The notes under the pieces are model-generated. The model was not told the origin of the DNA. It saw only the letters and a list, made by a program, of their open reading frames with translations, and made no database searches. A program made the position numbers and the translations under genes. DNA of 64,000 nucleotides, taken from assembly GCA_002716945.1 (NCBI GenBank), contig PBCF01000002.1, forward strand, positions 414,953-478,952, read 5' to 3'. Below, one piece after another: positions 1 through 64,000 of the stretch; position 1 is the first letter of the stretch, and each line of letters opens with the position of its first letter. The stretch comes from Gammaproteobacteria bacterium (GTDB lineage Bacteria > Pseudomonadota > Gammaproteobacteria > GCA-002705445 > GCA-002716945).

Positions 1-787
1 ATTTACTTATAACATAATCATCAATTTTTTGATCTCTAAAGTGAATGGGGATGTCATAAATTGATTGTGTGTCTTTTGCAGAAAATACTGCATTACTTTC
101 AACATTAGTAAATAATGCAATTTTATTTTTTAATTTCTTATCAATATTAGATTTACCTCTACATAACAAAACATCAGGCTGTATTCCAATTGAACGTAGT
201 TCTTTTACAGAATGTTGGGTTGGTTTTGTTTTTATTTCACCTGTTACATCAATAATAGGTAGTAGTGTTAAATGTATGAACAACGATTTATTTATACCCA
301 AGTCTAAATTAAGCTGTCTAATCGCTTCCAAAAAAGGTAATGATTCTATGTCGCCAACTGTTCCACCAACTTCTACAAAAGCAATGTCAGAATTTTTAGA
401 TCCTTTTCTTATTAATTTTTTTATCTCATCAGTTATATGAGGAATAACTTGAACTGTACTTCCAAGATAATCACCTCTTCTTTCTTTAGTTATAACGTTG
501 GAATATACTTTGCCAGCAGTTACATTGCTATCTTGAGTCATTTTAATTCCAACAAACCTTTCATAATGCCCTAAATCTAAATCTGTCTCTGCTCCATCAT
601 CAGTAACAAAGACTTCGCCATGTTGTATAGGGCTCATTGTACCAGGGTCTAAATTGATATATGGATCGAGTTTTTGTAGAGATACCTTGAATCCACGAAG
701 TTTAAATAACGATGCGAGGGAGGCGGCGGCTATTCCTTTTCCAAGGGATGAAACTACTCCACCAGTGATAAATATGTACCTTGTCAT
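1..787 (-). CDS. pyrG: CTP synthase, N-terminal portion. The gene continues past the window start.
   Basis: Minus-strand translation from ATG at 787 reads [21 protein letters not shown]...[38 protein letters not shown], near-identical to the PyrG N-terminus. No stop before position 1. Confidence 0.9.
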
Positions 788-835
788 ATAATCTTTATCG
801 AATTATAGTCGAAATTAAATCGAAAATATAGCTAT

Positions 836-864
836 AAAGGCATAATGTTGTTCACTATGCCTTT
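836..864 (-). terminator. Candidate hairpin between amt stop and pyrG start (AAAGGCATA, 11-nt loop, TATGCCTTT).
   Basis: Perfect 9-bp inverted repeat at 836-844 and 856-864. Only a weak T-tract follows on the minus strand. Confidence 0.25.
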
Positions 865-919
865 ATATTAAATTTGTTGCAAATGGAGGAGTGAGGGATG
901 AGATTTGCAACAAACTAGT

Positions 920-2188
920 CTATTTTTTTGGATAAACAGAAGGCGCGCTATCCATAGATTTACTAAACTCTGGATATGCTTCTAACCCACATTCAGCAAT
1001 ATCTACTCCTTCATCTTCTTGATTAGCATTAACTCTTAAGCCATATATCATATTAATGGCAGACCAAAATAGGTAACTAACTATAAAAGTCCAAAGAAAG
1101 ATGACTATAGTCCCATATAATTGTGTTCCAAAAGAACCACTGGTTAAGGAAACAGCAAGTAATCCCCAAATCCCACAAGTTCCATGAGCAGATATTGCTC
1201 CTACAGGATCGTCAATTCTTAATTTGTCTAAACCAATAATTGAAAAAACTACAATAAGTCCGCCTATAAATCCTACTACTAATGCTAATCCTGGTGTGGG
1301 CGCTAATGGCTCAGCTGTAATAGAGACTAATCCTCCAATCGCACCATTAAGAGCCATAGTTAAATCAGACTTTCCAAACATCATCTTGGAAAGTATTAAA
1401 GCTCCCATAACTCCACCAGCTGCTGCTAAATTTGTATTAACTAATATCATTGATACAGCATTAGCTTCTGAAACATTTGATATTATAAGTTCAGAGCCTC
1501 CATTGAATCCAAACCAACCTAACCATAAAATAAATGTTCCTAGTGTTGCTAGAGGTAAATTGGCACCAGGCATTGCATTAACTTTGCCATCTGTATATTT
1601 ACCAGTTCTAGCACCTAATACCATTACTCCTGCTAACGCTGCTGCAGCTCCACATAGATGGACAACACCTGATCCAGCAAAATCTGAAAACCCTGCTTCA
1701 TCAAGAAAACCGCCGCCCCATTTCCAATATCCTTGAACAGGATAAATAATACTTGTCATGAAGACACAAAATAATAAAAAAGGCCATAATTTCATTCTCT
1801 CTGCTACTGCGCCAGATATGATTGAACATGCAGTTGCCACAAAAACTACTTGGAAAAAATGATCAGCAATTCCTGAATAGTAAATATCACCACCACTTGC
1901 TATAACAGCATCTGTCGCATGATCTGCACCGAGGAAAAAACTTAAACCAGGTATAATTCCAGTACCAGTTGCCGGATACATTAAATTATATCCAACAATC
2001 ATATACATAATTACTGCTATAGAATAGAGAGCAATATTCTTAGTCAATATTTCAGCAGTATTTTTTGCTCTAACAAGACCAGATTCCAACATTGTAAATC
2101 CAGCTGCCATCCACATAACGAACGCACCCATTACTAAAAAATAAAAAGTGTCTAGTGCATAAGCTAACTCAATAATTTTATCTTCCAT
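920..2188 (-). CDS. amt: Ammonium transporter (Amt/MEP family).
   Basis: 422 aa with about 11 TM segments and Amt family signature stretches (GAVAERMK, VHLCGAAAALAG, FGFNGGS). AGGAG ribosome-binding site upstream. Confidence 0.9.
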   Translation of the reverse strand: MEDKIIELAYALDTFYFLVMGAFVMWMAAGFTMLESGLVRAKNTAEILTKNIALYSIAVIMYMIVGYNLMYPATGTGIIPGLSFFLGADHATDAVIASGGDIYYSGIADHFFQVVFVATACSIISGAVAERMKLWPFLLFCVFMTSIIYPVQGYWKWGGGFLDEAGFSDFAGSGVVHLCGAAAALAGVMVLGARTGKYTDGKVNAMPGANLPLATLGTFILWLGWFGFNGGSELIISNVSEANAVSMILVNTNLAAAGGVMGALILSKMMFGKSDLTMALNGAIGGLVSITAEPLAPTPGLALVVGFIGGLIVVFSIIGLDKLRIDDPVGAISAHGTCGIWGLLAVSLTSGSFGTQLYGTIVIFLWTFIVSYLFWSAINMIYGLRVNANQEDEGVDIAECGLEAYPEFSKSMDSAPSVYPKK

Positions 2189-2220
2189 TTTTAAACTCCT
2201 AAAAATAATTACTTAAGTAT

Positions 2221-2237
2221 ATGCATAAATCATGCCA
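2221..2237 (-). promoter_or_regulatory. Candidate sigma-54 (-24/-12) promoter for amt.
   Basis: Minus strand reads TTGGCATGATTTATGCAT, matching the TGGCAC-N5-TTGCA consensus with GG-N10-GC spacing. It lies about 35-50 nt upstream of the amt ATG. Confidence 0.4.
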
Positions 2238-2350
2238 ATAATTTAATATCAAAAAAATGGTAATTTTTTAACATTAATGATCTATATTGATGCTAAAGTG
2301 CACTAATAAAGAGCAAGTATAATTGTAAATAATAAATATTTAGGTGTATC

Positions 2351-3328
2351 TCAAGATTTAATTTTTTCTAAGTAAATTATTCCTTGGGTTTTAGTAATCT
2401 TGATTGTTTTGTATTCAAAAAGTGGGTGTGAATCATTCTTGGCTTTGACAACACTCTTTAAGATTTCATGGATTTGATTATTATATAGCGAGACATTGGT
2501 TTGAGTTTTTATCCACTCATGTAGTAATGAGGGTTGAATATTAATATCTTCTGCAATTAATTTTGCTGATAATAATTCATTAGAATTATTATCATTATAT
2601 AATTTAATAATTTTTGATTGCATATACTCTTTTGCTAGATAAGATTTTATTTTTTGTTGTTGAATATTGTTTGACATAATTTTATTTAAACTTTTCCATC
2701 GATTGTTTAATAATGGTAAAACCTTATTTCTAATATAATTCCTATCAAAATCATTTAAATTATTAGTAATATCATCAATATATTCAACTTTATTATCAGT
2801 AGAATAGTTTTTAATAATTGATTTATCTAATTTAAGCAGTGGTCTTGCAATAGGTTTAGAGTTTATGTATGAGAATATATCCATACAACTTAATCCACTA
2901 GGACTAGATCCTCTCATAAGTCTTAAAAAAAATGTTTCTACTTGATCGTCAAAATGATGTGCAGTCAATATAAATTCATCATCTTTTACTTCATCAGTTA
3001 TCAATTTATAACGTTTTTCACGTAGTTTTTCTTCTACATTGCTAGAACCATTTAAATGTATATCACCTGTTATATAGGCAACATTATATTTTTTAAAAAT
3101 ATTAACACAATGATTAAAATAATCTAAGGAATTATTATTTAAATGATGATTGATATGAATACATCTTATGTTGATGTGATAATCTTCTTTTAAGTTGTTT
3201 AATGCATGTAATAATACACTAGAATCTATTCCGCCACTAAATGCTAATAGAAATTTTTTTATATTAATATTTTTTAAAAAATTTACTAATTCATTCTTAA
3301 CTATTTTCGTCGACGTTGTAATCTCCAT
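2351..3328 (-). CDS. tilS: tRNA(Ile)-lysidine synthetase.
   Basis: PP-loop motif SGGIDSS near the N-terminus. Conserved position downstream of accA. Short form of 325 aa. The called start overlaps the accA 3' end by 32 nt, so the true start may differ. Confidence 0.8.
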   Translation of the reverse strand: MEITTSTKIVKNELVNFLKNINIKKFLLAFSGGIDSSVLLHALNNLKEDYHINIRCIHINHHLNNNSLDYFNHCVNIFKKYNVAYITGDIHLNGSSNVEEKLREKRYKLITDEVKDDEFILTAHHFDDQVETFFLRLMRGSSPSGLSCMDIFSYINSKPIARPLLKLDKSIIKNYSTDNKVEYIDDITNNLNDFDRNYIRNKVLPLLNNRWKSLNKIMSNNIQQQKIKSYLAKEYMQSKIIKLYNDNNSNELLSAKLIAEDINIQPSLLHEWIKTQTNVSLYNNQIHEILKSVVKAKNDSHPLFEYKTIKITKTQGIIYLEKIKS

Positions 3329-4271
3329 AATCTTCTATTTTGTTTTTTCTTTGAAGAATTAAATCATTAATATTTTTAAGTTTAACCTCTTCAAGCATAT
3401 TGGTTAAATTTATTTTCAATGCTGAACTCATAGCTACATAATCTCTATGAGCACCGCCTACAGGCTCAGGTATTATGGAGTCAATTAAGTTGAAGTTTAA
3501 TAACTTTGAAGACGTTATACATAACGCTTCTGCCGCAGTAGCAGCTTTTTTTGCATCTTTCCATAAAATAGATGCGCACCCTTCAGGACTAATAACTGAA
3601 TAAATACTATATTCAAGCATTGCAATTTTATCACCAATACCAATTGCAAGAGCGCCTCCAGATCCTCCTTCTCCAATAATTATAGATATTATAGGTACTT
3701 TTAAATTAGACATTGTATATAAATTTTGTGCTATGGCTTGGCTTTGATTACGTGATTCTGCGTCAATTCCAGGATAGGCGCCAGGTGTATCAATAAATGT
3801 AACTAATGGTAGATTAAACTTTTCAGCTAATTGCATAATTCTATGGGCTTTTCTATAACCTTCTGGTTTTGGCATGCCAAAATTACGATGTACTTTTTCT
3901 TTTGCATCACGTCCTTTCTGATGTCCAATAAACATAAAATCTAAATTATCAATTTTTGCTATACCAGTGATAATGGCTGGATCATCACCGTACATTCTGT
4001 CTCCATGTAATTCTGTAAAATCAGTAAACAAATGTTCTATATAGTCAAGTGTATAAGGTCTTAATGGATGTCTAGCTAACTGCGATATTTGCCAATCTGA
4101 TAAATTTTTAAAAATTTTAATAGTTTCAGATTCAAAATTTTCTTTAAGTTTAGATATTTGACTTAATGTAGATTCATTTTTGTCAGTACTGTTGGATAAT
4201 GTATTTATTTTATCTTCAATCTTAAGAAGAGATTGTTCAAAATCTAAATAATTTGGATTATATTCAGCCAT
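3297..4271 (-). CDS. accA: Acetyl-CoA carboxylase carboxyltransferase alpha subunit.
   Basis: Strong similarity to AccA throughout (ARHPLRPYTLDYI, FIDTPGAYPG, IGEGGSGGALA, SVISPEGCASILWKDA). Confidence 0.95.
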   Translation of the reverse strand: MAEYNPNYLDFEQSLLKIEDKINTLSNSTDKNESTLSQISKLKENFESETIKIFKNLSDWQISQLARHPLRPYTLDYIEHLFTDFTELHGDRMYGDDPAIITGIAKIDNLDFMFIGHQKGRDAKEKVHRNFGMPKPEGYRKAHRIMQLAEKFNLPLVTFIDTPGAYPGIDAESRNQSQAIAQNLYTMSNLKVPIISIIIGEGGSGGALAIGIGDKIAMLEYSIYSVISPEGCASILWKDAKKAATAAEALCITSSKLLNFNLIDSIIPEPVGGAHRDYVAMSSALKINLTNMLEEVKLKNINDLILQRKNKIEDYGDYNVDENS

Positions 4272-4307
4272 TGTAAGAATTAATTATAAACAAATTTTAT
4301 AAAATAA

Positions 4308-7300
4308 CTATTGATATTTAACAAGAATATTTTCTTTTCCTAATAAATCCCTTAAATTATTGATTAAAGATGTTGATGGTGTAACATGCCAATCATTATC
4401 TAATTCTTTCATAGTTAAAAGATGTCCCTCACTTATATATTTTATAGATAACGGACAACTTCCATGTTTATACGGCTCTAATATATGAACTATTTTCTTT
4501 AATAAATCATTATTAAGTGCATTAGATTCTAAAAGTAATTCTATCTTTTTTGAATATTTTAATCTTGCAGTTTCTATATCAAATATTCTTGTAGCTTTAA
4601 AAGATAGTTGATTATCAAAATCATCCAAGGTAATTGTTCCAGTAAAGAATAATATATGATCTTCATGTATCATGCTTTTATATTTTTCATAAACATCATC
4701 ATAAACAACTATCTGCAATCTAGAGGTTGAATCATCTACCATTAATATATACATAAATTTGTCTTTACCGGATCTCTGACGTCTGATGTTTGTTATGACG
4801 CCAGTTATAGTAGAATGTTCTTCGGTATTTGAATCTATTTCATTTGAATTAATTTTTTCATAATAGTGTTTTATATTTTTAACTGACATCTCATCTATTT
4901 CATCGCTAAACTCTTGTATGGGGTGTCCTGTTAGATAAAATCCGATAACTTTCTTTTCTGAAGAAAATAATTTTAATCTATCTGAAGAACTTAAATTAGT
5001 ATCTTTTTTTGCTTGATTTATAGAGATGACATTAGAATTGACAATTTCCTTTGAATTATTTGAAAATAATTCTTTTTGTCCTGAAGCTTGTATATCTTGT
5101 TTGTTTTGGCCGAATGAGATAGCTTTATCAATTAAATTAATTAATAAATTTCTATTAGCGTTAAATTCATCAAAACTGCCTGAATATATTAATGATTCTA
5201 AAGTTCCAGTGTTAACAATATTCGAAGATATTCTTTCGCAGAAATCAAATATATTTAAAAATGAACCGTTTTTATTTCTTTCTTCAATAATATGTGCAAC
5301 TGCCGTAGCTCCAACACCTTTAATTGCACCAAGCCCAAACAGAATATTATTGTCATTAACAGTTGTAAAATCAAAGTTTGATTCATTTATATCTGGTTGT
5401 TTAACTTTTATATTAATTTCTGAACAAGCATGTACCAAGTTAATTATTTTATCAGTATTATCCATATTTGAAGATAAGCATGCAGCCAAAAACTCTGCCG
5501 GAAAATATGTTTTTAGATATGCTGTTTGATATGCAAGATATGCATATGCTACAGAATGTGATTTATTAAAACCATAACCTGCAAATTTCTCCATTTTAGA
5601 AAATATAGAATGAGCAACATTAGATGATATACCTTTTTTTTTGGCACCATTGAGAAATTTTATTCTATGTGTTTCCATTTCTTTTTTCTTTTTCTTACCC
5701 ATTGCTCTTCTTAATAAATCCGCTTCGCCTAGTGTATAGCCTGCTAAGGATCTTGATATCTCCATTACTTGTTCTTGATATAAAATAAGTCCATAGGTGC
5801 TAGATAATATAGTTTGTAAAAGATCATGCTCATATTGAATTTCTTTTCCATGTTTATTGCTTATAAAATCATCAACCATGTTAGTTCCTAATGGGCCTGG
5901 TCTGTATAATGCCACCAAAGCTACTATGTCATTAAAGCAATCTGGTTTCATCCTACCCATATATCTTCTAATTCCGTAAGATTCAGATTGGAAAACACCT
6001 GTTGTTTGTTTGTTTTGGAATAAATTAAAAACTTTTTTATCATTAAAATTTATTTTGTCAATGTGAAAATCTACATGATCAGATTTATTTTTTATCGCTT
6101 TTACTGTTTTATTTATAACTGTTAAGGTCCTTAATCCTAAAATATCAAATTTAACCAGACCAAGTTTTTCTATATCATCTTTATCAAGCTGTGTGACTAG
6201 TTCATCACTTTCTTCAATTCTATATAATGGTAAAAATCTATTTATTTTATCGGGTGTTATAACAATTCCTGCAGCGTGTTTACCAGCATTTGCTGGCAAG
6301 CCTTCTAATTTTTTTGAAGTATCAATTAAATGCTTTATATCTTTATTAGATGTATATTCTTTTTGTAAATCTTTATTTTCCGCTAAAGCTTCATCAATTG
6401 TTATACCAACTGGTAAAGCTGGAATTTGTTTTGCGATTCTATCTACAAAAGTATAAGCAAGGTCTTGAACGCGACCAACATCTCTAATAACACGTCTTGC
6501 AGATAAAGAATTAAAAGTAATTATTTGTGATACTTTGCTTTCGCCATATACTTCAATAATATGATCAATAACTTTTTGGCGATTCAACATACAGAAATCT
6601 ATATCAAAATCAGGAAGAGATTTTCTCTCGATATTCAAAAATCTTTCGAAAAGTAAATCATATTTTACTGGATCGATCGTTGTTATGCCTAACGCATATG
6701 CTACCAATGATCCTGCGCCAGATCCTCTTCCAGGGCCAACTGGTATTGAATTCTTTTTAGACCATGAAATAAATTCTTGTACAATCAAAAAATAATCTGT
6801 AAATTTCATCTCTTGTATAACATTTATTTCTTTTTGAAGTCTATCTATATAATTCTCTCTATTTTTAATTTTTTTAATATCTAAAATAGTCTTCAGACCT
6901 TCCATCGCTAGTTTAGAGAAATATTCATTATTATTCATATCTTTTGGCGATACAAATGATGGTAGATAATAATTTGATGTATCAATATGTAAATTACACT
7001 TCCTAGTAATATGACTTGCATTTTCAATGGCATCAGGAATATCAGAAAATAATTTATCCATATCAGTGTTTGATTTGAAGTACTGTTGATCAGAAAACTC
7101 TGTTTGTTTATTTCTATCATCAAGTTTTATTTTTCTGTTTATACAAACTTTGGTTTCATTTGTTTCAAAATCTTCTGAATTCATAAACAAAACATCATTA
7201 CTAGCAACAATTGGTAAATTTAGATCGTCTGCTATATTAATTATATGATTATTATAAATGTCCTCATTCAATCTAGATGTCCTTTCTATTTCACAATACA

Positions 7301-7793
7301 GTCTATCTTTATAGAATTCAGAAATTAATTGTATATCCTTTTTAATAATATCTATTTTTTCTGTTAAAAGATTTCTACCCAATAAACCATTTCTCCCACC
7401 AGTTAGCATTATTAGGCCTTGATTTAATTCGCATATTTTATTGATTGTTGTTGATGGTTTTTGATTTGCCTGTTTATTTGTATGCGCTTCTGTGATTAAT
7501 TTAATTAAATTATTATATCCGTCTATATTCTTGCACAATAGAACTATATTAGGAAAATATGAGTGATTATAATTTGTTGTAATAGGTATTTCACAACCAA
7601 TAATTGGTTTAATTTTTTTTTCTATACATTTCTGATAAAATTTTATAGCATTAGAAATATTTGAATGATCTGTAATAGCTAAACTTGAAATTTTGTTTGT
7701 CTTGGCATAATCAATTAGTTTATCAATTTTTATAATACCACTATCTAATGAATATGATGTATGTAAGTGTAGATGTATAAATTCATTCTTCAT
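4308..7793 (-). CDS. dnaE: DNA polymerase III alpha subunit.
   Basis: 1161 aa. PHP domain at the N-terminus (HLHLHTSYSLDSG), polymerase core motifs (GPGRGSGAGSLVAYALGIT, KFDILGLRTL) and the OB-fold region. Confidence 0.97.
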   Translation of the reverse strand: MKNEFIHLHLHTSYSLDSGIIKIDKLIDYAKTNKISSLAITDHSNISNAIKFYQKCIEKKIKPIIGCEIPITTNYNHSYFPNIVLLCKNIDGYNNLIKLITEAHTNKQANQKPSTTINKICELNQGLIMLTGGRNGLLGRNLLTEKIDIIKKDIQLISEFYKDRLYCEIERTSRLNEDIYNNHIINIADDLNLPIVASNDVLFMNSEDFETNETKVCINRKIKLDDRNKQTEFSDQQYFKSNTDMDKLFSDIPDAIENASHITRKCNLHIDTSNYYLPSFVSPKDMNNNEYFSKLAMEGLKTILDIKKIKNRENYIDRLQKEINVIQEMKFTDYFLIVQEFISWSKKNSIPVGPGRGSGAGSLVAYALGITTIDPVKYDLLFERFLNIERKSLPDFDIDFCMLNRQKVIDHIIEVYGESKVSQIITFNSLSARRVIRDVGRVQDLAYTFVDRIAKQIPALPVGITIDEALAENKDLQKEYTSNKDIKHLIDTSKKLEGLPANAGKHAAGIVITPDKINRFLPLYRIEESDELVTQLDKDDIEKLGLVKFDILGLRTLTVINKTVKAIKNKSDHVDFHIDKINFNDKKVFNLFQNKQTTGVFQSESYGIRRYMGRMKPDCFNDIVALVALYRPGPLGTNMVDDFISNKHGKEIQYEHDLLQTILSSTYGLILYQEQVMEISRSLAGYTLGEADLLRRAMGKKKKKEMETHRIKFLNGAKKKGISSNVAHSIFSKMEKFAGYGFNKSHSVAYAYLAYQTAYLKTYFPAEFLAACLSSNMDNTDKIINLVHACSEINIKVKQPDINESNFDFTTVNDNNILFGLGAIKGVGATAVAHIIEERNKNGSFLNIFDFCERISSNIVNTGTLESLIYSGSFDEFNANRNLLINLIDKAISFGQNKQDIQASGQKELFSNNSKEIVNSNVISINQAKKDTNLSSSDRLKLFSSEKKVIGFYLTGHPIQEFSDEIDEMSVKNIKHYYEKINSNEIDSNTEEHSTITGVITNIRRQRSGKDKFMYILMVDDSTSRLQIVVYDDVYEKYKSMIHEDHILFFTGTITLDDFDNQLSFKATRIFDIETARLKYSKKIELLLESNALNNDLLKKIVHILEPYKHGSCPLSIKYISEGHLLTMKELDNDWHVTPSTSLINNLRDLLGKENILVKYQ

Positions 7794-8359
7794 AAAGCTA
7801 TAGTATGTAAAGGTGAAAATGTCATTCTATGATGAATACAAGGTCCAAAAATATCTAATGCAATCTTATGATCTTTGGTAGGATAACCCTTATTCTTATC
7901 AAAACCATATACGTTGATTTGTGAGTGAATGAACTTCATTTCATTATCTCGAATTACCTTAGCTACAATAGATGCTGCCGATATAACTGGAATAGTTTTA
8001 TCGCCTTTTACAAAACACTTTGTGGGTACCTCGATTTTAGGAGCATATAGGCCATCAATATATATCAATTCAGGTATAACAGATAAATTGTCAAATGCCC
8101 TTTTCATTGATAATAGTGTAGCATTATGAATATTAATTTTGTCAATTTCTTGGTTTGATGAAAAACCAATGCCTAAAGCAAGACAGTTACTAACAATGTA
8201 TCTAGACAGTTTTACTCTCCTAGATTCGCTGATACTTTTAGAGTCAACCAATTGGCTATCATCGATGCCTCTGTCTAGTATCAACGCTACAGAAACTACT
8301 GGGCCAGCCAAGCAACCTCTTCCTACTTCATCAATACCAGCTAAAAGTTTGCTTGTCAT
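7790..8359 (-). CDS. rnhB: Ribonuclease HII.
   Basis: 189 aa. N-terminal GIDEVGRGCLAGPVV catalytic motif. ATGA overlap with dnaE. Confidence 0.9.
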   Translation of the reverse strand: MTSKLLAGIDEVGRGCLAGPVVSVALILDRGIDDSQLVDSKSISESRRVKLSRYIVSNCLALGIGFSSNQEIDKINIHNATLLSMKRAFDNLSVIPELIYIDGLYAPKIEVPTKCFVKGDKTIPVISAASIVAKVIRDNEMKFIHSQINVYGFDKNKGYPTKDHKIALDIFGPCIHHRMTFSPLHTIAL

Positions 8360-8426
8360 CGGTAAAACACTATATAATTGAACATTATTATAAATATATC
8401 AAAAATTTTGGGCCTATGCCGTTGAA

Positions 8427-9338
8427 ATGAGAAAAAATAAGATTAATATTGGAATAATTGGGCTCGGATATCTTGGAAAATATCACTATGAAAAATATCA
8501 TAAAAACCCATTATGTAATATAGAATGGGTTGTAGATATTAATAAAAAGAACCTAAATTATGTATCTCCACAGTATAAAAAAACAACTAATTATAAGGAA
8601 ATAATCAAAGATGTTGATGCTGTATCTATTGTAACCCCTACAAAAAATCATTTTCCAATATCAAAATATTTTCTAGAAAAGAATATACATGTTTTGTTGG
8701 AAAAACCTATGACAGATACGATAGAACAGGCAAATAAGTTAATAAAAATTGCAAAAACCAATAAACTTATACTTCAAATTGGACACCTTGAAAGATTTAA
8801 TCCAGTAATGGATACATTAAATAGACAAATAAAGAATCCCATGTTTATAGAAGGTCATCGTTTATCAAAGTTTAATGTTAGATCAACAGATGTAAATGTA
8901 ATATATGATCTAATGATTCATGATATTGATATAATGAAATCATTAGTTAATAGTAATATTAAAAAGATTTCTGCGTTTGGGAAGAAAATATTAACTAAAT
9001 CTACTGATATTGCAAATGTTAGAATTGAATTTAGTAATAAGTGTATAGCTAATTTGACTGCAAGCAGGATAAGTCAAAAGAATGAAAGAAAACTAAGGAT
9101 TTTTCAGAAAGATACATACCTATCTGTTGATTTTATGAATCATGAAATAAAAAAATATACAAAGGATAAAATAAAATTATTTAAGCGTGAAGATTTTAAG
9201 TTTGATAAATCTGATGCTTTAAAAATTGAAATTAATAATTTTATTCTTTCATGTTTAGGTAAAGAAAAACCTTTAGTAAATGGAGAGATGGGAAAAGAGG
9301 CGTTACTTATAGCTCATAAAATTTCTAAATTATTATGA
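8427..9338 (+). CDS. gnnA: Gfo/Idh/MocA-family NAD-dependent oxidoreductase. Probably UDP-GlcNAc 3-dehydrogenase (GnnA-like).
   Basis: 303 aa. N-terminal Rossmann GxGxxG (IGIIGLGYLG) and the family EKP motif (LLEKPM). Translationally coupled to a DegT aminotransferase and lpxB, beside lpxA. Confidence 0.6.
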   Translation: MRKNKINIGIIGLGYLGKYHYEKYHKNPLCNIEWVVDINKKNLNYVSPQYKKTTNYKEIIKDVDAVSIVTPTKNHFPISKYFLEKNIHVLLEKPMTDTIEQANKLIKIAKTNKLILQIGHLERFNPVMDTLNRQIKNPMFIEGHRLSKFNVRSTDVNVIYDLMIHDIDIMKSLVNSNIKKISAFGKKILTKSTDIANVRIEFSNKCIANLTASRISQKNERKLRIFQKDTYLSVDFMNHEIKKYTKDKIKLFKREDFKFDKSDALKIEINNFILSCLGKEKPLVNGEMGKEALLIAHKISKLL

Positions 9339-10438
9339 ATAAAAACAAATTAAAAATGTTTGATCTAACTAATCAATATTCAAAACTTAAACCAAAAATA
9401 AGTACATCCGTACAACAAGTATTAGAAAGTGGTCAGTATATATTAGGTCAGAATGTTATAAAATTTGAAAAAAATTTGAGCAAATATATTGGTTCTAAAT
9501 ATTCTATATCATGTAATTCTGGAACTGATGCGTTAATTTTATCTTTGATGTGTTTGGGCATAACAAGAGAAGATGAAGTTATAACATCTCCATTTACATA
9601 TTTTGCAACTGCTGAAGCTATAACATTATGTGGAGCTAAACCAATATTTATAGACATTGATAAAGATAGCTTTAATATAAATCCAGAAAAAATATCTCAA
9701 GCTATAACAAAAAAGACTAAAGCTATAATAATAGTACATATTTTTGGTCAGCCAGCAAATATGATTGAAATCAAAAAAATATGTAAAAAATTTAACATTA
9801 AAATAATCGAAGATTGTGCTCAATCTATTGGATCGAAAATTAAATCAATGAAGACCGGGGCTTTTGGTGATTTTGGTTGTTTTAGTTTTTTCCCTACAAA
9901 AAATTTAGGTTGCGCTGGTGATGGTGGAGCAATAGTAACATCTAATAAATCATTTGCCGAAAAACTCTTTAAATTAAGAAACCATGGTGGTGTCAACAGA
10001 AATAACCATGAATTCATCGGTATGAATAGTAGGTTAGATGAAATTCAGGCTGCTATTTTAAATGTTAAATTAAAGCATCTTGACTCATTTAACAGAAAAA
10101 GAAATGAGATTGCAAAGTTATATAAAAGACTAATAAACAACAAAAACATAAAATTACCATATCATAGTAAAAATAATTATCATGTTTATAATCTATTCAC
10201 TTTGCAGGTAAAAAATAGAGACAAATTTTGTAAGTATTTAAATAAAAATAAAATACCTTTTGGAATATATTATCCTACACCTTTATATAAACAAAAATCT
10301 CTAAAAAAGATCTGTTCACCAAAAAAACTGCCTATTGTTGAAAAAATCACAAAAGAGTGTGTATCTATACCAATGTTTCCGGAATTAGATTATGATTCTA
10401 TTAAATATATTTCAAATATAATTAACAAATTTAAGTAA
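9335..10438 (+). CDS. gnnB: DegT/DnrJ/EryC1/StrS-family PLP-dependent aminotransferase. Probably UDP-3-keto-GlcNAc aminotransferase (GnnB-like).
   Basis: 367 aa. Typical family N-terminus (GQYILGQNV..FE) and PLP-lysine region (SFFPTKNLG). ATGA overlap with the upstream oxidoreductase and TAATG overlap with lpxB. Confidence 0.6.
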   Translation: MNKNKLKMFDLTNQYSKLKPKISTSVQQVLESGQYILGQNVIKFEKNLSKYIGSKYSISCNSGTDALILSLMCLGITREDEVITSPFTYFATAEAITLCGAKPIFIDIDKDSFNINPEKISQAITKKTKAIIIVHIFGQPANMIEIKKICKKFNIKIIEDCAQSIGSKIKSMKTGAFGDFGCFSFFPTKNLGCAGDGGAIVTSNKSFAEKLFKLRNHGGVNRNNHEFIGMNSRLDEIQAAILNVKLKHLDSFNRKRNEIAKLYKRLINNKNIKLPYHSKNNYHVYNLFTLQVKNRDKFCKYLNKNKIPFGIYYPTPLYKQKSLKKICSPKKLPIVEKITKECVSIPMFPELDYDSIKYISNIINKFK

Positions 10439-11571
10439 TGGCGAAAAAACATATATTTATAATTGCAGGTGAGTCATCAGGCGATCAACATGCAGCGAGT
10501 TATGTAAGAGAGCATAAAAAAATAAATAAAGATGTTTATTTTTCTGCAATTGGACAACAAGATTTACTAAATGAAGGTGTAGATTTAATATTTAATTCAG
10601 AACTTATATCGGTGGTTGGTATAATCGAAGTGATTTCAAAATATTATCAAATTAATTCTGCAATAAAAAAAGCTTATAAACATATAATTGACAAAAAACC
10701 AGATTTAATAATCTTAGTTGATTATGTAGAGTTTAATTTGAAAATTGCTAGATTTGCAAAACAATATGAAATACCTGTGCTTTTCTATGTAGCTCCACAA
10801 GTCTGGGCGTGGCGTGAAAAAAGAATTAAAAAAATTATTGAAGTTGTAGATCATTTAGCTGTTGTATTTCCGTTTGAAGAAAAATTATTTAGAAAATATA
10901 TGCAGAATGTTACATATGTAGGACATCCATTGGCAGATAATAAGAAACTTATTAAATCCAATACAGATTATGATGAAAAAGAAATCTCAGTTGGTATTTT
11001 TCCAGGAAGTAGAGAATCAGAGATAAAAAATAACTTATTTAGTATGATTGATTGTATACGAACTAATAATAAAGATTCGAATATTAAAGATGAAATAAAA
11101 ATATTTTATTCAAATGATACAGCAAAAAAATTACTTCTTAAGTTATTGCCAAATGATTGGTCGTCTTTATTAAGAGATGGAAAAAATATTAATGAAATAA
11201 AAAAATGTAAAAAAGCTATAACTGCTTCAGGAACGATTACTTTAGAGTTAGCTATAATAAATATTCCTATGGTTATAATGTATCGATTATCACCATTAAC
11301 ATATTTTATTATGAAAAATATGATCAAACTTAAATATATTGGTTTAGTTAATTTAATCTTAGGTGAATCTCTAGGTTCTAAACCATTGGTTAAAGAATTT
11401 ATTCAACCTGATTATACTGATGAAGTTGAGATAATGGTTGAATTACAAAAAATAGATAAAGATGAAAATTATAGAAAAAGTTTTGAAGATGGATATTCTG
11501 AAATTAGGAATATTTTAAAACCTGGTGCTGCCACTAAAGTAGCCGAAATAGCAAATACAATGTTAAAATAA
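10438..11571 (+). CDS. lpxB: Lipid-A-disaccharide synthase.
   Basis: 377 aa. N-terminal IAGESSGDQHAA motif typical of LpxB. On the plus strand, inverted relative to the rest of the lpx cluster. Confidence 0.9.
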   Translation: MAKKHIFIIAGESSGDQHAASYVREHKKINKDVYFSAIGQQDLLNEGVDLIFNSELISVVGIIEVISKYYQINSAIKKAYKHIIDKKPDLIILVDYVEFNLKIARFAKQYEIPVLFYVAPQVWAWREKRIKKIIEVVDHLAVVFPFEEKLFRKYMQNVTYVGHPLADNKKLIKSNTDYDEKEISVGIFPGSRESEIKNNLFSMIDCIRTNNKDSNIKDEIKIFYSNDTAKKLLLKLLPNDWSSLLRDGKNINEIKKCKKAITASGTITLELAIINIPMVIMYRLSPLTYFIMKNMIKLKYIGLVNLILGESLGSKPLVKEFIQPDYTDEVEIMVELQKIDKDENYRKSFEDGYSEIRNILKPGAATKVAEIANTMLK

Positions 11572-12342
11572 TTACCTTGTAACACCTCTTTTGCTATCTT
11601 CTATAAATTTAACAAATTTATTTACCTGTGGATATTGATAACCAAGTTCAGCAAATGATTTATGCGCATTATCTCTAGTGTTTTTATTTTTTATGAAAAT
11701 TTTAAAAGTCTTTTCTAAAGCTTGAATTAAATCAGAATCAAACCCTTTTCTCTTTAATCCGGCACTATTAATTTTATAAGCTTGCGCATGATTACCAGCA
11801 ACTAAAGTATATGGAGTAACATCCATAGATATTACAGTACCTAATCCTGTAAATGCATATTCTCCTACCAAACAATATTGATGTACTAAGGTAAAACCAC
11901 CCAGAGTTACGTGATCAAAAATTTCTACATGCCCAGCCAAAGAAGCAGCATTTGAAAAAATACAATGGTTATGCACGATACAGTCATGCGCGACATGCGT
12001 ATATGCCATAAATAAATTATTAGAACCAATAGAAGTGTAATTTATACCTGCAGATGTTCCACGATTAAGAGTACAATATTCTCTAAAAACATTATTATTT
12101 CCAATTTTTAGTGTTGATTCTTCCCCTCCATACTTGAGATCTTGTGGGATTTCACCTATAGATGAAAACTGATAAAAATGATTTCCTTCGCCAATTATCG
12201 TGTTTTTTTTTATGACTACATGATTTTCTATTATTGTATTTGGTCCTATTTCAACATTTTGATCTATAACTGAATAAGCACCAACTTTTACTGATGAATC
12301 CAAATTAGCATTTTTATGAATTATTGCAGTTTTATGTATCAT
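11572..12342 (-). CDS. lpxA: UDP-N-acetylglucosamine O-acyltransferase.
   Basis: 256 aa hexapeptide-repeat protein in the conserved fabZ-lpxA position. Its stop codon directly abuts the lpxB stop. Confidence 0.9.
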   Translation of the reverse strand: MIHKTAIIHKNANLDSSVKVGAYSVIDQNVEIGPNTIIENHVVIKKNTIIGEGNHFYQFSSIGEIPQDLKYGGEESTLKIGNNNVFREYCTLNRGTSAGINYTSIGSNNLFMAYTHVAHDCIVHNHCIFSNAASLAGHVEIFDHVTLGGFTLVHQYCLVGEYAFTGLGTVISMDVTPYTLVAGNHAQAYKINSAGLKRKGFDSDLIQALEKTFKIFIKNKNTRDNAHKSFAELGYQYPQVNKFVKFIEDSKRGVTR

Positions 12343-12781
12343 TTTTACTTCGAACTGCTCCTAATAACTCTGCAGTACATACCAACTCATCATTTACTTT
12401 GCATTCAGATGTAAATTTATGCACATCTTTTTTACTCTGAATTAAATTAACTTTTATCATTAATACATCACCTGGATAAACTGGTTTCTTAAATCTTGCT
12501 TTATCTATTCCAACAAAATAGTATAGTAAATCTTTAGGTCTATCATTACTTTTGAAATCTAAAAGCGCTGTAGCTTGCGCCATAGCTTCTAGAATTAATA
12601 CAGCTGGGAAAACTGGATAATCTGGAAAATGTCCTTGGAAAAAAGGCTCATTGATAGTAACATTTTTTTGTGCAATTAAAAAATCATGTTTTTTAAGATC
12701 TATTATTTTATCTATTAGTAGAAATGGGTATCTATGTGGCAGTAAATTTCTAATATCGTTCTCATTCATTATTTTCTCCAT
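12332..12781 (-). CDS. fabZ: 3-hydroxyacyl-ACP dehydratase.
   Basis: 149 aa hotdog fold. LLPHRYPFLLIDKI and FFQGHFP motifs. Confidence 0.93.
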   Translation of the reverse strand: MEKIMNENDIRNLLPHRYPFLLIDKIIDLKKHDFLIAQKNVTINEPFFQGHFPDYPVFPAVLILEAMAQATALLDFKSNDRPKDLLYYFVGIDKARFKKPVYPGDVLMIKVNLIQSKKDVHKFTSECKVNDELVCTAELLGAVRSKNDT

Positions 12782-13730
12782 CGTTTTTAGTTAGAACTAA
12801 TTTTGCAATTTTATCTAAATTCTTGTAGCGAGCTTGATTCCTTCTCCAAGATGCAGCTGGTTCTATGGTTGTTCCTGATGCGTATTGTCCAGGCTTATTA
12901 ATAGATTTAGTGACCATTGCCATTCCATGTATGTGGACGTTATCAACAATATTGATGTGACCATTTATACCGGTTCCACCACCAATTGTACAATTTTTAC
13001 CAATTTTTGTACTTCCTGCAATTCCAACACACGCCGCTATAGCTGTGTTTTCACCAATGATAACATTGTGCGCTATATGTACTTGATTATCTATTTTTAC
13101 ATTTGATTCTATAATTGTACTATCAATGGCAGCTTTATCTATGACTGTATTAGAACCAATTTCAACATTCGAATCAATTATTACATTTCCAATTTGTGGA
13201 ACTTTTTTCCAACTATCTTTATGTAAAACAAGTCCAAATCCATCTGATCCAATAATTACTCCTGGATGAATTATTACATTATCAGCTATAAACGTTCCAT
13301 CATTAATAACTACATTTGGAAATATTTTACAATTTTTTCCTATATGTATATCTTCTCCCAAAACAACGTTCTTGCCAATATCAGATGTAGAATGGATAAT
13401 TTGATTAGAATTCTTTTTTAAAGATAATAAACCATTTTTTTTATTTTTAAGACAATAATTTACAAACTGTGAAAATAAATATAAAGGTTCCTTGGAAATA
13501 ATACATGGTTTAGTGATCTTTTTTGCCAACAATGAACTAGTTATTAATATAGATATATCAGATTTATTTATAGAATTGATATTTTTTGAATTTAGCAAAT
13601 AAGATAATCCATTCTTTTTTGGATTATCAATACTGCATATATTGTCAATTTCTACTTTCTTTGTGGTAGTTGAAATACAACCTAAAAGGCTACAAATTTT
13701 TTTTAGTGAATATTTTTTTTCAAGCTGCAT
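12762..13730 (-). CDS. lpxD: UDP-3-O-acylglucosamine N-acyltransferase.
   Basis: 322 aa. Left-handed beta-helix hexapeptide repeats. Position between skp and fabZ. Confidence 0.9.
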   Translation of the reverse strand: MQLEKKYSLKKICSLLGCISTTTKKVEIDNICSIDNPKKNGLSYLLNSKNINSINKSDISILITSSLLAKKITKPCIISKEPLYLFSQFVNYCLKNKKNGLLSLKKNSNQIIHSTSDIGKNVVLGEDIHIGKNCKIFPNVVINDGTFIADNVIIHPGVIIGSDGFGLVLHKDSWKKVPQIGNVIIDSNVEIGSNTVIDKAAIDSTIIESNVKIDNQVHIAHNVIIGENTAIAACVGIAGSTKIGKNCTIGGGTGINGHINIVDNVHIHGMAMVTKSINKPGQYASGTTIEPAASWRRNQARYKNLDKIAKLVLTKNDGENNE

Positions 13731-14242
13731 TATTGTAATTCTGAAATTATAGCTTGAGTTATATCAATATATGATTTTGCATATAGTGTAGTTCCATCTG
13801 CTCTTATAATAATATCAAAATTATTTTTTTCCGCATATTTTTTAATAGTTGTTTCAACAATATTTCTAATTCTTGATAATTCTTGTCCTTGTACTTTTTG
13901 CAATTCTTTATTAAATTTTTCTTGTTTTGATCTAAAATCTTTCTCAACTTTTTGTATCTTTTTTACAAGCTTTTCTTTTTCATTAGATGCCATAATTTTT
14001 TCATTTTTAAGATACTTATCGTTTAATGAATTCCATTCTTTTTCTAATGATGCTAATTTCTTTGCTCTAGGATCAAACTGTTTTTTTATTTTAGATTGTG
14101 AGTCTCTGTATATAGGTATTTCTTTAAATAATCTATCTAAATTAACTATTCCCATTTTCATTTCAGCTTGTGATGTTCCTGGTATCACAAAATATAATAA
14201 TAAGATTAAACATATTTGAAAAATTCTTTCTCTATTTATCAT
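13730..14242 (-). CDS. skp: Periplasmic chaperone Skp (OmpH).
   Basis: 170 aa. Signal peptide followed by a lysine-rich coiled-coil. Conserved bamA-skp-lpxD position. Confidence 0.8.
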   Translation of the reverse strand: MINRERIFQICLILLLYFVIPGTSQAEMKMGIVNLDRLFKEIPIYRDSQSKIKKQFDPRAKKLASLEKEWNSLNDKYLKNEKIMASNEKEKLVKKIQKVEKDFRSKQEKFNKELQKVQGQELSRIRNIVETTIKKYAEKNNFDIIIRADGTTLYAKSYIDITQAIISELQ

Positions 14243-16654
14243 TTAAAAACTTCCTCCTAAGGAAAATACAACTGGTTGTGTATCATCTCCATCTTTCTTT
14301 TTAAAGGCATTTACAAAACCAACAGTAACATTTCCTATAGGTGTTAAAAATGTACCCTGTATTCCATAACTTGCTCTTATTTCATTGTATTCGAAGTCAT
14401 TGATATCTTCAAATACGTTACCAATGTCCATAAATAATGATACTCTTATATTTCTTTTATCTTGAGCTATTACAGGTGGAGGAGGAAATATCCAATCAAA
14501 TTGAGAAAGCGCTACAAAATCCCCTCCGACAGCATCACATGTTTTTGCAGTGCAGGACAGCGGGCCTGTACCTTCATAAGTCAAAGGCCCCAAACTGGCA
14601 CCATCAAAACCCCTGAGGGATTTTACTCCACCAGCAAAAAACTTACTATGAAAAGGTACCGAAGTTGTCCCAAATAATCCCGCTCCTATACCAACTGTTG
14701 GTTTTATACGAAATACTGTATTCCAATCAAAAAGACCAAAAGTAGGAAAAATATAAGGATAATTATATTCGCCTTTATAGCTTGCAGTGACATATGATGC
14801 CCCACTCAATGGAAAAAAAGCTTCGAGAGAATATAAGTGGTCACTACCTCTATTAGCAAACACAGTTCTATCCCTCGAATCACTTCTGTAATTAGTTTTT
14901 GCACTTAAACCAAATGACGTTGAACCATGATCTGCTAAATGATGTGTAACAACAATTGGCGAACCAATAGTCTTTGTGTATTTTGTAAATAAGATATCAT
15001 AACCAAATCCAAATGAATCAGTTTCAGAAACTGGTGACACATAGAAAACACCACCACCAAATGTATCTGCAACATATGAAGCAGTTGATGTGCTTGATAC
15101 ATCCGTTTGACTGTAAATCATATTTACACTTTTACTTATACCATCTGGTGTAAAATATGGATTAGTATTAATTAATTTAAAAGATGTAGTTACTTGGCTT
15201 TTTGCAGCTTCAAGAGAAACATTGTTTCCTTTCCCTAAAAAATTGTCCTGTTGTACTTTTATGTTAAATAAGGCTCCATTAGTATCAGACCAACCAGCAC
15301 CAACTTTAAACTCACCGGATGTTGTTTCTTCAATATTAAAAGTTACATCAACTTGATCCTTTGTTCCTTCTACTGGTGATTTTTTAATTTCAACATTTTT
15401 AACAAATTTTAATCTTTGTAGACGTATTTTTGATCTTTCAATCTTAGAATTAGAATGCAAAGAAGATTCGAACTGTCTAATTTCTCTTCTATAGACTTCA
15501 TCATTTGTTTTTTCATTCCCTCTAATATTAACTCTACGCACCATTGTTTGTTGTCCAGGATTAACTCTAAATTCTATATCAACAATCTTTGTTTCATCAT
15601 CTATTTTTGGCACAGTAATAATTTCAGGAAATGCATATCCCGAGTCACCTAATAGGAAAGAAATAGAGTTCTTTGATAATTCTATGACTTCTCTAGAAAA
15701 ATTATTTCCAGGTTTTATTAGTGATAGTATTGTGTCTTTTAATAATTGTTCTGAAATTATAGTATTACCAAATAATGTAATATCACCAAATTCGTAGACA
15801 TCGCCCTCTTCAATACTAATTGAGAGATATATATCTTTATTGTCATTTGATAAGTTAACTTGATTAGATAATATTTTAAATCTAACAAATCCTCTATTTA
15901 AATAAAAATCCTGAATTTTATTTAAATCAGATTCAAGGATTGTTTTTGAATATGTATCTCTACTAGACCAAAATTCAAACCAATATTTCGTTCCAGCATC
16001 CATCAAAGAAATAAGTTGATCATAACTATAAGATTTATTTCCAATGATAGTTATCCCTTTAATTGTTGAAGGATCGCCCTCATCTATATCTAACTCTAGT
16101 GAAATTAATTGATTTTCAAGTTCTGTAACAGCACTTTTAATTGTTATATTATATCTTCCATAATCATAATAAATACGTAATAATTCTTGTTCAACTTTAT
16201 CAAATACATTTTTATCAAATGGTCTAGACCTAGCAATACCAACATTATCTAATGCATTCATAATATCTTCAGATTCAATTATTGTATTGCCAGTAAGTTT
16301 AATCTCTGTCACTATAGGTTTTTCAACAACACGTATAATCAAATTATTAAACTCTAATAATACTGCTATATCATCAAAGTATTTAGTAGCATATAACTTT
16401 TTAATAATGTCCTTGCTTAACTCCGGAGTATAAATATCTCCAATATTAATCTCTGCATAAGAAAGGATTGTGGGTACACTAACGCGTAAATTTCCCTGTA
16501 CAATAATATTATTTATTTTTACTTCTTCATCAGCCTCTACGGTTTTTACAATATTAAATTTTAATATTTCTGATGATTCATTAAAGGGTTTTGATGATTG
16601 TAGAGATAATACAAATAGGAGTATTAGAATTGTTAATATATATTCAGATTTCAT
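14243..16654 (-). CDS. bamA: Outer membrane protein assembly factor BamA.
   Basis: 803 aa. Signal peptide, POTRA repeats, C-terminal beta-barrel ending in an aromatic residue. Conserved position after rseP. Confidence 0.92.
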   Translation of the reverse strand: MKSEYILTILILLFVLSLQSSKPFNESSEILKFNIVKTVEADEEVKINNIIVQGNLRVSVPTILSYAEINIGDIYTPELSKDIIKKLYATKYFDDIAVLLEFNNLIIRVVEKPIVTEIKLTGNTIIESEDIMNALDNVGIARSRPFDKNVFDKVEQELLRIYYDYGRYNITIKSAVTELENQLISLELDIDEGDPSTIKGITIIGNKSYSYDQLISLMDAGTKYWFEFWSSRDTYSKTILESDLNKIQDFYLNRGFVRFKILSNQVNLSNDNKDIYLSISIEEGDVYEFGDITLFGNTIISEQLLKDTILSLIKPGNNFSREVIELSKNSISFLLGDSGYAFPEIITVPKIDDETKIVDIEFRVNPGQQTMVRRVNIRGNEKTNDEVYRREIRQFESSLHSNSKIERSKIRLQRLKFVKNVEIKKSPVEGTKDQVDVTFNIEETTSGEFKVGAGWSDTNGALFNIKVQQDNFLGKGNNVSLEAAKSQVTTSFKLINTNPYFTPDGISKSVNMIYSQTDVSSTSTASYVADTFGGGVFYVSPVSETDSFGFGYDILFTKYTKTIGSPIVVTHHLADHGSTSFGLSAKTNYRSDSRDRTVFANRGSDHLYSLEAFFPLSGASYVTASYKGEYNYPYIFPTFGLFDWNTVFRIKPTVGIGAGLFGTTSVPFHSKFFAGGVKSLRGFDGASLGPLTYEGTGPLSCTAKTCDAVGGDFVALSQFDWIFPPPPVIAQDKRNIRVSLFMDIGNVFEDINDFEYNEIRASYGIQGTFLTPIGNVTVGFVNAFKKKDGDDTQPVVFSLGGSF

Positions 16655-18063
16655 AATAATCTCAATAAATCGTTATAAAAAGCCAAAATCATTATTCCAA
16701 AAAGAACAACAATTCCTAATTGTTGTCCAATTAATTGGATTTTTTCAGGTACAGGCTTTCCTAATAAAATTTCAAATGTATAAAAAAGTAAATGCCCTCC
16801 ATCTAACATTGGTATTGGTAAAAGATTTAAAATACCAAGACTAATACTTAATATTGCCAATATATATGCAAAATATACAAATCCCATTGATAAAGATTTA
16901 CCAGTAAATTCTGCGATACTAATTGGTCCACTTAAATTCTTTACATTAGCTTCGCCAAGAAAAAGTTTGGCAATCATTTTTAAAGTTAGCACGGAATAAT
17001 GGTAAGTGAGATTTATAGATTGATAAATTGAATTTATTAATGGGTATTTAACAGTTACTCTATATTGATCAAGTAAATTAGAATCAGGGCTTATACCTGC
17101 AAAACCAATTAACTTTTCAGAATGCCTTTTTCCTAAAGGAGTCAAGGTTAAGTACTTAAATGTATCAAATCTATTAATCTTAATCTCGAGTTGCTTATCT
17201 GGATTGTTCTCAATAACATTCACTAACTCTTTCCATGATTGTATTTTTGTTCTATTAATTTCTAATATTTTGTCTCCTGGCAATAAATTTGCTTGATGTG
17301 CTGGTGTATTTTGTTGAACATTGCCAATTATTGCAGGTATAACTGGATGTTTAATTTTGATACCAATATTATTTATAATATCTCCTTCAGCTTTTAATAT
17401 ATTCTGATGATTGACTGGAAGTTTGAAGTTATAAAAATTATTGTTATTATCTTTTACATATAAAATAATTTCTTGTTTATCCACTATACTATTTAATAAT
17501 TCCATTCTTACATCTTGCCAACGTTTAGTTTCATTATTATTAACTTTATATATCTCCATATTTTCATATATTATTGTTGGGGAGTTTTTTGCTGATGGAG
17601 TTATTGATTCAAAAACTGGCTTCATGCCAGAAATTCCAAGAAAATGAACCATAGTAAAAAATATAACTGCTAGTATAAGATTAAATATAGGGCCTGCAGC
17701 AACAATTAAGAATCTCTTATATACAGATTGTGTATCAAAACAATGTCGTAAATTATCATTATATATCTCTGAATGTTTTATCCTCCTTGAGGATTTACGT
17801 CTATTTGATGAAGAACTTATATAAGTATCTAACTCATGGGATTCTAACATTTTTACATATCCACCCAAAGGTATCATTCCTATGCTATATTCTGTTTCGT
17901 CTCCTTCAAATTTTTTTGTATATATATTTTTACCAAAACCAACATTAAAATTTAGCACTTTGACATTAAATAGTCTTGCAATATAAAAATGACCAAACTC
18001 ATGGAATGTAACCAATATTCCAATTGCAATTATAAATCCTATGATGCTTTGTATTACTTCCAT
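16651..18063 (-). CDS. rseP: Sigma-E regulatory site-2 protease RseP (zinc metalloprotease).
   Basis: 470 aa. HEFGH zinc motif in the first TM region, PDZ domains, LDGG motif near the C-terminus. Confidence 0.9.
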   Translation of the reverse strand: MEVIQSIIGFIIAIGILVTFHEFGHFYIARLFNVKVLNFNVGFGKNIYTKKFEGDETEYSIGMIPLGGYVKMLESHELDTYISSSSNRRKSSRRIKHSEIYNDNLRHCFDTQSVYKRFLIVAAGPIFNLILAVIFFTMVHFLGISGMKPVFESITPSAKNSPTIIYENMEIYKVNNNETKRWQDVRMELLNSIVDKQEIILYVKDNNNNFYNFKLPVNHQNILKAEGDIINNIGIKIKHPVIPAIIGNVQQNTPAHQANLLPGDKILEINRTKIQSWKELVNVIENNPDKQLEIKINRFDTFKYLTLTPLGKRHSEKLIGFAGISPDSNLLDQYRVTVKYPLINSIYQSINLTYHYSVLTLKMIAKLFLGEANVKNLSGPISIAEFTGKSLSMGFVYFAYILAILSISLGILNLLPIPMLDGGHLLFYTFEILLGKPVPEKIQLIGQQLGIVVLFGIMILAFYNDLLRLL

Positions 18064-19256
18064 TTTTTTGTGTTTATTAAATCAACAGTATACTCACGAA
18101 CATTCTTATCGTTCTCTAGAATTGACTTCAATGTTACATTTTGCTTAATTTTCATGCTAGATAAAACCTCCTCAATTATAACCGGAATATGAGTAAATTT
18201 TATCTTATTTTTTAAAAAATACTGTACAGAAACCTCATTTGCGGCATTCAGTATAGTTGGTGCATTTTTACCAATTTTGATGGACTGATATGCTAAATCT
18301 AGACAAGGATATTGGTTTTTTTTTGGGTACTCAAAAGTTAAATTTGGATATTTCCTGAAGTTAAGATTTTGATTAGGGAAATTCATTCTTGCAGGCCAAG
18401 ATAATGCATATGAAATTGGTATTTTCATATCATGATTACTCATATGGGATATTACTGATCCATCTGGATATCTAACAAGTGCATGAATAATACTCTGAGG
18501 ATGAATAATTACTTTAATATTTTCAATATTTAGTCCAAATAATATATTGGCTTCTATTATTTCCAGTCCTTTATTCATCATAGTTGCAGAATCAATAGAG
18601 ATTTTTTTGCCCATTTTCCAATTAGGATGTTTTATTGCCTGTTTTGGTGTTACTTTAGATAATTTATTTTTAGATATATTTAAAAAAGGTCCTCCAGAAG
18701 CAGTAAGAATGATTTCCTTGATGTTTTTTCTATAATATAGCGAAGACCCAGGTTTATAATCCAAACCAGAAGATAATAGTATTTGTAATATGGCATTATG
18801 TTCACTATCTATTGGAATAATATTTGAATTATATTTATTTGCATTATCAATTAATAATTTACCAGACATTATTAAGGATTCTTTGTTTGCGAGGAAAACT
18901 ATTTTACTAGACTTTATTGCATTAAGTGTTGGCTCTAACGCAGCCGATCCTACAATAGCCGACATAACACAATTAGACTTTCGGTGTTTTACTACAAAAT
19001 TTAAACTATCAAGTTCAAGTATAATTTTTGTTTTTATATTATGATCTTTGCATAATTTAATTAATTTGTATCCAGAGTTTTTATCAATGAGAACGGCATA
19101 AGTAGGATTATGCTTAATAATCTGTTTGAATAATAATTTATAATTAGAATAAGCAGTTAATGCAAAAATTTTATATTTATTACGCATACCGCTTAATACT
19201 TGAAGTGTATTAACACCGATAGTACTTGTTGAACCTAAAATTGTTATATATCTCAT
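18054..19256 (-). CDS. dxr: 1-deoxy-D-xylulose 5-phosphate reductoisomerase.
   Basis: 400 aa. N-terminal ILGSTSTIG NADPH-binding motif and Dxr core similarity. Confidence 0.92.
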   Translation of the reverse strand: MRYITILGSTSTIGVNTLQVLSGMRNKYKIFALTAYSNYKLLFKQIIKHNPTYAVLIDKNSGYKLIKLCKDHNIKTKIILELDSLNFVVKHRKSNCVMSAIVGSAALEPTLNAIKSSKIVFLANKESLIMSGKLLIDNANKYNSNIIPIDSEHNAILQILLSSGLDYKPGSSLYYRKNIKEIILTASGGPFLNISKNKLSKVTPKQAIKHPNWKMGKKISIDSATMMNKGLEIIEANILFGLNIENIKVIIHPQSIIHALVRYPDGSVISHMSNHDMKIPISYALSWPARMNFPNQNLNFRKYPNLTFEYPKKNQYPCLDLAYQSIKIGKNAPTILNAANEVSVQYFLKNKIKFTHIPVIIEEVLSSMKIKQNVTLKSILENDKNVREYTVDLINTKKWK

Positions 19257-20086
19257 AGAAATAGCCAGAATTGAAAAATTGCAATTACAGGTAAATAACT
19301 ATCAAGTCTATCTAAAATTCCACCATGTCCAGGTAATATACTACCTGTATCCTTAGTATTGTAAATCCTTTTATATTTACTAATAAATAAATCTCCGATG
19401 GTTGCAAAAAGACTAATTATTATAATATATATTATATCACGCAACATAATATTAATTTCATATATAATAAATAATAAAAAAACTATTAAAACTGGTATAA
19501 CTATTGACGCTATAAAACCTTCAATAGTTTTATTTGGACTAATATTTTCAGATAATTTATGCTTACCAAAATATTGCCCAATAAAATAAGCAGATATATC
19601 CGCTGAAGAAATAATAATTATTAACAGTAATATATAAAACGGAGTAGTATCAGCATTATTTATTAACCCTTCATTTAAGATATTGGTTGATGAATATTGA
19701 TTAAAAGAAATCAGTAAAAACCATGCGGCAAAAATCAGATAGAATCCTAAAACAGCATTAACTTTTTTTATGAAAAATTCATTAATTTTAAGATTAAAAA
19801 TCAAACTAGTTGTAATAGTAAACCATATTATAAACGACAAACTAACTATGTTTTTGATAAAAGAACTATAATCATAATATATTATTGTTATATACATAAA
19901 TAATGTAGATATTAACAGTAACAAATATCTTATATATTGATTAGTCCTTGATATACATAACCATTCATTATATGCCTGTAAAGCTATAAGTGAAAATAGA
20001 AAAGAAACAACATAGAAGTTATAATTAACAAAAACTAGTGAAATAAAAAGAAGTGCTAATGCGCCTGTAATTATACGTTCACGCAT
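19253..20086 (-). CDS. cdsA: Phosphatidate cytidylyltransferase.
   Basis: Polytopic membrane protein with C-terminal CdsA signature (GDLFISKYKR..KDTGSILPGHGGILDRLDS). Start moved to the internal Met at 20086, which avoids a 47-nt overlap with uppS. Confidence 0.85.
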   Translation of the reverse strand: MRERIITGALALLFISLVFVNYNFYVVSFLFSLIALQAYNEWLCISRTNQYIRYLLLLISTLFMYITIIYYDYSSFIKNIVSLSFIIWFTITTSLIFNLKINEFFIKKVNAVLGFYLIFAAWFLLISFNQYSSTNILNEGLINNADTTPFYILLLIIIISSADISAYFIGQYFGKHKLSENISPNKTIEGFIASIVIPVLIVFLLFIIYEINIMLRDIIYIIIISLFATIGDLFISKYKRIYNTKDTGSILPGHGGILDRLDSYLPVIAIFQFWLFL

Positions 20087-20813
20087 TTTTATCGAGAGAA
20101 ATATCCTTGTTTGATAATGCTCCAAATTTCCTATTAATATTTTGGTACCATTTTATGGCCTTATCTAACTCATTTTCATTAAAATCCGGCCATAAACAAT
20201 CAGTAAAATATAACTCAGTATAAGCATGTTGCCATAACAAAAAGTTGCTTAGTCTTTGCTCGCCACCTGTTCTTATAAGTAAATCTGGAAATGATGAATC
20301 TAAAGTTAAAGATTTTTCTATGTTTTCACAATTTATATCATCTATATTGAAATCTTTTTTATTTAAAATAATGGATTGTACAGCATTAACAATATCCCAT
20401 TTGCCTCCATAATTTAACGCAAGGTTTAATTTTAATCCTGTATTATTAGTTGTTAAAGTTTCTGCGTTTTTTATTTTACTGATTAACTTTGAGTTAAACT
20501 TACTTAAATTGCCAATAAAATGAAGTTGAATATTATTATCATTTAAATTATTTATATTAGAATCTATAGCTTCGTTGAATAGATTAATAAGAAAATTTAC
20601 TTCATATTCAGGTCTTTTCCAATTCTCACTGCTGAAAGCAAATAATGTAAGCTCATTAATTTGTCTAGTAGTACATGCTTTCACAATTTTATTTATAGCA
20701 GAAATTCCAGATCTATGTCCAAATGCTCTTGGCATATTTCTATCTAATGCCCATCTACCATTGCCATCCATTATAATAGATACGTGATTTATTTTCTTAG
20801 TTGTCATAGTCAA
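20079..20813 (-). CDS. uppS: Undecaprenyl pyrophosphate synthase.
   Basis: 244 aa. HVSIIMDGNGRWA and FAFSSENWKRP motifs. Confidence 0.93.
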   Translation of the reverse strand: MTMTTKKINHVSIIMDGNGRWALDRNMPRAFGHRSGISAINKIVKACTTRQINELTLFAFSSENWKRPEYEVNFLINLFNEAIDSNINNLNDNNIQLHFIGNLSKFNSKLISKIKNAETLTTNNTGLKLNLALNYGGKWDIVNAVQSIILNKKDFNIDDINCENIEKSLTLDSSFPDLLIRTGGEQRLSNFLLWQHAYTELYFTDCLWPDFNENELDKAIKWYQNINRKFGALSNKDISLDKNA

Positions 20814-21367
20814 ACTTCACTAATCTCAGTATTTTTTTTAGCTATTATCTCATCACACTTAAGTATATAGCTATCAGTTAATTCTTGTATTTCTATAATA
20901 TAATCTCTTTCAAAATCTTTAGATATTTTTTTGTCTTTTTCTAAATTATTAATTGATGTGTTTGTATTTCTTCTGATATTACGTAATGTTACTTTTGTAT
21001 TTTCAGCTTCTTTTTTTACAATTTTTATGAGCTCATCTCTCCTTTCTTGTGTTAAAGGGGGTATCTTTATGTGTATGTTAAGTCCATTAACTGTAGGTGT
21101 TATACCAAGATCTGATTCATTGATTGCTTTTTCAATTGATGAAACTGCATTCTTGTCCCAGACATTTAATGATATTGTTGTCGCATCAGTAACCGATATA
21201 TTCGATAATTGTTTTATAGGCGTAAGTGTATCAAAATAATTGGCTTCAATTTGATCTAGCATACTTGGATTTGGTCTACCAGCACGTATTTTGTTTAAAC
21301 TAAGATGTAAGACATCGAGTGCTTTGTTCATTGACACTTCAGTTTCTTTTTTTAAATCCTCAAACAT
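20810..21367 (-). CDS. frr: Ribosome recycling factor.
   Basis: 185 aa with high similarity to Frr. ATGA overlap with uppS. Confidence 0.95.
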   Translation of the reverse strand: MFEDLKKETEVSMNKALDVLHLSLNKIRAGRPNPSMLDQIEANYFDTLTPIKQLSNISVTDATTISLNVWDKNAVSSIEKAINESDLGITPTVNGLNIHIKIPPLTQERRDELIKIVKKEAENTKVTLRNIRRNTNTSINNLEKDKKISKDFERDYIIEIQELTDSYILKCDEIIAKKNTEISEV

Positions 21368-21377
21368 TGGAATTAAT

Positions 21378-22259
21378 TTATTTTATTTGACTATAAACTT
21401 CTTTCGCAAAATCATCATTATTTTTTTCAATACCATCACCCAACTGATATCTATAATAGTTAACGATTCTGTTATCATTTAATATTTTCTTAAGATTTGT
21501 AGTGCTATCTTTGATAAATGGTTGATTTAATAATGTATTTTCAATAATAAATTTCTTAATTTTACCTTCTAATATATTTCTTTTGATATCTTCTTTTTTG
21601 TCTATTTTTTCTAATTCTTTTTTATATATCTCTTTTTCAGACGACAGTATTTCAGAATCAATTGTGTCTTGATCTAGTGCAATGGGATTCATAGCAACAA
21701 TCTGCATACATACATCTTTACTTAAGTTTTCATCTTTACGGTCTAATACTACCATAGCTCCTATTTTATCATTATGTACATATCCATTGATATAGTTATC
21801 AGAAGTCATTTTTACAATAAATCTTCTTATGCGTATATTCTCACCTATCTTAGAAATCAAATCAGTTCGTTGGTTATCAATTTCTTGAAATATTGAATTA
21901 CTATTAGTAACAAGTGATGAAAAATCATTGCATTCAGTATCTTCTGTAAAATCAAATGAGATAATTTTATTGCTAATATCCATAACAAAATCTTTAAAGT
22001 CATCACTTCTAGCAACAAAATCAGTTTCAGAGTTAATTTCTATAAGCATAGATTTTTTGTCTTTGTGAATAAATTGAACTGATCCTTCTGCAGCTATTCT
22101 AATTGATTTTTTATCTGCTATAACACCTTGCTCAGAACGCATTAATTTTACTGCTTCATCGACGTTACCAGAAGAAGCTTCAAGATATTTTTTACAGTCT
22201 AGCATTCCAGCGCCAGTTATATCTCTCAATTCTTTTAATGCGTCTAAATTATCACCCAT
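21378..22259 (-). CDS. tsf: Elongation factor Ts.
   Basis: 293 aa. N-terminal LRDITGAGMLDCKKYL and the duplicated EF-Ts core. Confidence 0.93.
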   Translation of the reverse strand: MGDNLDALKELRDITGAGMLDCKKYLEASSGNVDEAVKLMRSEQGVIADKKSIRIAAEGSVQFIHKDKKSMLIEINSETDFVARSDDFKDFVMDISNKIISFDFTEDTECNDFSSLVTNSNSIFQEIDNQRTDLISKIGENIRIRRFIVKMTSDNYINGYVHNDKIGAMVVLDRKDENLSKDVCMQIVAMNPIALDQDTIDSEILSSEKEIYKKELEKIDKKEDIKRNILEGKIKKFIIENTLLNQPFIKDSTTNLKKILNDNRIVNYYRYQLGDGIEKNNDDFAKEVYSQIK

Positions 22260-22260
22260 C

Positions 22261-23103
22261 TTATGTACTCTTGTCCTTTGAAATAGAAGTTGCTTCTTTG
22301 CTTATTTTCTTTTTTCTAGAGATTTTAGAATTATCAGATTTAGGTTGAACTTTTACAACTTGTTTCTTTTTGATTGATTTTGATGTTGATTTATTTGTTT
22401 GATTTTCAGATGGTTTTTGAATTGCATTTTTATTTTTTATAATTAAATTAGCAATATTTTTAACAAACAGTTCAATAGATGACATTGAGTCATCATTACC
22501 AGGAATTATATATTCTACACCTTCAAATGAATTGTTGCTGTCAACGATTGCAATAACTGGTATATTTAATTTATTAGCTTCTTGTATAGCTATTTTTTCA
22601 TATCTTGTGTCAACAACAAATAACGCATCAGGTAATTTTTGTAGATCTTTAATCCCAAATAAATTTTTATCCAATTTAGCTATTTGTTTTTTTATTCTTA
22701 ATGATTCTTTCTTTGTAATTTTTTCACTTTGTGTTGATGCGATATTACTTTTTAAGCCATCTAATTTAGCAATAGATTTTTTAACTGTATTAAAATTTGT
22801 TAACATTCCGCCCAACCATCTACTAGTGACATATGGCATATTTGCATTTGTTGCGTATTTCTCAATTATCAATCTAGCTGCTCTTTTTGTTCCTACAAAT
22901 AATATAGTTGAATTTGCAGTAATTAATTTTTCTATAAATTTTTGTGCTTCGTTGTAATACGTGACGCTTTTTTCTAGGTTAATTATGTGAAGTTTTTTGT
23001 ACGTAGTATAAATGAACGGGCGCATTTTTGGGTTCCAATATTTAGATTGATGTCCAAAATGAACCCCTGCATCAATCATCTCTCTTATTGATATATTTGA
23101 CAT
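22261..23103 (-). CDS. rpsB: 30S ribosomal protein S2, with a lysine-rich C-terminal extension.
   Basis: N-terminal MIDAGVHFGHQSKYWNPKM. The S2 core runs to about residue 230 and is followed by about 50 aa rich in Lys and Ser. Confidence 0.95.
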   Translation of the reverse strand: MSNISIREMIDAGVHFGHQSKYWNPKMRPFIYTTYKKLHIINLEKSVTYYNEAQKFIEKLITANSTILFVGTKRAARLIIEKYATNANMPYVTSRWLGGMLTNFNTVKKSIAKLDGLKSNIASTQSEKITKKESLRIKKQIAKLDKNLFGIKDLQKLPDALFVVDTRYEKIAIQEANKLNIPVIAIVDSNNSFEGVEYIIPGNDDSMSSIELFVKNIANLIIKNKNAIQKPSENQTNKSTSKSIKKKQVVKVQPKSDNSKISRKKKISKEATSISKDKST

Positions 23104-23249
23104 ATCTTATAAACTTCTCCAATCTAACACTATTTTTTTACTCATATATTGATAATTCTGTATGTTAGAAAGTTTTTATCATATTTAATTGGATACAACA
23201 ATAAAAATCTGATAATTTGTGCTAAAAAGTGTATTTTTAAGTAATAATC

Positions 23250-24029
23250 ATGGCTAATATCAAATCTGCAAGCGAAATAGAAAAAATGAAAATCTCTGGT
23301 AATTTGGCATCTAGAGTTCTTGAAATGATAGGTGCGTATGTGAAACCTGGTATATCTACAGCTGAATTAGATCAAATATGTCATGATTACATAGTCAATG
23401 AACTTAAAGCCATTCCCTCGCCTTTGAATTATAGAGGATTCCCTAAATCAATCTGTACTTCTATTAACCATCAAGTTTGTCATGGAATACCTTCCAACGA
23501 AAAGATACTTAAAAATGGAGATATTATAAATATTGATATTACTGTTTGTAAAAATGACTTTCATGGTGATACAAGTAAGATGTTTTTTATCGGAGAACCA
23601 TCTATATTAGCTAAAAGACTTTGTCAAGTAACAAGAGAATGTATGATAAAAGCAATTCAATTGGTTAAACCAGGATTGCATGTAGGTGACATTGGCGCTG
23701 TAATACAGGAACACGCATTAAAAAATAATTTTACGGTTGTTAAAGATTACTGTGGACACGGTATTGGAAGAAATTTTCACGAGTCACCACAAATACTACA
23801 CTATGGAATAAAGAATACTGGTATTATATTGAAAGAAGGAATGACTTTTACAATAGAACCTATGATAAATTCAGGGAAAGAAGAAACTAAAGTGCTTGGA
23901 GATGGTTGGACGGTTGTAACTAGAGACCGATCTCTTTCTGCGCAATTTGAACATACAATTCTAGTAACAAAAAAAGGTCATGAAGTTCTTACCATTAGAA
24001 ATGAAGAAAATGTATCTGAATTTGAATGA
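23250..24029 (+). CDS. map: Methionine aminopeptidase type I.
   Basis: 259 aa. Metal ligands in conserved context (CHGIP, DIGAVIQEH, GHGIGRNFHE, EHTI). Divergent from rpsB as in other gammaproteobacteria. Confidence 0.95.
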   Translation: MANIKSASEIEKMKISGNLASRVLEMIGAYVKPGISTAELDQICHDYIVNELKAIPSPLNYRGFPKSICTSINHQVCHGIPSNEKILKNGDIINIDITVCKNDFHGDTSKMFFIGEPSILAKRLCQVTRECMIKAIQLVKPGLHVGDIGAVIQEHALKNNFTVVKDYCGHGIGRNFHESPQILHYGIKNTGIILKEGMTFTIEPMINSGKEETKVLGDGWTVVTRDRSLSAQFEHTILVTKKGHEVLTIRNEENVSEFE

Positions 24030-25156
24030 AAGAAAAAATAATTAATATATTAGCAGATTTAATTAAGTTGAAATCAATAACGCCAAATGATAATGGGTGT
24101 CAAGAATATATTAGTAATTATTTAAAATCATATGGTTTTGAAGAAAAAAAATTTGAATTCAATGGTGTTAGCAACACTATTCTCAAAAGAGGAAATAAAA
24201 AACCAGTACTTGGATTTGTGGGTCATACAGATGTTGTTCCAATAGGAGATGAGTCTCAATGGTCAACTAATCCTTTTATTTTAGAAGAAAAGAATAATAA
24301 GATTTTTGGTAGAGGTACCGCAGATATGAAAGGCAGCATTGCTTGTATGATGTATGCCACTGGAGAGTTCATTGCACAAAATAATAACTTTGATGGAACT
24401 TTGATTTATATTTTAACTAGTGATGAAGAAGGTGCTGCAATTGATGGAATTCAAAGATTAGTGAATGAAAATATTTTACAAAAATATGATATTGATTGTT
24501 GTTTGATTGGAGAACCAACATCAAAAGATAATATTGGCGATACAATTAAAAATGGCAGACGTGGTTCTTTGTCTGGAGAATTAATAATTGAAGGTTTACA
24601 GGGTCACATAGCATATCCGAAAAATAGTCTCAACCCAATACATCTTGCTAGTCCTGTAATTCATCAACTCATTAATGAAAAATATGATAAAGGTAATGAT
24701 TACTTTTTGCCAACTTCATTTCAAATTTCTAACATACATAGTGGTTATGGTGTTGAAAATATTATACCTGGTAAAATTAGTATAAAATTTAATTTCAGAT
24801 ATTCTACTGAAACAAATGAAAAAGAACTTATTACAAGAGTAGAGAATATATTAAACAGTTCTAAAATAAATTATACCATTGATTGGAAACATTCTGGAGA
24901 ACCCTATTTAACAACAAAAAAAGAATTTTTAGAAAAATGTCAATCAGCAATAAATAGTGTCGCAGATATCAAACCCAATATCACAACTGACGGAGGAACA
25001 TCAGATGGTAGATTTATGGCCAAAATATGTGATGAGGTTATAGAATTTGGCCTATTAAATCATTCAATACATAAAGTTGATGAACATACTACCAGTGATG
25101 ATTTGGTAATATTATCAAATATTTATAAAAAGATTCTTTCTGAGGTTTTGGGCTAA
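24026..25156 (+). CDS. dapE: Succinyl-diaminopimelate desuccinylase (M20 peptidase family).
   Basis: 376 aa. GHTDVVP, GRGTADMKG and dimerisation-domain similarity to DapE. ATGA overlap with map. Confidence 0.85.
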   Translation: MKEKIINILADLIKLKSITPNDNGCQEYISNYLKSYGFEEKKFEFNGVSNTILKRGNKKPVLGFVGHTDVVPIGDESQWSTNPFILEEKNNKIFGRGTADMKGSIACMMYATGEFIAQNNNFDGTLIYILTSDEEGAAIDGIQRLVNENILQKYDIDCCLIGEPTSKDNIGDTIKNGRRGSLSGELIIEGLQGHIAYPKNSLNPIHLASPVIHQLINEKYDKGNDYFLPTSFQISNIHSGYGVENIIPGKISIKFNFRYSTETNEKELITRVENILNSSKINYTIDWKHSGEPYLTTKKEFLEKCQSAINSVADIKPNITTDGGTSDGRFMAKICDEVIEFGLLNHSIHKVDEHTTSDDLVILSNIYKKILSEVLG

Positions 25157-26733
25157 AAAAATGAAGATTCGATTAAATTTTTTGTATACTCTGTCTTAGG
25201 GTTATCAAAAATATTTTCAGTTTCATTAGATTCAATTATTCTTGATTCTTTTAATACATAGATCCTATGAGAGATCGATCTAATTACTTTTAAGTCATGA
25301 CTAATAAAGCAATAGCTAATGGAATATTTTTTTTGTAGATTAGCCAATAACTCTAATATGTTTTTTTGTACTAAAACATCTAAAGCACTTGTAGGTTCGT
25401 CCAATATTATTAATTTTGGTTTTAATGATAACGCCCTAGCTATTGCAATTCTTTGTCTTTGTCCTCCAGAAAACTGGTGTGGATATCTAGATAACATATT
25501 TTTATCCAAGCCAACTTCTTGCATTAACTCATCACAAATTTTAGTAATATCATGGTTAGATAAATTTTCCTTAAATGATTTTAATCCCTCTGATAATATT
25601 TCCTTGATAGACAACCTTGGAGATAGCGATGAATATGGATCTTGAAATACAATTTGAAAATTTTTCCTATTTTGTCTTAATTCAATATTATTTAGATTTT
25701 TTAAATTTTTATTATTTAAAGATATATTTCCTTCATAATCTAATAATTGTAAAATAGATAATGCTAGAGTTGTCTTCCCTGATCCTGATTCACCAACTAT
25801 ACCAACAGTCTCACCTTCTTTAATATCAAGACAAATATCTTGAAGAGCATTAAAATATTCTCGTTTATTTTTAAAAAAACTATTTTTCATTAAAAATTTA
25901 CAATTGAGATTTTCTATCTTTAAAAGATTTTTTGTATTAATTTTATTCTGTACTATTTTTTTTGGTCTACTAGAAATTAATTCTTTTGTATACTCATGAG
26001 TCGGATTATTAAAAATTGTGTTACTTTGCCCATATTCAACATTTCTGCCATTATTTAATATCAAAATATTATCAGCATAATGTCTTACTAGATCAAGATC
26101 ATGTGATATTAATATTAATGACATATTATTTTCATCCTTAAGTGTTTTTAGTAGATTTAAAATTTGACCTTGCAATGTTACATCCAAAGCAGTAGTTGGT
26201 TCATCTGCTATTAATATATCTGGATTGCAAACAAGTGACATAGCTATCATAACTCTTTGTCTCTGTCCTCCTGATAACATATGTGGATAACTATTAGAAA
26301 CTTTCTTATATTCGTCTAATCCGCTCTTAATAAGGATAGATTCTGTGAGTTCATTAATTATATCAGTGTCTTTTGTTACATGTAATTTAATAACTTCATG
26401 AATTTGGGATCGTATTGTTTGCACAGGATTAAGAGATAGCATTGGTTCTTGAAAAATCATAGAAATCTTATTTCCTCTAATTGATTGCAATTTAGGTTCG
26501 TCATACTCGTAGATATTTTCATTCTTAAAAATTATATGATTGGCATGAAGTGAGAAAATATCAGTATCTAATAGCTGCGTTATTGAAAGTCCTGTTAGAG
26601 TTTTTCCTGATCCAGATTCTCCAACTATACCCAAGGTTTCACCTTTTTTTAAAACAAACGAAATATTATTCAAATAAGTTTTTGTTTTTTCTTTGTTATA
26701 TATATTTAAATTATCTATTTCTAATATATTCAT
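25153..26733 (-). CDS. yejF: ABC transporter ATP-binding protein with two fused ATPase domains (peptide/microcin-type, YejF-like).
   Basis: 526 aa. Two Walker A motifs (GESGSGKT twice), two LSGGQRQR signatures, two Walker B motifs. Confidence 0.8.
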   Translation of the reverse strand: MNILEIDNLNIYNKEKTKTYLNNISFVLKKGETLGIVGESGSGKTLTGLSITQLLDTDIFSLHANHIIFKNENIYEYDEPKLQSIRGNKISMIFQEPMLSLNPVQTIRSQIHEVIKLHVTKDTDIINELTESILIKSGLDEYKKVSNSYPHMLSGGQRQRVMIAMSLVCNPDILIADEPTTALDVTLQGQILNLLKTLKDENNMSLILISHDLDLVRHYADNILILNNGRNVEYGQSNTIFNNPTHEYTKELISSRPKKIVQNKINTKNLLKIENLNCKFLMKNSFFKNKREYFNALQDICLDIKEGETVGIVGESGSGKTTLALSILQLLDYEGNISLNNKNLKNLNNIELRQNRKNFQIVFQDPYSSLSPRLSIKEILSEGLKSFKENLSNHDITKICDELMQEVGLDKNMLSRYPHQFSGGQRQRIAIARALSLKPKLIILDEPTSALDVLVQKNILELLANLQKKYSISYCFISHDLKVIRSISHRIYVLKESRIIESNETENIFDNPKTEYTKNLIESSFF

Positions 26734-27743
26734 TTCAACCTAGTATCTAGAGACTCTCTAAAACCTTCTCCAATAAAAATTAACAACATGAGCGTACCTA
26801 CAAGAACTAAAAATGTAGAAAGCGATAGCCACCAAGCTTCTATATTTTCTTTTCCTTGAGACAGTAATTCTCCTAAACTAGGTGTGTCCGGTGGCACTCC
26901 AAGTCCTAAAAAATCTAAACTTGTTAAAATTAAAATTGCACCACTTATTCTAAACGGCAAAAAAGTTATTATAGATACCATGCTATTTGGTAAAATATGT
27001 TTCAATATAATTTTTGTATCTGAAAGACCAAGTGTTCGAGCAGCAATAACATAATCCATGTTCCTGCCTTTCAAAAATTCAGCTCTAACATAATCAGACA
27101 AACTCATCCATCCAAATAGTGACAATAAAATTATTAATAATCCAATACTTGGTTCAAACAGTGATGAAAAAATAATTAGAAGATATAATTCTGGCATTGA
27201 ACCCCAGATTTCAATAAACCTTTGAAGATATAGATCTGTCCTTCCTGCAAAATAACCTTGGATTGCCCCAAAAAAAATACCGATGATAATACCTATAATT
27301 GTCAGAGCTAAAGCGAATATAACAGATAATCTAAAACCATATAATAATCTTGCCAAAACATCTCTTCCTCTATCATCTGTTCCTAAATAATTTGTCGTAG
27401 ATGGACTAGCTGGATTTGGTGTAGATTTATTTAGATTAATACTTTGATAAGAATGAGGGTTTAGTGGAAAAATTGCCCAGTTATTTTGTTCGCTAATTTT
27501 TTCTGACATAAAATAACCTTTGTAATCTGGTTCTGTTTCAAAATGGCCTCCAAATTCCTCTTCAGTGTATGATTTTATTATTGGATAATATAATTGATTA
27601 TCTATATTGAGTACTAATGGCTTATCATTACTTATAAACTCTGAAAATAGGCTAATTATAAATAATATTAAAAAAATATATAACGAATATTTACTTCTAT
27701 TGTTAGCAATAAACCGTTCCCATATTTTAGAAAAATCATTCAT
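26730..27743 (-). CDS. yejE: ABC transporter permease (YejE-like).
   Basis: 337 aa. BPD-transporter type with EAA-like loop. Operon context with yejF, yejB and yejA. Confidence 0.8.
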   Translation of the reverse strand: MNDFSKIWERFIANNRSKYSLYIFLILFIISLFSEFISNDKPLVLNIDNQLYYPIIKSYTEEEFGGHFETEPDYKGYFMSEKISEQNNWAIFPLNPHSYQSINLNKSTPNPASPSTTNYLGTDDRGRDVLARLLYGFRLSVIFALALTIIGIIIGIFFGAIQGYFAGRTDLYLQRFIEIWGSMPELYLLIIFSSLFEPSIGLLIILLSLFGWMSLSDYVRAEFLKGRNMDYVIAARTLGLSDTKIILKHILPNSMVSIITFLPFRISGAILILTSLDFLGLGVPPDTPSLGELLSQGKENIEAWWLSLSTFLVLVGTLMLLIFIGEGFRESLDTRLK

Positions 27744-27751
27744 ATATTTTC

Positions 27752-28816
27752 CTATACATTTCTTTTCTCATCTAATGAAGAAAATTTAATTCTAGGATCA
27801 ACATATACATAGCTAATATCCGTCAATAATTTTGCTATTAACCCTAATAGTGTAAATAAAAACAATGTCCCTAATACAACAGGATAATCACGATGAAGTA
27901 TAGATTCATACGATAATAATCCAATTCCATCTAGCGAAAAAATTGTTTCTATAAGTATACTCCCTGTAAAAAATGCGGAAATAAATTGTGCAGGGAAGCC
28001 TGTTAATATTGGAATCATAGCATTTTTAAATACATGTCTATAAAGTACCGAGTTTTCAGATAATCCTTTAGCTTTTGCGGTTAAGACATATTGTTTTTTG
28101 ATTTCTTCTATAAAGCTGTTTTTTGTCAACATCGTCATTATAGCAAAACTACCTATGACGGATGAAATAATAGGCAATGTCATATGCCATAAATAATCTA
28201 GTATTTTTGCTGATAATGTCATGCTATCCCAATTATCAGAAACCAATCCCCTTGTTGGAAAAACATCTAAAAAACTACCACCTCCAAGTAATACTATTAA
28301 ACTAATTCCCAATACAAAACCTGGTATTGAATATCCTATAAGAATAAGTGTGCTAGATACTAAATCAAATCTTGAACCATGAGATACTGCTTTTTTTATA
28401 CCTAGTGGTATACAAATTGAATATATTATTATAAATGACCACAAACCTAAACTAATTGAAACTGGAAGTTTATCAATTATTAATTCTGAAACTGATTGAT
28501 GGTGAAAATAACTTTGCCCTAAATTAAAAGATAAATAATTAACAATTAAATCAAAAAATCTTTCTATAAATGGTTTGTCAAAACCATAAAATTTATTCAA
28601 TTGTTCTAGCTGTTCATCGCTTAACCCACTAGATCCTCTATACAAATTTTTACTTGTTGTTCCAACTTCACCAGTAACATTTATACTATTAATCTGATTA
28701 CTTAATTGTTCTATTGGTCCTCCAGGTACGAATTGAGTTACAATAAACGTTAGAAATAATATTCCTAATAATGTTGGAATCATTAATAACAATCTTTTAA
28801 GAACATATCTATACAT
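27752..28816 (-). CDS. yejB: ABC transporter permease (YejB-like).
   Basis: 354 aa polytopic DppB/OppB-type permease. Confidence 0.8.
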   Translation of the reverse strand: MYRYVLKRLLLMIPTLLGILFLTFIVTQFVPGGPIEQLSNQINSINVTGEVGTTSKNLYRGSSGLSDEQLEQLNKFYGFDKPFIERFFDLIVNYLSFNLGQSYFHHQSVSELIIDKLPVSISLGLWSFIIIYSICIPLGIKKAVSHGSRFDLVSSTLILIGYSIPGFVLGISLIVLLGGGSFLDVFPTRGLVSDNWDSMTLSAKILDYLWHMTLPIISSVIGSFAIMTMLTKNSFIEEIKKQYVLTAKAKGLSENSVLYRHVFKNAMIPILTGFPAQFISAFFTGSILIETIFSLDGIGLLSYESILHRDYPVVLGTLFLFTLLGLIAKLLTDISYVYVDPRIKFSSLDEKRNV

Positions 28817-30600
28817 TATTTGTAGTACCAGGTTTTCAGAACATAATTAATAGGTTCATAGTATTTAGGAAGAATATTTGGCATATTAAACTTATCATAA
28901 TAAGCAACTCTATGCTTATTTATATACCAGTTAGGTAATAAAAAATACTGATTCCATAATAATCTATCAAGCAAATGTGCAGCCGTAATCATCTCATTTC
29001 TATTTGATGTGTAAATAAGTTTTTCAATTACTTTATCAATATCTTTATCAGCAATACCCGCTAAATTAAATGTCCCTTTTCTATTAGAACTTGAAGAATG
29101 AAACATGCTAATTAATTCATTTCCTGGAGATTGTGATTGTGGGTAACTCATAACCATCATATCAAAATCAAAGGTATCTACTTTTCTCTGATATAAAGAT
29201 AAATCTATGGTTCTATAATTTAGTTTTATACCTAATTTTTTTAAATTTACTGAAAATGGAGCTAAAATTCTCTCAAATCCTTTTTGAGCTAAAAGAAAAT
29301 CAAATTCTACTTTATTACCATTAGTATCATGTAAAATATTATTTTCCACATACCAGCCATTTTTATCAAATAAACTTTTAGCTTTGATAAGATTATCCCT
29401 CATTAATTTAGATGTATTTGATGTTGGTAGACTTTCTTTTGGAATAATTTTTTTCAATGGTATATTTAATTCATTTGCCAGATTGATTTCACTCAATGAA
29501 GAATGAATAGATGCAGATAACTCACTGTTGCTAAAATAGCTTTCACATCTTCGGTATTGATTATAAAATAAATTCTTATTAGACCAGTCAAAATCAAAGG
29601 CTAAAGTAATTGCTTTTCTTATATCTTTGTTTTTAAAAATATTTTTCCTTGTATTGAAAATAAATCCTTGAATTCCTGCATTATTTTGATGAACAAACTC
29701 ACGTTTAATTATATTGTTATTTAAAAAATTAGGTCCTGTATAATCTCTAGCCCATCTTTTTGAATGGTTTTCAAAAATAAGATCATATTCACCTGCTTTG
29801 AATGCTTCTAAGCCAACTGTCATGTCTTTGTAATATTTAAAAAGTATTTTGTCAAAATTATACATTCCTTTTCTTGTTGAGAAATTATTTGCCCAATAAT
29901 TTGGATTTCTACTATATAAAATATATCGACCAAATTTATAGTCTTCTATTACATATGGGCCACTTGCTATGGGGCTATCAAGTATTGTTTTATCAAATGG
30001 TTTGTTGTTTGTCCATTTTTTAGAAAATATTGGTATATCTCCTATGATCATATGTAATTCAGGATTTTTTCTCTTGAATACAAATTTAATTTCAAAAGAA
30101 CTGAGAACTTGAATTTCTTTGATATCAGCCCAATATATTTTATATTGCGGATGCGCACCTTTGCTTGTCAACATTAAATATGAGTGTTCAACATCATATG
30201 CTGTAACTGGATCGCCATTTGAAAATTTAGCATTTTTATTTAAAGTAAACGTCACAGCAAGCTTATTCTCAGCTAATTCATAATTTTCTGCTAAATGGCC
30301 ATAACTTGATGTCGGCTCATCTAGACTTCTTTCCATTAAAGTTTCAAAAACTAAATTATTTAAACCAACAGGAGCAAGGGATTTTAGTAAAAACGGATTA
30401 AGGGATTCAAAAGTCCCAAATGCAGATAATTTAATTGTTCCACCAACTTTAGCATTTGGATTTACATAATCAAAATTCAAAAAATTTTTTTCATATTTTG
30501 GCTCATATCCAATGGCCATTGAGTAATCAGCATATGAATAATGAGTTACAATAAGTCCAGTGAAAATAATAATTATATATAGTTTTAGTGTATTATTCAT
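28816..30600 (-). CDS. yejA: Periplasmic substrate-binding protein of a family-5 peptide ABC transporter (YejA-like).
   Basis: 594 aa. Signal peptide. Size and architecture of cluster-C/family-5 binding proteins. First gene of the operon. Confidence 0.75.
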   Translation of the reverse strand: MNNTLKLYIIIIFTGLIVTHYSYADYSMAIGYEPKYEKNFLNFDYVNPNAKVGGTIKLSAFGTFESLNPFLLKSLAPVGLNNLVFETLMERSLDEPTSSYGHLAENYELAENKLAVTFTLNKNAKFSNGDPVTAYDVEHSYLMLTSKGAHPQYKIYWADIKEIQVLSSFEIKFVFKRKNPELHMIIGDIPIFSKKWTNNKPFDKTILDSPIASGPYVIEDYKFGRYILYSRNPNYWANNFSTRKGMYNFDKILFKYYKDMTVGLEAFKAGEYDLIFENHSKRWARDYTGPNFLNNNIIKREFVHQNNAGIQGFIFNTRKNIFKNKDIRKAITLAFDFDWSNKNLFYNQYRRCESYFSNSELSASIHSSLSEINLANELNIPLKKIIPKESLPTSNTSKLMRDNLIKAKSLFDKNGWYVENNILHDTNGNKVEFDFLLAQKGFERILAPFSVNLKKLGIKLNYRTIDLSLYQRKVDTFDFDMMVMSYPQSQSPGNELISMFHSSSSNRKGTFNLAGIADKDIDKVIEKLIYTSNRNEMITAAHLLDRLLWNQYFLLPNWYINKHRVAYYDKFNMPNILPKYYEPINYVLKTWYYK

Positions 30601-30662
30601 TGGATTATATTAATGTTATAGTAATATGATATTCTATAAAATTAATAAATCAAAATATAAAA

Positions 30663-31433
30663 ATGAATCTAGATAATAAAAAAGCTCTAATAATAGGTAT
30701 AGCAAGTAATCGTTCCATAGCAACAGAAATTGCTAAGGTTTTGAGTGCTAATGGAGCACAACTTCTCTTAACATATCAAGGTGAAAAACTCAAAAATAGA
30801 GTTGAAGAAATAGCCAATGAAATAAATCAAAATATTGAGTGTTTTCCGTGTGATTTATCATCAGATAAGAATATTGATGATTTAGCTGCTTTTACAAAAA
30901 AAAAATGGGGTAGCCTGGACATAATAATACATTCTGCAGCTTTTGCGCCTAGAGAGCTTTTAAGTGGTGATTTTGTTGATAATATCAATAGGGATGGTTT
31001 TAATATTGCACATGAAATCAGTTCTTATTCATTTACAGCCTTAGCTAAATCCTTTAAAGGTATATTAAATACTAGTTCTTCATTAATTACACTTAGTTAT
31101 CTGGGCTCTGAAAAAGTAATACCTAATTACAATGTCATGGGTCTGGCTAAAGCTAGTCTAGAATCAAATGTAAGATATATGGCAAACTCGCTAGGAAGCA
31201 ATAATATACGAGTCAATGCAATTTCTGCTGGACCAGTCAAGACACTTGCATCAGCAGGTATTTCTGGATTTAATGAAATCCTTAAACATGTAGAGGCAAA
31301 ATCTGCTCTTAAAAGAAACATTACTTTAAATGAAATAGCTAATGTTGCGCTTTTCTTGTCTAGTGATTTATCATCTGGTATTACTGGACAAACAATTTAT
31401 GTAGATTCAGGATATAATATAAATGGATTTTAA
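30663..31433 (+). CDS. fabI: Enoyl-ACP reductase (NADH), FabI.
   Basis: 256 aa. N-terminal KALIIGIASNRSIA, catalytic Y-x6-K region, SAGPVKTLA. Confidence 0.92.
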   Translation: MNLDNKKALIIGIASNRSIATEIAKVLSANGAQLLLTYQGEKLKNRVEEIANEINQNIECFPCDLSSDKNIDDLAAFTKKKWGSLDIIIHSAAFAPRELLSGDFVDNINRDGFNIAHEISSYSFTALAKSFKGILNTSSSLITLSYLGSEKVIPNYNVMGLAKASLESNVRYMANSLGSNNIRVNAISAGPVKTLASAGISGFNEILKHVEAKSALKRNITLNEIANVALFLSSDLSSGITGQTIYVDSGYNINGF

Positions 31434-33304
31434 TTTTGACTTAGATATTCTTCGTTATATATTATCTCTGCATCTTTCTTAAGATTTTGAAAATACCAAT
31501 TAAATTCAGATTCGCTTCTTGTGTTTATAATAAAATTAGAAAAAGAATCATTTGAACGATTGTCCGTTTTATCTGAATAGCGAATTGATTTAATAGAAAG
31601 TATCAAAATATCTTTATTTTCTAACTGATATTTTAAAAACTTTTGATCAATATTAGAAGAAAATAATATCTCTTTAATCTCTTCACTAAAGTCTCTAGAA
31701 TCAATGCTGACTTCAAATGGTTTTAACTTGTATGAGACTTCAGGATTCATGCTGTTATTTAAGTCAATAATTAGATTGTTGGATAGTACGTTGATTTTGT
31801 TTGATGTTTTTAATGTAATAAGCAACGCCTCTATTGCATCACGTGATTCGTCAATGCTAAGTTGTTTAGGTTTATAATAATTTTTGATTTTAGCAATTAT
31901 GAATCTATCGTCATTAATATATATTGGCTCAGATAATTTCTGATCATTAATAATTGCGGAAGAAAATATGATATTTCTTATAAATTCATAGTTAAAGATC
32001 CCATATCCATTATTTTCTGATATTAATTTTGACTCTATGATAGGTATATTTGATTCCAAAGAAATTTCATCTATGGATTTATTCCCAACAAACACGTCTT
32101 CTTTGATTTTTTCTGATAAATTATAGTAGAGCCTTGTTCCTTGTTCATCTCTGTAATCTTTTATTATATTGTGCTTTACTTCTGTGAATGTTTTGTCGTA
32201 GCTTTTAGATTTATCTGTTATTGATATTAAGTGATAACCTTTATCAGATTTAATTATTTGAGAAATCTCTTTAATTTGTAATTTAGTAATATGGGTCTGT
32301 AAATATGATGGTATTTCTTCAATATAGAACTCTCCTAAATAACCTTTATTATTTATTGTCTCCTGATCATTGGAGTATTTTTCTGATGTTAATGAAAAAG
32401 ATTCATTATTAATTAAATCTTTACGGGCTTGGATTGCTTTTTGTTTTATTTTCTCATTATCTCCTTCTTTTGTGTGTTTGAATAAAATATGATTGATTCT
32501 GTACTTTTCAGGTTGATTATATATTCCTAAAGAGAGGTTTTTATTATATATTTCTTCAATTAATTCATCATTTATTGGTATGGCTTTAATAATGTCATGC
32601 TTATTAATATCTAAATATCTGAAAACTCCCTTTTTTTGAGACAAAAAACTATCTTTATTTTCTTGATAATAATTTTTTATGTCAGTTTCGCTAATAACAA
32701 TATTTTTCTTTATATCATTAAATTTAAGCAAGATATATTCACCTATTCTTATATGATTTCTAAATTTTTTTAAATCAATAGTTTCTGATTTTGTTAAAAA
32801 AGATGTATCTGTTACTGCTTGTTTTAATTGGTTAGAAATGCCAGTTCTATATATATAATTTTCATATTCTTTTGATGACATCCCAAGTGTAAACAACTGT
32901 CTTTTATATAAATCCGCATCAAAACCAGTTTCAGTTTTAAAGGCATCTGTGTTTTTTATTTCTTCTAATATTAGTTTAGGGCTATATATTAGGTTCAATT
33001 CATCTGCATGGTGATTGATTAACATAGATCTTAATAAATAATCAAGAGTAATTTTTTTTATAAAAGCATTTGAATAAGAAGTAGGAATATTCCCTTGATA
33101 GTTTTTTTGTAATATTTTTTTATATCTGAAGATTTCCTGCTCTAATCTTGAAATACTTATTATTTGATCATTAACAATCATTGAATAGCTTTTTTGATTA
33201 GTCCCAAAATCACCAACTCCCAAAAAAACTAAAGGTATTGCTATAAGAATAACAAGAACAAATATAACCCAACCTTTTAATTTTTCTCTGATAGCATTTA
33301 GCAT
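31430..33304 (-). CDS. ppiD: Periplasmic folding chaperone PpiD.
   Basis: 624 aa. N-terminal membrane anchor and a parvulin-like domain. Conserved position downstream of hupB. Confidence 0.8.
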   Translation of the reverse strand: MLNAIREKLKGWVIFVLVILIAIPLVFLGVGDFGTNQKSYSMIVNDQIISISRLEQEIFRYKKILQKNYQGNIPTSYSNAFIKKITLDYLLRSMLINHHADELNLIYSPKLILEEIKNTDAFKTETGFDADLYKRQLFTLGMSSKEYENYIYRTGISNQLKQAVTDTSFLTKSETIDLKKFRNHIRIGEYILLKFNDIKKNIVISETDIKNYYQENKDSFLSQKKGVFRYLDINKHDIIKAIPINDELIEEIYNKNLSLGIYNQPEKYRINHILFKHTKEGDNEKIKQKAIQARKDLINNESFSLTSEKYSNDQETINNKGYLGEFYIEEIPSYLQTHITKLQIKEISQIIKSDKGYHLISITDKSKSYDKTFTEVKHNIIKDYRDEQGTRLYYNLSEKIKEDVFVGNKSIDEISLESNIPIIESKLISENNGYGIFNYEFIRNIIFSSAIINDQKLSEPIYINDDRFIIAKIKNYYKPKQLSIDESRDAIEALLITLKTSNKINVLSNNLIIDLNNSMNPEVSYKLKPFEVSIDSRDFSEEIKEILFSSNIDQKFLKYQLENKDILILSIKSIRYSDKTDNRSNDSFSNFIINTRSESEFNWYFQNLKKDAEIIYNEEYLSQN

Positions 33305-33324
33305 AAGTATAATTATATTATTTA

Positions 33325-33398
33325 CGGAGACGAAGGGACTCGAACCCTCGACCTCCTGCGTGACAGGCAGGCGTTCTAACCAACTGAACTACGCCTCC
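33325..33398 (-). tRNA. tRNA-Asp (GTC).
   Basis: Minus strand reads GGAGGCGTAGTTCAGTTGGTTAGAACGCCTGCCTGTCACGCAGGAGGTCGAGGGTTCGAGTCCCTTCGTCTCCG. Cloverleaf with anticodon loop CTGTCAC. Confidence 0.9.
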
Positions 33399-33476
33399 AA
33401 TAAATAAAAGATATATTAACATAATTATGTTTTGAATATACACTGGATGCATAGATCTGCTGCTTATAGATTAATT

Positions 33477-33550
33477 TGGGTGCTGTAAGAGTCGAACTTA
33501 CGACCTCCGCCTTGTAAGGGCGGCGCTCTAACCAGCTGAGCTAAGCACCC
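33477..33550 (-). tRNA. tRNA-Val (TAC).
   Basis: Minus strand reads GGGTGCTTAGCTCAGCTGGTTAGAGCGCCGCCCTTACAAGGCGGAGGTCGTAAGTTCGACTCTTACAGCACCCA. Anticodon loop CTTACAA. Confidence 0.9.
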
Positions 33551-33574
33551 CCCTTGTTTTAAATGAAGGTTATT

Positions 33575-33847
33575 CTAGTTTAGAGCATCCTTGAGTGCTT
33601 TGCCAGCTTTGAAAGATGGCACATTAGATGCTGCTATTTGAATAGATTCTCCAGTTCTTGGATTTCTACCAGTTCTTGCTTCTCTTCTTTTGCTTTTAAA
33701 AGATCCAAAGCCTGCAATAGCAACTTCAGTTCCACTTTTTAAAGTTCCTGTTATGACATTAATCATTGCTTCTACGTGAGCAGTTGCATCTGATTTACTG
33801 CTACTAGCTGCTTCAGCTACTGCTGATATAAATTCTGCTTTGTTCAT
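33575..33847 (-). CDS. hupB: DNA-binding protein HU-beta.
   Basis: 90 aa. MNKAEFISAVAEAA start, a GFGSF..R.ARTGRNP..G arm region, high identity to HU. Confidence 0.92.
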   Translation of the reverse strand: MNKAEFISAVAEAASSSKSDATAHVEAMINVITGTLKSGTEVAIAGFGSFKSKRREARTGRNPRTGESIQIAASNVPSFKAGKALKDALN

Positions 33848-33998
33848 GAATTAAAACCTCGTTGATAATTGTAAATTTTTTATGTTTTTATATATCAATA
33901 ATTGACGATATATAATTAACTTCATATTTTACAGCAATATTAGACTATAAAAAAATAAATCTCTTGGGTTTCTTCGTTTACAATAGAAAAAAAATATG

Positions 33999-36422
33999 CT
34001 AGTGAGTTAAGTTATCCCCAATATCGGATTTTGTTTTTTTGTCAGATATTGCGGTTTTCTTAGAAGTTTTTTTGTTTTTTATCGGCTTAGACCTTAATCC
34101 AATTGCAAAAACTTCATCAACAAATTGAACTGGGTGTATTTTTAAGCCTTTCAACACTATATCTGGTATTTCTTTTAAATCTTTTTGGTTGTCTTTTGGA
34201 ATAATGACCTCTTTAATACCACCTCTTAACGCTGCTAGTAATTTTTCTTTCAACCCACCTATCTCTAGAACTTCTCCACGAAGTGTAATTTCACCTGTCA
34301 TAGCAACATTTGACCTGACAGGGATATTTGACAAAGCTGACGCAACGGCCAATGCCATTGTAATCCCGGCGCTAGGTCCGTCTTTAGGTGTTGCACCTTC
34401 AGGAACATGTATGTGTAGATCTTTGTTTTCATTGAAATCAGGTTCGATCCCAAGAGATTTTGATCTGGTTCTAACGACCGTGACTGCTGCCTTTATAGAT
34501 TCTTGCATTACATCACCAAGTTGACCTGTTTGTGTAACTTTGCCTTTTCCATTCATTAATGCACATTCTATTCTGAGCAGTTCACCACCCACAGATGTCC
34601 AAGCTAATCCATTCACTTGACCAATCATGTCATTTTTATCAATCATTCCATAATTATATTTTTTGACACCCAAATACTCTGATAAATTTTGAGGTGTGAT
34701 TTTTACTTTTGTTAATTTTTTTGATTTTTTCATCAATATGTTTTTTACAACTTTACGACATATTTTAGAAATTGATCTATCTAGACCTCTCACACCAGCT
34801 TCACGAGTATAGTAGCGAATTATATCTTTGATAACGGATACAGATATGGATATCTCTTTTGATTTCAAACCATTTTGTGCAAATTGTTTTGACAGTAAAT
34901 ATTTTTTTGCAATATCAACCTTTTCCTCTTCTGTATAACCTGGAATCCTAATTATTTCCATTCTGTCTAATAATGGTAATGGTATATTTTCCATCGAATT
35001 AGCTGTAGCAATAAACATAATGTCTGATAAATCAAAATCAATTTCAAGATAATGATCATTAAAAGAATAGTTTTGTTCTGGATCAAGAACTTCTAATAGA
35101 GCAGAAGAAGGATCGCCACGAAAATCCATAGCCATTTTATCTATTTCGTCTAGTAGAAATAAAGGATTACGTTTTTTAACTTTTAATAAATTTTGAATTA
35201 CTTTGCCTGGCATTGAACCTATGTATGTTCTTCTATGACCTCTAATTTCAGCTTCATCTCTGACTCCTCCTAATGACATCTTTATAAATTTCCTATTTGT
35301 TGATCTGGCAATTGACATACCCAAAGATGTTTTTCCAACTCCAGGAGGTCCAACAAGACATAATATAGGTCCTTTGATTTTATTTACTCTTTTAGTAACA
35401 GCTAAATATTCTAGAATTCTTTCTTTAACTTTTTCTAGCCCATGATGATCATCCTCAAGAATTTTATTAGCATGATCAATGTCAGAATTAACAATAGATT
35501 CTTCTTTCCATGGAAGAGCTATAACAGTATCTATATAATTTCTAACCACTGTTGCTTCAGCTGACATTGGTGACATCATTTTAAGTTTATTATATTCAGA
35601 TGTAACTTTTTCTTTTGCTTCTGATGATAGTCCAACAGAATTAATTTTGTTTAATAAAGAATCTAGATCTTGAGTTTCATCTCCAATTTCACCCAATTCT
35701 TTTTGAATAGCCTTCATTTGTTCATTAAGGTAATATTCTCTCTGGCTTTTTTCCATTTGTTGTTTGACACGACCGCGTATTTTCTTCTCTACTTGTAATA
35801 TGTCTAATTCGCTTTCCATGGATTTTATTAAAAATTCTACTCTTTCTTTAGTGCTAGTTAATTCTAATACTTTTTGTTTCTCTTCAATTTTCATAGTCAT
35901 ATGAGCTGCAATGCTATCAGATAATTTTGAAATACTGTCAATGCCAGCAATTGATGATAAAACTTCAGGTGGTATTTTTTTATTTAATTTAACATATTGG
36001 TTAAATGTATCTTCTAATGTTCTAGATAGCGCATCAGATTGCGTCTGAGTAATTGAATCAGTTTCTGGATCAAATTCACTACATTCTGCATAAAAGTGAT
36101 TACTATCTTCAATTATTTCTTTAATATTTGCCCTAGCAATCCCTTCAACAAGAACTTTCATTGTTCCGTCTGGTAATTTTAAAAGCTGTAGTATGGTTGC
36201 TGTGCTTCCCATTTGATATAATTGAGAAATTTTAGGATCATCAATATCTGCTGATTTTTGCGTAACTAATAATATTTTTTTATCAAAATTATTCATTGAA
36301 TTTTCTAAAGCACGAATAGATTTTGGTCTTCCCACAAATAATGGTACGACCATATTTGGATAAACTACTACATCTCTTAATGGTAGTAATGGTATTTGAT
36401 TTATTTTTATTCTATTTGACAT
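33999..36422 (-). CDS. lon: ATP-dependent Lon protease.
   Basis: 807 aa. LON N-domain, Walker A GPPGVGKTS, catalytic PKDGPSAGI Ser region. Confidence 0.97.
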   Translation of the reverse strand: MSNRIKINQIPLLPLRDVVVYPNMVVPLFVGRPKSIRALENSMNNFDKKILLVTQKSADIDDPKISQLYQMGSTATILQLLKLPDGTMKVLVEGIARANIKEIIEDSNHFYAECSEFDPETDSITQTQSDALSRTLEDTFNQYVKLNKKIPPEVLSSIAGIDSISKLSDSIAAHMTMKIEEKQKVLELTSTKERVEFLIKSMESELDILQVEKKIRGRVKQQMEKSQREYYLNEQMKAIQKELGEIGDETQDLDSLLNKINSVGLSSEAKEKVTSEYNKLKMMSPMSAEATVVRNYIDTVIALPWKEESIVNSDIDHANKILEDDHHGLEKVKERILEYLAVTKRVNKIKGPILCLVGPPGVGKTSLGMSIARSTNRKFIKMSLGGVRDEAEIRGHRRTYIGSMPGKVIQNLLKVKKRNPLFLLDEIDKMAMDFRGDPSSALLEVLDPEQNYSFNDHYLEIDFDLSDIMFIATANSMENIPLPLLDRMEIIRIPGYTEEEKVDIAKKYLLSKQFAQNGLKSKEISISVSVIKDIIRYYTREAGVRGLDRSISKICRKVVKNILMKKSKKLTKVKITPQNLSEYLGVKKYNYGMIDKNDMIGQVNGLAWTSVGGELLRIECALMNGKGKVTQTGQLGDVMQESIKAAVTVVRTRSKSLGIEPDFNENKDLHIHVPEGATPKDGPSAGITMALAVASALSNIPVRSNVAMTGEITLRGEVLEIGGLKEKLLAALRGGIKEVIIPKDNQKDLKEIPDIVLKGLKIHPVQFVDEVFAIGLRSKPIKNKKTSKKTAISDKKTKSDIGDNLTH

Positions 36423-36468
36423 AATTATTATATGTTAATTATTATGTAGTCAAAATATTATATTTCAA

Positions 36469-37737
36469 CTATTCTTTTGAACTAGCCTTAGTTTGTTTTG
36501 ATTTACCATAAATCATTAGTGGTTTATTGGATGACTCAACAACTGTTTTGTCAATAATAACTTTCTTAATACTAGAGTCTGATGGCAAATTATACATAGT
36601 TTCTAGCAAGATTTTTTCGAGCAAAGTCCTGAGCCCTCTTGCTCCAGTTTTTCTCTCCATTGCTTTTTTTGCAATAGAAGATAATGCGTCATTTCTAAAT
36701 TCTAACTCACAATCTTCCATTTGAAACAATCTATGATATTGCTTGATTAAGGCATTTTTTGGTATTGTTAAGATTTTTACTAATGCATTAACATCTAATT
36801 CTTCAAGTGTCGCTATGACTGGAAGCCTTCCAACAAATTCTGGAATTAAACCATACTTTATTAAGTCTTCTGGTCCTACTATATTTAAAGTTTCTGCAAA
36901 TGTTTTTTTGTCATTGATATCTCTAACTGTTGCAGAAAATCCTATACCAGATTTATCTGTTCTTTCTTGTATGATTTTATCTAACCCTGCAAACGCTCCA
37001 CCAACGATAAATAAAATATTACTTGTATCTACTTGAAGAAATTCTTGTTGAGGGTGTTTTCTGCCGCCTTGAGGCGGTACTGATGCTATAGTTCCTTCAA
37101 TAAGTTTCAAGAGTGCTTGTTGAACTCCTTCCCCAGAAACATCTCTGGTAATAGAAGGGTTATCAGATTTTCTAGATATCTTGTCTATTTCATCAATATA
37201 TACTATACCTGTTTGCGCTTTTTCAACATCATAATCACATTTTTGTAATAATTTTTGAATAATATTTTCTACATCTTCACCAACATATCCTGCTTCCGTT
37301 AAAGTTGTTGCATCTGCAATTGTAAAAGGGACATTGAGTAATCGGGCTAAAGTTTCAGCTAATAAAGTTTTTCCTGATCCTGTTGGTCCTATTAAAAGGA
37401 TATTGCTTTTATTTAATTCAACAGCATTTTTTGAAACTTTGGAGTTCAATCTTTTATAATGATTATAAACAGCAACTGATAAAACTTTTTTAGCATGATC
37501 TTGGCCTATTACATAATCATCCAGTATAGTTTTAATCTCTTGTGGTTTAGCTAAATTGTCTTTTGTGTGAAGTGATTTCTCTTCTAATTCATCTCTAATA
37601 ATTTCATTACAAAGTTCTACACACTCATCACATATAAAAACAGATGGGCCTGCAATAAGTTTATTAACTTCATTCTGATTTTTACCACAAAAAGAACAAT
37701 GTAGTAATTTATTTGATTCTTTAATATCTGTATCCAT
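36469..37737 (-). CDS. clpX: ATP-dependent Clp protease ATP-binding subunit ClpX.
   Basis: 422 aa. N-terminal zinc-finger CSFCGK..C, Walker [13 protein letters not shown] pore loop. Confidence 0.97.
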
Positions 37738-37808
37738 GGCTAATATTTATTATTCATTATAACCATCTTTTTATATAAAGTAAAAGATTGTAAATTTTGT
37801 ACTATAAT

Positions 37809-38420
37809 TTATTTTTTTGAAGGTCTTTTTTGTAATATATTGTCAATAAGTCCATACTTTTTAGCTTCATTAGCAGTCATAAAATTATCACGTTCAGTGT
37901 CAGACTGTATTTGCTTAAGACTTTGTCCTGTATTTGAAGCTAATATATCATTGATTCTTGATCTAATATTTAATATTTCACGAGCATGTATATCTAAATC
38001 AGATGCTTGACCTTGAAAGCTGCCTAATGGTTGATGAATCATGACTCTAGAATTAGGTAATGCATGTCTCTTTTTCTTTGCACCGCCAGATAGTAAAATT
38101 GCACCCATACTTGCAGCCTGACCAACGCATAATGTACTAACATCAGGTTTAATAAACTGCATAGTGTCATAAATGGACATACCGGCAGTTACGGATCCAC
38201 CGGGTGTATTAATATACAGGTTAATATCTTTAGTTGGGTTTTCTGATTCCAAAAAAAGTAATTGAGCAACTATAAGATTTGCTGAATGATCTTCTACAGC
38301 TCCGACAAGAAAAATTATTCTTTCTTTTAATAATCTAGAATAAATATCATAAGCTCTCTCTCCTCTGGATGTCTGTTCTATTACCATTGGAACTAAATTA
38401 TCTATAATTTTATCATCCAT
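37809..38420 (-). CDS. clpP: ATP-dependent Clp protease proteolytic subunit.
   Basis: 203 aa. GQAASMG catalytic Ser region and His/Asp motifs. Confidence 0.97.
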
Positions 38421-39715
38421 TAATTCATTACCTCTTTAAATATTTTTTTAACTACCTTTATCTTGCACTTAGATAATATATTTTCAATAATAGCACTTTC
38501 CAATAATTTATTCTTAATTTCATTTATCAAATTTGTGTTTTTAGCAATTTTATCTTTTTGATCGCTTGGATAATTTGAAGTAATATAATTGGATACATCA
38601 GAGTCTGTTATGGTAATATTGAATTCTTTTGCTAATTTAATATATAAAATATTTAATTTTGCTCTTTTTTCAGCAACTATATTGATTTCATTGGTTAATG
38701 ACTCATCTGTCTCTTTCATCATAGCTTTGTATTGATTATAAATATCTTCTTTTTGAGACTCTATCATTGATGTTGGAATATCAAAATTATTTTTATCTAT
38801 TAATTCCTGATTAATTATTGCAATTTGATTTGACTTAATTTTATCATCTAGTTCTTTGGATATGTGTTTAAGTATATTTTCTTTAAATTCTTTATCAGAG
38901 ACACCTTCTAATCCAAAATTTTTATAAAATTCATTGTTTAATTTAGGTAATACGCCACTATAAATATTTTTGATATGAATCTTGTAATCAACTTTTTTGT
39001 TTGATAAGTTTTTATCAGGAAAATTTTTTGGCATTTGGTATGAAAAATTTTTATTGGTTCCAATATTTTCCCCAATAACTGATTTATAGAATTCGGCAAA
39101 TAATCCTTTCGTTGCTTCATCGCCTCTGACATCGCTATTTATTATGAATGTAAAATCAGTTTGTTTACTATTTTCAAAAGATTTATTATCAATTAATCCT
39201 TCATAATCAATTACAACTTTGTCGCCAGATTCTGCGGAACTCGTTTTAGTTTTCCATTTTGTATGCTGTTTTCTAATATTATTAATTACATCTTCAATGT
39301 CTTGATTCTCAATTTTAACATCAGGTTTTTCGACTATAATTTCAGCAATATTATTTAATGAAAATTCTGGAAATATTTCAAATTTAGCAGTAAAAGCTAA
39401 GTCAGAATTATCTGACGGATGAGTATCAATTGTTAACTGCGGAGAACTAACAGTTTGTATCTGGTTGTCAACTATTGCTTTAGACAACGCTTCTTGTATA
39501 AGTTCATTTACAGAATTGTTATGTATATCTTGTTTATATTTGGAAAGAATGACTTTTTCTGGAATTTTGCCCGATCTAAATCCATCCATTTTTACTTGAG
39601 ATTGCATTTTTGTAAGATTTTTTTTAAATACAGTTGAATAATTGTTTTTAGATACAACAATTTTCATAGACCTTTGTAGGCCTTTTAATACATTAATATT
39701 GACGGTTATATCCAT
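38420..39715 (-). CDS. tig: Trigger factor.
   Basis: 431 aa. Ribosome-binding N-domain (GFRSGKIP motif), FKBP-like middle domain, C-terminal chaperone domain. Its stop overlaps the clpP start (TAATG). Confidence 0.92.
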
Positions 39716-39951
39716 TATTTACATTTATAAGTAAGAATATATCTATCATCTTCGAAAATATTAGATTCTAATTCTTCTCGTATTACCTTATACGATGATG
39801 GACTACAGCTTTTTTCAATTAATTTCTGACAAGAATCTTTAGTTTCAGATAGACACATTAGCTTATCTCCTGACAAAATAATTTTAGGCGCGCTTGAACT
39901 ACAACTTGATATAAAAAAAGCTATAGAGCAAACTATTAAAAATCTATACAT
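39715..39951 (-). CDS. Small predicted lipoprotein with 5 Cys in the mature part.
   Basis: 78 aa from ATG at 39951. Signal peptide MYRFLIVCSIAFFISS followed by a lipobox Cys. The ORF-track N-terminal extension (39952-40101) runs into tRNA genes and was removed. Confidence 0.5.
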   Translation of the reverse strand: MYRFLIVCSIAFFISSCSSSAPKIILSGDKLMCLSETKDSCQKLIEKSCSPSSYKVIREELESNIFEDDRYILTYKCK

Positions 39952-39968
39952 CTTAAACCTCCTTTTTT

Positions 39969-40049
<81 letters not shown>

Positions 40050-40059
40050 AAATTCTAAG

Positions 40060-40132
40060 GGTGGATGATGGGACTCGAACCCACGACAACTGCTGCCACA
40101 AAGCAGGGCTCTACCACTGAGCTACACCCACC
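40060..40132 (-). tRNA. tRNA-His (GTG).
   Basis: Minus strand reads GGTGGGTGTAGCTCAGTGGTAGAGCCCTGCTTTGTGGCAGCAGTTGTCGTGGGTTCGAGTCCCATCATCCACCC. The extra 5' G (G-1) typical of tRNA-His. Anticodon loop TTGTGGC. Confidence 0.9.
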
Positions 40133-40155
40133 ATTATTTTATATTATCACATTTG

Positions 40156-40230
40156 CGCGCCTGGAAGGATTCGAACCTCCGACCTCATCGTTCGTAGCGA
40201 TGCACTCTAATCCAACTGAGCTACAGGCGC
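40156..40230 (-). tRNA. tRNA-Arg (ACG).
   Basis: Minus strand reads GCGCCTGTAGCTCAGTTGGATTAGAGTGCATCGCTACGAACGATGAGGTCGGAGGTTCGAATCCTTCCAGGCGCG. Anticodon loop CTACGAA. Confidence 0.9.
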
Positions 40231-40233
40231 ATA

Positions 40234-40307
40234 TCGGGGTGATAGGATTCGAACCTACGACCTACTGGTCCCAAACCAGCCGCGCTACCAAGCTGCGCTA
40301 CACCCCG
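40234..40307 (-). tRNA. tRNA-Pro (TGG).
   Basis: Minus strand reads CGGGGTGTAGCGCAGCTTGGTAGCGCGGCTGGTTTGGGACCAGTAGGTCGTAGGTTCGAATCCTATCACCCCGA. Anticodon loop TTTGGGA. Confidence 0.9.
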
Positions 40308-40354
40308 TAGTATAGACATATTATACAGATTGATTCTGATATTGAAATTAAAAG

Positions 40355-41704
40355 TCACTTTGGTTTAAATTTCCAGACTGTTTGATTTCCGTCATCTTTA
40401 ATTTCTACATTTAATGAAGATAGTTTTTTACGTATTAAATCTGCTTTATTAAAATTTTTTTTCAACCTAGCAACATTTCTTTCTTTAATTAACTGTTCAA
40501 CAATTTTATTATCTATTTCTGAAATAACATTAGAAATATCATCAACAATATTTAATCCTAAAAAATCTATACAAAATAAAAACTTTGAATAATTTGATTT
40601 ATTATTATTTATATTTTTAACAAGCGTTGAAATATAATTTAATGCTGCAGGTGTATTCAAATCATCTTCTAAAATTGAAACAAGTTCATTATCAGGTATA
40701 TATTCTTTTTCATTGTTTTTCATTTCACTAATTAAATTTTTATATTTAGTGACTATATTTATAGAATTATTTAGAACTTCCGACGTCCAATTTAGTGGTT
40801 GTCTATAATGCGAAGATAATAGTGCATATTTTATAGATATTGGAGATGTGTTTTTTAATAAATCTTCAATTAAAACAACATTACCTAATGACTTTGACAT
40901 TTTTTTCTTATTAACCAAAACGATACCGTTATGAAACCAATAATTACAATATTCATTCTTAGAGACACAATTACCTTGAGCGAGTTCATTCTCATGATGA
41001 GGGAAGATTAAGTCATTCCCTCCTCCATGTATATCAAGTGTAGAGTCATGACCTATAATTTCTTTTATCATGCTTGTGCATTCAATATGCCAACCTGGTC
41101 TTCCATACCCCCATGGACTATCCCAACCTAATTGATCTTTATGTGATGGTTTCCATAAAATAAAATCTTTAGGTGATTTTTTATATGATGCAACATCAAT
41201 TCTTACACCATCAAGCATTTCTTTGGCAATTCTTTTTGATAATTTTCCATATTTTGTATATTTAACTGTATCAAACATAACGTTGCCTTCAGAAGTGTAT
41301 GTATATCCACTAGAAATTATTTTTGTTATTATTTCAATAATTCTAGGAATAAAGTCTGTAACTTTTGGTTCATGAGTTGGATCTAAAAGAGTAAGTGAGT
41401 CCATATTACTTTTATATGTTTTGTAATATTTCTCAGTAATTTCATTTACATTTCTATTCTCTTTCTTCGCTGCATCTATAATTTTATCATCGACATCAGT
41501 TATATTGCGTATATATGTAACCTTTTTATATTTATTTTTCAGTATTCTATACCAAAGATCACCAACTAAAGCTGATCTTGCGTTTCCAATATGCGGATTA
41601 CTATAAACCGTAGGTCCACATACATACATTGTAATATTATCTTCATTGACAGGTTTGAAATCTTCTTTTTTCTTAGATAATGTATTATAAATTTTTATGC
41701 CCAT
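40355..41704 (-). CDS. cysS: Cysteinyl-tRNA synthetase.
   Basis: 449 aa. Class I HIGH motif (HIGNARS) and KMSKS motif (KMSKSLGN). Confidence 0.95.
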   Translation of the reverse strand: MGIKIYNTLSKKKEDFKPVNEDNITMYVCGPTVYSNPHIGNARSALVGDLWYRILKNKYKKVTYIRNITDVDDKIIDAAKKENRNVNEITEKYYKTYKSNMDSLTLLDPTHEPKVTDFIPRIIEIITKIISSGYTYTSEGNVMFDTVKYTKYGKLSKRIAKEMLDGVRIDVASYKKSPKDFILWKPSHKDQLGWDSPWGYGRPGWHIECTSMIKEIIGHDSTLDIHGGGNDLIFPHHENELAQGNCVSKNEYCNYWFHNGIVLVNKKKMSKSLGNVVLIEDLLKNTSPISIKYALLSSHYRQPLNWTSEVLNNSINIVTKYKNLISEMKNNEKEYIPDNELVSILEDDLNTPAALNYISTLVKNINNNKSNYSKFLFCIDFLGLNIVDDISNVISEIDNKIVEQLIKERNVARLKKNFNKADLIRKKLSSLNVEIKDDGNQTVWKFKPK

Positions 41705-41738
41705 GTTATTATAATTCTAAAGAATATTAAGTATTGAT

Positions 41739-42347
41739 ATGCAAAGTATTAAAATAAAATTGTTTTGTTTATTTGTCCTATTGTGTCAAGCTGTACCATG
41801 TTATAGTTATACTGATAGTATACATGAAATAAAAAACACTGAGGCATCAAAATTGATAAAACTTAAAACATCGGAAGGCGATATAACAATAAGCTTATTT
41901 ACCGATAAAGCTCCTGAAACTGTAAAAAATTTCATATATTATGCAAAAAATGGAAGTTATAAAGGTACAATTTTTCATAGAGTTATATCAAACTTTATGA
42001 TACAAGGTGGCGGCCATTTACCAGACATGTCCCAAATATCTGCAATAGATCCAATTGTTAATGAATCTAGTAATAATCTTGGTAATAAAAAAGGGACCGT
42101 CGCAATGGCAAGAACAAGTGATCCGCATTCTGCAACATCACAATTTTTCATTAATTTAATAGATAATAATTTTTTAGATAAAAATAATGCTCCTGATAAT
42201 TTTGGCTACTGTGTTTTTGGGGAAGTAGTTGAAGGAATGGAAGTTGTAGAAAGAATTGGCACAACTGATACAGGTACAAAATTAGGATTTTCTGATGTGC
42301 CTTTAAAAAATATTATTATTGAAGATGTTGAAATAATAGAAGAGTAA
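41739..42347 (+). CDS. Cyclophilin-type peptidyl-prolyl cis-trans isomerase with a predicted signal peptide (periplasmic, PpiA-like).
   Basis: 202 aa. N-terminal hydrophobic signal. Cyclophilin core (GSYKGTIFHRVISNFMIQGG, FFINL). Occupies the ppiB slot between cysS and lpxH. Confidence 0.85.
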   Translation: MQSIKIKLFCLFVLLCQAVPCYSYTDSIHEIKNTEASKLIKLKTSEGDITISLFTDKAPETVKNFIYYAKNGSYKGTIFHRVISNFMIQGGGHLPDMSQISAIDPIVNESSNNLGNKKGTVAMARTSDPHSATSQFFINLIDNNFLDKNNAPDNFGYCVFGEVVEGMEVVERIGTTDTGTKLGFSDVPLKNIIIEDVEIIEE

Positions 42348-42350
42348 TTC

Positions 42351-43094
42351 ATGTCTACATTATTCATTTCAGATTTACATCTTGATCAAAGTAGACCTGA
42401 TGTTATTGATTTCTTTGTTAACTATCTTACAAGTATAGATAAAAACATTACATCAATTTATATTTTAGGAGATTTAGTTGAATACTGGGTAGGCGATGAT
42501 GACCCTGCAATTGGCTTGGAGAAAACATTTGATACATTACATCGAGTCTCTAAAGTCATCCCAATATATTTTATGCAAGGAAATAGAGATTTTATGATGT
42601 CAGAAAATTTTTGTTCAAAATATGGAATAAAATTGCTCAATGATCCAACAATAATTAGCTTGAATGAAAAGAAAATATTATTGATGCATGGAGACACTTT
42701 ATGTACTGATGATATTAAATATCAAGAATACAGAAAAATGGTGAGATCTGATAAATGGCAAACTGCAATGAAAACTAAAAGTCTAGAAGAAAGATTATCA
42801 ATTGCCAATGAATTAAGACAAAAGAGTATGCTTGAAACTAAAGATAAAAGTGCTGACATTATGGATGTAAACCAAAATGCAGTTAATGATGCTTTTATCA
42901 AATATGAGGCTGATATATTAATACATGGACATACACATCGAGCAAATATACATAATATAAAAGTTAATAATAAAAAAGTTCAAAGAATAGTATTGGGGGA
43001 TTGGTATCAATCAGCTTTTTTTCTCATATACGATAATGGAAAGACTATTATAAATAAACAAAGTTTAATGTTTAAAAAAGATCGTAACTCTTAA
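42351..43094 (+). CDS. lpxH: UDP-2,3-diacylglucosamine pyrophosphatase.
   Basis: 247 aa. Calcineurin-like motifs (FISDLHL, GDLVEYWVGDDD, GNRDF, MHGDTLCTDD, HGHTHR) closely matching LpxH. Confidence 0.9.
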   Translation: MSTLFISDLHLDQSRPDVIDFFVNYLTSIDKNITSIYILGDLVEYWVGDDDPAIGLEKTFDTLHRVSKVIPIYFMQGNRDFMMSENFCSKYGIKLLNDPTIISLNEKKILLMHGDTLCTDDIKYQEYRKMVRSDKWQTAMKTKSLEERLSIANELRQKSMLETKDKSADIMDVNQNAVNDAFIKYEADILIHGHTHRANIHNIKVNNKKVQRIVLGDWYQSAFFLIYDNGKTIINKQSLMFKKDRNS

Positions 43095-43755
43095 TCTTTG
43101 TTCCGCCATTAAGTCTCCTAAAAATATTTTTTATAATTATTCTAAAAGTCTTTATATTTTTTATTGAATTGAAATTATTTTTTAAATAGCATATTAAATC
43201 TTTTCCAGTAATAGAATTTTTAGAATCAATATTCTGTTTAACCTCTTTAAATCCAAATTCATAATCATAAAAATAGTTTTTATTATTATTTATTAAATTC
43301 TTATTGATGTTACCAAATGTTATCTCATAACCAATTTCTTTTAAGAACAGAACTTCAAAATTAAAAAAAATCAAGTCTATTGAATCAGTAGTTTCTGCCA
43401 TATAAATCATTTGATCTTTATATAAAGAAAAAATATTTTGTAATGGTTCGTGATGTGGTATAAATTTATAAATTAATTCATTAAAGTATATTCCAGCTAA
43501 ATAGGAACTATTCTTAATATTTTTATAATCGTTTGTGATTTCATAGTTAGTCATTAAAGATAATCTTTCTTTTGGTATATATGAAACCTTAAGTTCTCTA
43601 AAAGGTTTAAGATTTGTATAACCTTTCTTTGATTTAATACCTTTTCCAAGTACACTCATAAGACCTTTATTTCTCGTGAGTAATTGATAAATCATACTGG
43701 TTTCTCCATATGATCTAGAATGAATTATGAATGAATTTTCCAATAATACTTTCAA
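43072..43755 (-). CDS. recO: DNA repair protein RecO.
   Basis: 227 aa. N-terminal OB-fold region similar to RecO (IIHSRSYGETSMIYQLLT...GKGIKSKK). Conserved era-recO position. Confidence 0.8.
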   Translation of the reverse strand: MKVLLENSFIIHSRSYGETSMIYQLLTRNKGLMSVLGKGIKSKKGYTNLKPFRELKVSYIPKERLSLMTNYEITNDYKNIKNSSYLAGIYFNELIYKFIPHHEPLQNIFSLYKDQMIYMAETTDSIDLIFFNFEVLFLKEIGYEITFGNINKNLINNNKNYFYDYEFGFKEVKQNIDSKNSITGKDLICYLKNNFNSIKNIKTFRIIIKNIFRRLNGGTKIKSYDLF

Positions 43756-44630
43756 TTAATATAACCTAAATCTTTTAAAAAAACGTAATTATTTTTCCAA
43801 TTTTTTTTAACTAATACCTTTAAATCAATAAAGAATTTACATTGAAAATTTTTTTCTAAAATTTTTCTTGACTGTGTTCCAATATTTTTTAACATTTCTC
43901 CATTTTTTCCAATAATAATTTTTTTTTGATTTTCCTTATCAACATATATATCAGCCTTTATGATTTTTAAATCTTTTTTATCAGTAAAAGTAATAACTTT
44001 TACTGCAGAATCATAAGGTAGTTCAAATTTTGTTAATTCTACAATAACACCTCTAATTAATTCTTGAGTAAATAATTTTTTATTTTGGTTATAATATTTT
44101 TTATATTGATGATTATTATTTGGTGAAGTTAAATTCTTAGTTATACCTTTATCAATAAAATCTTTTAGACCAATTTTCTTTAATAAAGAAATAAAAAATA
44201 TTTTATCATTGTACTTTCTTTTAAGTGATGATCTTAATAAATCATACTCATTGTTTTTTAATTTATCTATTTTATTAATAACATAAATAATTTTATTATT
44301 TATTGAGTTTAAGTTGATGATTGAATTTTCAAAATTACCAAATTTGAGTGAATCAGTAACTAATATTAGTAAATTAATACTATTTAATGCTTTTAAGTAT
44401 TCATTTTGCATAGATTTAGATAGTAAATTGTTTTCTTTTGTTGATATCCCAGGTGTATCTACTAATATAATATTTGAATCATTAATTTTTAATTCATTAT
44501 ATATGTTTATTCTTGTAGTCTGTGGTTTAGAGCTTGATGATGTAACGTATTTATTACATAAAAAATTAACTAGAGTAGATTTTCCAACATTACTTCTACC
44601 TACTACAGAGATATAAAAATTATTTTTCAT
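43752..44630 (-). CDS. era: GTPase Era.
   Basis: 292 aa. G1 GRSNVGKSTL, G3 DTPG, and a C-terminal KH domain. Confidence 0.9.
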   Translation of the reverse strand: MKNNFYISVVGRSNVGKSTLVNFLCNKYVTSSSSKPQTTRINIYNELKINDSNIILVDTPGISTKENNLLSKSMQNEYLKALNSINLLILVTDSLKFGNFENSIINLNSINNKIIYVINKIDKLKNNEYDLLRSSLKRKYNDKIFFISLLKKIGLKDFIDKGITKNLTSPNNNHQYKKYYNQNKKLFTQELIRGVIVELTKFELPYDSAVKVITFTDKKDLKIIKADIYVDKENQKKIIIGKNGEMLKNIGTQSRKILEKNFQCKFFIDLKVLVKKNWKNNYVFLKDLGYIN

Positions 44631-45306
44631 TTAATTTTCTCAGTATTATACGTGCTACCTGTTGTTCTCCTTCTTTAACAGTGTTTGATGTAACAGAATA
44701 ACTCTGCTTAAATGCATCTATTTTGCATGAAACTTTAAATCTTGGTTTATGATCAGGGCTGGTAAGTTTTGTTTTTTTATAAGATGGTAATGCATAATTT
44801 TTTGCTTGTGTATATTCTTGCAATTGAGTCTTAGGATCTTTCTTTCCTATTTCTTCATTATTTTTAATTTCATGTAAAAATAATTTGCTCAGGATTCTTT
44901 TACACTTATCATAATTAGCATCTAAATATATAGCCCCTACTATTGATTCAAAAACATCTGCCAAAAGTAATGATTTTTTAAAATTTATAGTATTTTTTTT
45001 TGATATAACAACTTGATCTAATTGCATTTTTTTAGCAAAGTTATTCAATGCTCTTCTACTTACAAGCCTTTGTCTTTCTCTCGTTAGTATTCCCTCATCA
45101 ATTTTTTTATATTTAGATATTAATAATTCAGTAACAATAAGTTGGATTACGGCATCACCCAAAAATTCTAATCTTTCATAATTATCCTTACTAAAACTTT
45201 TATGGGTTATTGCTGCAATAATTAATTTTTCATCTTTAAAAGTATGATTGAATTTTGATTCGACTAATATAATAAAGTCCTCGTAATATATATCAGACTT
45301 ATTCAA
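44620..45306 (-). CDS. rnc: Ribonuclease III.
   Basis: 228 aa. RNase III signature ERLEFLGDAV and a C-terminal dsRBD. Confidence 0.93.
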   Translation of the reverse strand: MNKSDIYYEDFIILVESKFNHTFKDEKLIIAAITHKSFSKDNYERLEFLGDAVIQLIVTELLISKYKKIDEGILTRERQRLVSRRALNNFAKKMQLDQVVISKKNTINFKKSLLLADVFESIVGAIYLDANYDKCKRILSKLFLHEIKNNEEIGKKDPKTQLQEYTQAKNYALPSYKKTKLTSPDHKPRFKVSCKIDAFKQSYSVTSNTVKEGEQQVARIILRKLNEK

Positions 45307-46045
45307 TTGACATACCTACTCTATCAATTAATTTATACTCGCTATCATAATTCCAAAACATCCAAATAAAGAATGCTTTGCCAATAATATTTTTTTCAGG
45401 AACTGATCCCCAGTATCTGCTATCATTACTATTATCTCTATTATCCCCAAGCACAAAATAACTATTGTCAGGAACAACGTATGAAAAATTCTGTGAGTGA
45501 TCTTGTTTATTAACTAAAATTTTATATTTTTTAGTATCAAATCTTTCTTCAAAAATTTCTGATAGTCCAATGTCTTGTTGGGGTATATTTTTTGAAAATA
45601 TTTTTTTCTGCAATATTTTCTGACCATTAATTAAAATATTTTTATCTATATAATCAATTCTGTCCCCAGGTAGTGCAACTACTCTTTTAATATAATTAAT
45701 ATTTTTATCTAATGGATATTGGAAGACAATAACATCTCCATAATCTGGTCTTTCATTATCTATTATAGTTAGATTTGATAATGGCATCTTTATACCATAT
45801 ATATTTTTATCAACTAATATAAAATCACCCGCAACTAATGTTGGAATCATTGAACCGGATGGTATTCTATAAGGTTCTATAATAAATGAACGTATTAATA
45901 GAACAATCAGTAGTATTGGGAAAATAGATATTGAAAAATCAATTATACTGTTGTTTTTAAGGTTAATCGTGCTTAATTTACTTATCAATGAAATCAATCC
46001 AGTAAACAAAGTTAAAACTACTAATATAAAAGTAAAATCCAACAT
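45299..46045 (-). CDS. lepB: Signal peptidase I.
   Basis: 248 aa. Catalytic SGSMIPTL Ser box, Lys box and GDNRDNSNDSRYWG box. Confidence 0.9.
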   Translation of the reverse strand: MLDFTFILVVLTLFTGLISLISKLSTINLKNNSIIDFSISIFPILLIVLLIRSFIIEPYRIPSGSMIPTLVAGDFILVDKNIYGIKMPLSNLTIIDNERPDYGDVIVFQYPLDKNINYIKRVVALPGDRIDYIDKNILINGQKILQKKIFSKNIPQQDIGLSEIFEERFDTKKYKILVNKQDHSQNFSYVVPDNSYFVLGDNRDNSNDSRYWGSVPEKNIIGKAFFIWMFWNYDSEYKLIDRVGMSIE

Positions 46046-47832
46046 TATGATTTTGGAGACATAAATTTATAAAAGGCTTCTCTTGGTATCTCAACATTGC
46101 CTATTTTCTTCATTTTCTTTTTTCCTTCTTTTTGTTTTTCTAATAATTTCATTTTTCTTGTTACATCACCACCATAAAGTTTAGCAGTCACGTCTTTCCT
46201 GTAACCTTTAATTGATGTTGATGACAATATTTTAGAGCCAACGCATCCTTGAATAGTTATTTCAAAGTTCTGTCTAGGTATTAATTCTTTTAAATTTTCA
46301 ATTAAAGTTCTAGATTTTTTTTGTGATTCTTCTTTATGCATTATCTGTGACAAAGCATCGATTTTCTTCTTATTAACTAAAATATCTAATTTCAACATGT
46401 TACTTATTCTATAATCAATAATTTCATAGTCATATGAGGCATAACCTTTAGTATAAGATTTTAATTTATCAAAAAAATCAAAAATTATCTCGGATAGTGG
46501 TATCTCAAATTGGATTTCTACTGATTTAGATAAATATTGTACATTTGTTTGTTTTGCGCGCTTTTTAATACATAAATCAATAACTGAACCTAGATATTCT
46601 TGTGGTGTTATTATTTTTATTAAAGCAATAGGTTCATAAAAATCTTTTATTTGATTACTGTCCGGTAAATCTCTGGGACTCTTAATATAAATAATTTCTC
46701 CTTTTTTATTTTCTATTTTGTATGTCACAGATGGTATTGTCATTAAAAATTCTAAGTTATATTCTCTTTGTACTCTCTCTCTTATTATTTCCATATGTAA
46801 TAATCCTAAAAAACCACATCTAAATCCATGACCTAGTGATTGTGAATTTTCTGGTTCATATGTAAATGATGTATCATTTAATGATAATTTATCGAGTGCT
46901 TTTTTTGATTCCTGGTAATTCTTAGAATCTACAGGATAAAAGCCAGAAAATACTCTCGGTTGAATCTTTTTAAAACCAGGAATTGGTTTTGCAGAATTAT
47001 ATCGTACATCAATAACAGTATCACCGACTTGCACAGAATCTAAATTTTTTATAGACGCAATAATAAAGCCCACTTCACCAGATTTTAATTTATCTAAATA
47101 TTTTATTTGCGGAGTAAATATACCTACTTTATCAATGATAAATTCTCTCTTATTTGATAATACTTGTATTTTTTGTTTTGGCTCTATAGTACCACTTATT
47201 ATTTTAACCAACGTGACAACACCTAAATATTTATCAAACCATGAATCAATAATACCAGCTTTTGCTAAATTATGATTTTCAGTTTTGGGTGTAGGTACTT
47301 TTTTAATAACCTCAGGGATTATATTTTCCACACCTAAACCTGATTTAGCACTAATTTCAAGTATTTCACTCTCATTAATTTGCAGCATGTTAGCTAAATC
47401 TTTTTTAACATCACTTGGGTAAGCTGATGGTAAATCTATTTTGTTTATGATTGGAATTATTGTTAAGCCTAAACTCTGAGCCAATTCTGTATGAGCTATA
47501 CTTTGTGCCTCTATACCTTGAGTTGCATCTACAATTAATAAAGCTCCATCGGATGCTGATAGTGATCTAGAGACCTCATATGAAAAGTCCACATGACCTG
47601 GAGTGTCGATAAGATTGATTTGATAGTCATTTTTTTTGACATTATAGTTCAAAGTAACAGTTTGAGCTTTAATCGTAATGCCTCGTTCACGTTCTAAATC
47701 CATAGAATCCAATATTTGATCTTTAATTTGCCTAGATTGATTGTCTCCAAATTTTTCTATTAATCTATCTGCTAATGTAGATTTACCGTGATCAATATGA
47801 GCTATAATTGAAATATTACGAATATTTTTCAT
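46045..47832 (-). CDS. lepA: Elongation factor 4 (LepA).
   Basis: 595 aa. N-terminal GTPase (IAHIDHGKSTL, DTPGHVDF). LepA-specific C-terminal domain. Confidence 0.97.
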   Translation of the reverse strand: MKNIRNISIIAHIDHGKSTLADRLIEKFGDNQSRQIKDQILDSMDLERERGITIKAQTVTLNYNVKKNDYQINLIDTPGHVDFSYEVSRSLSASDGALLIVDATQGIEAQSIAHTELAQSLGLTIIPIINKIDLPSAYPSDVKKDLANMLQINESEILEISAKSGLGVENIIPEVIKKVPTPKTENHNLAKAGIIDSWFDKYLGVVTLVKIISGTIEPKQKIQVLSNKREFIIDKVGIFTPQIKYLDKLKSGEVGFIIASIKNLDSVQVGDTVIDVRYNSAKPIPGFKKIQPRVFSGFYPVDSKNYQESKKALDKLSLNDTSFTYEPENSQSLGHGFRCGFLGLLHMEIIRERVQREYNLEFLMTIPSVTYKIENKKGEIIYIKSPRDLPDSNQIKDFYEPIALIKIITPQEYLGSVIDLCIKKRAKQTNVQYLSKSVEIQFEIPLSEIIFDFFDKLKSYTKGYASYDYEIIDYRISNMLKLDILVNKKKIDALSQIMHKEESQKKSRTLIENLKELIPRQNFEITIQGCVGSKILSSTSIKGYRKDVTAKLYGGDVTRKMKLLEKQKEGKKKMKKIGNVEIPREAFYKFMSPKS

Positions 47833-47872
47833 TTAACTTATATAATATATAAGCATAAATAAACATCAATGA

Positions 47873-49276
47873 TTAAGGAATTTTTATTGCAAGATATAAT
47901 GGAGAAGAATTTCTATATACTAAGAAATTGGCGTAATCATTCTTTTCAATTTTTTTAAATCTTGTTTCAAAATCTGTAGAATTAGATATAGGTACATTAT
48001 TCATATGGGTTATAATATCACCTATTCTTAGCCTTGACTGATTTGCTATTGCGTTAGATATTTCTTTTACTATGACCCCGCCATTTATGTTTAATTCTTG
48101 TTTGACTTTATTATCAATATCAATCACAGTGATCCCGGCGACTTTAACTTTATCAACTAGATTGCTATCCATCTTTGAGATTTTTTCATCCGTTGGAAGC
48201 TCTTCGATTTTGATTTTTTTGACAATTTTTTTTCCATTTCTAAGTAATTCAATACTTACAGACTTTCCAATTTCTGTATTACCTACCACAAGAGGTAAAT
48301 CTTTTGATTTGTTAATATTATTACCATCAAATTGTAAAATAACATCACCAGAGGAAAGACCAGCTTTTTCTGCAGGGCTATCTTCTAGAACTTTAGCAAC
48401 AACTGCGCCCGTAGGTTTATTCATACCAAAACTTTTAGCCAAGTTTTTGTCTACTTCTTGAATAAAAATACCGAGCCAACCTCTACGAACTTTTCCAGTC
48501 TGCTTTAGCTGATTATATACACTACTTACAGTCTCTGATGGTATAGCAAAAGATACTCCCATAAATCCACCAGTTCTACTATAGATTTGTGCATTTACTC
48601 CAACAACTTCTCCATTAAGATTAAACAAAGGGCCTCCAGAATTTCCAGGATTAATTGCTACATCTGTTTGTATATAGGGAACATAATTTTCATTTGGAAG
48701 ATTTCTTTGTTTACCACTGACGATGCCAGCGGTAACTGTATGATCAAAACCAAATGGTGATCCTATTGCCAAAACCCACTCACCAACTTTTAAATTTTTA
48801 GACTTCCCCATTGATACTGTTGGTAAATTTGTTTCAGTCACTTTTAGTAATGCAAGATCACTTCGCTCATCAAAACCAATCAATTTAGCATCTAATATGG
48901 TTCGATCTGATAGAGTAGCTGTAATTGTGTCTGAATCTTTTATAACGTGATAGTTTGTCATTATAAATCCATCTTTGGATATAATAAAACCAGATCCAAA
49001 ACTTGGAGTTGGCCTATTTTGATTTCCAAAATTTCTATCATTAAAAAATTTTTCCATAAAATCTCTCAAATCATCTGGCGTTTTGGGGGAATTAAAAGAA
49101 TCATTTGGAGATTGTTCTGAAATGTTACGCACAGCATTAACTATTACTACAGCTTTAATATTTTTATCAACTATAGAAGTGAAATCTGGGAGTGAAGTTT
49201 GCGCTGTAATCGCTGTAGAAAATAAAATAGATAAAAATATAACTATAAGCTTAGAATTTTTAAGTAATGGAATCAT
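47873..49276 (-). CDS. Periplasmic serine endoprotease of the DegP/HtrA (MucD) type with two PDZ domains.
   Basis: 467 aa. Signal peptide. Catalytic triad context (TNYHV, D..LLK, GNSGGPL). Two PDZ domains. Position between rpoE and lepA as for mucD in pseudomonads. Confidence 0.9.
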   Translation of the reverse strand: MIPLLKNSKLIVIFLSILFSTAITAQTSLPDFTSIVDKNIKAVVIVNAVRNISEQSPNDSFNSPKTPDDLRDFMEKFFNDRNFGNQNRPTPSFGSGFIISKDGFIMTNYHVIKDSDTITATLSDRTILDAKLIGFDERSDLALLKVTETNLPTVSMGKSKNLKVGEWVLAIGSPFGFDHTVTAGIVSGKQRNLPNENYVPYIQTDVAINPGNSGGPLFNLNGEVVGVNAQIYSRTGGFMGVSFAIPSETVSSVYNQLKQTGKVRRGWLGIFIQEVDKNLAKSFGMNKPTGAVVAKVLEDSPAEKAGLSSGDVILQFDGNNINKSKDLPLVVGNTEIGKSVSIELLRNGKKIVKKIKIEELPTDEKISKMDSNLVDKVKVAGITVIDIDNKVKQELNINGGVIVKEISNAIANQSRLRIGDIITHMNNVPISNSTDFETRFKKIEKNDYANFLVYRNSSPLYLAIKIP

Positions 49277-49279
49277 TCT

Positions 49280-49639
49280 TTATTGACAGTTTTTATTAGA
49301 TAATCGACTATTTTTATCCTTGGTATCGCATTCTTCTACAAGATTATCATTTGTAACATTATAGGTTTGAGGGTTTTGATTAATAATAGTTTCAGGTTTT
49401 TTAGAAAATTCAACTGGAGTAACTGTGGCAAATTTTATAAAGAATAATGTAACAATAGCAACAGATGCTGCTGTTGCAAATTGCATAAAGAATCCAACAT
49501 TCTTTTGATCGGAACTTTTTTTAATATTATTAATGACATTATGTGAAAAGTTTTTAGAAAGATAACGAGGATAATCCTTTTTTAAAAAAGATTTTATAAA
49601 ATATAATATTTCTGTTTGTTTAATTTTATCTCTATCCAT
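49280..49639 (-). CDS. Putative membrane-anchored anti-sigma-E factor (short RseA/MucA-like). Identity uncertain.
   Basis: 119 aa. Cytoplasmic N-terminus of about 50 aa, a single TM helix (FMQFATAASVAIVTLFFIKF), short periplasmic tail. Start overlaps the rpoE stop. No clear sequence similarity to RseA seen by eye. Confidence 0.4.
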   Translation of the reverse strand: MDRDKIKQTEILYFIKSFLKKDYPRYLSKNFSHNVINNIKKSSDQKNVGFFMQFATAASVAIVTLFFIKFATVTPVEFSKKPETIINQNPQTYNVTNDNLVEECDTKDKNSRLSNKNCQ

Positions 49640-50204
49640 TTTTTATTATCTTTTTCATTTCTGATATTAATATCTCTCTTGCTCTATGTAACCTAGATCT
49701 GACAGTTCCAATAGGCAATTCTGTTGTCTTTGATATTTGCTCATAACTTAAATCTTCTATTTCCCTAAGTTTGACTAATTGTCTTAATTCTTCAGGTAAA
49801 TTATTATATGCTTTTTCAGTCTCATTTGCCAAATTTTGCATATTATAGTAATGATCTGGCATATTTTCCAAATTATAAGCCTCATTACTATCTATTAGAC
49901 CAGAATTTTCTGAAATAGTTTCCTTTTCTTTGGTTTTTTCTTTCGAATTTATATAGTTTATAGAGCAATTTATTGCAATTCTATGTAACCATGAATAAAA
50001 CTGACTTTCAAATCTAAAATTTGAAAGCCCGTTGTAAGCTTTTATGAATGATTCTTGAGCAACGTCCTCAGCATCAGCATAATTTTTAGTATATTTGAAG
50101 CATAGATTAATGATGCGAGTTTGATATTTTTTAACAATTAATTCAAATGCATCAATATCTCCATTCTGACATTGTTTGATTATACTTTGATCGTCTATTT
50201 CCAT
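49632..50204 (-). CDS. rpoE: ECF RNA polymerase sigma factor sigma-E.
   Basis: Region 2 (DAEDVAQESFIKAY, FYSWLHRIAIN) and region 4 (SYEQIS..GTVRSRLHRAR) motifs. Start set to the internal Met at 50204 by alignment with RpoE N-termini. This removes the divergent overlap with nadB. Confidence 0.9.
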   Translation of the reverse strand: MEIDDQSIIKQCQNGDIDAFELIVKKYQTRIINLCFKYTKNYADAEDVAQESFIKAYNGLSNFRFESQFYSWLHRIAINCSINYINSKEKTKEKETISENSGLIDSNEAYNLENMPDHYYNMQNLANETEKAYNNLPEELRQLVKLREIEDLSYEQISKTTELPIGTVRSRLHRAREILISEMKKIIKNG

Positions 50205-50269
50205 AGTTGCATATCTCAAGTATATGTATTTCTATAAAATCGTATATAATAATATTATTTTCATTATAT

Positions 50270-51886
50270 ATGAATAACCGCAAAAAAACGGATATTTTGA
50301 TTATAGGTGCTGGGCTATCTGGTTTGGTTACTGGATTAATATTGTCTAAAAAATATAAAGTAACCTTAATTACAAAACAAAACTTAGATAAGTGTTCAAC
50401 TGCATGGGCTCAAGGGGGCATTGCAGCTGCACTTAGTTCAAGTGATAATTTTGAAAAACATATTGAAGATACAATAAAAAATGGACACGGACTCGTTGAT
50501 GAAGATGTTTCAAGATTAATAATACAAGAAGCCCCAAATTGTATTAGATGGTTAGAAGAGAATGGAATAGTATTTAGTAGACATGGGGATGAAATTGATT
50601 TAGGTCTTGAGGGCGGACATAGTGAAAGAAGAATAGCTCATATTCGCGATGAGACAGGAAAAATCATTCATAAAAAATTATCTCATATTGTTAAGTTGAA
50701 TAATAATATTGAAATTATTGAAAACTCTATGGCAATAGATTTGATAATAGATATAAATCAAAAAGTGAAAACATGTCTAGGCGCATATGTTTTTGATTGT
50801 AATAATAAAAGTGTTACAACAATTTCTGCAAAAAATATAATTATTAGTACTGGTGGCGCCAGTAAAGTATATCAATATACTTCTAATCCAAATACATCAA
50901 CAGGGGATGGTATTGCTATGGCCTGGAGAGCTGGTTGTACAATAGCTAATATGGAATTTGTACAATTTCATCCAACATGCATATATCATCCGCTTGCAAA
51001 ATCATTTTTAATCTCTGAGGCTCTCAGAGGTGAAGGAGGAAAATTATTATCACCCTCCAGCGCAAGATTTATGAAAAAATATGATGAAAGACAAGAATTA
51101 GCTTCCCGAGATATCGTCGCAAGAGCAATTGATTACGAAATGAAAAAATATGGTTACACAAATGTATTACTTGATATTAGTCATAAATCAGCTAGCTTTA
51201 TAAAAAGAAGATTTCCATTAATATATAAAAAATGTAATGAACTTGGTATAGATATAACTAAAGAAGCAATTCCTGTAGTTCCAGCATCACATTACACATG
51301 TGGTGGAGTACAAGCAAAATTAAATGGCCAAACTGAAATAAATAATTTATACGTAATAGGAGAAGCTGCACACACTGGTTTTCATGGCGCTAATAGACTC
51401 GCCAGCAATTCACTCTTAGAATGTCTAGTTATGTCAAAAATGTGTTCAGAATCAATTTGCAATATAAGTGATAAAAAAAGTGACAATAATAGTTTACGTC
51501 TTTGGAATGATAGCTATGTCACAGATTCAAAAGAAAATATTATGATCTCACATAATTGGGATGAATTAAGAAAAATTATGTGGAACTATGTAGGAATAGT
51601 TAGATCCGACAAAAGATTAACAAGTGCAAAAATCAGATTGAAGATTATAGAAGATGAAGTTAATGATTACTATCATCATCACAAAATAGATAAAGATTTA
51701 TTAGAATTAAGAAATATTATTGAAATATCTAGTTTAATTATTGATTCAGCGTTATCAAGGAAAGAAAGTCGAGGCTTGCATTATTCAATAGACTACCCAT
51801 TAACTAAAACAGAATACAAAAAAAATACACTTATACATGGAAAGCGTGGAGATTACTTTATGAAATTAGTTCATTCTAAAGTTTGA
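50270..51886 (+). CDS. nadB: L-aspartate oxidase.
   Basis: FAD-binding [12 protein letters not shown]. Active-site region around RGEGG. Start moved to Met at 50270 ([13 protein letters not shown]). Divergent from rpoE as in E. coli. Confidence 0.92.
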
Positions 51887-52424
51887 ATAATGTTTTTCTA
51901 TAATATCTTAATTCTTCAATTGATTCTCTAATATCATCAAGCGCTCTATGTTTAGAATTTTTTTGAAATTTATCTGTATCCTCAAAATACCATCGTTTCC
52001 CTAATTCTCTTATTGAACTTACATCAATATTTCTGTAATGACAGAAAGCTTCAAGCTCTGGCATACACCTTGCAAGAAATCTTCTATCTTGACATATAGT
52101 ATTTCCGCACATTGGCGATTGTCCTTTTAGTGCGTATTTTTCTAAAAATTTTATGGTGTCTTTCTCAGCTTGAGTTTCGTTTATAGAACTTTTTGCTATT
52201 TTATCTAAAAGACCACTATGAGAATGAGTGTTTTGATTCCAATCATCCATATTCTTTAAAACTTCATTAGGTTGATTAATTACAAGATTAGGACCTTCAT
52301 CAAGTATGTTAAGATTTTTGTCAGTAACAATTGAGGCAATTTCTATAATATAATCTCTTTGAGTGTCTAATCCTGTCATCTCTAAATCAATCCATATTAA
52401 ATTACTTTTATCTTTCATCATCAT
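51876..52424 (-). CDS. orn: Oligoribonuclease.
   Basis: 182 aa. DEDDh exonuclease motifs ([12 protein letters not shown]..., H..LDDIRESI). Confidence 0.93.
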
Positions 52425-52466
52425 AGAGTAGTATATCTAAATAGAATTCAAAAAAATACTATTATA

Positions 52467-53693
52467 ATGAGCACTCTAATAATATTCACAATACTGTTTT
52501 ATTTTTTAGTAAAATTTTTTCTAGATATTATTCAAATTGATTATATTAAAAAAGTTGAAATAAAATCAGAAGAATTAAATATGCTTGGCTTGAATAAAGA
52601 ATTCATTCAAAAATCTAATTCATATAATATTGATAAATTATTTTTATCTCTAATCAATCTTTTTATGCAGATAACAATTCTATTATTTCTTCTGTTTGGT
52701 GGAGGAATAGATTATATATCAAAGATTATATCATCATCATCTATTAATTTTATTAATAGCGATTTACAAATTATATTACTATTTTTTATAATTATTAATT
52801 TGGTCAATATTCCATTAAGTATTTATAAAACGTTTGTTGTAGAAGAAAAATATGGTTTTAATAAAATGAAACTAGGCCTATTCTTTAAAGATAGACTAAT
52901 TTCACTAATTATAACTCTAATACCAATAATCATATTATTCCAATCATTCTTATATCTGTATAATAATTATGATAATTTTTGGTGGGTATTAACATGGTTA
53001 CTATTTATGATATTTAATATCTTTGTTATTTTAATATATCCTTCTTTAATATCTCCGTTATTCAATAAGTTTGAAAAAATTACTGATGAAAATATTTTAA
53101 ATGTTATTAAAGATTTATCCAATAAAACACAATTTAATGTTACAGATGTTTTTGTAATGGATGGTTCGAAAAGATCGAGTCATTCGAATGCTTACTTTAC
53201 TGGTCTAGGGAATGTTAAAAGAATTGTTTTTTTTGATACTTTATTAAAAATGTTATCTACAAATGAAATAAAATCTGTCTTAGCACATGAAATAGGACAT
53301 TACAAAAAGAAACATATAGCAAAATCTATATTAATGAGTTCAATAATAAGTCTCCTTACTTTTTTTCTATTATATATTTTAATGAAAACACCATTATTCT
53401 TTGTGTCAGCAGGTGTATCTATTATAAGTCCAGCCTCAATGATTATAAGCTTTATATTATTGTTTCCTCTAGTAGATTTTTTTCTAACACCTATTTATTC
53501 TTATATATCTAGAAAAAATGAATTTGAAGCTGACAATTATGCTAAACAACATACTAATAAAAATGATTTGATATCTTCTTTGTTGAAACTCTATAAAGAA
53601 AATTTAAGTATATTAAAGCCAAATCCAATTTATTCTAAATTCTATTACACTCATCCAACAGTTTTTGAAAGAATTACTAATTTAAAATTGTAA
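52467..53693 (+). CDS. M48-family zinc metalloprotease, Ste24/CAAX-protease-like.
   Basis: 408 aa. Seven predicted TM segments. FVVEEKYGFNK, SKRSSHSNAYFTGLG..KRIVFFDTL, HEIGHYKKKH (HExxH), SRKNEFEAD and C-terminal HP..ERI motifs characteristic of Ste24-type M48A enzymes. Confidence 0.8.
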   Translation: MSTLIIFTILFYFLVKFFLDIIQIDYIKKVEIKSEELNMLGLNKEFIQKSNSYNIDKLFLSLINLFMQITILLFLLFGGGIDYISKIISSSSINFINSDLQIILLFFIIINLVNIPLSIYKTFVVEEKYGFNKMKLGLFFKDRLISLIITLIPIIILFQSFLYLYNNYDNFWWVLTWLLFMIFNIFVILIYPSLISPLFNKFEKITDENILNVIKDLSNKTQFNVTDVFVMDGSKRSSHSNAYFTGLGNVKRIVFFDTLLKMLSTNEIKSVLAHEIGHYKKKHIAKSILMSSIISLLTFFLLYILMKTPLFFVSAGVSIISPASMIISFILLFPLVDFFLTPIYSYISRKNEFEADNYAKQHTNKNDLISSLLKLYKENLSILKPNPIYSKFYYTHPTVFERITNLKL

Positions 53694-53694
53694 T

Positions 53695-54045
53695 ATGAGC
53701 AAATTAAATGATGATTTGTCTAAAAAAAAATGCCAGCCATGTGAAGGCGGTCTAGATCCAATGACTTACGATGAGGCAAAACACTTATTATCAAAATTAT
53801 CTAATGGATGGATATTAAGTCAAGATGGTAAAAAAATTTATAAAGATTATAAAACAAAAAATTATTATGAAATTACATCTTTGATTAATTTAGTGATATG
53901 GTTATCTAACAAAGAAGATCATCATCCTGAAATAAATTTTTCTTACAATACAGCACGGATTACTTATTTCACATATGCAATCAATGGGCTATCAGAAAAT
54001 GATTTTATCTGTGCATCAAAAATTGATCTTGCTACTAAAATTTAG
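53695..54045 (+). CDS. Pterin-4a-carbinolamine dehydratase (PCD/DCoH family).
   Basis: 116 aa. Family motif E-D-H-H-P-(x6)-Y-...-W-x-H, seen here as EDHHPEINFSY..ARITYFTY. Confidence 0.8.
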   Translation: MSKLNDDLSKKKCQPCEGGLDPMTYDEAKHLLSKLSNGWILSQDGKKIYKDYKTKNYYEITSLINLVIWLSNKEDHHPEINFSYNTARITYFTYAINGLSENDFICASKIDLATKI

Positions 54046-54662
54046 ATAGTTTTTCTTTCATTGAAAGCATGAGAAATTGTTTCGCTATCTAGATAACCTA
54101 ATTCACCGTTTAATGGTATACCAAAAGCAATTCTAGAAATTTTAATATTTAAATTTATTGCCATCTGATGTATATAATGGGCAGTTGCTTCCCCTTCCAC
54201 AGTTGTATTTGTTGCTAATATAAGTTCAGACACACAATTTGATTTAAGTCTTTTTTCAAGTTTCTCTATTCCAATTTCTCTAGGACCTCTTCCATCTATC
54301 GGTGAAAGGTTTCCTTCCAAAACAAAATAGTATCCATTGTAGTCAGTACTATTATTAATAACATAAACATCAGATGGGGATTCAGTTACACAAATCTTTG
54401 ATTTATCCCTATTTTCTCTAACGCAACTGAGACATTCATCATTAGTTTGTTCTAATACATCATTAAGATCTAAATAAATTCCACATATTTTACAATTTGA
54501 TATTTGAGTGGTTATATCTTCTAATTTCTTAGATAAGTTCAAAACCATTTTTTTGTCTGATCTTATAAGTTGATAAGCCATACGTTGTGCGGATTTTTTT
54601 CCTATTCCCGGTAGGATTGTTAGTGCTTCAATTAATTCAATTAACTTTCTTGATTCTTTCAT
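54042..54662 (-). CDS. recR: Recombination protein RecR.
   Basis: 206 aa. N-terminal HhH region (LPGIGKKSAQR), C4 zinc finger (CKICG...CLSC), Toprim domain. Confidence 0.95.
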   Translation of the reverse strand: MKESRKLIELIEALTILPGIGKKSAQRMAYQLIRSDKKMVLNLSKKLEDITTQISNCKICGIYLDLNDVLEQTNDECLSCVRENRDKSKICVTESPSDVYVINNSTDYNGYYFVLEGNLSPIDGRGPREIGIEKLEKRLKSNCVSELILATNTTVEGEATAHYIHQMAINLNIKISRIAFGIPLNGELGYLDSETISHAFNERKTI

Positions 54663-54665
54663 ACA

Positions 54666-54974
54666 TTAAAAAGGTAATTTAAAACCAGGCGGTATATTCA
54701 TCAATCCACCCATTTTACTTTTAATTTCATTATCAAGTTTATTCATGGCGTCATTACAAGCAGCAATAATCAAATCATTCAAAACCTTGGAATCACCTAG
54801 TTTAACTTCATCATCGATTTGAATATCAACTACTTGATGATTTCCTTTTACAGTAACTTTAACTGAACCACCACCTGCTTGTCCTTCTACCAAAATTTTC
54901 TCAATTTCTTTCTGCGCTTTTTTTACATTATCATAAACATTTTTAGCGTCTTTCATTTTATCTATGAAACTCAT
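54666..54974 (-). CDS. ybaB: Nucleoid-associated protein YbaB/EbfC.
   Basis: 102 aa. Conserved dnaX-ybaB-recR operon position. GGLMNIP... C-terminus typical of the family. Confidence 0.9.
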   Translation of the reverse strand: MSFIDKMKDAKNVYDNVKKAQKEIEKILVEGQAGGGSVKVTVKGNHQVVDIQIDDEVKLGDSKVLNDLIIAACNDAMNKLDNEIKSKMGGLMNIPPGFKLPF

Positions 54975-54976
54975 TA

Positions 54977-56497
54977 TTATCCCTCCACATCTTTAATTTT
55001 TTTTATAGATTTTTTATCAATATCTGACCCAAATATCTCTTTAATATTATTAATGTTGGGATCTTTTGACGCTTTGTTATAAATTATATTATTTTCAGTT
55101 TTCATTTTTTCTTTTTGTATGTAATCTGGTGTTTTTAAGTTTTCTTGATAAATAACTTCATATTTGTATTCTTTTTTAAAAAAATTATTTAATATTTTAA
55201 AAAAATCTGATAAGCATGATTTAGGAAAAATATCCTGTTTTTTCTGATCAATCATGAGTGAAAAATTATCATCATCTTTTTTTATCAGCACACAGTGTCT
55301 AGCGAGTTCTAACGTAATGCCACTAATATTAAGTTGATCTATAATCTTATTCCAATCAAAATCTATACCTTTTGAATTATCAGGCACTGAATTAACATTA
55401 TCTGTATCTGACGCATCATCATCAAAGAAATATATCATTCTAAGCATTATCATAGAAAAATAATCTTTTTGATTTGGGGTTAAAGGTATATCCTTTTTTG
55501 CTGAAATAGCTATCTGATAAAAAAGCTGTAGATCTTGAGATGATATATTCTTTGTAGTTAGATTATAAAACTCATCATTATCAAAAAAATTATCTTTAAT
55601 TTTTGGATTTATCTTATATAAAGATAATTTATATAAAATATCTATGATAGAATCCAATAGTTTTTCAAAACTAATACTATTTTGTATTCCTTCAATAATG
55701 CTAATAAGATCTTCCGGAGATTTGTGTATGACTTTAAGAATTATGTTTTGAATTATCTCTTCATCAATATGACCCATAAGTGTTTTAATTTTATTTATAT
55801 CTAATGACCCATTACAGTAGGAAATACATTGTTCTAATATGCTTAATGAATCTCGTAAACTACCTTTGGCATTTTTTGAAATTAAATCTAATGATTCATT
55901 ATCATATTCAATATTTTCTTTTTCTAGTATATTTTTTAGATGAGAAGCAATAACTCCAAAATCTACCTGGTTCAGTTTAAAGTGCAAGCATCGAGATAAA
56001 ACTGTTTCAGGTAATTTATCTGGTTCGGTTGTTGCTAGTAAAAACTTAACGTGTTCTGGTGGCTCTTCAATGGTTTTTAGTAATGCATTGAAACTTTTAT
56101 CAGATAGCATATGCACCTCATCAATAAGATAAATTTTAAATCTTGATGAAGTCGGAGAATATTGAACATTTTCCATCAATGTTCTGGTATCTTCAACTTT
56201 AGTTCTTGATGCAGCATCAATTTCTATTAAATCAAGATGGTTGCCCTTATCAATCTCTATACATGCATTACATTTCCCACATGGAGTATTCGAGATACCC
56301 TCATTACATAGAAGTGACTTAGCAAATAATCTTGCAATTGTAGTTTTACCTACACCCCTTGTTCCGGAAAATAAATATGCATGATGAATTTTATTAAGTT
56401 TTATAGAGTTAGACAACATATCAACAGCTAAATCTTGACCAGTAACTTCATTGAAAAATTTAGGTCTATATTTTAAGGCTAATACATCATTGGTCAT
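54977..56497 (-). CDS. dnaX: DNA polymerase III subunit gamma/tau.
   Basis: 506 aa. AAA+ Walker A GTRGVGKTT, zinc module CGKCNACIEI, sensor motifs. Shorter than E. coli tau. Confidence 0.93.
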   Translation of the reverse strand: MTNDVLALKYRPKFFNEVTGQDLAVDMLSNSIKLNKIHHAYLFSGTRGVGKTTIARLFAKSLLCNEGISNTPCGKCNACIEIDKGNHLDLIEIDAASRTKVEDTRTLMENVQYSPTSSRFKIYLIDEVHMLSDKSFNALLKTIEEPPEHVKFLLATTEPDKLPETVLSRCLHFKLNQVDFGVIASHLKNILEKENIEYDNESLDLISKNAKGSLRDSLSILEQCISYCNGSLDINKIKTLMGHIDEEIIQNIILKVIHKSPEDLISIIEGIQNSISFEKLLDSIIDILYKLSLYKINPKIKDNFFDNDEFYNLTTKNISSQDLQLFYQIAISAKKDIPLTPNQKDYFSMIMLRMIYFFDDDASDTDNVNSVPDNSKGIDFDWNKIIDQLNISGITLELARHCVLIKKDDDNFSLMIDQKKQDIFPKSCLSDFFKILNNFFKKEYKYEVIYQENLKTPDYIQKEKMKTENNIIYNKASKDPNINNIKEIFGSDIDKKSIKKIKDVEG

Positions 56498-56509
56498 ATT
56501 GATATTGTA

Positions 56510-57178
56510 TCATGACTTATTTTGAAATAAGTGACCAGTCTTTACAAAAATTATTGTTTCTTCTTCCTTTGTGAATGGTGCATGACTACTTTCATGTGGA
56601 CTTCGCAACCATGTTCCTTGAGGATAAACTCCATATTCATCATAGAAAACTCCCTTTATTACAAATATTTCTTCTCCACCAAAGTGTTTATGGTTAGTAA
56701 ACTGAGTGTGTGGTCTCCATTTTACAAGAGCAACTTGTTCTGTGATGAATTGATGTAATGGCATTACAGATAATCCATCAACAAGTCCCGGTAACCATTG
56801 TTCAGTCTGTGTATTTTTTATTATTTTATTTTTATCGCGATCATGGAATTGTCTCAATTTAACAAATATAGTACATCCTTTGTTACTAAATGGACTATGG
56901 CTAGAACCATCTGGATTTCTAATATACGTTCCAGCCGGATAGTTTCCAAATTCATCTGAAAATACTCCATCGAGCACAAAAATTTCTTCTCCTCTATCAT
57001 GTGTATGTCTTGTAAAATGACTATTTGCATTAAATTTAACGATTGATGTTGCTACAGCATATTCTCCACCATCATCTCTTTCTAAATAAATTCGCGAAAC
57101 ACCCTCTGATGGAGAATTATGATGTTCTTCATTTTCCGTATTAACAATTTCTTTTTTGGAATAATCTGTTCTTATCAT
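56510..57178 (-). CDS. Tandem-cupin (bicupin) protein resembling ChrR-type (cupin_7) domains.
   Basis: 222 aa with a clear internal duplication: FTRHTHDRGEEIFVLDGVFSDEFGNYPAGTYIRNPDGSSHSPFS and FTNHKHFGGEEIFVIKGVFYDEYGVYPQGTWLRSPHESSHAPFT. His/Glu-rich metal-site pattern typical of cupins. Stops 12 nt upstream of dnaX. Confidence 0.6.
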   Translation of the reverse strand: MIRTDYSKKEIVNTENEEHHNSPSEGVSRIYLERDDGGEYAVATSIVKFNANSHFTRHTHDRGEEIFVLDGVFSDEFGNYPAGTYIRNPDGSSHSPFSNKGCTIFVKLRQFHDRDKNKIIKNTQTEQWLPGLVDGLSVMPLHQFITEQVALVKWRPHTQFTNHKHFGGEEIFVIKGVFYDEYGVYPQGTWLRSPHESSHAPFTKEEETIIFVKTGHLFQNKS

Positions 57179-57185
57179 AGATAAA

Positions 57186-57296
57186 TCAATATTTTTTTAG
57201 CGTCCCTTTTAACCTTGCACCTGAATTACGATGAATTCTACGAGGTTTTGTATTTCTTTTTTTCTTATAAGTTTTTATACTATCTCTATCATTCAT
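57186..57296 (-). CDS. Possible 36-aa highly basic small ORF (MNDRDSIKTYKKKRNTKPRRIHRNSGARLKGTLKKY). Speculative.
   Basis: ATG at 57296, TGA at 57186-57188. 13 of 36 residues are Lys or Arg. Lies 7 nt upstream of the bicupin gene on the same strand. No obvious Shine-Dalgarno. It would leave only 28 bp to the divergent cupin gene. Confidence 0.15.
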   Translation of the reverse strand: MNDRDSIKTYKKKRNTKPRRIHRNSGARLKGTLKKY

Positions 57297-57324
57297 ATCA
57301 TTAGCTTATCATGGAGAATTAATT

Positions 57325-57648
57325 TTGGAAACGAGAGTTAAAAGGCCTTGGGGCTACTATAGAGTTATACATACAATAGGTAAAACTATAAAAGTTAAAG
57401 AATTAGTTATAGAACCTGGAAAGAGTCTTTCTAATCAAAGGCATTTCAAAAGATCAGAAATGTGGTATGTCGTAAAAGGCAAATGTATGGTTAATGATGA
57501 TATCTTAAGTCCCTTAACAGAGTCATATAACATACCTGCAAAAACTTGGCATAGAGGATATAATCCTTTTAATGAATCATGTCATATAATTGAAGTTCAG
57601 CATGGAATAGAATGTATTGAAGAGGATATAGAGGTAAATAATAATTAA
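57325..57648 (+). CDS. Small stand-alone cupin homologous to the C-terminal domain of type II mannose-6-phosphate isomerase / GDP-mannose pyrophosphorylase.
   Basis: 107 aa. RPWGYY, V.PG.SLS.Q.H..RSE.W.VVKG, Y.IP....HR..NP and IIEVQ.G...EDDI all match the ManC/AlgA C-terminal cupin. TTG start preceded by GGAG at 8-nt spacing. Confidence 0.7.
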   Translation: METRVKRPWGYYRVIHTIGKTIKVKELVIEPGKSLSNQRHFKRSEMWYVVKGKCMVNDDILSPLTESYNIPAKTWHRGYNPFNESCHIIEVQHGIECIEEDIEVNNN

Positions 57649-58085
57649 TTAGATAAGAATTCTTTATAAGAATTAGTAATTAAATAAGGACTTTTATATT
57701 TTTTTAAGAACTGTTCTTTTAAAAATTTTGTTAAGTCTTTAGAATCTACAAAATTAGAATTATGTATATTAATTCCTTTATTTGTCTCCATAAAACTAAA
57801 ACCTCTATAGGCTGATAAACCATCTACTTTGAGAACGAAACTTCTTGTTCCAGTATATAATATATAGAATTTAAAATTAGAAATAGTAGCCGATGATTCT
57901 ACTTTCCAACCATCATCTAATATTTTTTCCATTTTTAGTTCCTTCATCTGTTTGATAAAATCAGTTTTGTTTATATCTACCGATGATAATAATTTAATCA
58001 AGGCACTAATAAACGGAACTAGAAAATCTATAGATGTTTTAATATTTTTTTTCTCTAAGTCAGTAAGTTTACTTATCATAATCAT
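57645..58085 (-). CDS. Hypothetical protein with no recognisable family.
   Basis: 146-aa ORF with coding-like composition. Ends 9 nt from the tRNA-Ser(GGA) 3' end. No motif recognised by eye. Confidence 0.45.
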   Translation of the reverse strand: MIMISKLTDLEKKNIKTSIDFLVPFISALIKLLSSVDINKTDFIKQMKELKMEKILDDGWKVESSATISNFKFYILYTGTRSFVLKVDGLSAYRGFSFMETNKGINIHNSNFVDSKDLTKFLKEQFLKKYKSPYLITNSYKEFLSN

Positions 58086-58094
58086 ACTTTACCA

Positions 58095-58181
58095 TGGAGA
58101 GAGTGGGATTCGAACCCACGATACAGTTTCCTGTATACACGCTTTCCAAGCGTGCTCCTTCAACCACTCGGACATCTCTCC
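58095..58181 (-). tRNA. tRNA-Ser (GGA).
   Basis: Minus strand reads GGAGAGATGTCCGAGTGGTTGAAGGAGCACGCTTGGAAAGCGTG...GTGGGTTCGAATCCCACTCTCTCCA. Long variable arm. Anticodon loop TTGGAAA. Confidence 0.88.
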
Positions 58182-58182
58182 G

Positions 58183-59409
58183 TTAATTATTAGTAACTTT
58201 GATTCTACTTTGTTTGTTGAATAAATATATACCAAATATAAAGAAAAGAGATAAGCTTAAGATGCCTATTCTGGTGCTATCAAACATATAGGAAACCAAA
58301 CCTACCACAAGCGGTCCAATTAATGCAGCAAATTTACCAAGCATATTATACACACCATAGAGTTCTGAGCTACGATTTCTTGGAATTAATCTAGCATAGT
58401 AAGATCTACTTAGCGCCTGTATACCACCTTGTACAAGTCCAATTAATATTGCAATTAAATAAAACTCATAAATAGAAGTTAAATTAAAAGATATAAAAGT
58501 GATAATAATATAAATAAATAAACATATTTTTATGCTTATATCTATTGTGTAATAACTTGCTAGCTTATTAATTAAAAGTGTTCCAGGAAAACTAACAAAC
58601 TGAGTAACTAAAAGTGCAATCAATAAATCACTTGATGTAAATCCAATGGTCATTCCATAATTAACTGCCATACGAATTATCGTATCCACTCCATCAATAT
58701 ATATCCAATATGCAAATAAAAAATATAGTAATCGTTTATCGTTTTTTACATATCTATATGTATCCAATAAATTAATTTTATCTGATGAAATATTGCCATC
58801 ATCATTTTTCCAATAAAGTATTAATGGAATCATGAAAATTAACCACCATAATGCAGTAAATATGAAAACAATTTTTTTCTCCGCAATTAGTGTCATTGTC
58901 TTATCATCAAAATAAAAAAGAAAAAGTAGTGAAAGAACAAATGCAATTCCTCCGCCTAGATAACCAATAGCATAACCATACGACGATATTGAATCATAGT
59001 TTTTATCTGAACCTTCAAAGTTAACTAACATTGAGTCATAAAAAACATTAGAAAGCATAAACCCAAATAGTGAAATGCTAAATAATAGTGAAGCTAACAT
59101 CCAACTATTTTCTCCAACAAAAGATAATAGTAATGTAGAAGATATGCTTATAAGTGCAAAAAATATTAAAAAATTTTTTTTATCTTGTTTTCTATCAGAC
59201 AATAGGCCTATTAATGGTGCTAATATTATAAGTAATAAACTAGCAGATGAATTTGATATTCCTAACACCAAAGTTCTCTCTACATCAGAAAATAATAACG
59301 CAAAATTTTCAGCAAAAATAATTGGATAAAAACCAGCTAATACAATTGTCGCATAAGCAGAATTAGCCCAATCATACATAACCCAACTAAAAATTTTTTT
59401 ATTTTTCAC
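58183..59409 (-). CDS. MFS transporter, UMF1/Atg22-like family.
   Basis: 408 aa with 12 predicted TM segments. N-terminal SWVMYDWANSAY motif characteristic of the UMF1 subfamily. Confidence 0.8.
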   Translation of the reverse strand: MKNKKIFSWVMYDWANSAYATIVLAGFYPIIFAENFALLFSDVERTLVLGISNSSASLLLIILAPLIGLLSDRKQDKKNFLIFFALISISSTLLLSFVGENSWMLASLLFSISLFGFMLSNVFYDSMLVNFEGSDKNYDSISSYGYAIGYLGGGIAFVLSLLFLFYFDDKTMTLIAEKKIVFIFTALWWLIFMIPLILYWKNDDGNISSDKINLLDTYRYVKNDKRLLYFLFAYWIYIDGVDTIIRMAVNYGMTIGFTSSDLLIALLVTQFVSFPGTLLINKLASYYTIDISIKICLFIYIIITFISFNLTSIYEFYLIAILIGLVQGGIQALSRSYYARLIPRNRSSELYGVYNMLGKFAALIGPLVVGLVSYMFDSTRIGILSLSLFFIFGIYLFNKQSRIKVTNN

Positions 59410-59425
59410 AAGTAAAATTTTATTA

Positions 59426-59512
59426 TGGAGAGACAGGGATTCGAACCCTGGAAGGTCGTTAAACCTTGCTGGTTTTCAAGACCAGTGCATTCAACCGCTC
59501 TGCCATCTCTCC
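59426..59512 (-). tRNA. tRNA-Ser (TGA).
   Basis: Minus strand reads GGAGAGATGGCAGAGCGGTTGAATGCACTGGTCTTGAAAACCAG...GGGTTCGAATCCCTGTCTCTCCA. Long variable arm. Anticodon loop CTTGAAA. Confidence 0.88.
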
Positions 59513-59547
59513 TGTTATGAGACATTATAGTTCAATTAAAAAATTTT

Positions 59548-60801
59548 TCATAACTCAATAGTTTTAAATCCAGTATAACTATGGAGTTGATTTGGAATAT
59601 GTATGGTTTTGTTTTGATAATTATTTTCTATAAGAGCTGCTAGAGTTCTGCCTATAGCTAATCCAGATCCATTTAACGTATTAACAAAGAATTTTTTATT
59701 AGTTTTATCTTTAAATTTTATATTCAATCTTCTAGATTGAAAATCTCCAAATGTGCTACATGATGAAATTTCTCTATATTTATTCTGACTGGGAAACCAT
59801 GCTTCTAAATCATAAGTTTTTTCAGATGCAAATCCTAAATCACCCGTACATAATAGAACTCTTCTATATGGTATGGATAAAGATTCTAAAATCATCTCAG
59901 CATGAAGAGTAATCTCTTCGAGGGCATTTTCAGTATCTGAAGGATTAGCAATTTGTACTAGCTCCACTTTTTCAAACTGATGTTGTCTTATAATTCCCGT
60001 GGTATCTTGTCCATATGCACCAGCTTCGGATCTAAAACATGGAGTATGTGATACTAATTTTTTTGGTAAATCCGTATGATTAAAGATATGATTTCTATAT
60101 AAGTTGGTTAGAGGAACTTCAGCGGTTGGAATTAAATATAAATCAGTATCACGAAGATTAAACAGATCGGTTTCAAATTTAGGTAATTGCCCCGTTCCTA
60201 TCAGACTTGTTTTATTTACTATATACGGAACGTTATATTCTAAGTAATTGTTTTTCTCGCTATGAATAGTTAACATAAAATTAACTAATGCTCTATGAAG
60301 TTTTGCAACTTTACCTTTCATCACTGTAAATCTTGATTTAGCCAGATTAACGCCAGATTCAAAGTCTAGTAATTTTTCTTTATTAAAAATATCAGAATGG
60401 TCACAAAAATCTTTTGGCTTACAACCCCATTCTTTGATTATTTTGTTATCTTCAGATGTTACACCTACTGGTACATCCTTTAACGGTATGTTTGGTATAC
60501 CTAAAACATAATCATTTAGTTGTGATTCAGTATCTTCAAGAGATTTTTTGATATTAGTAATAGTTTTATCTAGCTCTATAGATTTAGATTTTAATTTGTC
60601 TCTTTCTTTTTCACTAGTAATGTCTTTAAAAATTTCAGCAATTTTATTCTTTTCTGCAGAGATAGATTCTTTTCGAGTTATATAGTTTTTTCTTTGAGTG
60701 GTTAAATCTTGAATTAATTTAACATCAAGACTAAAAGCCCTAGTTTTCAATGCTTCTTTAAGTTCTGAAACATTATCAAGTATAAATTTTACATCTAACA
60801 T
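59548..60801 (-). CDS. serS: Seryl-tRNA synthetase.
   Basis: 417 aa. N-terminal coiled-coil arm. Class II motifs (FRSEAGAYGQDTTGIIRQHQF..., GSGLAIGRTLAAL). Confidence 0.95.
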   Translation of the reverse strand: MLDVKFILDNVSELKEALKTRAFSLDVKLIQDLTTQRKNYITRKESISAEKNKIAEIFKDITSEKERDKLKSKSIELDKTITNIKKSLEDTESQLNDYVLGIPNIPLKDVPVGVTSEDNKIIKEWGCKPKDFCDHSDIFNKEKLLDFESGVNLAKSRFTVMKGKVAKLHRALVNFMLTIHSEKNNYLEYNVPYIVNKTSLIGTGQLPKFETDLFNLRDTDLYLIPTAEVPLTNLYRNHIFNHTDLPKKLVSHTPCFRSEAGAYGQDTTGIIRQHQFEKVELVQIANPSDTENALEEITLHAEMILESLSIPYRRVLLCTGDLGFASEKTYDLEAWFPSQNKYREISSCSTFGDFQSRRLNIKFKDKTNKKFFVNTLNGSGLAIGRTLAALIENNYQNKTIHIPNQLHSYTGFKTIEL

Positions 60802-60826
60802 TAAATTTTAAAATTATTAAGAATAT

Positions 60827-63079
60827 TTATGGTTTTAAAATTTCCCTATTACCACCATTTGTTTGAGGAGATGATAGTATTCCTTTTTCTTCCATCGTCT
60901 CAATAAATCTTGCTGCACGATTATAACCTATTCTTAATTTTCTTTGAATGAATGATATTGACGTTTTTCCAGTTTGTCTTACAAGTTTTACTGCTTCGTC
61001 GTACAATGGGTCTTCTACTGACTCAATGTCAGGAGTATTTTGTGTTTCAGTATCATCAAAGAGTATTGACTCAATATTATCTTCCTTATTCTTGGTTTTT
61101 AAGAATTCTACTACTTTTTTAACTTCTTCGTCACTAACATATGCACCATGTATTCTTTGTAATGATCTTGTTCCTGGTCCCATATATAGCATATCTCCAT
61201 TTCCTAATAATTGCTCGGCACCCATAGAATCAATAATGGTTTTAGAATCAACATAAGATGAAACATGCAACGCCATCCTGGCAGAAATATTAGCTTTAAT
61301 TAATCCTGTTATAACATTCACAGATGGTCTCTGTGTCGCTAAGATTAGATGTATTCCTGCTGCTCTTGCCTTCTGAGCTATTCTGGTTATTAATTCTTGG
61401 ACTTTTATAGATGAAACACTCATTAAATCAGCGAATTCATCTATTACAACAACAATATAAGGAAGTTTTTTGTGGTGTTCAATTGTATCTCCTTCATTCG
61501 ACATAATTTCTAATTTTTTTCCTGATTGTTCATTGTCTAATATTAATTTATTATAAGACTGAATATTTTTAACACTTAATCCGCTTAATAGTCTATATCT
61601 TCTGTCCATTTCCTGTACACACCATCTCAATCCATTTGCAGCTTCGTTCATGTCAGTAATTACAGGATGATACAAATGAGGTATACCTTCATAAACACTT
61701 AATTCTAACATTTTTGGATCTACTAATAACATTTTCAAATCAGACGGATCTGATTTATATAATAAACTTATTAAGATAGAATGAATGGCAACTGATTTTC
61801 CCGATCCAGTTGTTCCGGCAACCAATAAGTGAGGTAATTTATTTATATCAGTACAAATTGGATTACCTTGTATATCTTTTCCTAATGCAATTGTTAAAGG
61901 AGCTTTTGATTTTTCATACTCTTTTGAAATAATAATATCTTTAAGAGACACTATTTCTCTTTCTTCGTTAGGTATTTCAATGCCTACACAAGATGATCCA
62001 GAAATAGTTTCTACAACTCTGACACTATTGACAGACATTGTCCTAGCTAAATCTTTTGATAATTTTGATATACTCGCAACCTTTGTCCCTACTTCAGGGT
62101 TAATTTCAAATAATGTAACTATAGGTCCTGGTTTTACTGATTCTACAACAGCTTTTATTCCAAAGTTAGCTAGATTATCTTCCAATAATCTTGACATAAG
62201 ATTTAGAGATTCATCATCATGAGTAGTTTTTTCAGTTTCATGTTTAATTAAAAATTCTAGTAGAGGTAGTTTTGATTTAGAACCAGTAGTAAATAAATCT
62301 TGCTGTTTTTCTTTAAATTCTCTAGGGCTTACATGTTTCTTTTCTTTAGGTATTTCTACCGATGTCTGAATGTCAGTGTTGTTATGAGGAATGGATGATT
62401 CAATATTTTCGTTATGTTTAACTTTCTTATAATACAAAACAATCTTATCGAATGACATCTTGATCTGAAACTTAGTTTTATATAGAAAATATTTTACATT
62501 TTTATAAATAACATTTGAAATTCTCTCTATAGGTATGTCAAAAAACGTTACAATAGAATATAAAAAAACAATAACAGAAAGCAATAAAGTTCCAAAACCA
62601 CCCATATACATTCCAATGTGATTAGATAAGTAATTTCCCATGAAACCGCCATAATAATTTATATTACCTGATTCATCTATGGAGGATAATCCTATGAAGT
62701 GCAATAAAATACATGAAGATGTGAATATTAAAAATAATAAAGATATGTTTAAAAATTTTTTTATAGAAGAAGTTTCCATTTTACTTTCTCTGAATGTTTG
62801 TAGTGTTGCAAAAAATAAAAAAAATGGCATTATATATGAAAATTCACCAAAGATTTGAAAGAAAAAGTGGGAAATATATGCTCCAACTACACCAATATAA
62901 TTATTTACCGTTGATGCAATGCCAGAGCTGAAAAAATTTGGGTCAGAAGAATCATGAGAATAGATAGATACAAAGAATAAGAGAGAGACTACTAGCATGA
63001 GAAAACCTATTAGTTCTCTTTTTATTGGGGTAAGTTTATTATTATTTATAAACTTTTTATGTCTCTTAGCTTGTGCCAA
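60827..63079 (-). CDS. ftsK: DNA translocase FtsK.
   Basis: 750 aa. N-terminal TM domain. Motor domain with Walker A GTTGSGKS and Walker B. C-terminal winged-helix gamma domain. Confidence 0.93.
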   Translation of the reverse strand: MAQAKRHKKFINNNKLTPIKRELIGFLMLVVSLLFFVSIYSHDSSDPNFFSSGIASTVNNYIGVVGAYISHFFFQIFGEFSYIMPFFLFFATLQTFRESKMETSSIKKFLNISLLFLIFTSSCILLHFIGLSSIDESGNINYYGGFMGNYLSNHIGMYMGGFGTLLLSVIVFLYSIVTFFDIPIERISNVIYKNVKYFLYKTKFQIKMSFDKIVLYYKKVKHNENIESSIPHNNTDIQTSVEIPKEKKHVSPREFKEKQQDLFTTGSKSKLPLLEFLIKHETEKTTHDDESLNLMSRLLEDNLANFGIKAVVESVKPGPIVTLFEINPEVGTKVASISKLSKDLARTMSVNSVRVVETISGSSCVGIEIPNEEREIVSLKDIIISKEYEKSKAPLTIALGKDIQGNPICTDINKLPHLLVAGTTGSGKSVAIHSILISLLYKSDPSDLKMLLVDPKMLELSVYEGIPHLYHPVITDMNEAANGLRWCVQEMDRRYRLLSGLSVKNIQSYNKLILDNEQSGKKLEIMSNEGDTIEHHKKLPYIVVVIDEFADLMSVSSIKVQELITRIAQKARAAGIHLILATQRPSVNVITGLIKANISARMALHVSSYVDSKTIIDSMGAEQLLGNGDMLYMGPGTRSLQRIHGAYVSDEEVKKVVEFLKTKNKEDNIESILFDDTETQNTPDIESVEDPLYDEAVKLVRQTGKTSISFIQRKLRIGYNRAARFIETMEEKGILSSPQTNGGNREILKP

Positions 63080-63194
63080 TTAACCCTCGTTTCTTCTTAT
63101 ATTAATACATATATATCTATTTTTCTATGTTACTGGTCAATAAAATTAAAACTAAATATGATAAGATATTTATGTTATTTTATTATATTTATAA

Positions 63195-64000
<806 letters not shown>

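Follow-up and report, generated by a model that had tools for sequence, protein, structure and literature searches.

In the 64-kb stretch of DNA from an uncultured marine gammaproteobacterium that we analyzed (the window), three plus-strand genes inside the lpx cluster form one translationally coupled operon. The first is a gnnA-like gene predicted to encode an NAD-dependent UDP-GlcNAc 3-dehydrogenase (8427..9338, 303 aa), followed by a gnnB-like gene for a PLP-dependent, DegT-family predicted sugar C3 aminotransferase (9335..10438, 367 aa) and, as the last gene, lpxB for the lipid A disaccharide synthase (10438..11571, 377 aa). The operon probably supplies an aminated sugar nucleotide for lipid A synthesis, giving a backbone that contains 2,3-diamino-2,3-dideoxyglucose (GlcN3N), either all-diamino or hybrid. 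The fatty acids on the endotoxin backbone are then most likely amide-linked in place of ester-linked. The pathway itself is known, and the lineage in which it is met here is new for it and abundant in the ocean; in GenBank, the first gene product already carries the name UDP-N-acetyl-D-glucosamine dehydrogenase (MBH44341.1).

The three enzyme families, first assigned in a sequence-only reading of this DNA, were recovered by Pfam as GFO_IDH_MocA with its C-terminal domains (E 4.7e-25; PF01408, PF22725 and PF02894), DegT_DnrJ_EryC1 (PF01041, E 8.8e-115) and LpxB (E 8.2e-81, residues 6-366). The last product also passes TIGR00215, with 223.3 bits (cutoff 190.25). On both sides, the block is flanked by minus-strand genes. 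To the left are rnhB, encoding RNase HII and divergent from the operon (7790..8359; NF000595, 209 bits against a cutoff of 167), and downstream of it, in the usual order, dnaE (4308..7793; NF004226, 1310 against 1002). To the right are lpxA for the acyltransferase that acts first in lipid A synthesis (11572..12342; NF003657, 326 against 226), fabZ for the 3-hydroxyacyl-ACP dehydratase (12332..12781; NF000582, 187 against 113), lpxD for the position 2 N-acyltransferase (12762..13730; TIGR01853, 265 against 242.5), skp (13730..14242) and bamA (14243..16654); of the flank genes, skp alone does not exceed its NCBIfam cutoff. At the 28% G+C of the window DNA, reading frames longer than 300 codons that also reach these HMM scores far exceed what chance would give. 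In ENA, Tara and Logan assemblies, 17 contigs carry an identical protein in the same arrangement, which is therefore no assembly artefact.

In E. coli K-12, the order bamA-skp-lpxD-fabZ-lpxA-lpxB-rnhB-dnaE-accA runs on a single strand, so that lpxB in the window truly lies on the opposite strand to the rest of the cluster, as had been read initially. The two clusters share the same genes in the same relative order on either side of the block, while the window differs in having two inserted genes, an lpxB that is part of its own operon, and a putative divergent promoter region. The junctions within the operon agree with the stop/start overlaps that had been noted: the gnnA-like and gnnB-like genes share 4 nt in an ATGA overlap (9335-9338, ttattATGAataaa), and the gnnB-like gene and lpxB share 1 nt in a TAATG overlap (10436-10440, aagTAATGgcg). 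At the other end of the operon, the lpxB stop TAA (11569-11571) stands directly against the lpxA stop TTA (11572-11574) with 0 bases between them, and no terminator-like site was found at this convergent junction. Such abutting stops and gene overlaps mark an extremely compact genome.

The 67-bp spacer between rnhB and the gnnA-like gene (8360..8426) probably holds the promoters of both divergent units. Within it, the AT-rich blocks CACTATATA and TATAAATATA.CAAA are unchanged in an alignment of four relatives whose proteins are 59-94% identical, and a TATAAT-like box about 50 nt upstream of the gnnA-like ATG is also present in more distant relatives. A consensus promoter scan returned 35 sites against 36.9 expected, which is uninformative in AT-rich DNA.

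The gnnA-like product is closer to characterized GnnA than to other characterized Gfo/Idh/MocA enzymes. Searched against the PDB, it matches 7bvj from Acidithiobacillus ferrooxidans (entry title UDP-N-acetylglucosamine 3-dehydrogenase GnnA) with an E-value of 2.2e-48 and 35% identity, while the next solved relative follows at 1.1e-11, some 37 orders of magnitude behind in the sequence search. With a clade profile the corresponding values are 2.2e-61 and 3.1e-24. Foldseek with the AF2 model (pLDDT 85.6) likewise ranks 7bvj first (TM 0.91, rmsd 2.0-2.3 Å, E 2e-32; next 4.5e-23), and the top five matches are all GnnA chains. Independently, the leading NCBIfam family is again a UDP-GlcNAc 3-dehydrogenase, the archaeal NF040723, although the 200 bits reached lie below its 450-bit equivalog cutoff; this shortfall and the 35% identity to GnnA count against the assignment. 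The motifs GIIGLGYLG (9-17), EKP (92-94) and DLMIH (161-165) are invariant in an alignment of 18 clade members; Rossmann dinucleotide, EKP and DxxxH motifs are the catalytic ones of the Gfo/Idh/MocA superfamily. From this homology we infer that the substrate is UDP-GlcNAc, which would be oxidized at its 3-OH with NAD+.

The initial reading had named a WbpB/WbpE-type best match as evidence against a GnnA/GnnB pair. For the dehydrogenase, GnnA came first in sequence, profile and fold, and no chain named WbpB or WlbA was present among the best 60 sequence (E up to 3e-3), best 60 profile and best 50 fold matches, as judged from entry names and PDB codes. This speaks against a WbpB/WlbA identity of the enzyme.

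By its closest matches, the gnnB-like product belongs with the C3 aminotransferases of the DegT family. Its Schiff-base lysine K189 (PTKNLG) does not vary within the clade and falls at the aligned position of the lysine replaced in 5u21 (K184A); WbpE likewise has a lysine-mutant entry (K185A, 3nys). The best solved relatives are 40-46% identical with TM 0.90-0.93, and those with a described function are the nucleotide-sugar 3-aminotransferases QdtB, WbpE, Pcryo_0616, HCAN_0200, WlaRG and DesV. The top solved match is 7b0d, an Archaeoglobus veneficus sugar transaminase with unstated substrate (45-46% identity). This entry aside, the top 23 Foldseek matches and the top profile matches are 3-aminotransferases, with C3 regiochemistry taken for some from entry titles; scores are lower for C4 enzymes (perosamine synthase, ArnB, PseC-like). 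In a tree that included four solved enzymes (7b0d, 7n63, QdtB and WlaRG, but not WbpE), the lpx-linked DegT proteins stand apart from these four in only 72% of bootstraps (215 of 300). The protein is about equally close to the Archaeoglobus enzyme, QdtB, WbpE, Pcryo_0616 and WlaRG; enzymes of the UDP-GlcNAcA pathway (WbpE, Pcryo_0616) and dTDP-sugar enzymes thus resemble it about as much as any other, and by sequence a GnnB function cannot be told from that of WbpE or QdtB. The enzyme is read as a probable GnnB because it is translationally coupled to a GnnA homologue and to lpxB, a linkage that recurs in several phyla, and from this context it is predicted to turn UDP-3-keto-GlcNAc into UDP-GlcNAc3N. 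The proposed GnnA/GnnB pair is thus supported by homology for the dehydrogenase and by operon context for the aminotransferase.

The whole block, with plus-strand gnnA-gnnB-lpxB between minus-strand rnhB-dnaE and minus-strand lpxA-fabZ-lpxD-skp-bamA, is present in eight marine gammaproteobacterial loci, i.e., the window and seven relatives (L005, L085, L087, L090, L095, L096 and L097) whose DnaE identity to the window ranges from 79% down to 45%. In the five loci analyzed by trees (window, L005, L085, L087 and L090), monophyly was recovered for DegT in 289/300, LpxB in 188/200 and LpxA in 200/200 bootstraps. By these comparisons, a broad lineage of uncultured, low-G+C marine gammaproteobacteria has long kept the arrangement by vertical descent. 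Beyond this lineage, 69 species-representative loci extended far enough downstream to be considered; in 25 of them a co-directional lpxB follows the GnnA homologue within 2.6 kb, with a DegT gene between the two in 12 of these 25. Loci labelled Nitrospirota, Desulfobacterota and Omnitrophota also carry the gnnA-(gnnB)-lpxB linkage. Context was examined for five of the nearest LpxB 50%-identity clusters, and in three of them lpxB directly follows a Gfo/Idh/MocA gene.

The best-known counterpart is the pair from A. ferrooxidans, in which GnnA is reportedly a UDP-GlcNAc 3-dehydrogenase and GnnB a UDP-3-keto-GlcNAc aminotransferase, and whose genes are presumably located in the lpxA-lpxB cluster. 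Structures of this GnnA are available (7bvj/7bvk). Both enzyme families, their gene order and the physical link to lipid A genes are shared with the window. However, the window dehydrogenase is only 35% identical to GnnA, and the window pair is coupled translationally to lpxB on the strand opposite lpxA and rnhB. In some alphaproteobacteria, gnnA/gnnB lie apart from the lpx cluster. In A. ferrooxidans and C. jejuni, GnnA and GnnB are the source of the GlcN3N in lipid A, and their homologues routinely serve to predict GlcN3N lipid A.

Instead of serving lipid A, the UDP-GlcNAc3N or similar 3-amino sugar made by the pair could go into a surface glycan (O-antigen, capsule or protein glycan), for example once acetylated to GlcNAc3NAc as happens in archaea, with the adjacency to lpxB a product of genome compaction. 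We consider this unlikely. It draws on the archaeal origin of both the top NCBIfam family for the dehydrogenase (NF040723, archaeal UDP-GlcNAc 3-dehydrogenase) and the best solved relative of the aminotransferase (7b0d), systems which share the first two reactions with the window pair; archaea have no lipid A and use the product of the UDP-GlcNAc 3-dehydrogenase pathway for N-glycans. In addition, compaction here is extreme, with abutting stops and overlaps, so neighboring genes need not be functionally related. Unlike in the archaeal systems, however, the window genes lie inside a Raetz-pathway cluster. The operon contains no acetyltransferase, glycosyltransferase or flippase gene, its only further gene being lpxB. 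The recurrence of the gnnA-(gnnB)-lpxB linkage in unrelated, non-streamlined lineages (the 25 of 69 loci; L092 and L094), together with retention of the arrangement down to the most divergent DnaE, also argues against an adjacency due to compaction.

The enzymes WbpB and WbpE (WlbA/WlbC; P. aeruginosa, Bordetella) and Pcryo_0616 resemble the window pair in that C3 oxidation is followed by PLP-dependent transamination on a UDP-N-acetyl-hexosamine, and a pair of this type acting on UDP-GlcNAcA would lead to the 2,3-diacetamido-2,3-dideoxy-uronic acids of O-antigen. Such a role is very improbable. WbpE and Pcryo_0616 are near-equal top matches of the aminotransferase (40-42% identity, TM 0.90-0.92), with profile scores of about 370 bits for WbpE against 435 for 7b0d in a comparison set that holds no characterized GnnB, and JGI automatic annotation calls some clade members UDP-2-acetamido-2-deoxy-ribo-hexuluronate aminotransferase. 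Nevertheless, the JGI-named homologues that we looked up lie inside the same gnnA-gnnB-lpxB block, and the dehydrogenase matches point to GnnA as described above. The operon partner in the window is lpxB, and among the window ORFs scanned (all but a few smaller ones) there is no UDP-GlcNAc 6-dehydrogenase, 3-N-acetyltransferase or 2-epimerase (equivalents of wbpA, wbpD and wbpI). Still more improbable is a pair with no part in envelope synthesis, made up of a generic inositol or sugar dehydrogenase and a scyllo-inosose (aminocyclitol-type) aminotransferase. The second-tier matches of the oxidoreductase are indeed inositol dehydrogenases (TIGR04380, 112 bits; PDB E 1e-9 to 1e-11), one GenBank relative is named scyllo-inositol 2-dehydrogenase, and 7b0d was deposited as glutamine--scyllo-inositol transaminase. 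These dehydrogenase matches are, however, 30-40 orders of magnitude weaker than GnnA, the TIGR04380 score is far under its 355-bit cutoff, the 7b0d entry title says only sugar transaminase, and the operon partner is lpxB.

In the preferred GnnA/GnnB pathway, the GnnA-like dehydrogenase would oxidize the 3-OH of UDP-GlcNAc, and the GnnB-like aminotransferase would convert the 3-keto intermediate to UDP-GlcNAc3N. LpxA, LpxC, LpxD and LpxH would then handle this nucleotide like UDP-GlcNAc, an amide replacing the ester at position 3, and LpxB would join both halves to a lipid A with GlcN3N in its backbone. The genes lpxA, lpxD and lpxH, the last encoding UDP-2,3-diacylglucosamine diphosphatase on the plus strand (42351..43094; NF003743, 281 bits against a cutoff of 134; TIGR01854, 260 against 190), are in the window with their catalytic residues kept; lpxC and lpxK are not within the 64 kb.

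In this scheme, LpxA would need to place its acyl chain on the 3-amino group of UDP-GlcNAc3N, and its acceptance of the aminated sugar had been posed as a condition on the pathway. This constraint is weak. E. coli LpxA reportedly accepts both UDP-GlcNAc and UDP-GlcNAc3N, and we know of no sequence signature for amine acceptance. The selectivity of Leptospira LpxA is said to depend on the orientation of a backbone carbonyl and not on a side chain, so that no diagnostic LpxA residue can be read. The window LpxA is 42% identical to that of E. coli and conserves (E. coli numbering) H122, H125, H144, H160, Q73, D74, K76, Q161, N198 and R204, while N72 is replaced by Pro and the G173 "ruler" position by Leu. 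The same Pro is found in 12 of 12 GnnA-linked LpxAs aligned, a set with no negative control beside it.

The sequence does not fix how much GlcN3N the finished backbone would hold (all-diamino or hybrid). Among organisms with, or presumed to have, gnnA/gnnB, backbones range from all-GlcN3N through hybrid GlcN3N-GlcN to mostly GlcN; in Zunongwangia, GlcN-GlcN predominates beside a minor hybrid, according to a paper whose scope did not extend to its gnnA/gnnB genes. The four amide-linked chains proposed in the initial reading are thus a possible outcome but not the sole one, as carriers differ in backbone.

The origin of the block was initially described as an inverted lpxB. The opposite strand holds, while the inversion itself is open to another reading: the window LpxB is nearer to non-gammaproteobacterial LpxB (33-40% identity to proteins of Desulfobacterota-labelled loci) than to E. 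coli LpxB (26-28%), which hints that gnnA-gnnB-lpxB may have been acquired as a cassette instead of arising by simple inversion of lpxB. The window LpxA, LpxD, FabZ, RnhB and DnaE are 41-51% identical to their E. coli counterparts.

Our gene calls showed that lpxB and two additional genes interrupt the envelope gene cluster of the window as a plus-strand block. The block starts with a Gfo/Idh/MocA oxidoreductase gene (gnnA-like, 8427-9338, 303 aa), continues with a DegT/DnrJ/EryC1/StrS aminotransferase gene (gnnB-like, 9335-10438, 367 aa), both assigned by Pfam and NCBIfam, and ends with lpxB (10438-11571, 377 aa; TIGR00215 at 223 bits, cutoff 190). The first two ORFs overlap in ATGA and the last two in TAATG. 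To the left, rnhB (7790-8359) is followed by dnaE, accA and tilS, and to the right, lpxA (11572-12342) is followed by fabZ, lpxD, skp, bamA, rseP, dxr, cdsA, uppS, frr, tsf and rpsB, all on the minus strand. In E. coli K-12 the order bamA-skp-lpxD-fabZ-lpxA-lpxB-rnhB-dnaE-accA occupies a single strand; thus, lpxB and the two extra genes are truly on the opposite strand here. The ORF list, the overlaps, the family assignments and the E. coli order bear out the three-gene operon with an inverted lpxB that the sequence-only reading had described. Several assembly sources together gave 17 contigs with an identical block protein in the identical layout, which rules out an assembly artefact. The G+C content is 27-30% almost across the entire window.

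The first protein of the block is predicted to be a UDP-GlcNAc 3-dehydrogenase. In a sequence search of the whole PDB it matched 7bvj, entitled 'UDP-N-acetylglucosamine 3-dehydrogenase GnnA from Acidithiobacillus ferrooxidans', with an E value of 2.2e-48, while the second match reached 1.1e-11, with inositol dehydrogenases and uncharacterised members of the family ranking after it. A profile from 18 clade members widened this margin (7bvj 2.2e-61 vs 3.1e-24 for the next). The AlphaFold2 model (pLDDT 85.6, pTM 0.83) gave the same result in a Foldseek search against the PDB, where five 7bvj/7bvk chains led with TM scores of 0.89-0.91, rmsd of 2.0-2.3 A and E values of about 1e-30 to 1e-32, compared to 1e-23 for the following matches. 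The A. ferrooxidans enzyme and the window protein nevertheless share only 35% identity over 287 aligned residues. The top NCBIfam model was the archaeal UDP-GlcNAc 3-dehydrogenase NF040723, with 200 bits and thus under its 450-bit cutoff. The Rossmann motif, EKP and DxxxH are all present and invariant across the clade. No WbpB/WlbA-named chain was found in the best 60 PDB sequence matches (E limit 10), which together with the leading position of GnnA argues against a WbpB-type dehydrogenase.

The second protein has a DegT fold with the Schiff-base lysine K189 in the motif PTKNLG. Among solved structures, sequence, profile and fold searches placed it nearest to 7b0d, HCAN_0200, QdtB, WbpE, Pcryo_0616, WlaRG and DesV. 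Except for 7b0d (45-46% identity), which the fold-search entry title calls a 'sugar transaminase from Archaeoglobus veneficus' and whose entry states no substrate, these are nucleotide-sugar C3 aminotransferases. C4 enzymes (perosamine synthase, ArnB, PseC-like) score below them, and C3 regiochemistry is thus well supported. The lpx-linked DegT proteins, whose genes are flanked by those for a GnnA homologue and LpxB, came from the window clade, L007 (a locus from a low-G+C anaerobe), L090 and Nitrospirota-labelled loci. In a neighbour-joining tree that left out WbpE, they split from 7b0d, 7n63, QdtB and WlaRG with moderate support (215/300 bootstraps). Sequence and fold do not separate the nucleotide or the C6 substituent; therefore, the substrate assignment rests on the coupling to a GnnA homologue and on gene context. 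Of the GnnB assignment proposed earlier, the DegT-family PLP aminotransferase stands, while the closeness to WbpE (370 bits vs 435 bits for the best match of the clade profile) leaves the substrate to context.

Linkage between GnnA homologues and lpxB was surveyed in 80 species-representative genome loci with a GnnA homologue (35-81% identity), 69 of which had enough downstream sequence. A co-directional lpxB within 2.6 kb after the homologue was found in 25 of these 69 loci, with a DegT gene in between in 12. According to record titles, the linked layouts are gnnA-gnnB-lpxB in Nitrospirota, lpxD-fabZ-lpxA-x-gnnA-lpxB in Desulfobacterota and gnnA-lpxB in Omnitrophota. In L007 (2932-7795) a KdsA-like gene is divergent from gnnA-gnnB-lpxB, with DUF134 and Fer4/ParA genes nearby; its GnnA is the nearest outside relative of the window GnnA (about 52%), and in the tree of GnnA sequences it groups inside the marine clade. 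Additionally, of the five nearest LpxB 50%-identity clusters with inspected context, three have a Gfo/Idh/MocA gene directly before lpxB; these clusters, almost none of which is named taxonomically, were judged by gene context. If this dehydrogenase subfamily had no part in making lipid A, it would be hard to account for a linkage that recurs in genomes that are unrelated and not particularly compact.

Within the marine clade, the order tilS, accA, dnaE and rnhB on one strand, gnnA, gnnB and lpxB on the other, and lpxA, fabZ, lpxD, skp and bamA again on the first was present at the same site in every relative inspected. These relatives range from L005 (DnaE 79% identical to that of the window) through L085 and L087 (59-61%) and L095, L096 and L097 (52-53%) to L090 (45%), the last being about as distant as E. 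coli (41%). Between L090 and the window, the block proteins (GnnA 46%, GnnB 49%, LpxB 38% identity) show about the same divergence as the flanking ones (LpxA 48%, LpxD 44%, RnhB 45%). Five marine loci (window, L005, L085, L087 and L090) were monophyletic in 289/300 bootstraps for DegT, 188/200 for LpxB and 200/200 for LpxA. The shared position, the matched divergence and the monophyly together indicate that the arrangement is old and vertically inherited. Homologues are also abundant in Tara and other ocean metagenomes, where the best 120 of about 8000 scored candidates were all at least 62% identical. In the 946-kb 'pilon' contig L097, two ORFs each cover rnhB and lpxB, and both skp and bamA are interrupted (4473-5035, 7076-8210, 10291-11494); frameshift errors from long-read assembly seem likelier here than pseudogenes.

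Two recent events were considered and rejected. A recent inversion is not indicated, as no inverted repeats mark the block borders; the search gave only chance-level AT-rich matches, and none at 8360-8426 or 11571/11572. Neither is a recent transfer visible in the composition, since the G+C of the block (0.27-0.28) equals that of its flanks and the sign change in GC/AT skew tracks the coding strand.

The older origin of the block may be a native lpxB that was flipped, or a mobile gnnA-gnnB-lpxB cassette acquired by the ancestor of this very abundant, low-G+C and uncultured ocean lineage. The LpxB is 26-28% identical to that of E. coli vs 33-40% to Desulfobacterota-labelled loci (L006-L016, L089), whereas identity to E. 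coli is 41-51% for LpxA, LpxD, FabZ, RnhB and DnaE, which are at least as close to it as to the Desulfobacterota-labelled loci. In neighbour-joining trees the marine-clade LpxA groups with E. coli, while LpxB groups with non-gammaproteobacterial sequences. In a phmmer search with LpxB, more than 150 50%-identity clusters scored at least 198 bits, and E. coli LpxB scored 149 bits by BLASTP, on a differing scale. The closest outside relatives of GnnA are L007 and Desulfobacterota-labelled loci (47-52%), vs 35% for A. ferrooxidans. Taken together, this pattern fits an ancient acquisition that replaced the native lpxB. However, the low identity to E. coli could reflect a divergent LpxB in E. coli as well as an acquired cassette, and because the comparison has a single labelled reference from Gammaproteobacteria and the AT-rich lineage has long branches, we hold acquisition as a lead and not as a finding. 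The full scenario, in which a cassette from outside Gammaproteobacteria ousted lpxB at the same site, fixed lipid A with 2,3-diamino-2,3-dideoxyglucose (GlcN3N) throughout the lineage and brought an LpxB subfamily co-adapted to diamino substrates, appears rather unlikely. In the separate locus L093 (5269-7936; GCA_054016175.1, GC-45%), lpxB lies next to rnhB in divergent orientation and is followed by mlaA, without gnnA or gnnB; hence, an lpxB opposite rnhB also occurs independently of the aminating genes.

The proposal that the block serves a GnnA/GnnB route to lipid A is supported, with qualifications, by the dehydrogenase homology, the aminotransferase class and the recurring lpxB linkage. 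The GnnA-like enzyme would oxidise UDP-GlcNAc at C3 with NAD+, and the GnnB-like enzyme would transaminate the product with PLP and presumably glutamate, giving UDP-GlcNAc3N. LpxA would add an N-acyl chain to this sugar nucleotide, LpxC would deacetylate it and LpxD would add a second N-acyl chain, after which LpxH would cleave part of the acylated product and LpxB would couple both halves. With lpxB on the same transcript as the two aminating genes, formation of the disaccharide would be linked to how much aminated precursor is supplied. The window encodes LpxH elsewhere (42351-43094), and lpxC and lpxK lie outside it. LpxA, LpxD and FabZ are canonical, each over its cutoff, and LpxA is conserved at E. 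coli positions H122, H125, H144, H160, Q73, D74, K76, Q161, N198 and R204. E. coli LpxA reportedly accepts UDP-GlcNAc and UDP-GlcNAc3N alike, and the selectivity of Leptospira LpxA is said to stem from the orientation of a backbone carbonyl (Q68), so the inspection of LpxA residues proposed earlier is not decisive from sequence. At the E. coli N72 position (window LpxA residue 66), beside Q73, all 12 aligned GnnA-linked LpxAs have Pro, a count taken without a control set. Leu at the G173 'hydrocarbon ruler' position (window residue 167) is confined to the marine clade; the analogous ruler residue in P. aeruginosa LpxA is Met169, and by this analogy the marine enzyme might select a shorter primary acyl chain. 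Backbones are all GlcN3N in Legionella and rhizobia, hybrid in Campylobacter, Capnocytophaga and flavobacteria, and mostly GlcN with a minor hybrid in Zunongwangia. As backbones vary among such organisms and gene content does not give the GlcN3N share, the four amide-linked acyl chains suggested earlier are possible in this organism rather than established.

The 67-bp spacer between rnhB and gnnA (8360-8426) contains the AT-rich blocks CACTATATA and TATAAATATA.CAAA, both invariant in four relatives although their flanking proteins are only 59-94% identical, and more distant relatives have a TATAAT-like box in this spacer. These conserved elements are likely divergent promoter elements, as the invariant blocks and the box would fit promoters reading in both directions. 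A consensus promoter scan (35 sites vs 36.9 expected) was uninformative at 28% G+C. At the other border, the convergent stops of lpxB (TAA) and lpxA (TTA on the plus strand) touch at 11569-11574 with zero spacer. No terminator-like hairpin was found at 7700-12500, a scan likewise uninformative at this G+C; with abutting stops and no terminator, transcripts from either side would enter the coding region of the opposite gene. The Rfam search of the window gave only tRNAs, and none in or near the block.

Descriptions of GlcN3N lipid A have come mostly from organisms such as Legionella, Leptospira, Campylobacter, rhizobia, Acidithiobacillus and some Bacteroidota. What is new here is the host, a broad, abundant and uncultured marine gammaproteobacterial lineage, the fixed opposite-strand three-gene operon within the envelope cluster, and possibly the origin of the lpxB of this lineage. 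Already known are the GnnA/GnnB route (established by Sweet et al., 2004, as cited in later papers), the homology-based prediction of GlcN3N lipid A, which is routine, and the GenBank dehydrogenase name. For lipid A specialists this is therefore expected biology in a new host and not a new mechanism. If the prediction is true, amide-linked primary acyl chains would alter the chemical stability of outer membrane lipids in seawater, their susceptibility to lipases and deacylases, and the biological activity of marine 'endotoxin'. Under the full cassette scenario above, esterase-resistant and probably weakly TLR4-active endotoxin would be present in a large part of the Gram-negative biomass of the surface ocean. 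Membership in SAR86 is not claimed, as the window G+C of about 28% is below the 31-40% reported for SAR86 genomes.

In GenBank (MBH44339-MBH44348, a Tara Oceans MAG labelled 'Gammaproteobacteria bacterium' with a longest contig of 820 kb) the first gene of the block is named UDP-N-acetyl-D-glucosamine dehydrogenase and the second hypothetical protein. Public names are in conflict across the clade, as the dehydrogenase is also called 'scyllo-inositol 2-dehydrogenase' or 'Gfo/Idh/MocA family oxidoreductase', and the aminotransferase 'dTDP-4-amino-4,6-dideoxygalactose transaminase' (JGI) or 'UDP-2-acetamido-2-deoxy-ribo-hexuluronate aminotransferase'. Our results correct generic public annotations, such as the GenBank and JGI names of the DegT gene.

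Further features were noted elsewhere in the window. The gene tsf (21378-22259) precedes frr (20810-21367) by 10 bp, and pyrH, located between them in E. coli, is absent there; none of the window ORFs scanned was pyrH. TilS (2351-3328) has only 325 aa. It is matched by the N-terminal domain model, but of the full-length model, with 439 positions, it covers only 15-314, and it thus appears to lack the C-terminal domain; the protein has 335 aa in L085, and 426-430 aa with a TilS_C domain in L087, L095 and L096. The window also encodes a marine-subtype ammonium transporter (920-2188; TIGR03644, 625 bits) and a peptide ABC importer of the YejABEF-like type (25153-30600), whose binding protein has 594 aa; both are typical of streamlined ocean heterotrophs. 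Finally, a 119-aa ORF without a Pfam match (49280-49639) is located between genes for an ECF sigma factor (49632-50219) and a DegP/DegQ-like protease (47873-49276), a position which suggests a very short RseA-like anti-sigma factor.

Follow-up and report, generated by a model that had tools for sequence, protein, structure and literature searches.

A long-fixed, lineage-specific gene block between tRNA-Ser(GGA) and dnaX in marine low-GC gammaproteobacteria

The genes lying between tRNA-Ser(GGA) and dnaX in the chromosome of this marine gammaproteobacterium constitute a long-fixed, lineage-specific block and are not a recently inserted mobile island. The best explanation, which we regard as fairly likely, is a clade-wide block that entered the interval early, was passed on vertically and was changed gene by gene.

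We analysed a stretch of 64,000 nucleotides (from here: the window). The ORFs and the tRNA-Ser(GGA) gene that the preliminary description had located in it were all present at the positions claimed there (Table 1), with some refinement of the gene starts. The source MAG has the NCBI proteins MBH44387-MBH44392, with locus tags CMD88_. The 3′ end of the tRNA gene (58095) is oriented toward the gene block. The conserved start of h146 is its third codon (58079), since Met3 is invariant across 53 homologues, while the PMI-type cupin starts with a TTG at 57325 that has a GGAG 7 nt upstream. These two genes are convergent and overlap by 4 nt at their stop codons. The successive gaps between orf36, the bicupin gene, dnaX, ybaB and recR measure only 7, 12, 2 and 3 nt, and judging from this spacing, in a genome in which all genes are tightly packed, these five genes are probably co-transcribed. 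A scan for promoters and terminators yielded nothing beyond chance.

Table 1. Features of the tRNA-Ser(GGA)/dnaX stretch, in coordinates of the window
Feature	Position	Strand	Basis and remarks
recR	54042..54662	-	Downstream of dnaX, beyond ybaB
ybaB	54666..54974	-	Downstream of dnaX
dnaX	54977..56497	-	ORF and translation; MBH44387.1 at NCBI, named 'DNA polymerase III subunit gamma and tau'; bounds the slot downstream
ChrR-type bicupin, 222 aa	56510..57178	-	Two Pfam Cupin_7 stretches, E 2.5e-56
orf36, 36-aa basic ORF	57186..57296	-	ORF call
PMI-type cupin, 107 aa	57325..57648	+	Pfam PF01050, E 3.2e-20
h146, 146-aa ORF	57645..58085	-	ORF; from the conserved Met 57645..58079 = 144 aa
DUF4399 loss junction	58080..58094	-	Pairwise alignment of the window with L085
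tRNA-Ser(GGA)	58095..58181	-	ARAGORN; Rfam tRNA with 60 bits; bounds the slot upstream

The position of the block at a tRNA 3′ end suggested a mobile element that integrated there and has since lost its integrase. Two further observations speak for such a recent islet: the block is missing from the dnaX neighbourhood in 80 distant gammaproteobacteria, and the tRNA-proximal gene content differs among sublineages. The evidence from the window itself points the other way. Among the ORFs of at least 30 aa from dnaX to serS, Pfam and NCBIfam searches returned cupins, an MFS transporter or nothing, and no integrase or recombinase. The 22-nt 3′ segment of tRNA-Ser, searched with up to 3 mismatches throughout the window, matched only the two tRNA-Ser genes, and a repeat search of the window revealed neither att-like sequences nor direct repeats. 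The preliminary description had likewise seen no integrase or direct repeat; the partial tRNA-Ser repeat and the deviating composition that it had proposed to look for were both absent. GC, GC3 and synonymous-codon likelihood of three genes gave z-scores of -1.48 to +1.58 relative to 56 window genes, i.e. at most 1.6 standard deviations, and are indistinguishable from those of the flanks. Moreover, every relative has the block, even where DnaX identity is as low as about 40-46%, with a protein divergence parallel to that of core genes, and what varies next to the tRNA in the window arose by deletion rather than insertion. A recent tRNA-targeted islet is thus very improbable and close to refuted.

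The comparison with related contigs, which included the Pfam domains of homologues, gave a consistent picture. The order tRNA-Ser(GGA)-[0-3 genes]-h146-[slot]-bicupin-dnaX-ybaB-recR is kept in L081-L090, L094, L095 and L177-L181, and in the deepest branch (L096, L261) the order is tRNA-Ser(GGA)-h146-Mem_trans-dnaX, with an extra 266-aa gene after the tRNA in L096 only. The genes h146 and bicupin diverge in step with their housekeeping neighbours, and h146 is present across the clade to about 40-46% DnaX identity. In at least 11 contexts there was no presence/absence polymorphism of the core, meaning h146 plus, in one branch, the bicupin gene; only individual genes vary. With h146 and bicupin located upstream of dnaX in every relative examined, the block counts as core in a marine low-GC clade of gammaproteobacteria, and the idea of a recent accessory islet had to be given up: all of the related contigs examined share gene content as well as gene order, the composition matches that of the flanks and no tRNA repeat was found.

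Outside of the clade, we inspected an outgroup set of 80 distant gammaproteobacterial dnaX loci, taken from among the matches listed in a dnaX scan of contigs (34-51% identity). In at least 15 of these 80, several of which have too little upstream sequence to judge the adjacency, tRNA-Ser(GGA) precedes dnaX by 144-473 bp. The adjacent loci belong to Steroidobacteraceae, Marithrix, Thiohalomonadaceae, Acidiferrobacterales and others, hence to at least five separately named groups, although 7 of the 15 come from the single family Steroidobacteraceae. Neither bicupin nor h146 was found near any of the 80 loci. Therefore, the block sits inside an otherwise intact junction. This agrees with the fallback offered in the preliminary description, an old insertion or simply lineage-specific genes, so that its islet stands at depth, as an old, lineage-specific block in the tRNA/dnaX junction, but not as a recent mobile island.

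The polarity of the insertion is tentative, and the block may instead be ancestral, having disappeared from other lineages. According to such an alternative, there was no insertion at all: occupation of the interval came first, and adjacency in other groups arose when intervening genes were lost or through independent rearrangements. It would account for the adjacency being seen in only 15 of 80 loci, and for the unrelated cargo that other lineages carry in the tRNA-Ser(GGA)-dnaX interval, which indicates a generally fluid interval; bicupins, too, are widespread as a family in gammaproteobacteria. However, an exhaustive profile search restricted h146 to the clade, bicupin genes elsewhere occur in unrelated contexts such as tsaD-bicupin-umuDC in L093, and the adjacency recurs in at least five separately named groups. 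We consider the absence of an insertion unlikely.

Under the preferred history of early entry, the block would have come into the tRNA-Ser(GGA)/dnaX junction before the marine low-GC clade diversified and would have been altered one gene at a time afterwards. Its constant member would be h146, while the ChrR-type bicupin would characterize one major branch of the clade. Upstream, a gene for a periplasmic DUF4399 protein would have been present, either alone or together with one for a PCuAC copper chaperone, before its clean deletion in the lineage of the window. In the closest relative, L085, a 147-aa DUF4399 gene is situated between the tRNA gene and h146, and the alignment of the window to L085 covers the tRNA gene and the beginning of the DUF4399 gene, then jumps by ~440 bp to the start of h146. 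In the middle slot, an adrenodoxin-type 2Fe-2S ferredoxin gene would have given way to the stand-alone type-II PMI cupin on the opposite strand in the subclade of the window: outgroup lineages possess a 2Fe-2S ferredoxin gene in the slot that the PMI-type cupin occupies here. We found no ferredoxin remnant in the slot, nor a ferredoxin, DUF4399 or PCuAC gene elsewhere in the window. Finally, orf36 would have been gained in the closest sublineage.

As the one constant occupant of the interval, h146 is as conserved as DnaX and always located 1-2.2 kb upstream of dnaX. It had no match in Pfam, NCBIfam or PHROG; PHROGs gave nothing useful for any of the four block proteins. Homologues fall into 117 clusters, all of marine sequences, and the exhaustive profile search found only 34 matches among 1.84 billion representatives. 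When the distant members P0276 and P0285, both on contigs of <800 bp, were added to the profile, a further search listed only the main family. Viral relatives of h146 were found neither by sequence nor by fold, and none of bicupin by sequence. The AF2 model reached a pLDDT of 83 and a pTM of 0.81, and its fold was compared with that of p32/C1QBP/Mam33 by structural superposition. The h146 family is clade-restricted and confidently predicted, and appears to lack a recognisable fold relative. A membrane protein was rejected, as the hydrophobic stretch 18-36 contains charged residues in homologues. Conserved, clade-restricted, confidently modelled and without known relative, the h146 family is a defined target for structural and functional work.

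The location of h146 raises the question of a replication-linked unit, with h146 acting as a clade-specific accessory of the DnaX clamp-loader/YbaB/RecR module. In the deepest branch h146 stays beside dnaX even where serS, the MFS gene and bicupin are not there, and its conservation matches that of DnaX. Yet the whole 10-kb region is syntenic in this streamlined clade, so the adjacency of h146 and dnaX by itself is weak evidence. Similarity of h146 to the DNA polymerase III subunits chi and psi (HolC/HolD) was found neither in fold nor in sequence, no clamp-loader chi/psi or DNA-related protein was among its top fold matches, and one distant h146 homologue has a periplasmic DUF4399 gene as its partner instead. 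Such a unit therefore seems decidedly improbable. Little more credit is due to a broader proposal, in which h146 would be a new family with an undescribed fold variant and a position-tied, clade-specific role, either as DnaX/YbaB/RecR accessory or as metal-handling partner of DUF4399, and the junction a recurrent, integrase-independent gene-capture site; the DUF4399 partner is periplasmic and His-rich, and in that role h146 would act on the cytoplasmic side.

The 36-aa product of orf36 is very basic (pI 11.5). Relative to L085, the pN/pS ratio is 0.25 in its own frame, with a pS of 0.42 that equals the one of bicupin, compared to 0.5-1.1 in the other five frames, which contain stops. In L083 orf36 is absent and the spacer measures 63 bp. 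These substitution patterns suggest that orf36 is probably a real gene; it is limited to the sublineage of the window and L085. No RNA family or stable fold was detected in the divergent orf36 spacer.

The PMI-type cupin matched PF01050 with 72.9 bits (cut-off 23.6), covering model positions 10-112 of 116. Its translation contains S36-N-Q38-R-H40-F-K-R43 as well as E45 and H76, i.e. Ser-x-Gln-x-His and the Arg of the nine-residue motif are present, with the residues listed in PMC9602691. Based on this motif and the Glu and His ligands, it would be a metal-dependent mannose-6-P/fructose-6-P isomerase. A bifunctional GMP/PMI was dismissed: the match to TIGR01479 scored 66 bits against a cut-off of 373 and was confined to model positions 357-458, and the protein has no N-terminal nucleotidyltransferase domain, with no remnant of one upstream.

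Identity within the subclade is 79-87%. The nearest relatives outside of the clade, at 42-63%, come from T4-like phage contigs, where they form the C-terminal domains of proteins 250-300 aa in length. In a neighbour-joining tree of 58 representatives and ~105 columns, rooted on cellular GMP/PMI domains, phage sequences were the sister group in 40 of 40 bootstraps, with monophyly of the host clade in only 22 of 40; because similarity to the query guided the choice of sequences, cellular stand-alone relatives may be under-sampled. The gene looks like a phage-related single-gene replacement, with marine phages as the apparent donors. A search upstream of it for what might be left of the phage N-terminal domain found nothing. 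Auxiliary metabolic genes of phages are usually derived from hosts, which favours the opposite direction, a transfer of the cupin from the bacterial clade into phages, with the bacterial gene as an old resident. Host origins were indeed proposed for some phage MPI clusters (PMC9602691). Against this direction, rooting on cellular GMP/PMI domains places the cupins of the clade several nodes deep within a phage radiation that is much more diverse, the outgroup sublineages have the ferredoxin in this place and not the cupin, and the phage versions consist of two domains whereas the bacterial gene is exactly one. Origin from the host is hence a rather doubtful alternative to borrowing from phages. 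If it was borrowed, a phage-type auxiliary gene, a type-II MPI domain, would have become a fixed part of the chromosome in a marine bacterium that is abundant and streamlined, where it would have displaced a ferredoxin gene almost base for base.

Type-II MPI is an abundant and diverse auxiliary gene in marine T4-like phages (PMC9602691). The isomerase-domain-only type-II MPI of picocyanobacteria and of cyanophage S-SCSM1 (ORF118) shares PF01050, a length of ~107-115 aa and Ser-x-Gln-x-His-x-x-Arg with the cupin of the window. In contrast, the identity to the S-SCSM1 protein is only 32%, the carrier is a gammaproteobacterium and not a picocyanobacterium or cyanophage, and the nearest relatives are phage domains fused to an HldC/RfaE-II-like cytidylyltransferase-like domain.

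The bicupin, with >7900 homologues, consists of two Cupin_7 barrels (188 bits versus 27 in Pfam) and matches PDB 3O14 over its full length (residues 2-217 to 4-215, E 3.8e-45, or 8e-59 with a profile). 3O14, a structural-genomics entry of 223 aa deposited as 'Anti-ECF sigma factor, ChrR', has two Cupin_7 barrels and the same length, and HxH...E...H is found in the first barrel of both proteins. In the alignment of 18 homologues H58, H60, E64/E65 and H94 of the N-terminal barrel are invariant. The second barrel of the bicupin retains His residues (HKH, ...H) that are absent from 3O14 and from the L087/L089 orthologues. The cupin domain of ChrR of Rhodobacter sphaeroides (PDB 2Q1Z/2Z2S; TIGR02451) belongs to the same Pfam family. 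However, this anti-sigma factor has an N-terminal zinc-binding anti-sigma domain, whereas the bicupin lacks it and starts directly with a cupin, which makes the deposited name of 3O14 unfit for it. TIGR02451 scored 59.5 against a cut-off of 124.5, matching only at model positions 110-190, and the bicupin profile reached E 0.82 with 2Q1Z. An ECF sigma gene is likewise missing from the surroundings of the bicupin gene, which is flanked by dnaX and, on the opposite side, by orf36 and the PMI-type cupin gene, with the same result in relatives. An anti-sigma factor was rejected on these grounds, and a DMSP lyase on a Pfam match of 15.7 bits (cut-off 27). The label 'anti-sigma factor ChrR' should not be inherited in annotation. 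Instead, the bicupin would bind a divalent metal in its N-terminal barrel and function as an enzyme or small-molecule-binding protein. The earlier suggestion that bicupin and PMI-type cupin are small metal-dependent enzymes is plausible. A literature search on Cupin_7, 3O14/ChrR and DUF4399 returned nothing relevant.

The block should not be labelled a genomic island, and gene turnover among uncultured marine gammaproteobacteria may be traceable with the tRNA-Ser(GGA)/dnaX interval as a marker locus. The block resembles tRNA-linked genomic islands in its location 3′ of a tRNA gene, in the junction that is uninterrupted in other lineages and in its variable content. Unlike these, it has no integrase, att repeats or signature in its composition, is fixed throughout a deep clade, and varies locally by deletion and single-gene replacement.

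Between the 3′ end of tRNA-Ser(GGA) and dnaX, the gene coordinates and the Pfam, NCBIfam and PHROGs results agree with the preliminary description of this block, which was therefore accurate as to its ORFs and the tRNA. The source record is a Tara Oceans metagenome-assembled genome (MAG), in which the proteins MBH44387 to MBH44392 are annotated by NCBI as 'cupin' and 'hypothetical protein'; the G+C content of the window is 28.5%. The ATG22-like MFS gene is wedged between tRNA-Ser(TGA) and tRNA-Ser(GGA) (58183..59512, - strand) with gaps of only 1 and 16 nt, an arrangement kept in most of the marine low-GC gammaproteobacterial lineages that carry the block (from here: the clade).

Features of the serS-recR region in the window
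Feature	Position	Strand	Remark
serS	59548..60801	-	
tRNA-Ser(TGA)	59426..59512	-	
ATG22-like MFS transporter	58183..59409	-	
tRNA-Ser(GGA)	58095..58181	-	
h146, 146-aa ORF	57645..58085	-	no Pfam, NCBIfam or PHROGs match
small cupin, 107 aa	57325..57648	+	between h146 and orf36; PF01050
orf36, 36-aa basic ORF	57186..57296	-	no Pfam, NCBIfam or PHROGs match
bicupin, 222-aa tandem cupin	56510..57178	-	Cupin_7 twice (Pfam)
dnaX-ybaB-recR	54042..56497	-	

The block had been proposed to be a tRNA-associated accessory islet, albeit one in which no integrase or direct repeat had been seen. Indeed, ORF calls and Pfam revealed no integrase or recombinase among the block ORFs, and in a window-wide repeat search the 3′ end of tRNA-Ser(GGA) matched only the second tRNA-Ser gene. 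Nor was the composition deviant: GC, GC3 and a synonymous-codon likelihood score of three block genes lay within 1.6 sd of 56 window genes. Promoter-like and terminator-like sites were no more frequent than expected by chance, and tRNAs were the only RNA families found.

In contigs with h146 homologues from 76% down to 35% identical (L081-L090, L094, L095 and L177-L181), we observed the common order ftsK-serS-tRNA-Ser(TGA)-MFS-tRNA-Ser(GGA)-[0-3 genes]-h146-[one variable position]-bicupin-dnaX-ybaB-recR-pterin dehydratase-M48 peptidase-RNase T. With the loci ordered by increasing distance, identity to the window was 76, 51, 47, 41 and 35% for h146, 86, 60, 57, 46 and 44% for the bicupin and 79, 54, 46, 46 and 47% for DnaX. 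The most divergent branch (L096 and L261; DnaX 39-41%, RecR 49% identical) has the order tRNA-Ser(GGA)-h146-AEC-type transporter-dnaX, with an additional 266-aa gene between tRNA-Ser(GGA) and h146 in L096 only; the bicupin, serS and the MFS gene are absent from its dnaX site. Of the genes between tRNA-Ser(GGA) and dnaX, h146 alone is present in all lineages of the clade. Conserved gene content and order in relatives was what the preliminary description itself had named as the mark of core genes, and by this measure the block genes are core to the clade rather than accessory. Two contigs carry the UDP-glucose dehydrogenase gene and dnaX broken into two or three ORFs (L081 6456..7624; L094 4494..5663 and 6666..8203). 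Both are pilon-polished long-read assemblies and the dehydrogenase gene is intact in L082; the splits probably reflect indels in the assemblies, not pseudogenes.

As an outgroup, a genome-collection scan with DnaX provided 80 distant gammaproteobacterial loci, none of which had the bicupin or h146 within 10 kb among those listed. The question raised earlier, whether dnaX adjoins tRNA-Ser elsewhere, can be answered positively: tRNA-Ser(GGA) ends on the same strand 144-473 bp before dnaX in at least 15 cases (15 of the 80 loci listed: L011, L028, L029, L030, L031, L035, L042, L044, L047, L054, L064, L065, L069, L070 and L078), from Steroidobacteraceae, Candidatus Marithrix, Thiohalomonadaceae, Acidiferrobacterales and unclassified MAGs. 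In a few of the other loci unrelated cargo occupies the interval, namely two PQQ dehydrogenases in Pseudohongiella (L072, 5666..10001) and a DUF347 membrane protein (L059, 8748..10001), or, after tRNA-Ser(CGA) and before dnaX, a PAS histidine kinase (L046, 7168..10001). Because of this cargo in other gammaproteobacteria, the junction may be a recurrent site of gene gain without integrases. Read most simply, tRNA-Ser(GGA) and dnaX are old neighbours whose interval accepts genes, and we infer the polarity from old adjacency to occupied interval in the clade, where h146 would have been acquired long ago and the other genes later. A recent mobile insertion is thus not what became of the proposed islet; the term holds solely in its weakest form, for an ancient, fixed, lineage-specific occupant of the tRNA/dnaX junction.

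The tRNA-proximal border in the window has changed by deletion, the opposite of insertion. In the closest relative, L085, the tRNA and h146 are separated by a 147-aa DUF4399 gene that overlaps the start of h146; the alignment to the window extends across the tRNA into the very beginning of this gene and resumes at the h146 start, so that ~440 bp are missing from the window. The DUF4399 protein carries a signal peptide and a His-rich motif. Genes for this periplasmic protein directly precede h146, often overlapping it (L091 3..732; L085 5565..6435; L087 5588..6441), and a distant h146 homologue (P0276, E 7e-7, ~25% identical) likewise directly follows one. A PCuAC copper-chaperone gene is additionally present in L087 and L089, and a TauE-like membrane protein in L089; in some lineages, PCuAC genes lie farther upstream of h146.

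What lies between h146 and the bicupin varies: a co-directional 2Fe-2S ferredoxin gene (C-x5-C-x2-C...C) in L087, L089 and L095, UDP-glucose dehydrogenase plus this 2Fe-2S ferredoxin in L081/L082 and L094, and the opposite-strand small cupin in the window, L083, L085 and L177-L182. Since the cupin-bearing loci are mutual closest relatives by DnaX identity, ferredoxin likely represents the earlier state. The small cupin would have replaced it almost exactly; no ferredoxin remnant was detectable in the window. The small cupin and h146 are convergent and their stop codons overlap by 4 nt (57645..57648), leaving no space for a terminator between them.

The small cupin matches the C-terminal domain of type-II mannose-6-phosphate isomerases (MPI/PMI; 72.9 bits) and starts, correcting the previous assignment, at a TTG with GGAG 7 nt upstream. 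Its residues S36-x-Q38-x-H40-x-x-R43 are accompanied by E45 and H76, and S36, Q38, H40 and R43 correspond to the Ser/Gln/His/Arg motif of type-II MPIs (PMC9602691). The same paper reports MPIs consisting of the isomerase domain only from picocyanobacteria, as well as an abundance and diversity of MPI genes in viral metagenomes from the sea. Identity among the cupin-bearing loci is 79-87%, exceeding the conservation of the neighbouring genes. The best relatives outside the clade in viral and metagenome collections (42-63% identical) are nearly all C-terminal domains of 250-300 aa proteins whose N-terminal half is a cytidylyltransferase-like domain (PF01467, HldC/RfaE-II-like phrog_7878), for example L097 2244..3032, L109 4557..5339, L114 4515..5393 and L187 4512..5408. 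IMG/VR contained at least 200 relatives, and nearly all of the 80 loci kept were such fusions. As their contigs (30-36% G+C) have UvsX, or the gp45 clamp and the gp44 clamp loader, next to the fusion genes, these are T4-like marine phages. The two-domain layout, analogous to that of GMP/PMI, suggests a single protein acting as both sugar-phosphate isomerase and nucleotidyltransferase. Domains of cellular bifunctional GMP/PMI are 42-46% identical to the small cupin, the best GenBank phage match 43% and the S-SCSM1 MPI 32%.

In a simple neighbour-joining tree of 58 representatives from a biased sample, rooted with cellular GMP/PMI domains, the clade's cupins were placed several nodes within the phage radiation; all 40 bootstraps gave them a phage sister group, and 22 of the 40 recovered them as monophyletic. 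The similarity to phage proteins starts precisely at the domain boundary, with no trace of the phage N-terminal domain upstream of the small cupin. Biased sampling and simple tree considered, these sequences point to a single capture of a phage cupin domain by the ancestor of the cupin-bearing loci, from phage to host.

The conserved start of h146 is the third codon, and not the first as described before, since Met3 is invariant in 53 homologues. Its 117 homologue clusters all come from marine metagenomes and none is named; when 1.84 billion representatives were searched exhaustively with a profile, 34 matches resulted, of which 4 are full-length clusters, 2 are distant proteins of 133-137 aa and most of the others are fragments. 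The motifs FLVP, TNKG and YKSPY are invariant. The protein is soluble (median pI 6), and a confident AlphaFold model (pLDDT 83, pTM 0.81) begins with two helices, continues as a six-stranded antiparallel meander and ends in two further helices. No sequence relatives were found in the PDB or among viruses. Candidate readings of its function are a tie to the dnaX module, a tie to DUF4399, or a position that was simply inherited.

The unannotated orf36 (pI 11.5) lies directly upstream of the bicupin gene. Compared with L085, its synonymous and non-synonymous changes number 9 each (pN/pS 0.25), with a pS of 0.42 equal to that of the bicupin, and the five other frames yield pN/pS of 0.5-1.1 and contain stops. 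This substitution pattern indicates purifying selection confined to its own frame. The next sublineage (L083) lacks orf36, and its spacer measures 63 bp. Probably orf36 is genuine, a very young gene for a small protein that heads the bicupin-dnaX run.

The bicupin (Cupin_7, ChrR cupin-like; 188 bits) belongs to a family of >7900 members; no viral relatives of it were found, and a literature search on its function returned nothing. Across 18 homologues, the first barrel keeps H58, H60, E64/E65 and H94 without exception. We infer a metal-dependent enzyme or ligand-binding protein. A role in redox chemistry, hinted at by the former ferredoxin neighbour, is speculation. In another marine lineage, a 64% identical bicupin stands in a tsaD-bicupin-umuD-umuC-like context (L093 6001..8508), the umuC-like gene being broken into several ORFs. 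PDB 3O14, a structural-genomics entry of 223 aa that bears the name 'anti-ECF sigma factor ChrR', matches the bicupin along its entire length (E 3.8e-45; profile 8e-59). The second-barrel His residues of the window protein are lost in 3O14 as well as in L087 and L089. A ChrR anti-sigma factor was rejected: the anti-sigma domain is absent, TIGR02451 matches only positions 110-190 (59.5 bits against a cut-off of 124.5), and there is no sigma factor gene nearby. Bicupin and small cupin are new members of known families, and the only mild surprises are that the small cupin is linked to phages and that h146 forms an orphan family.
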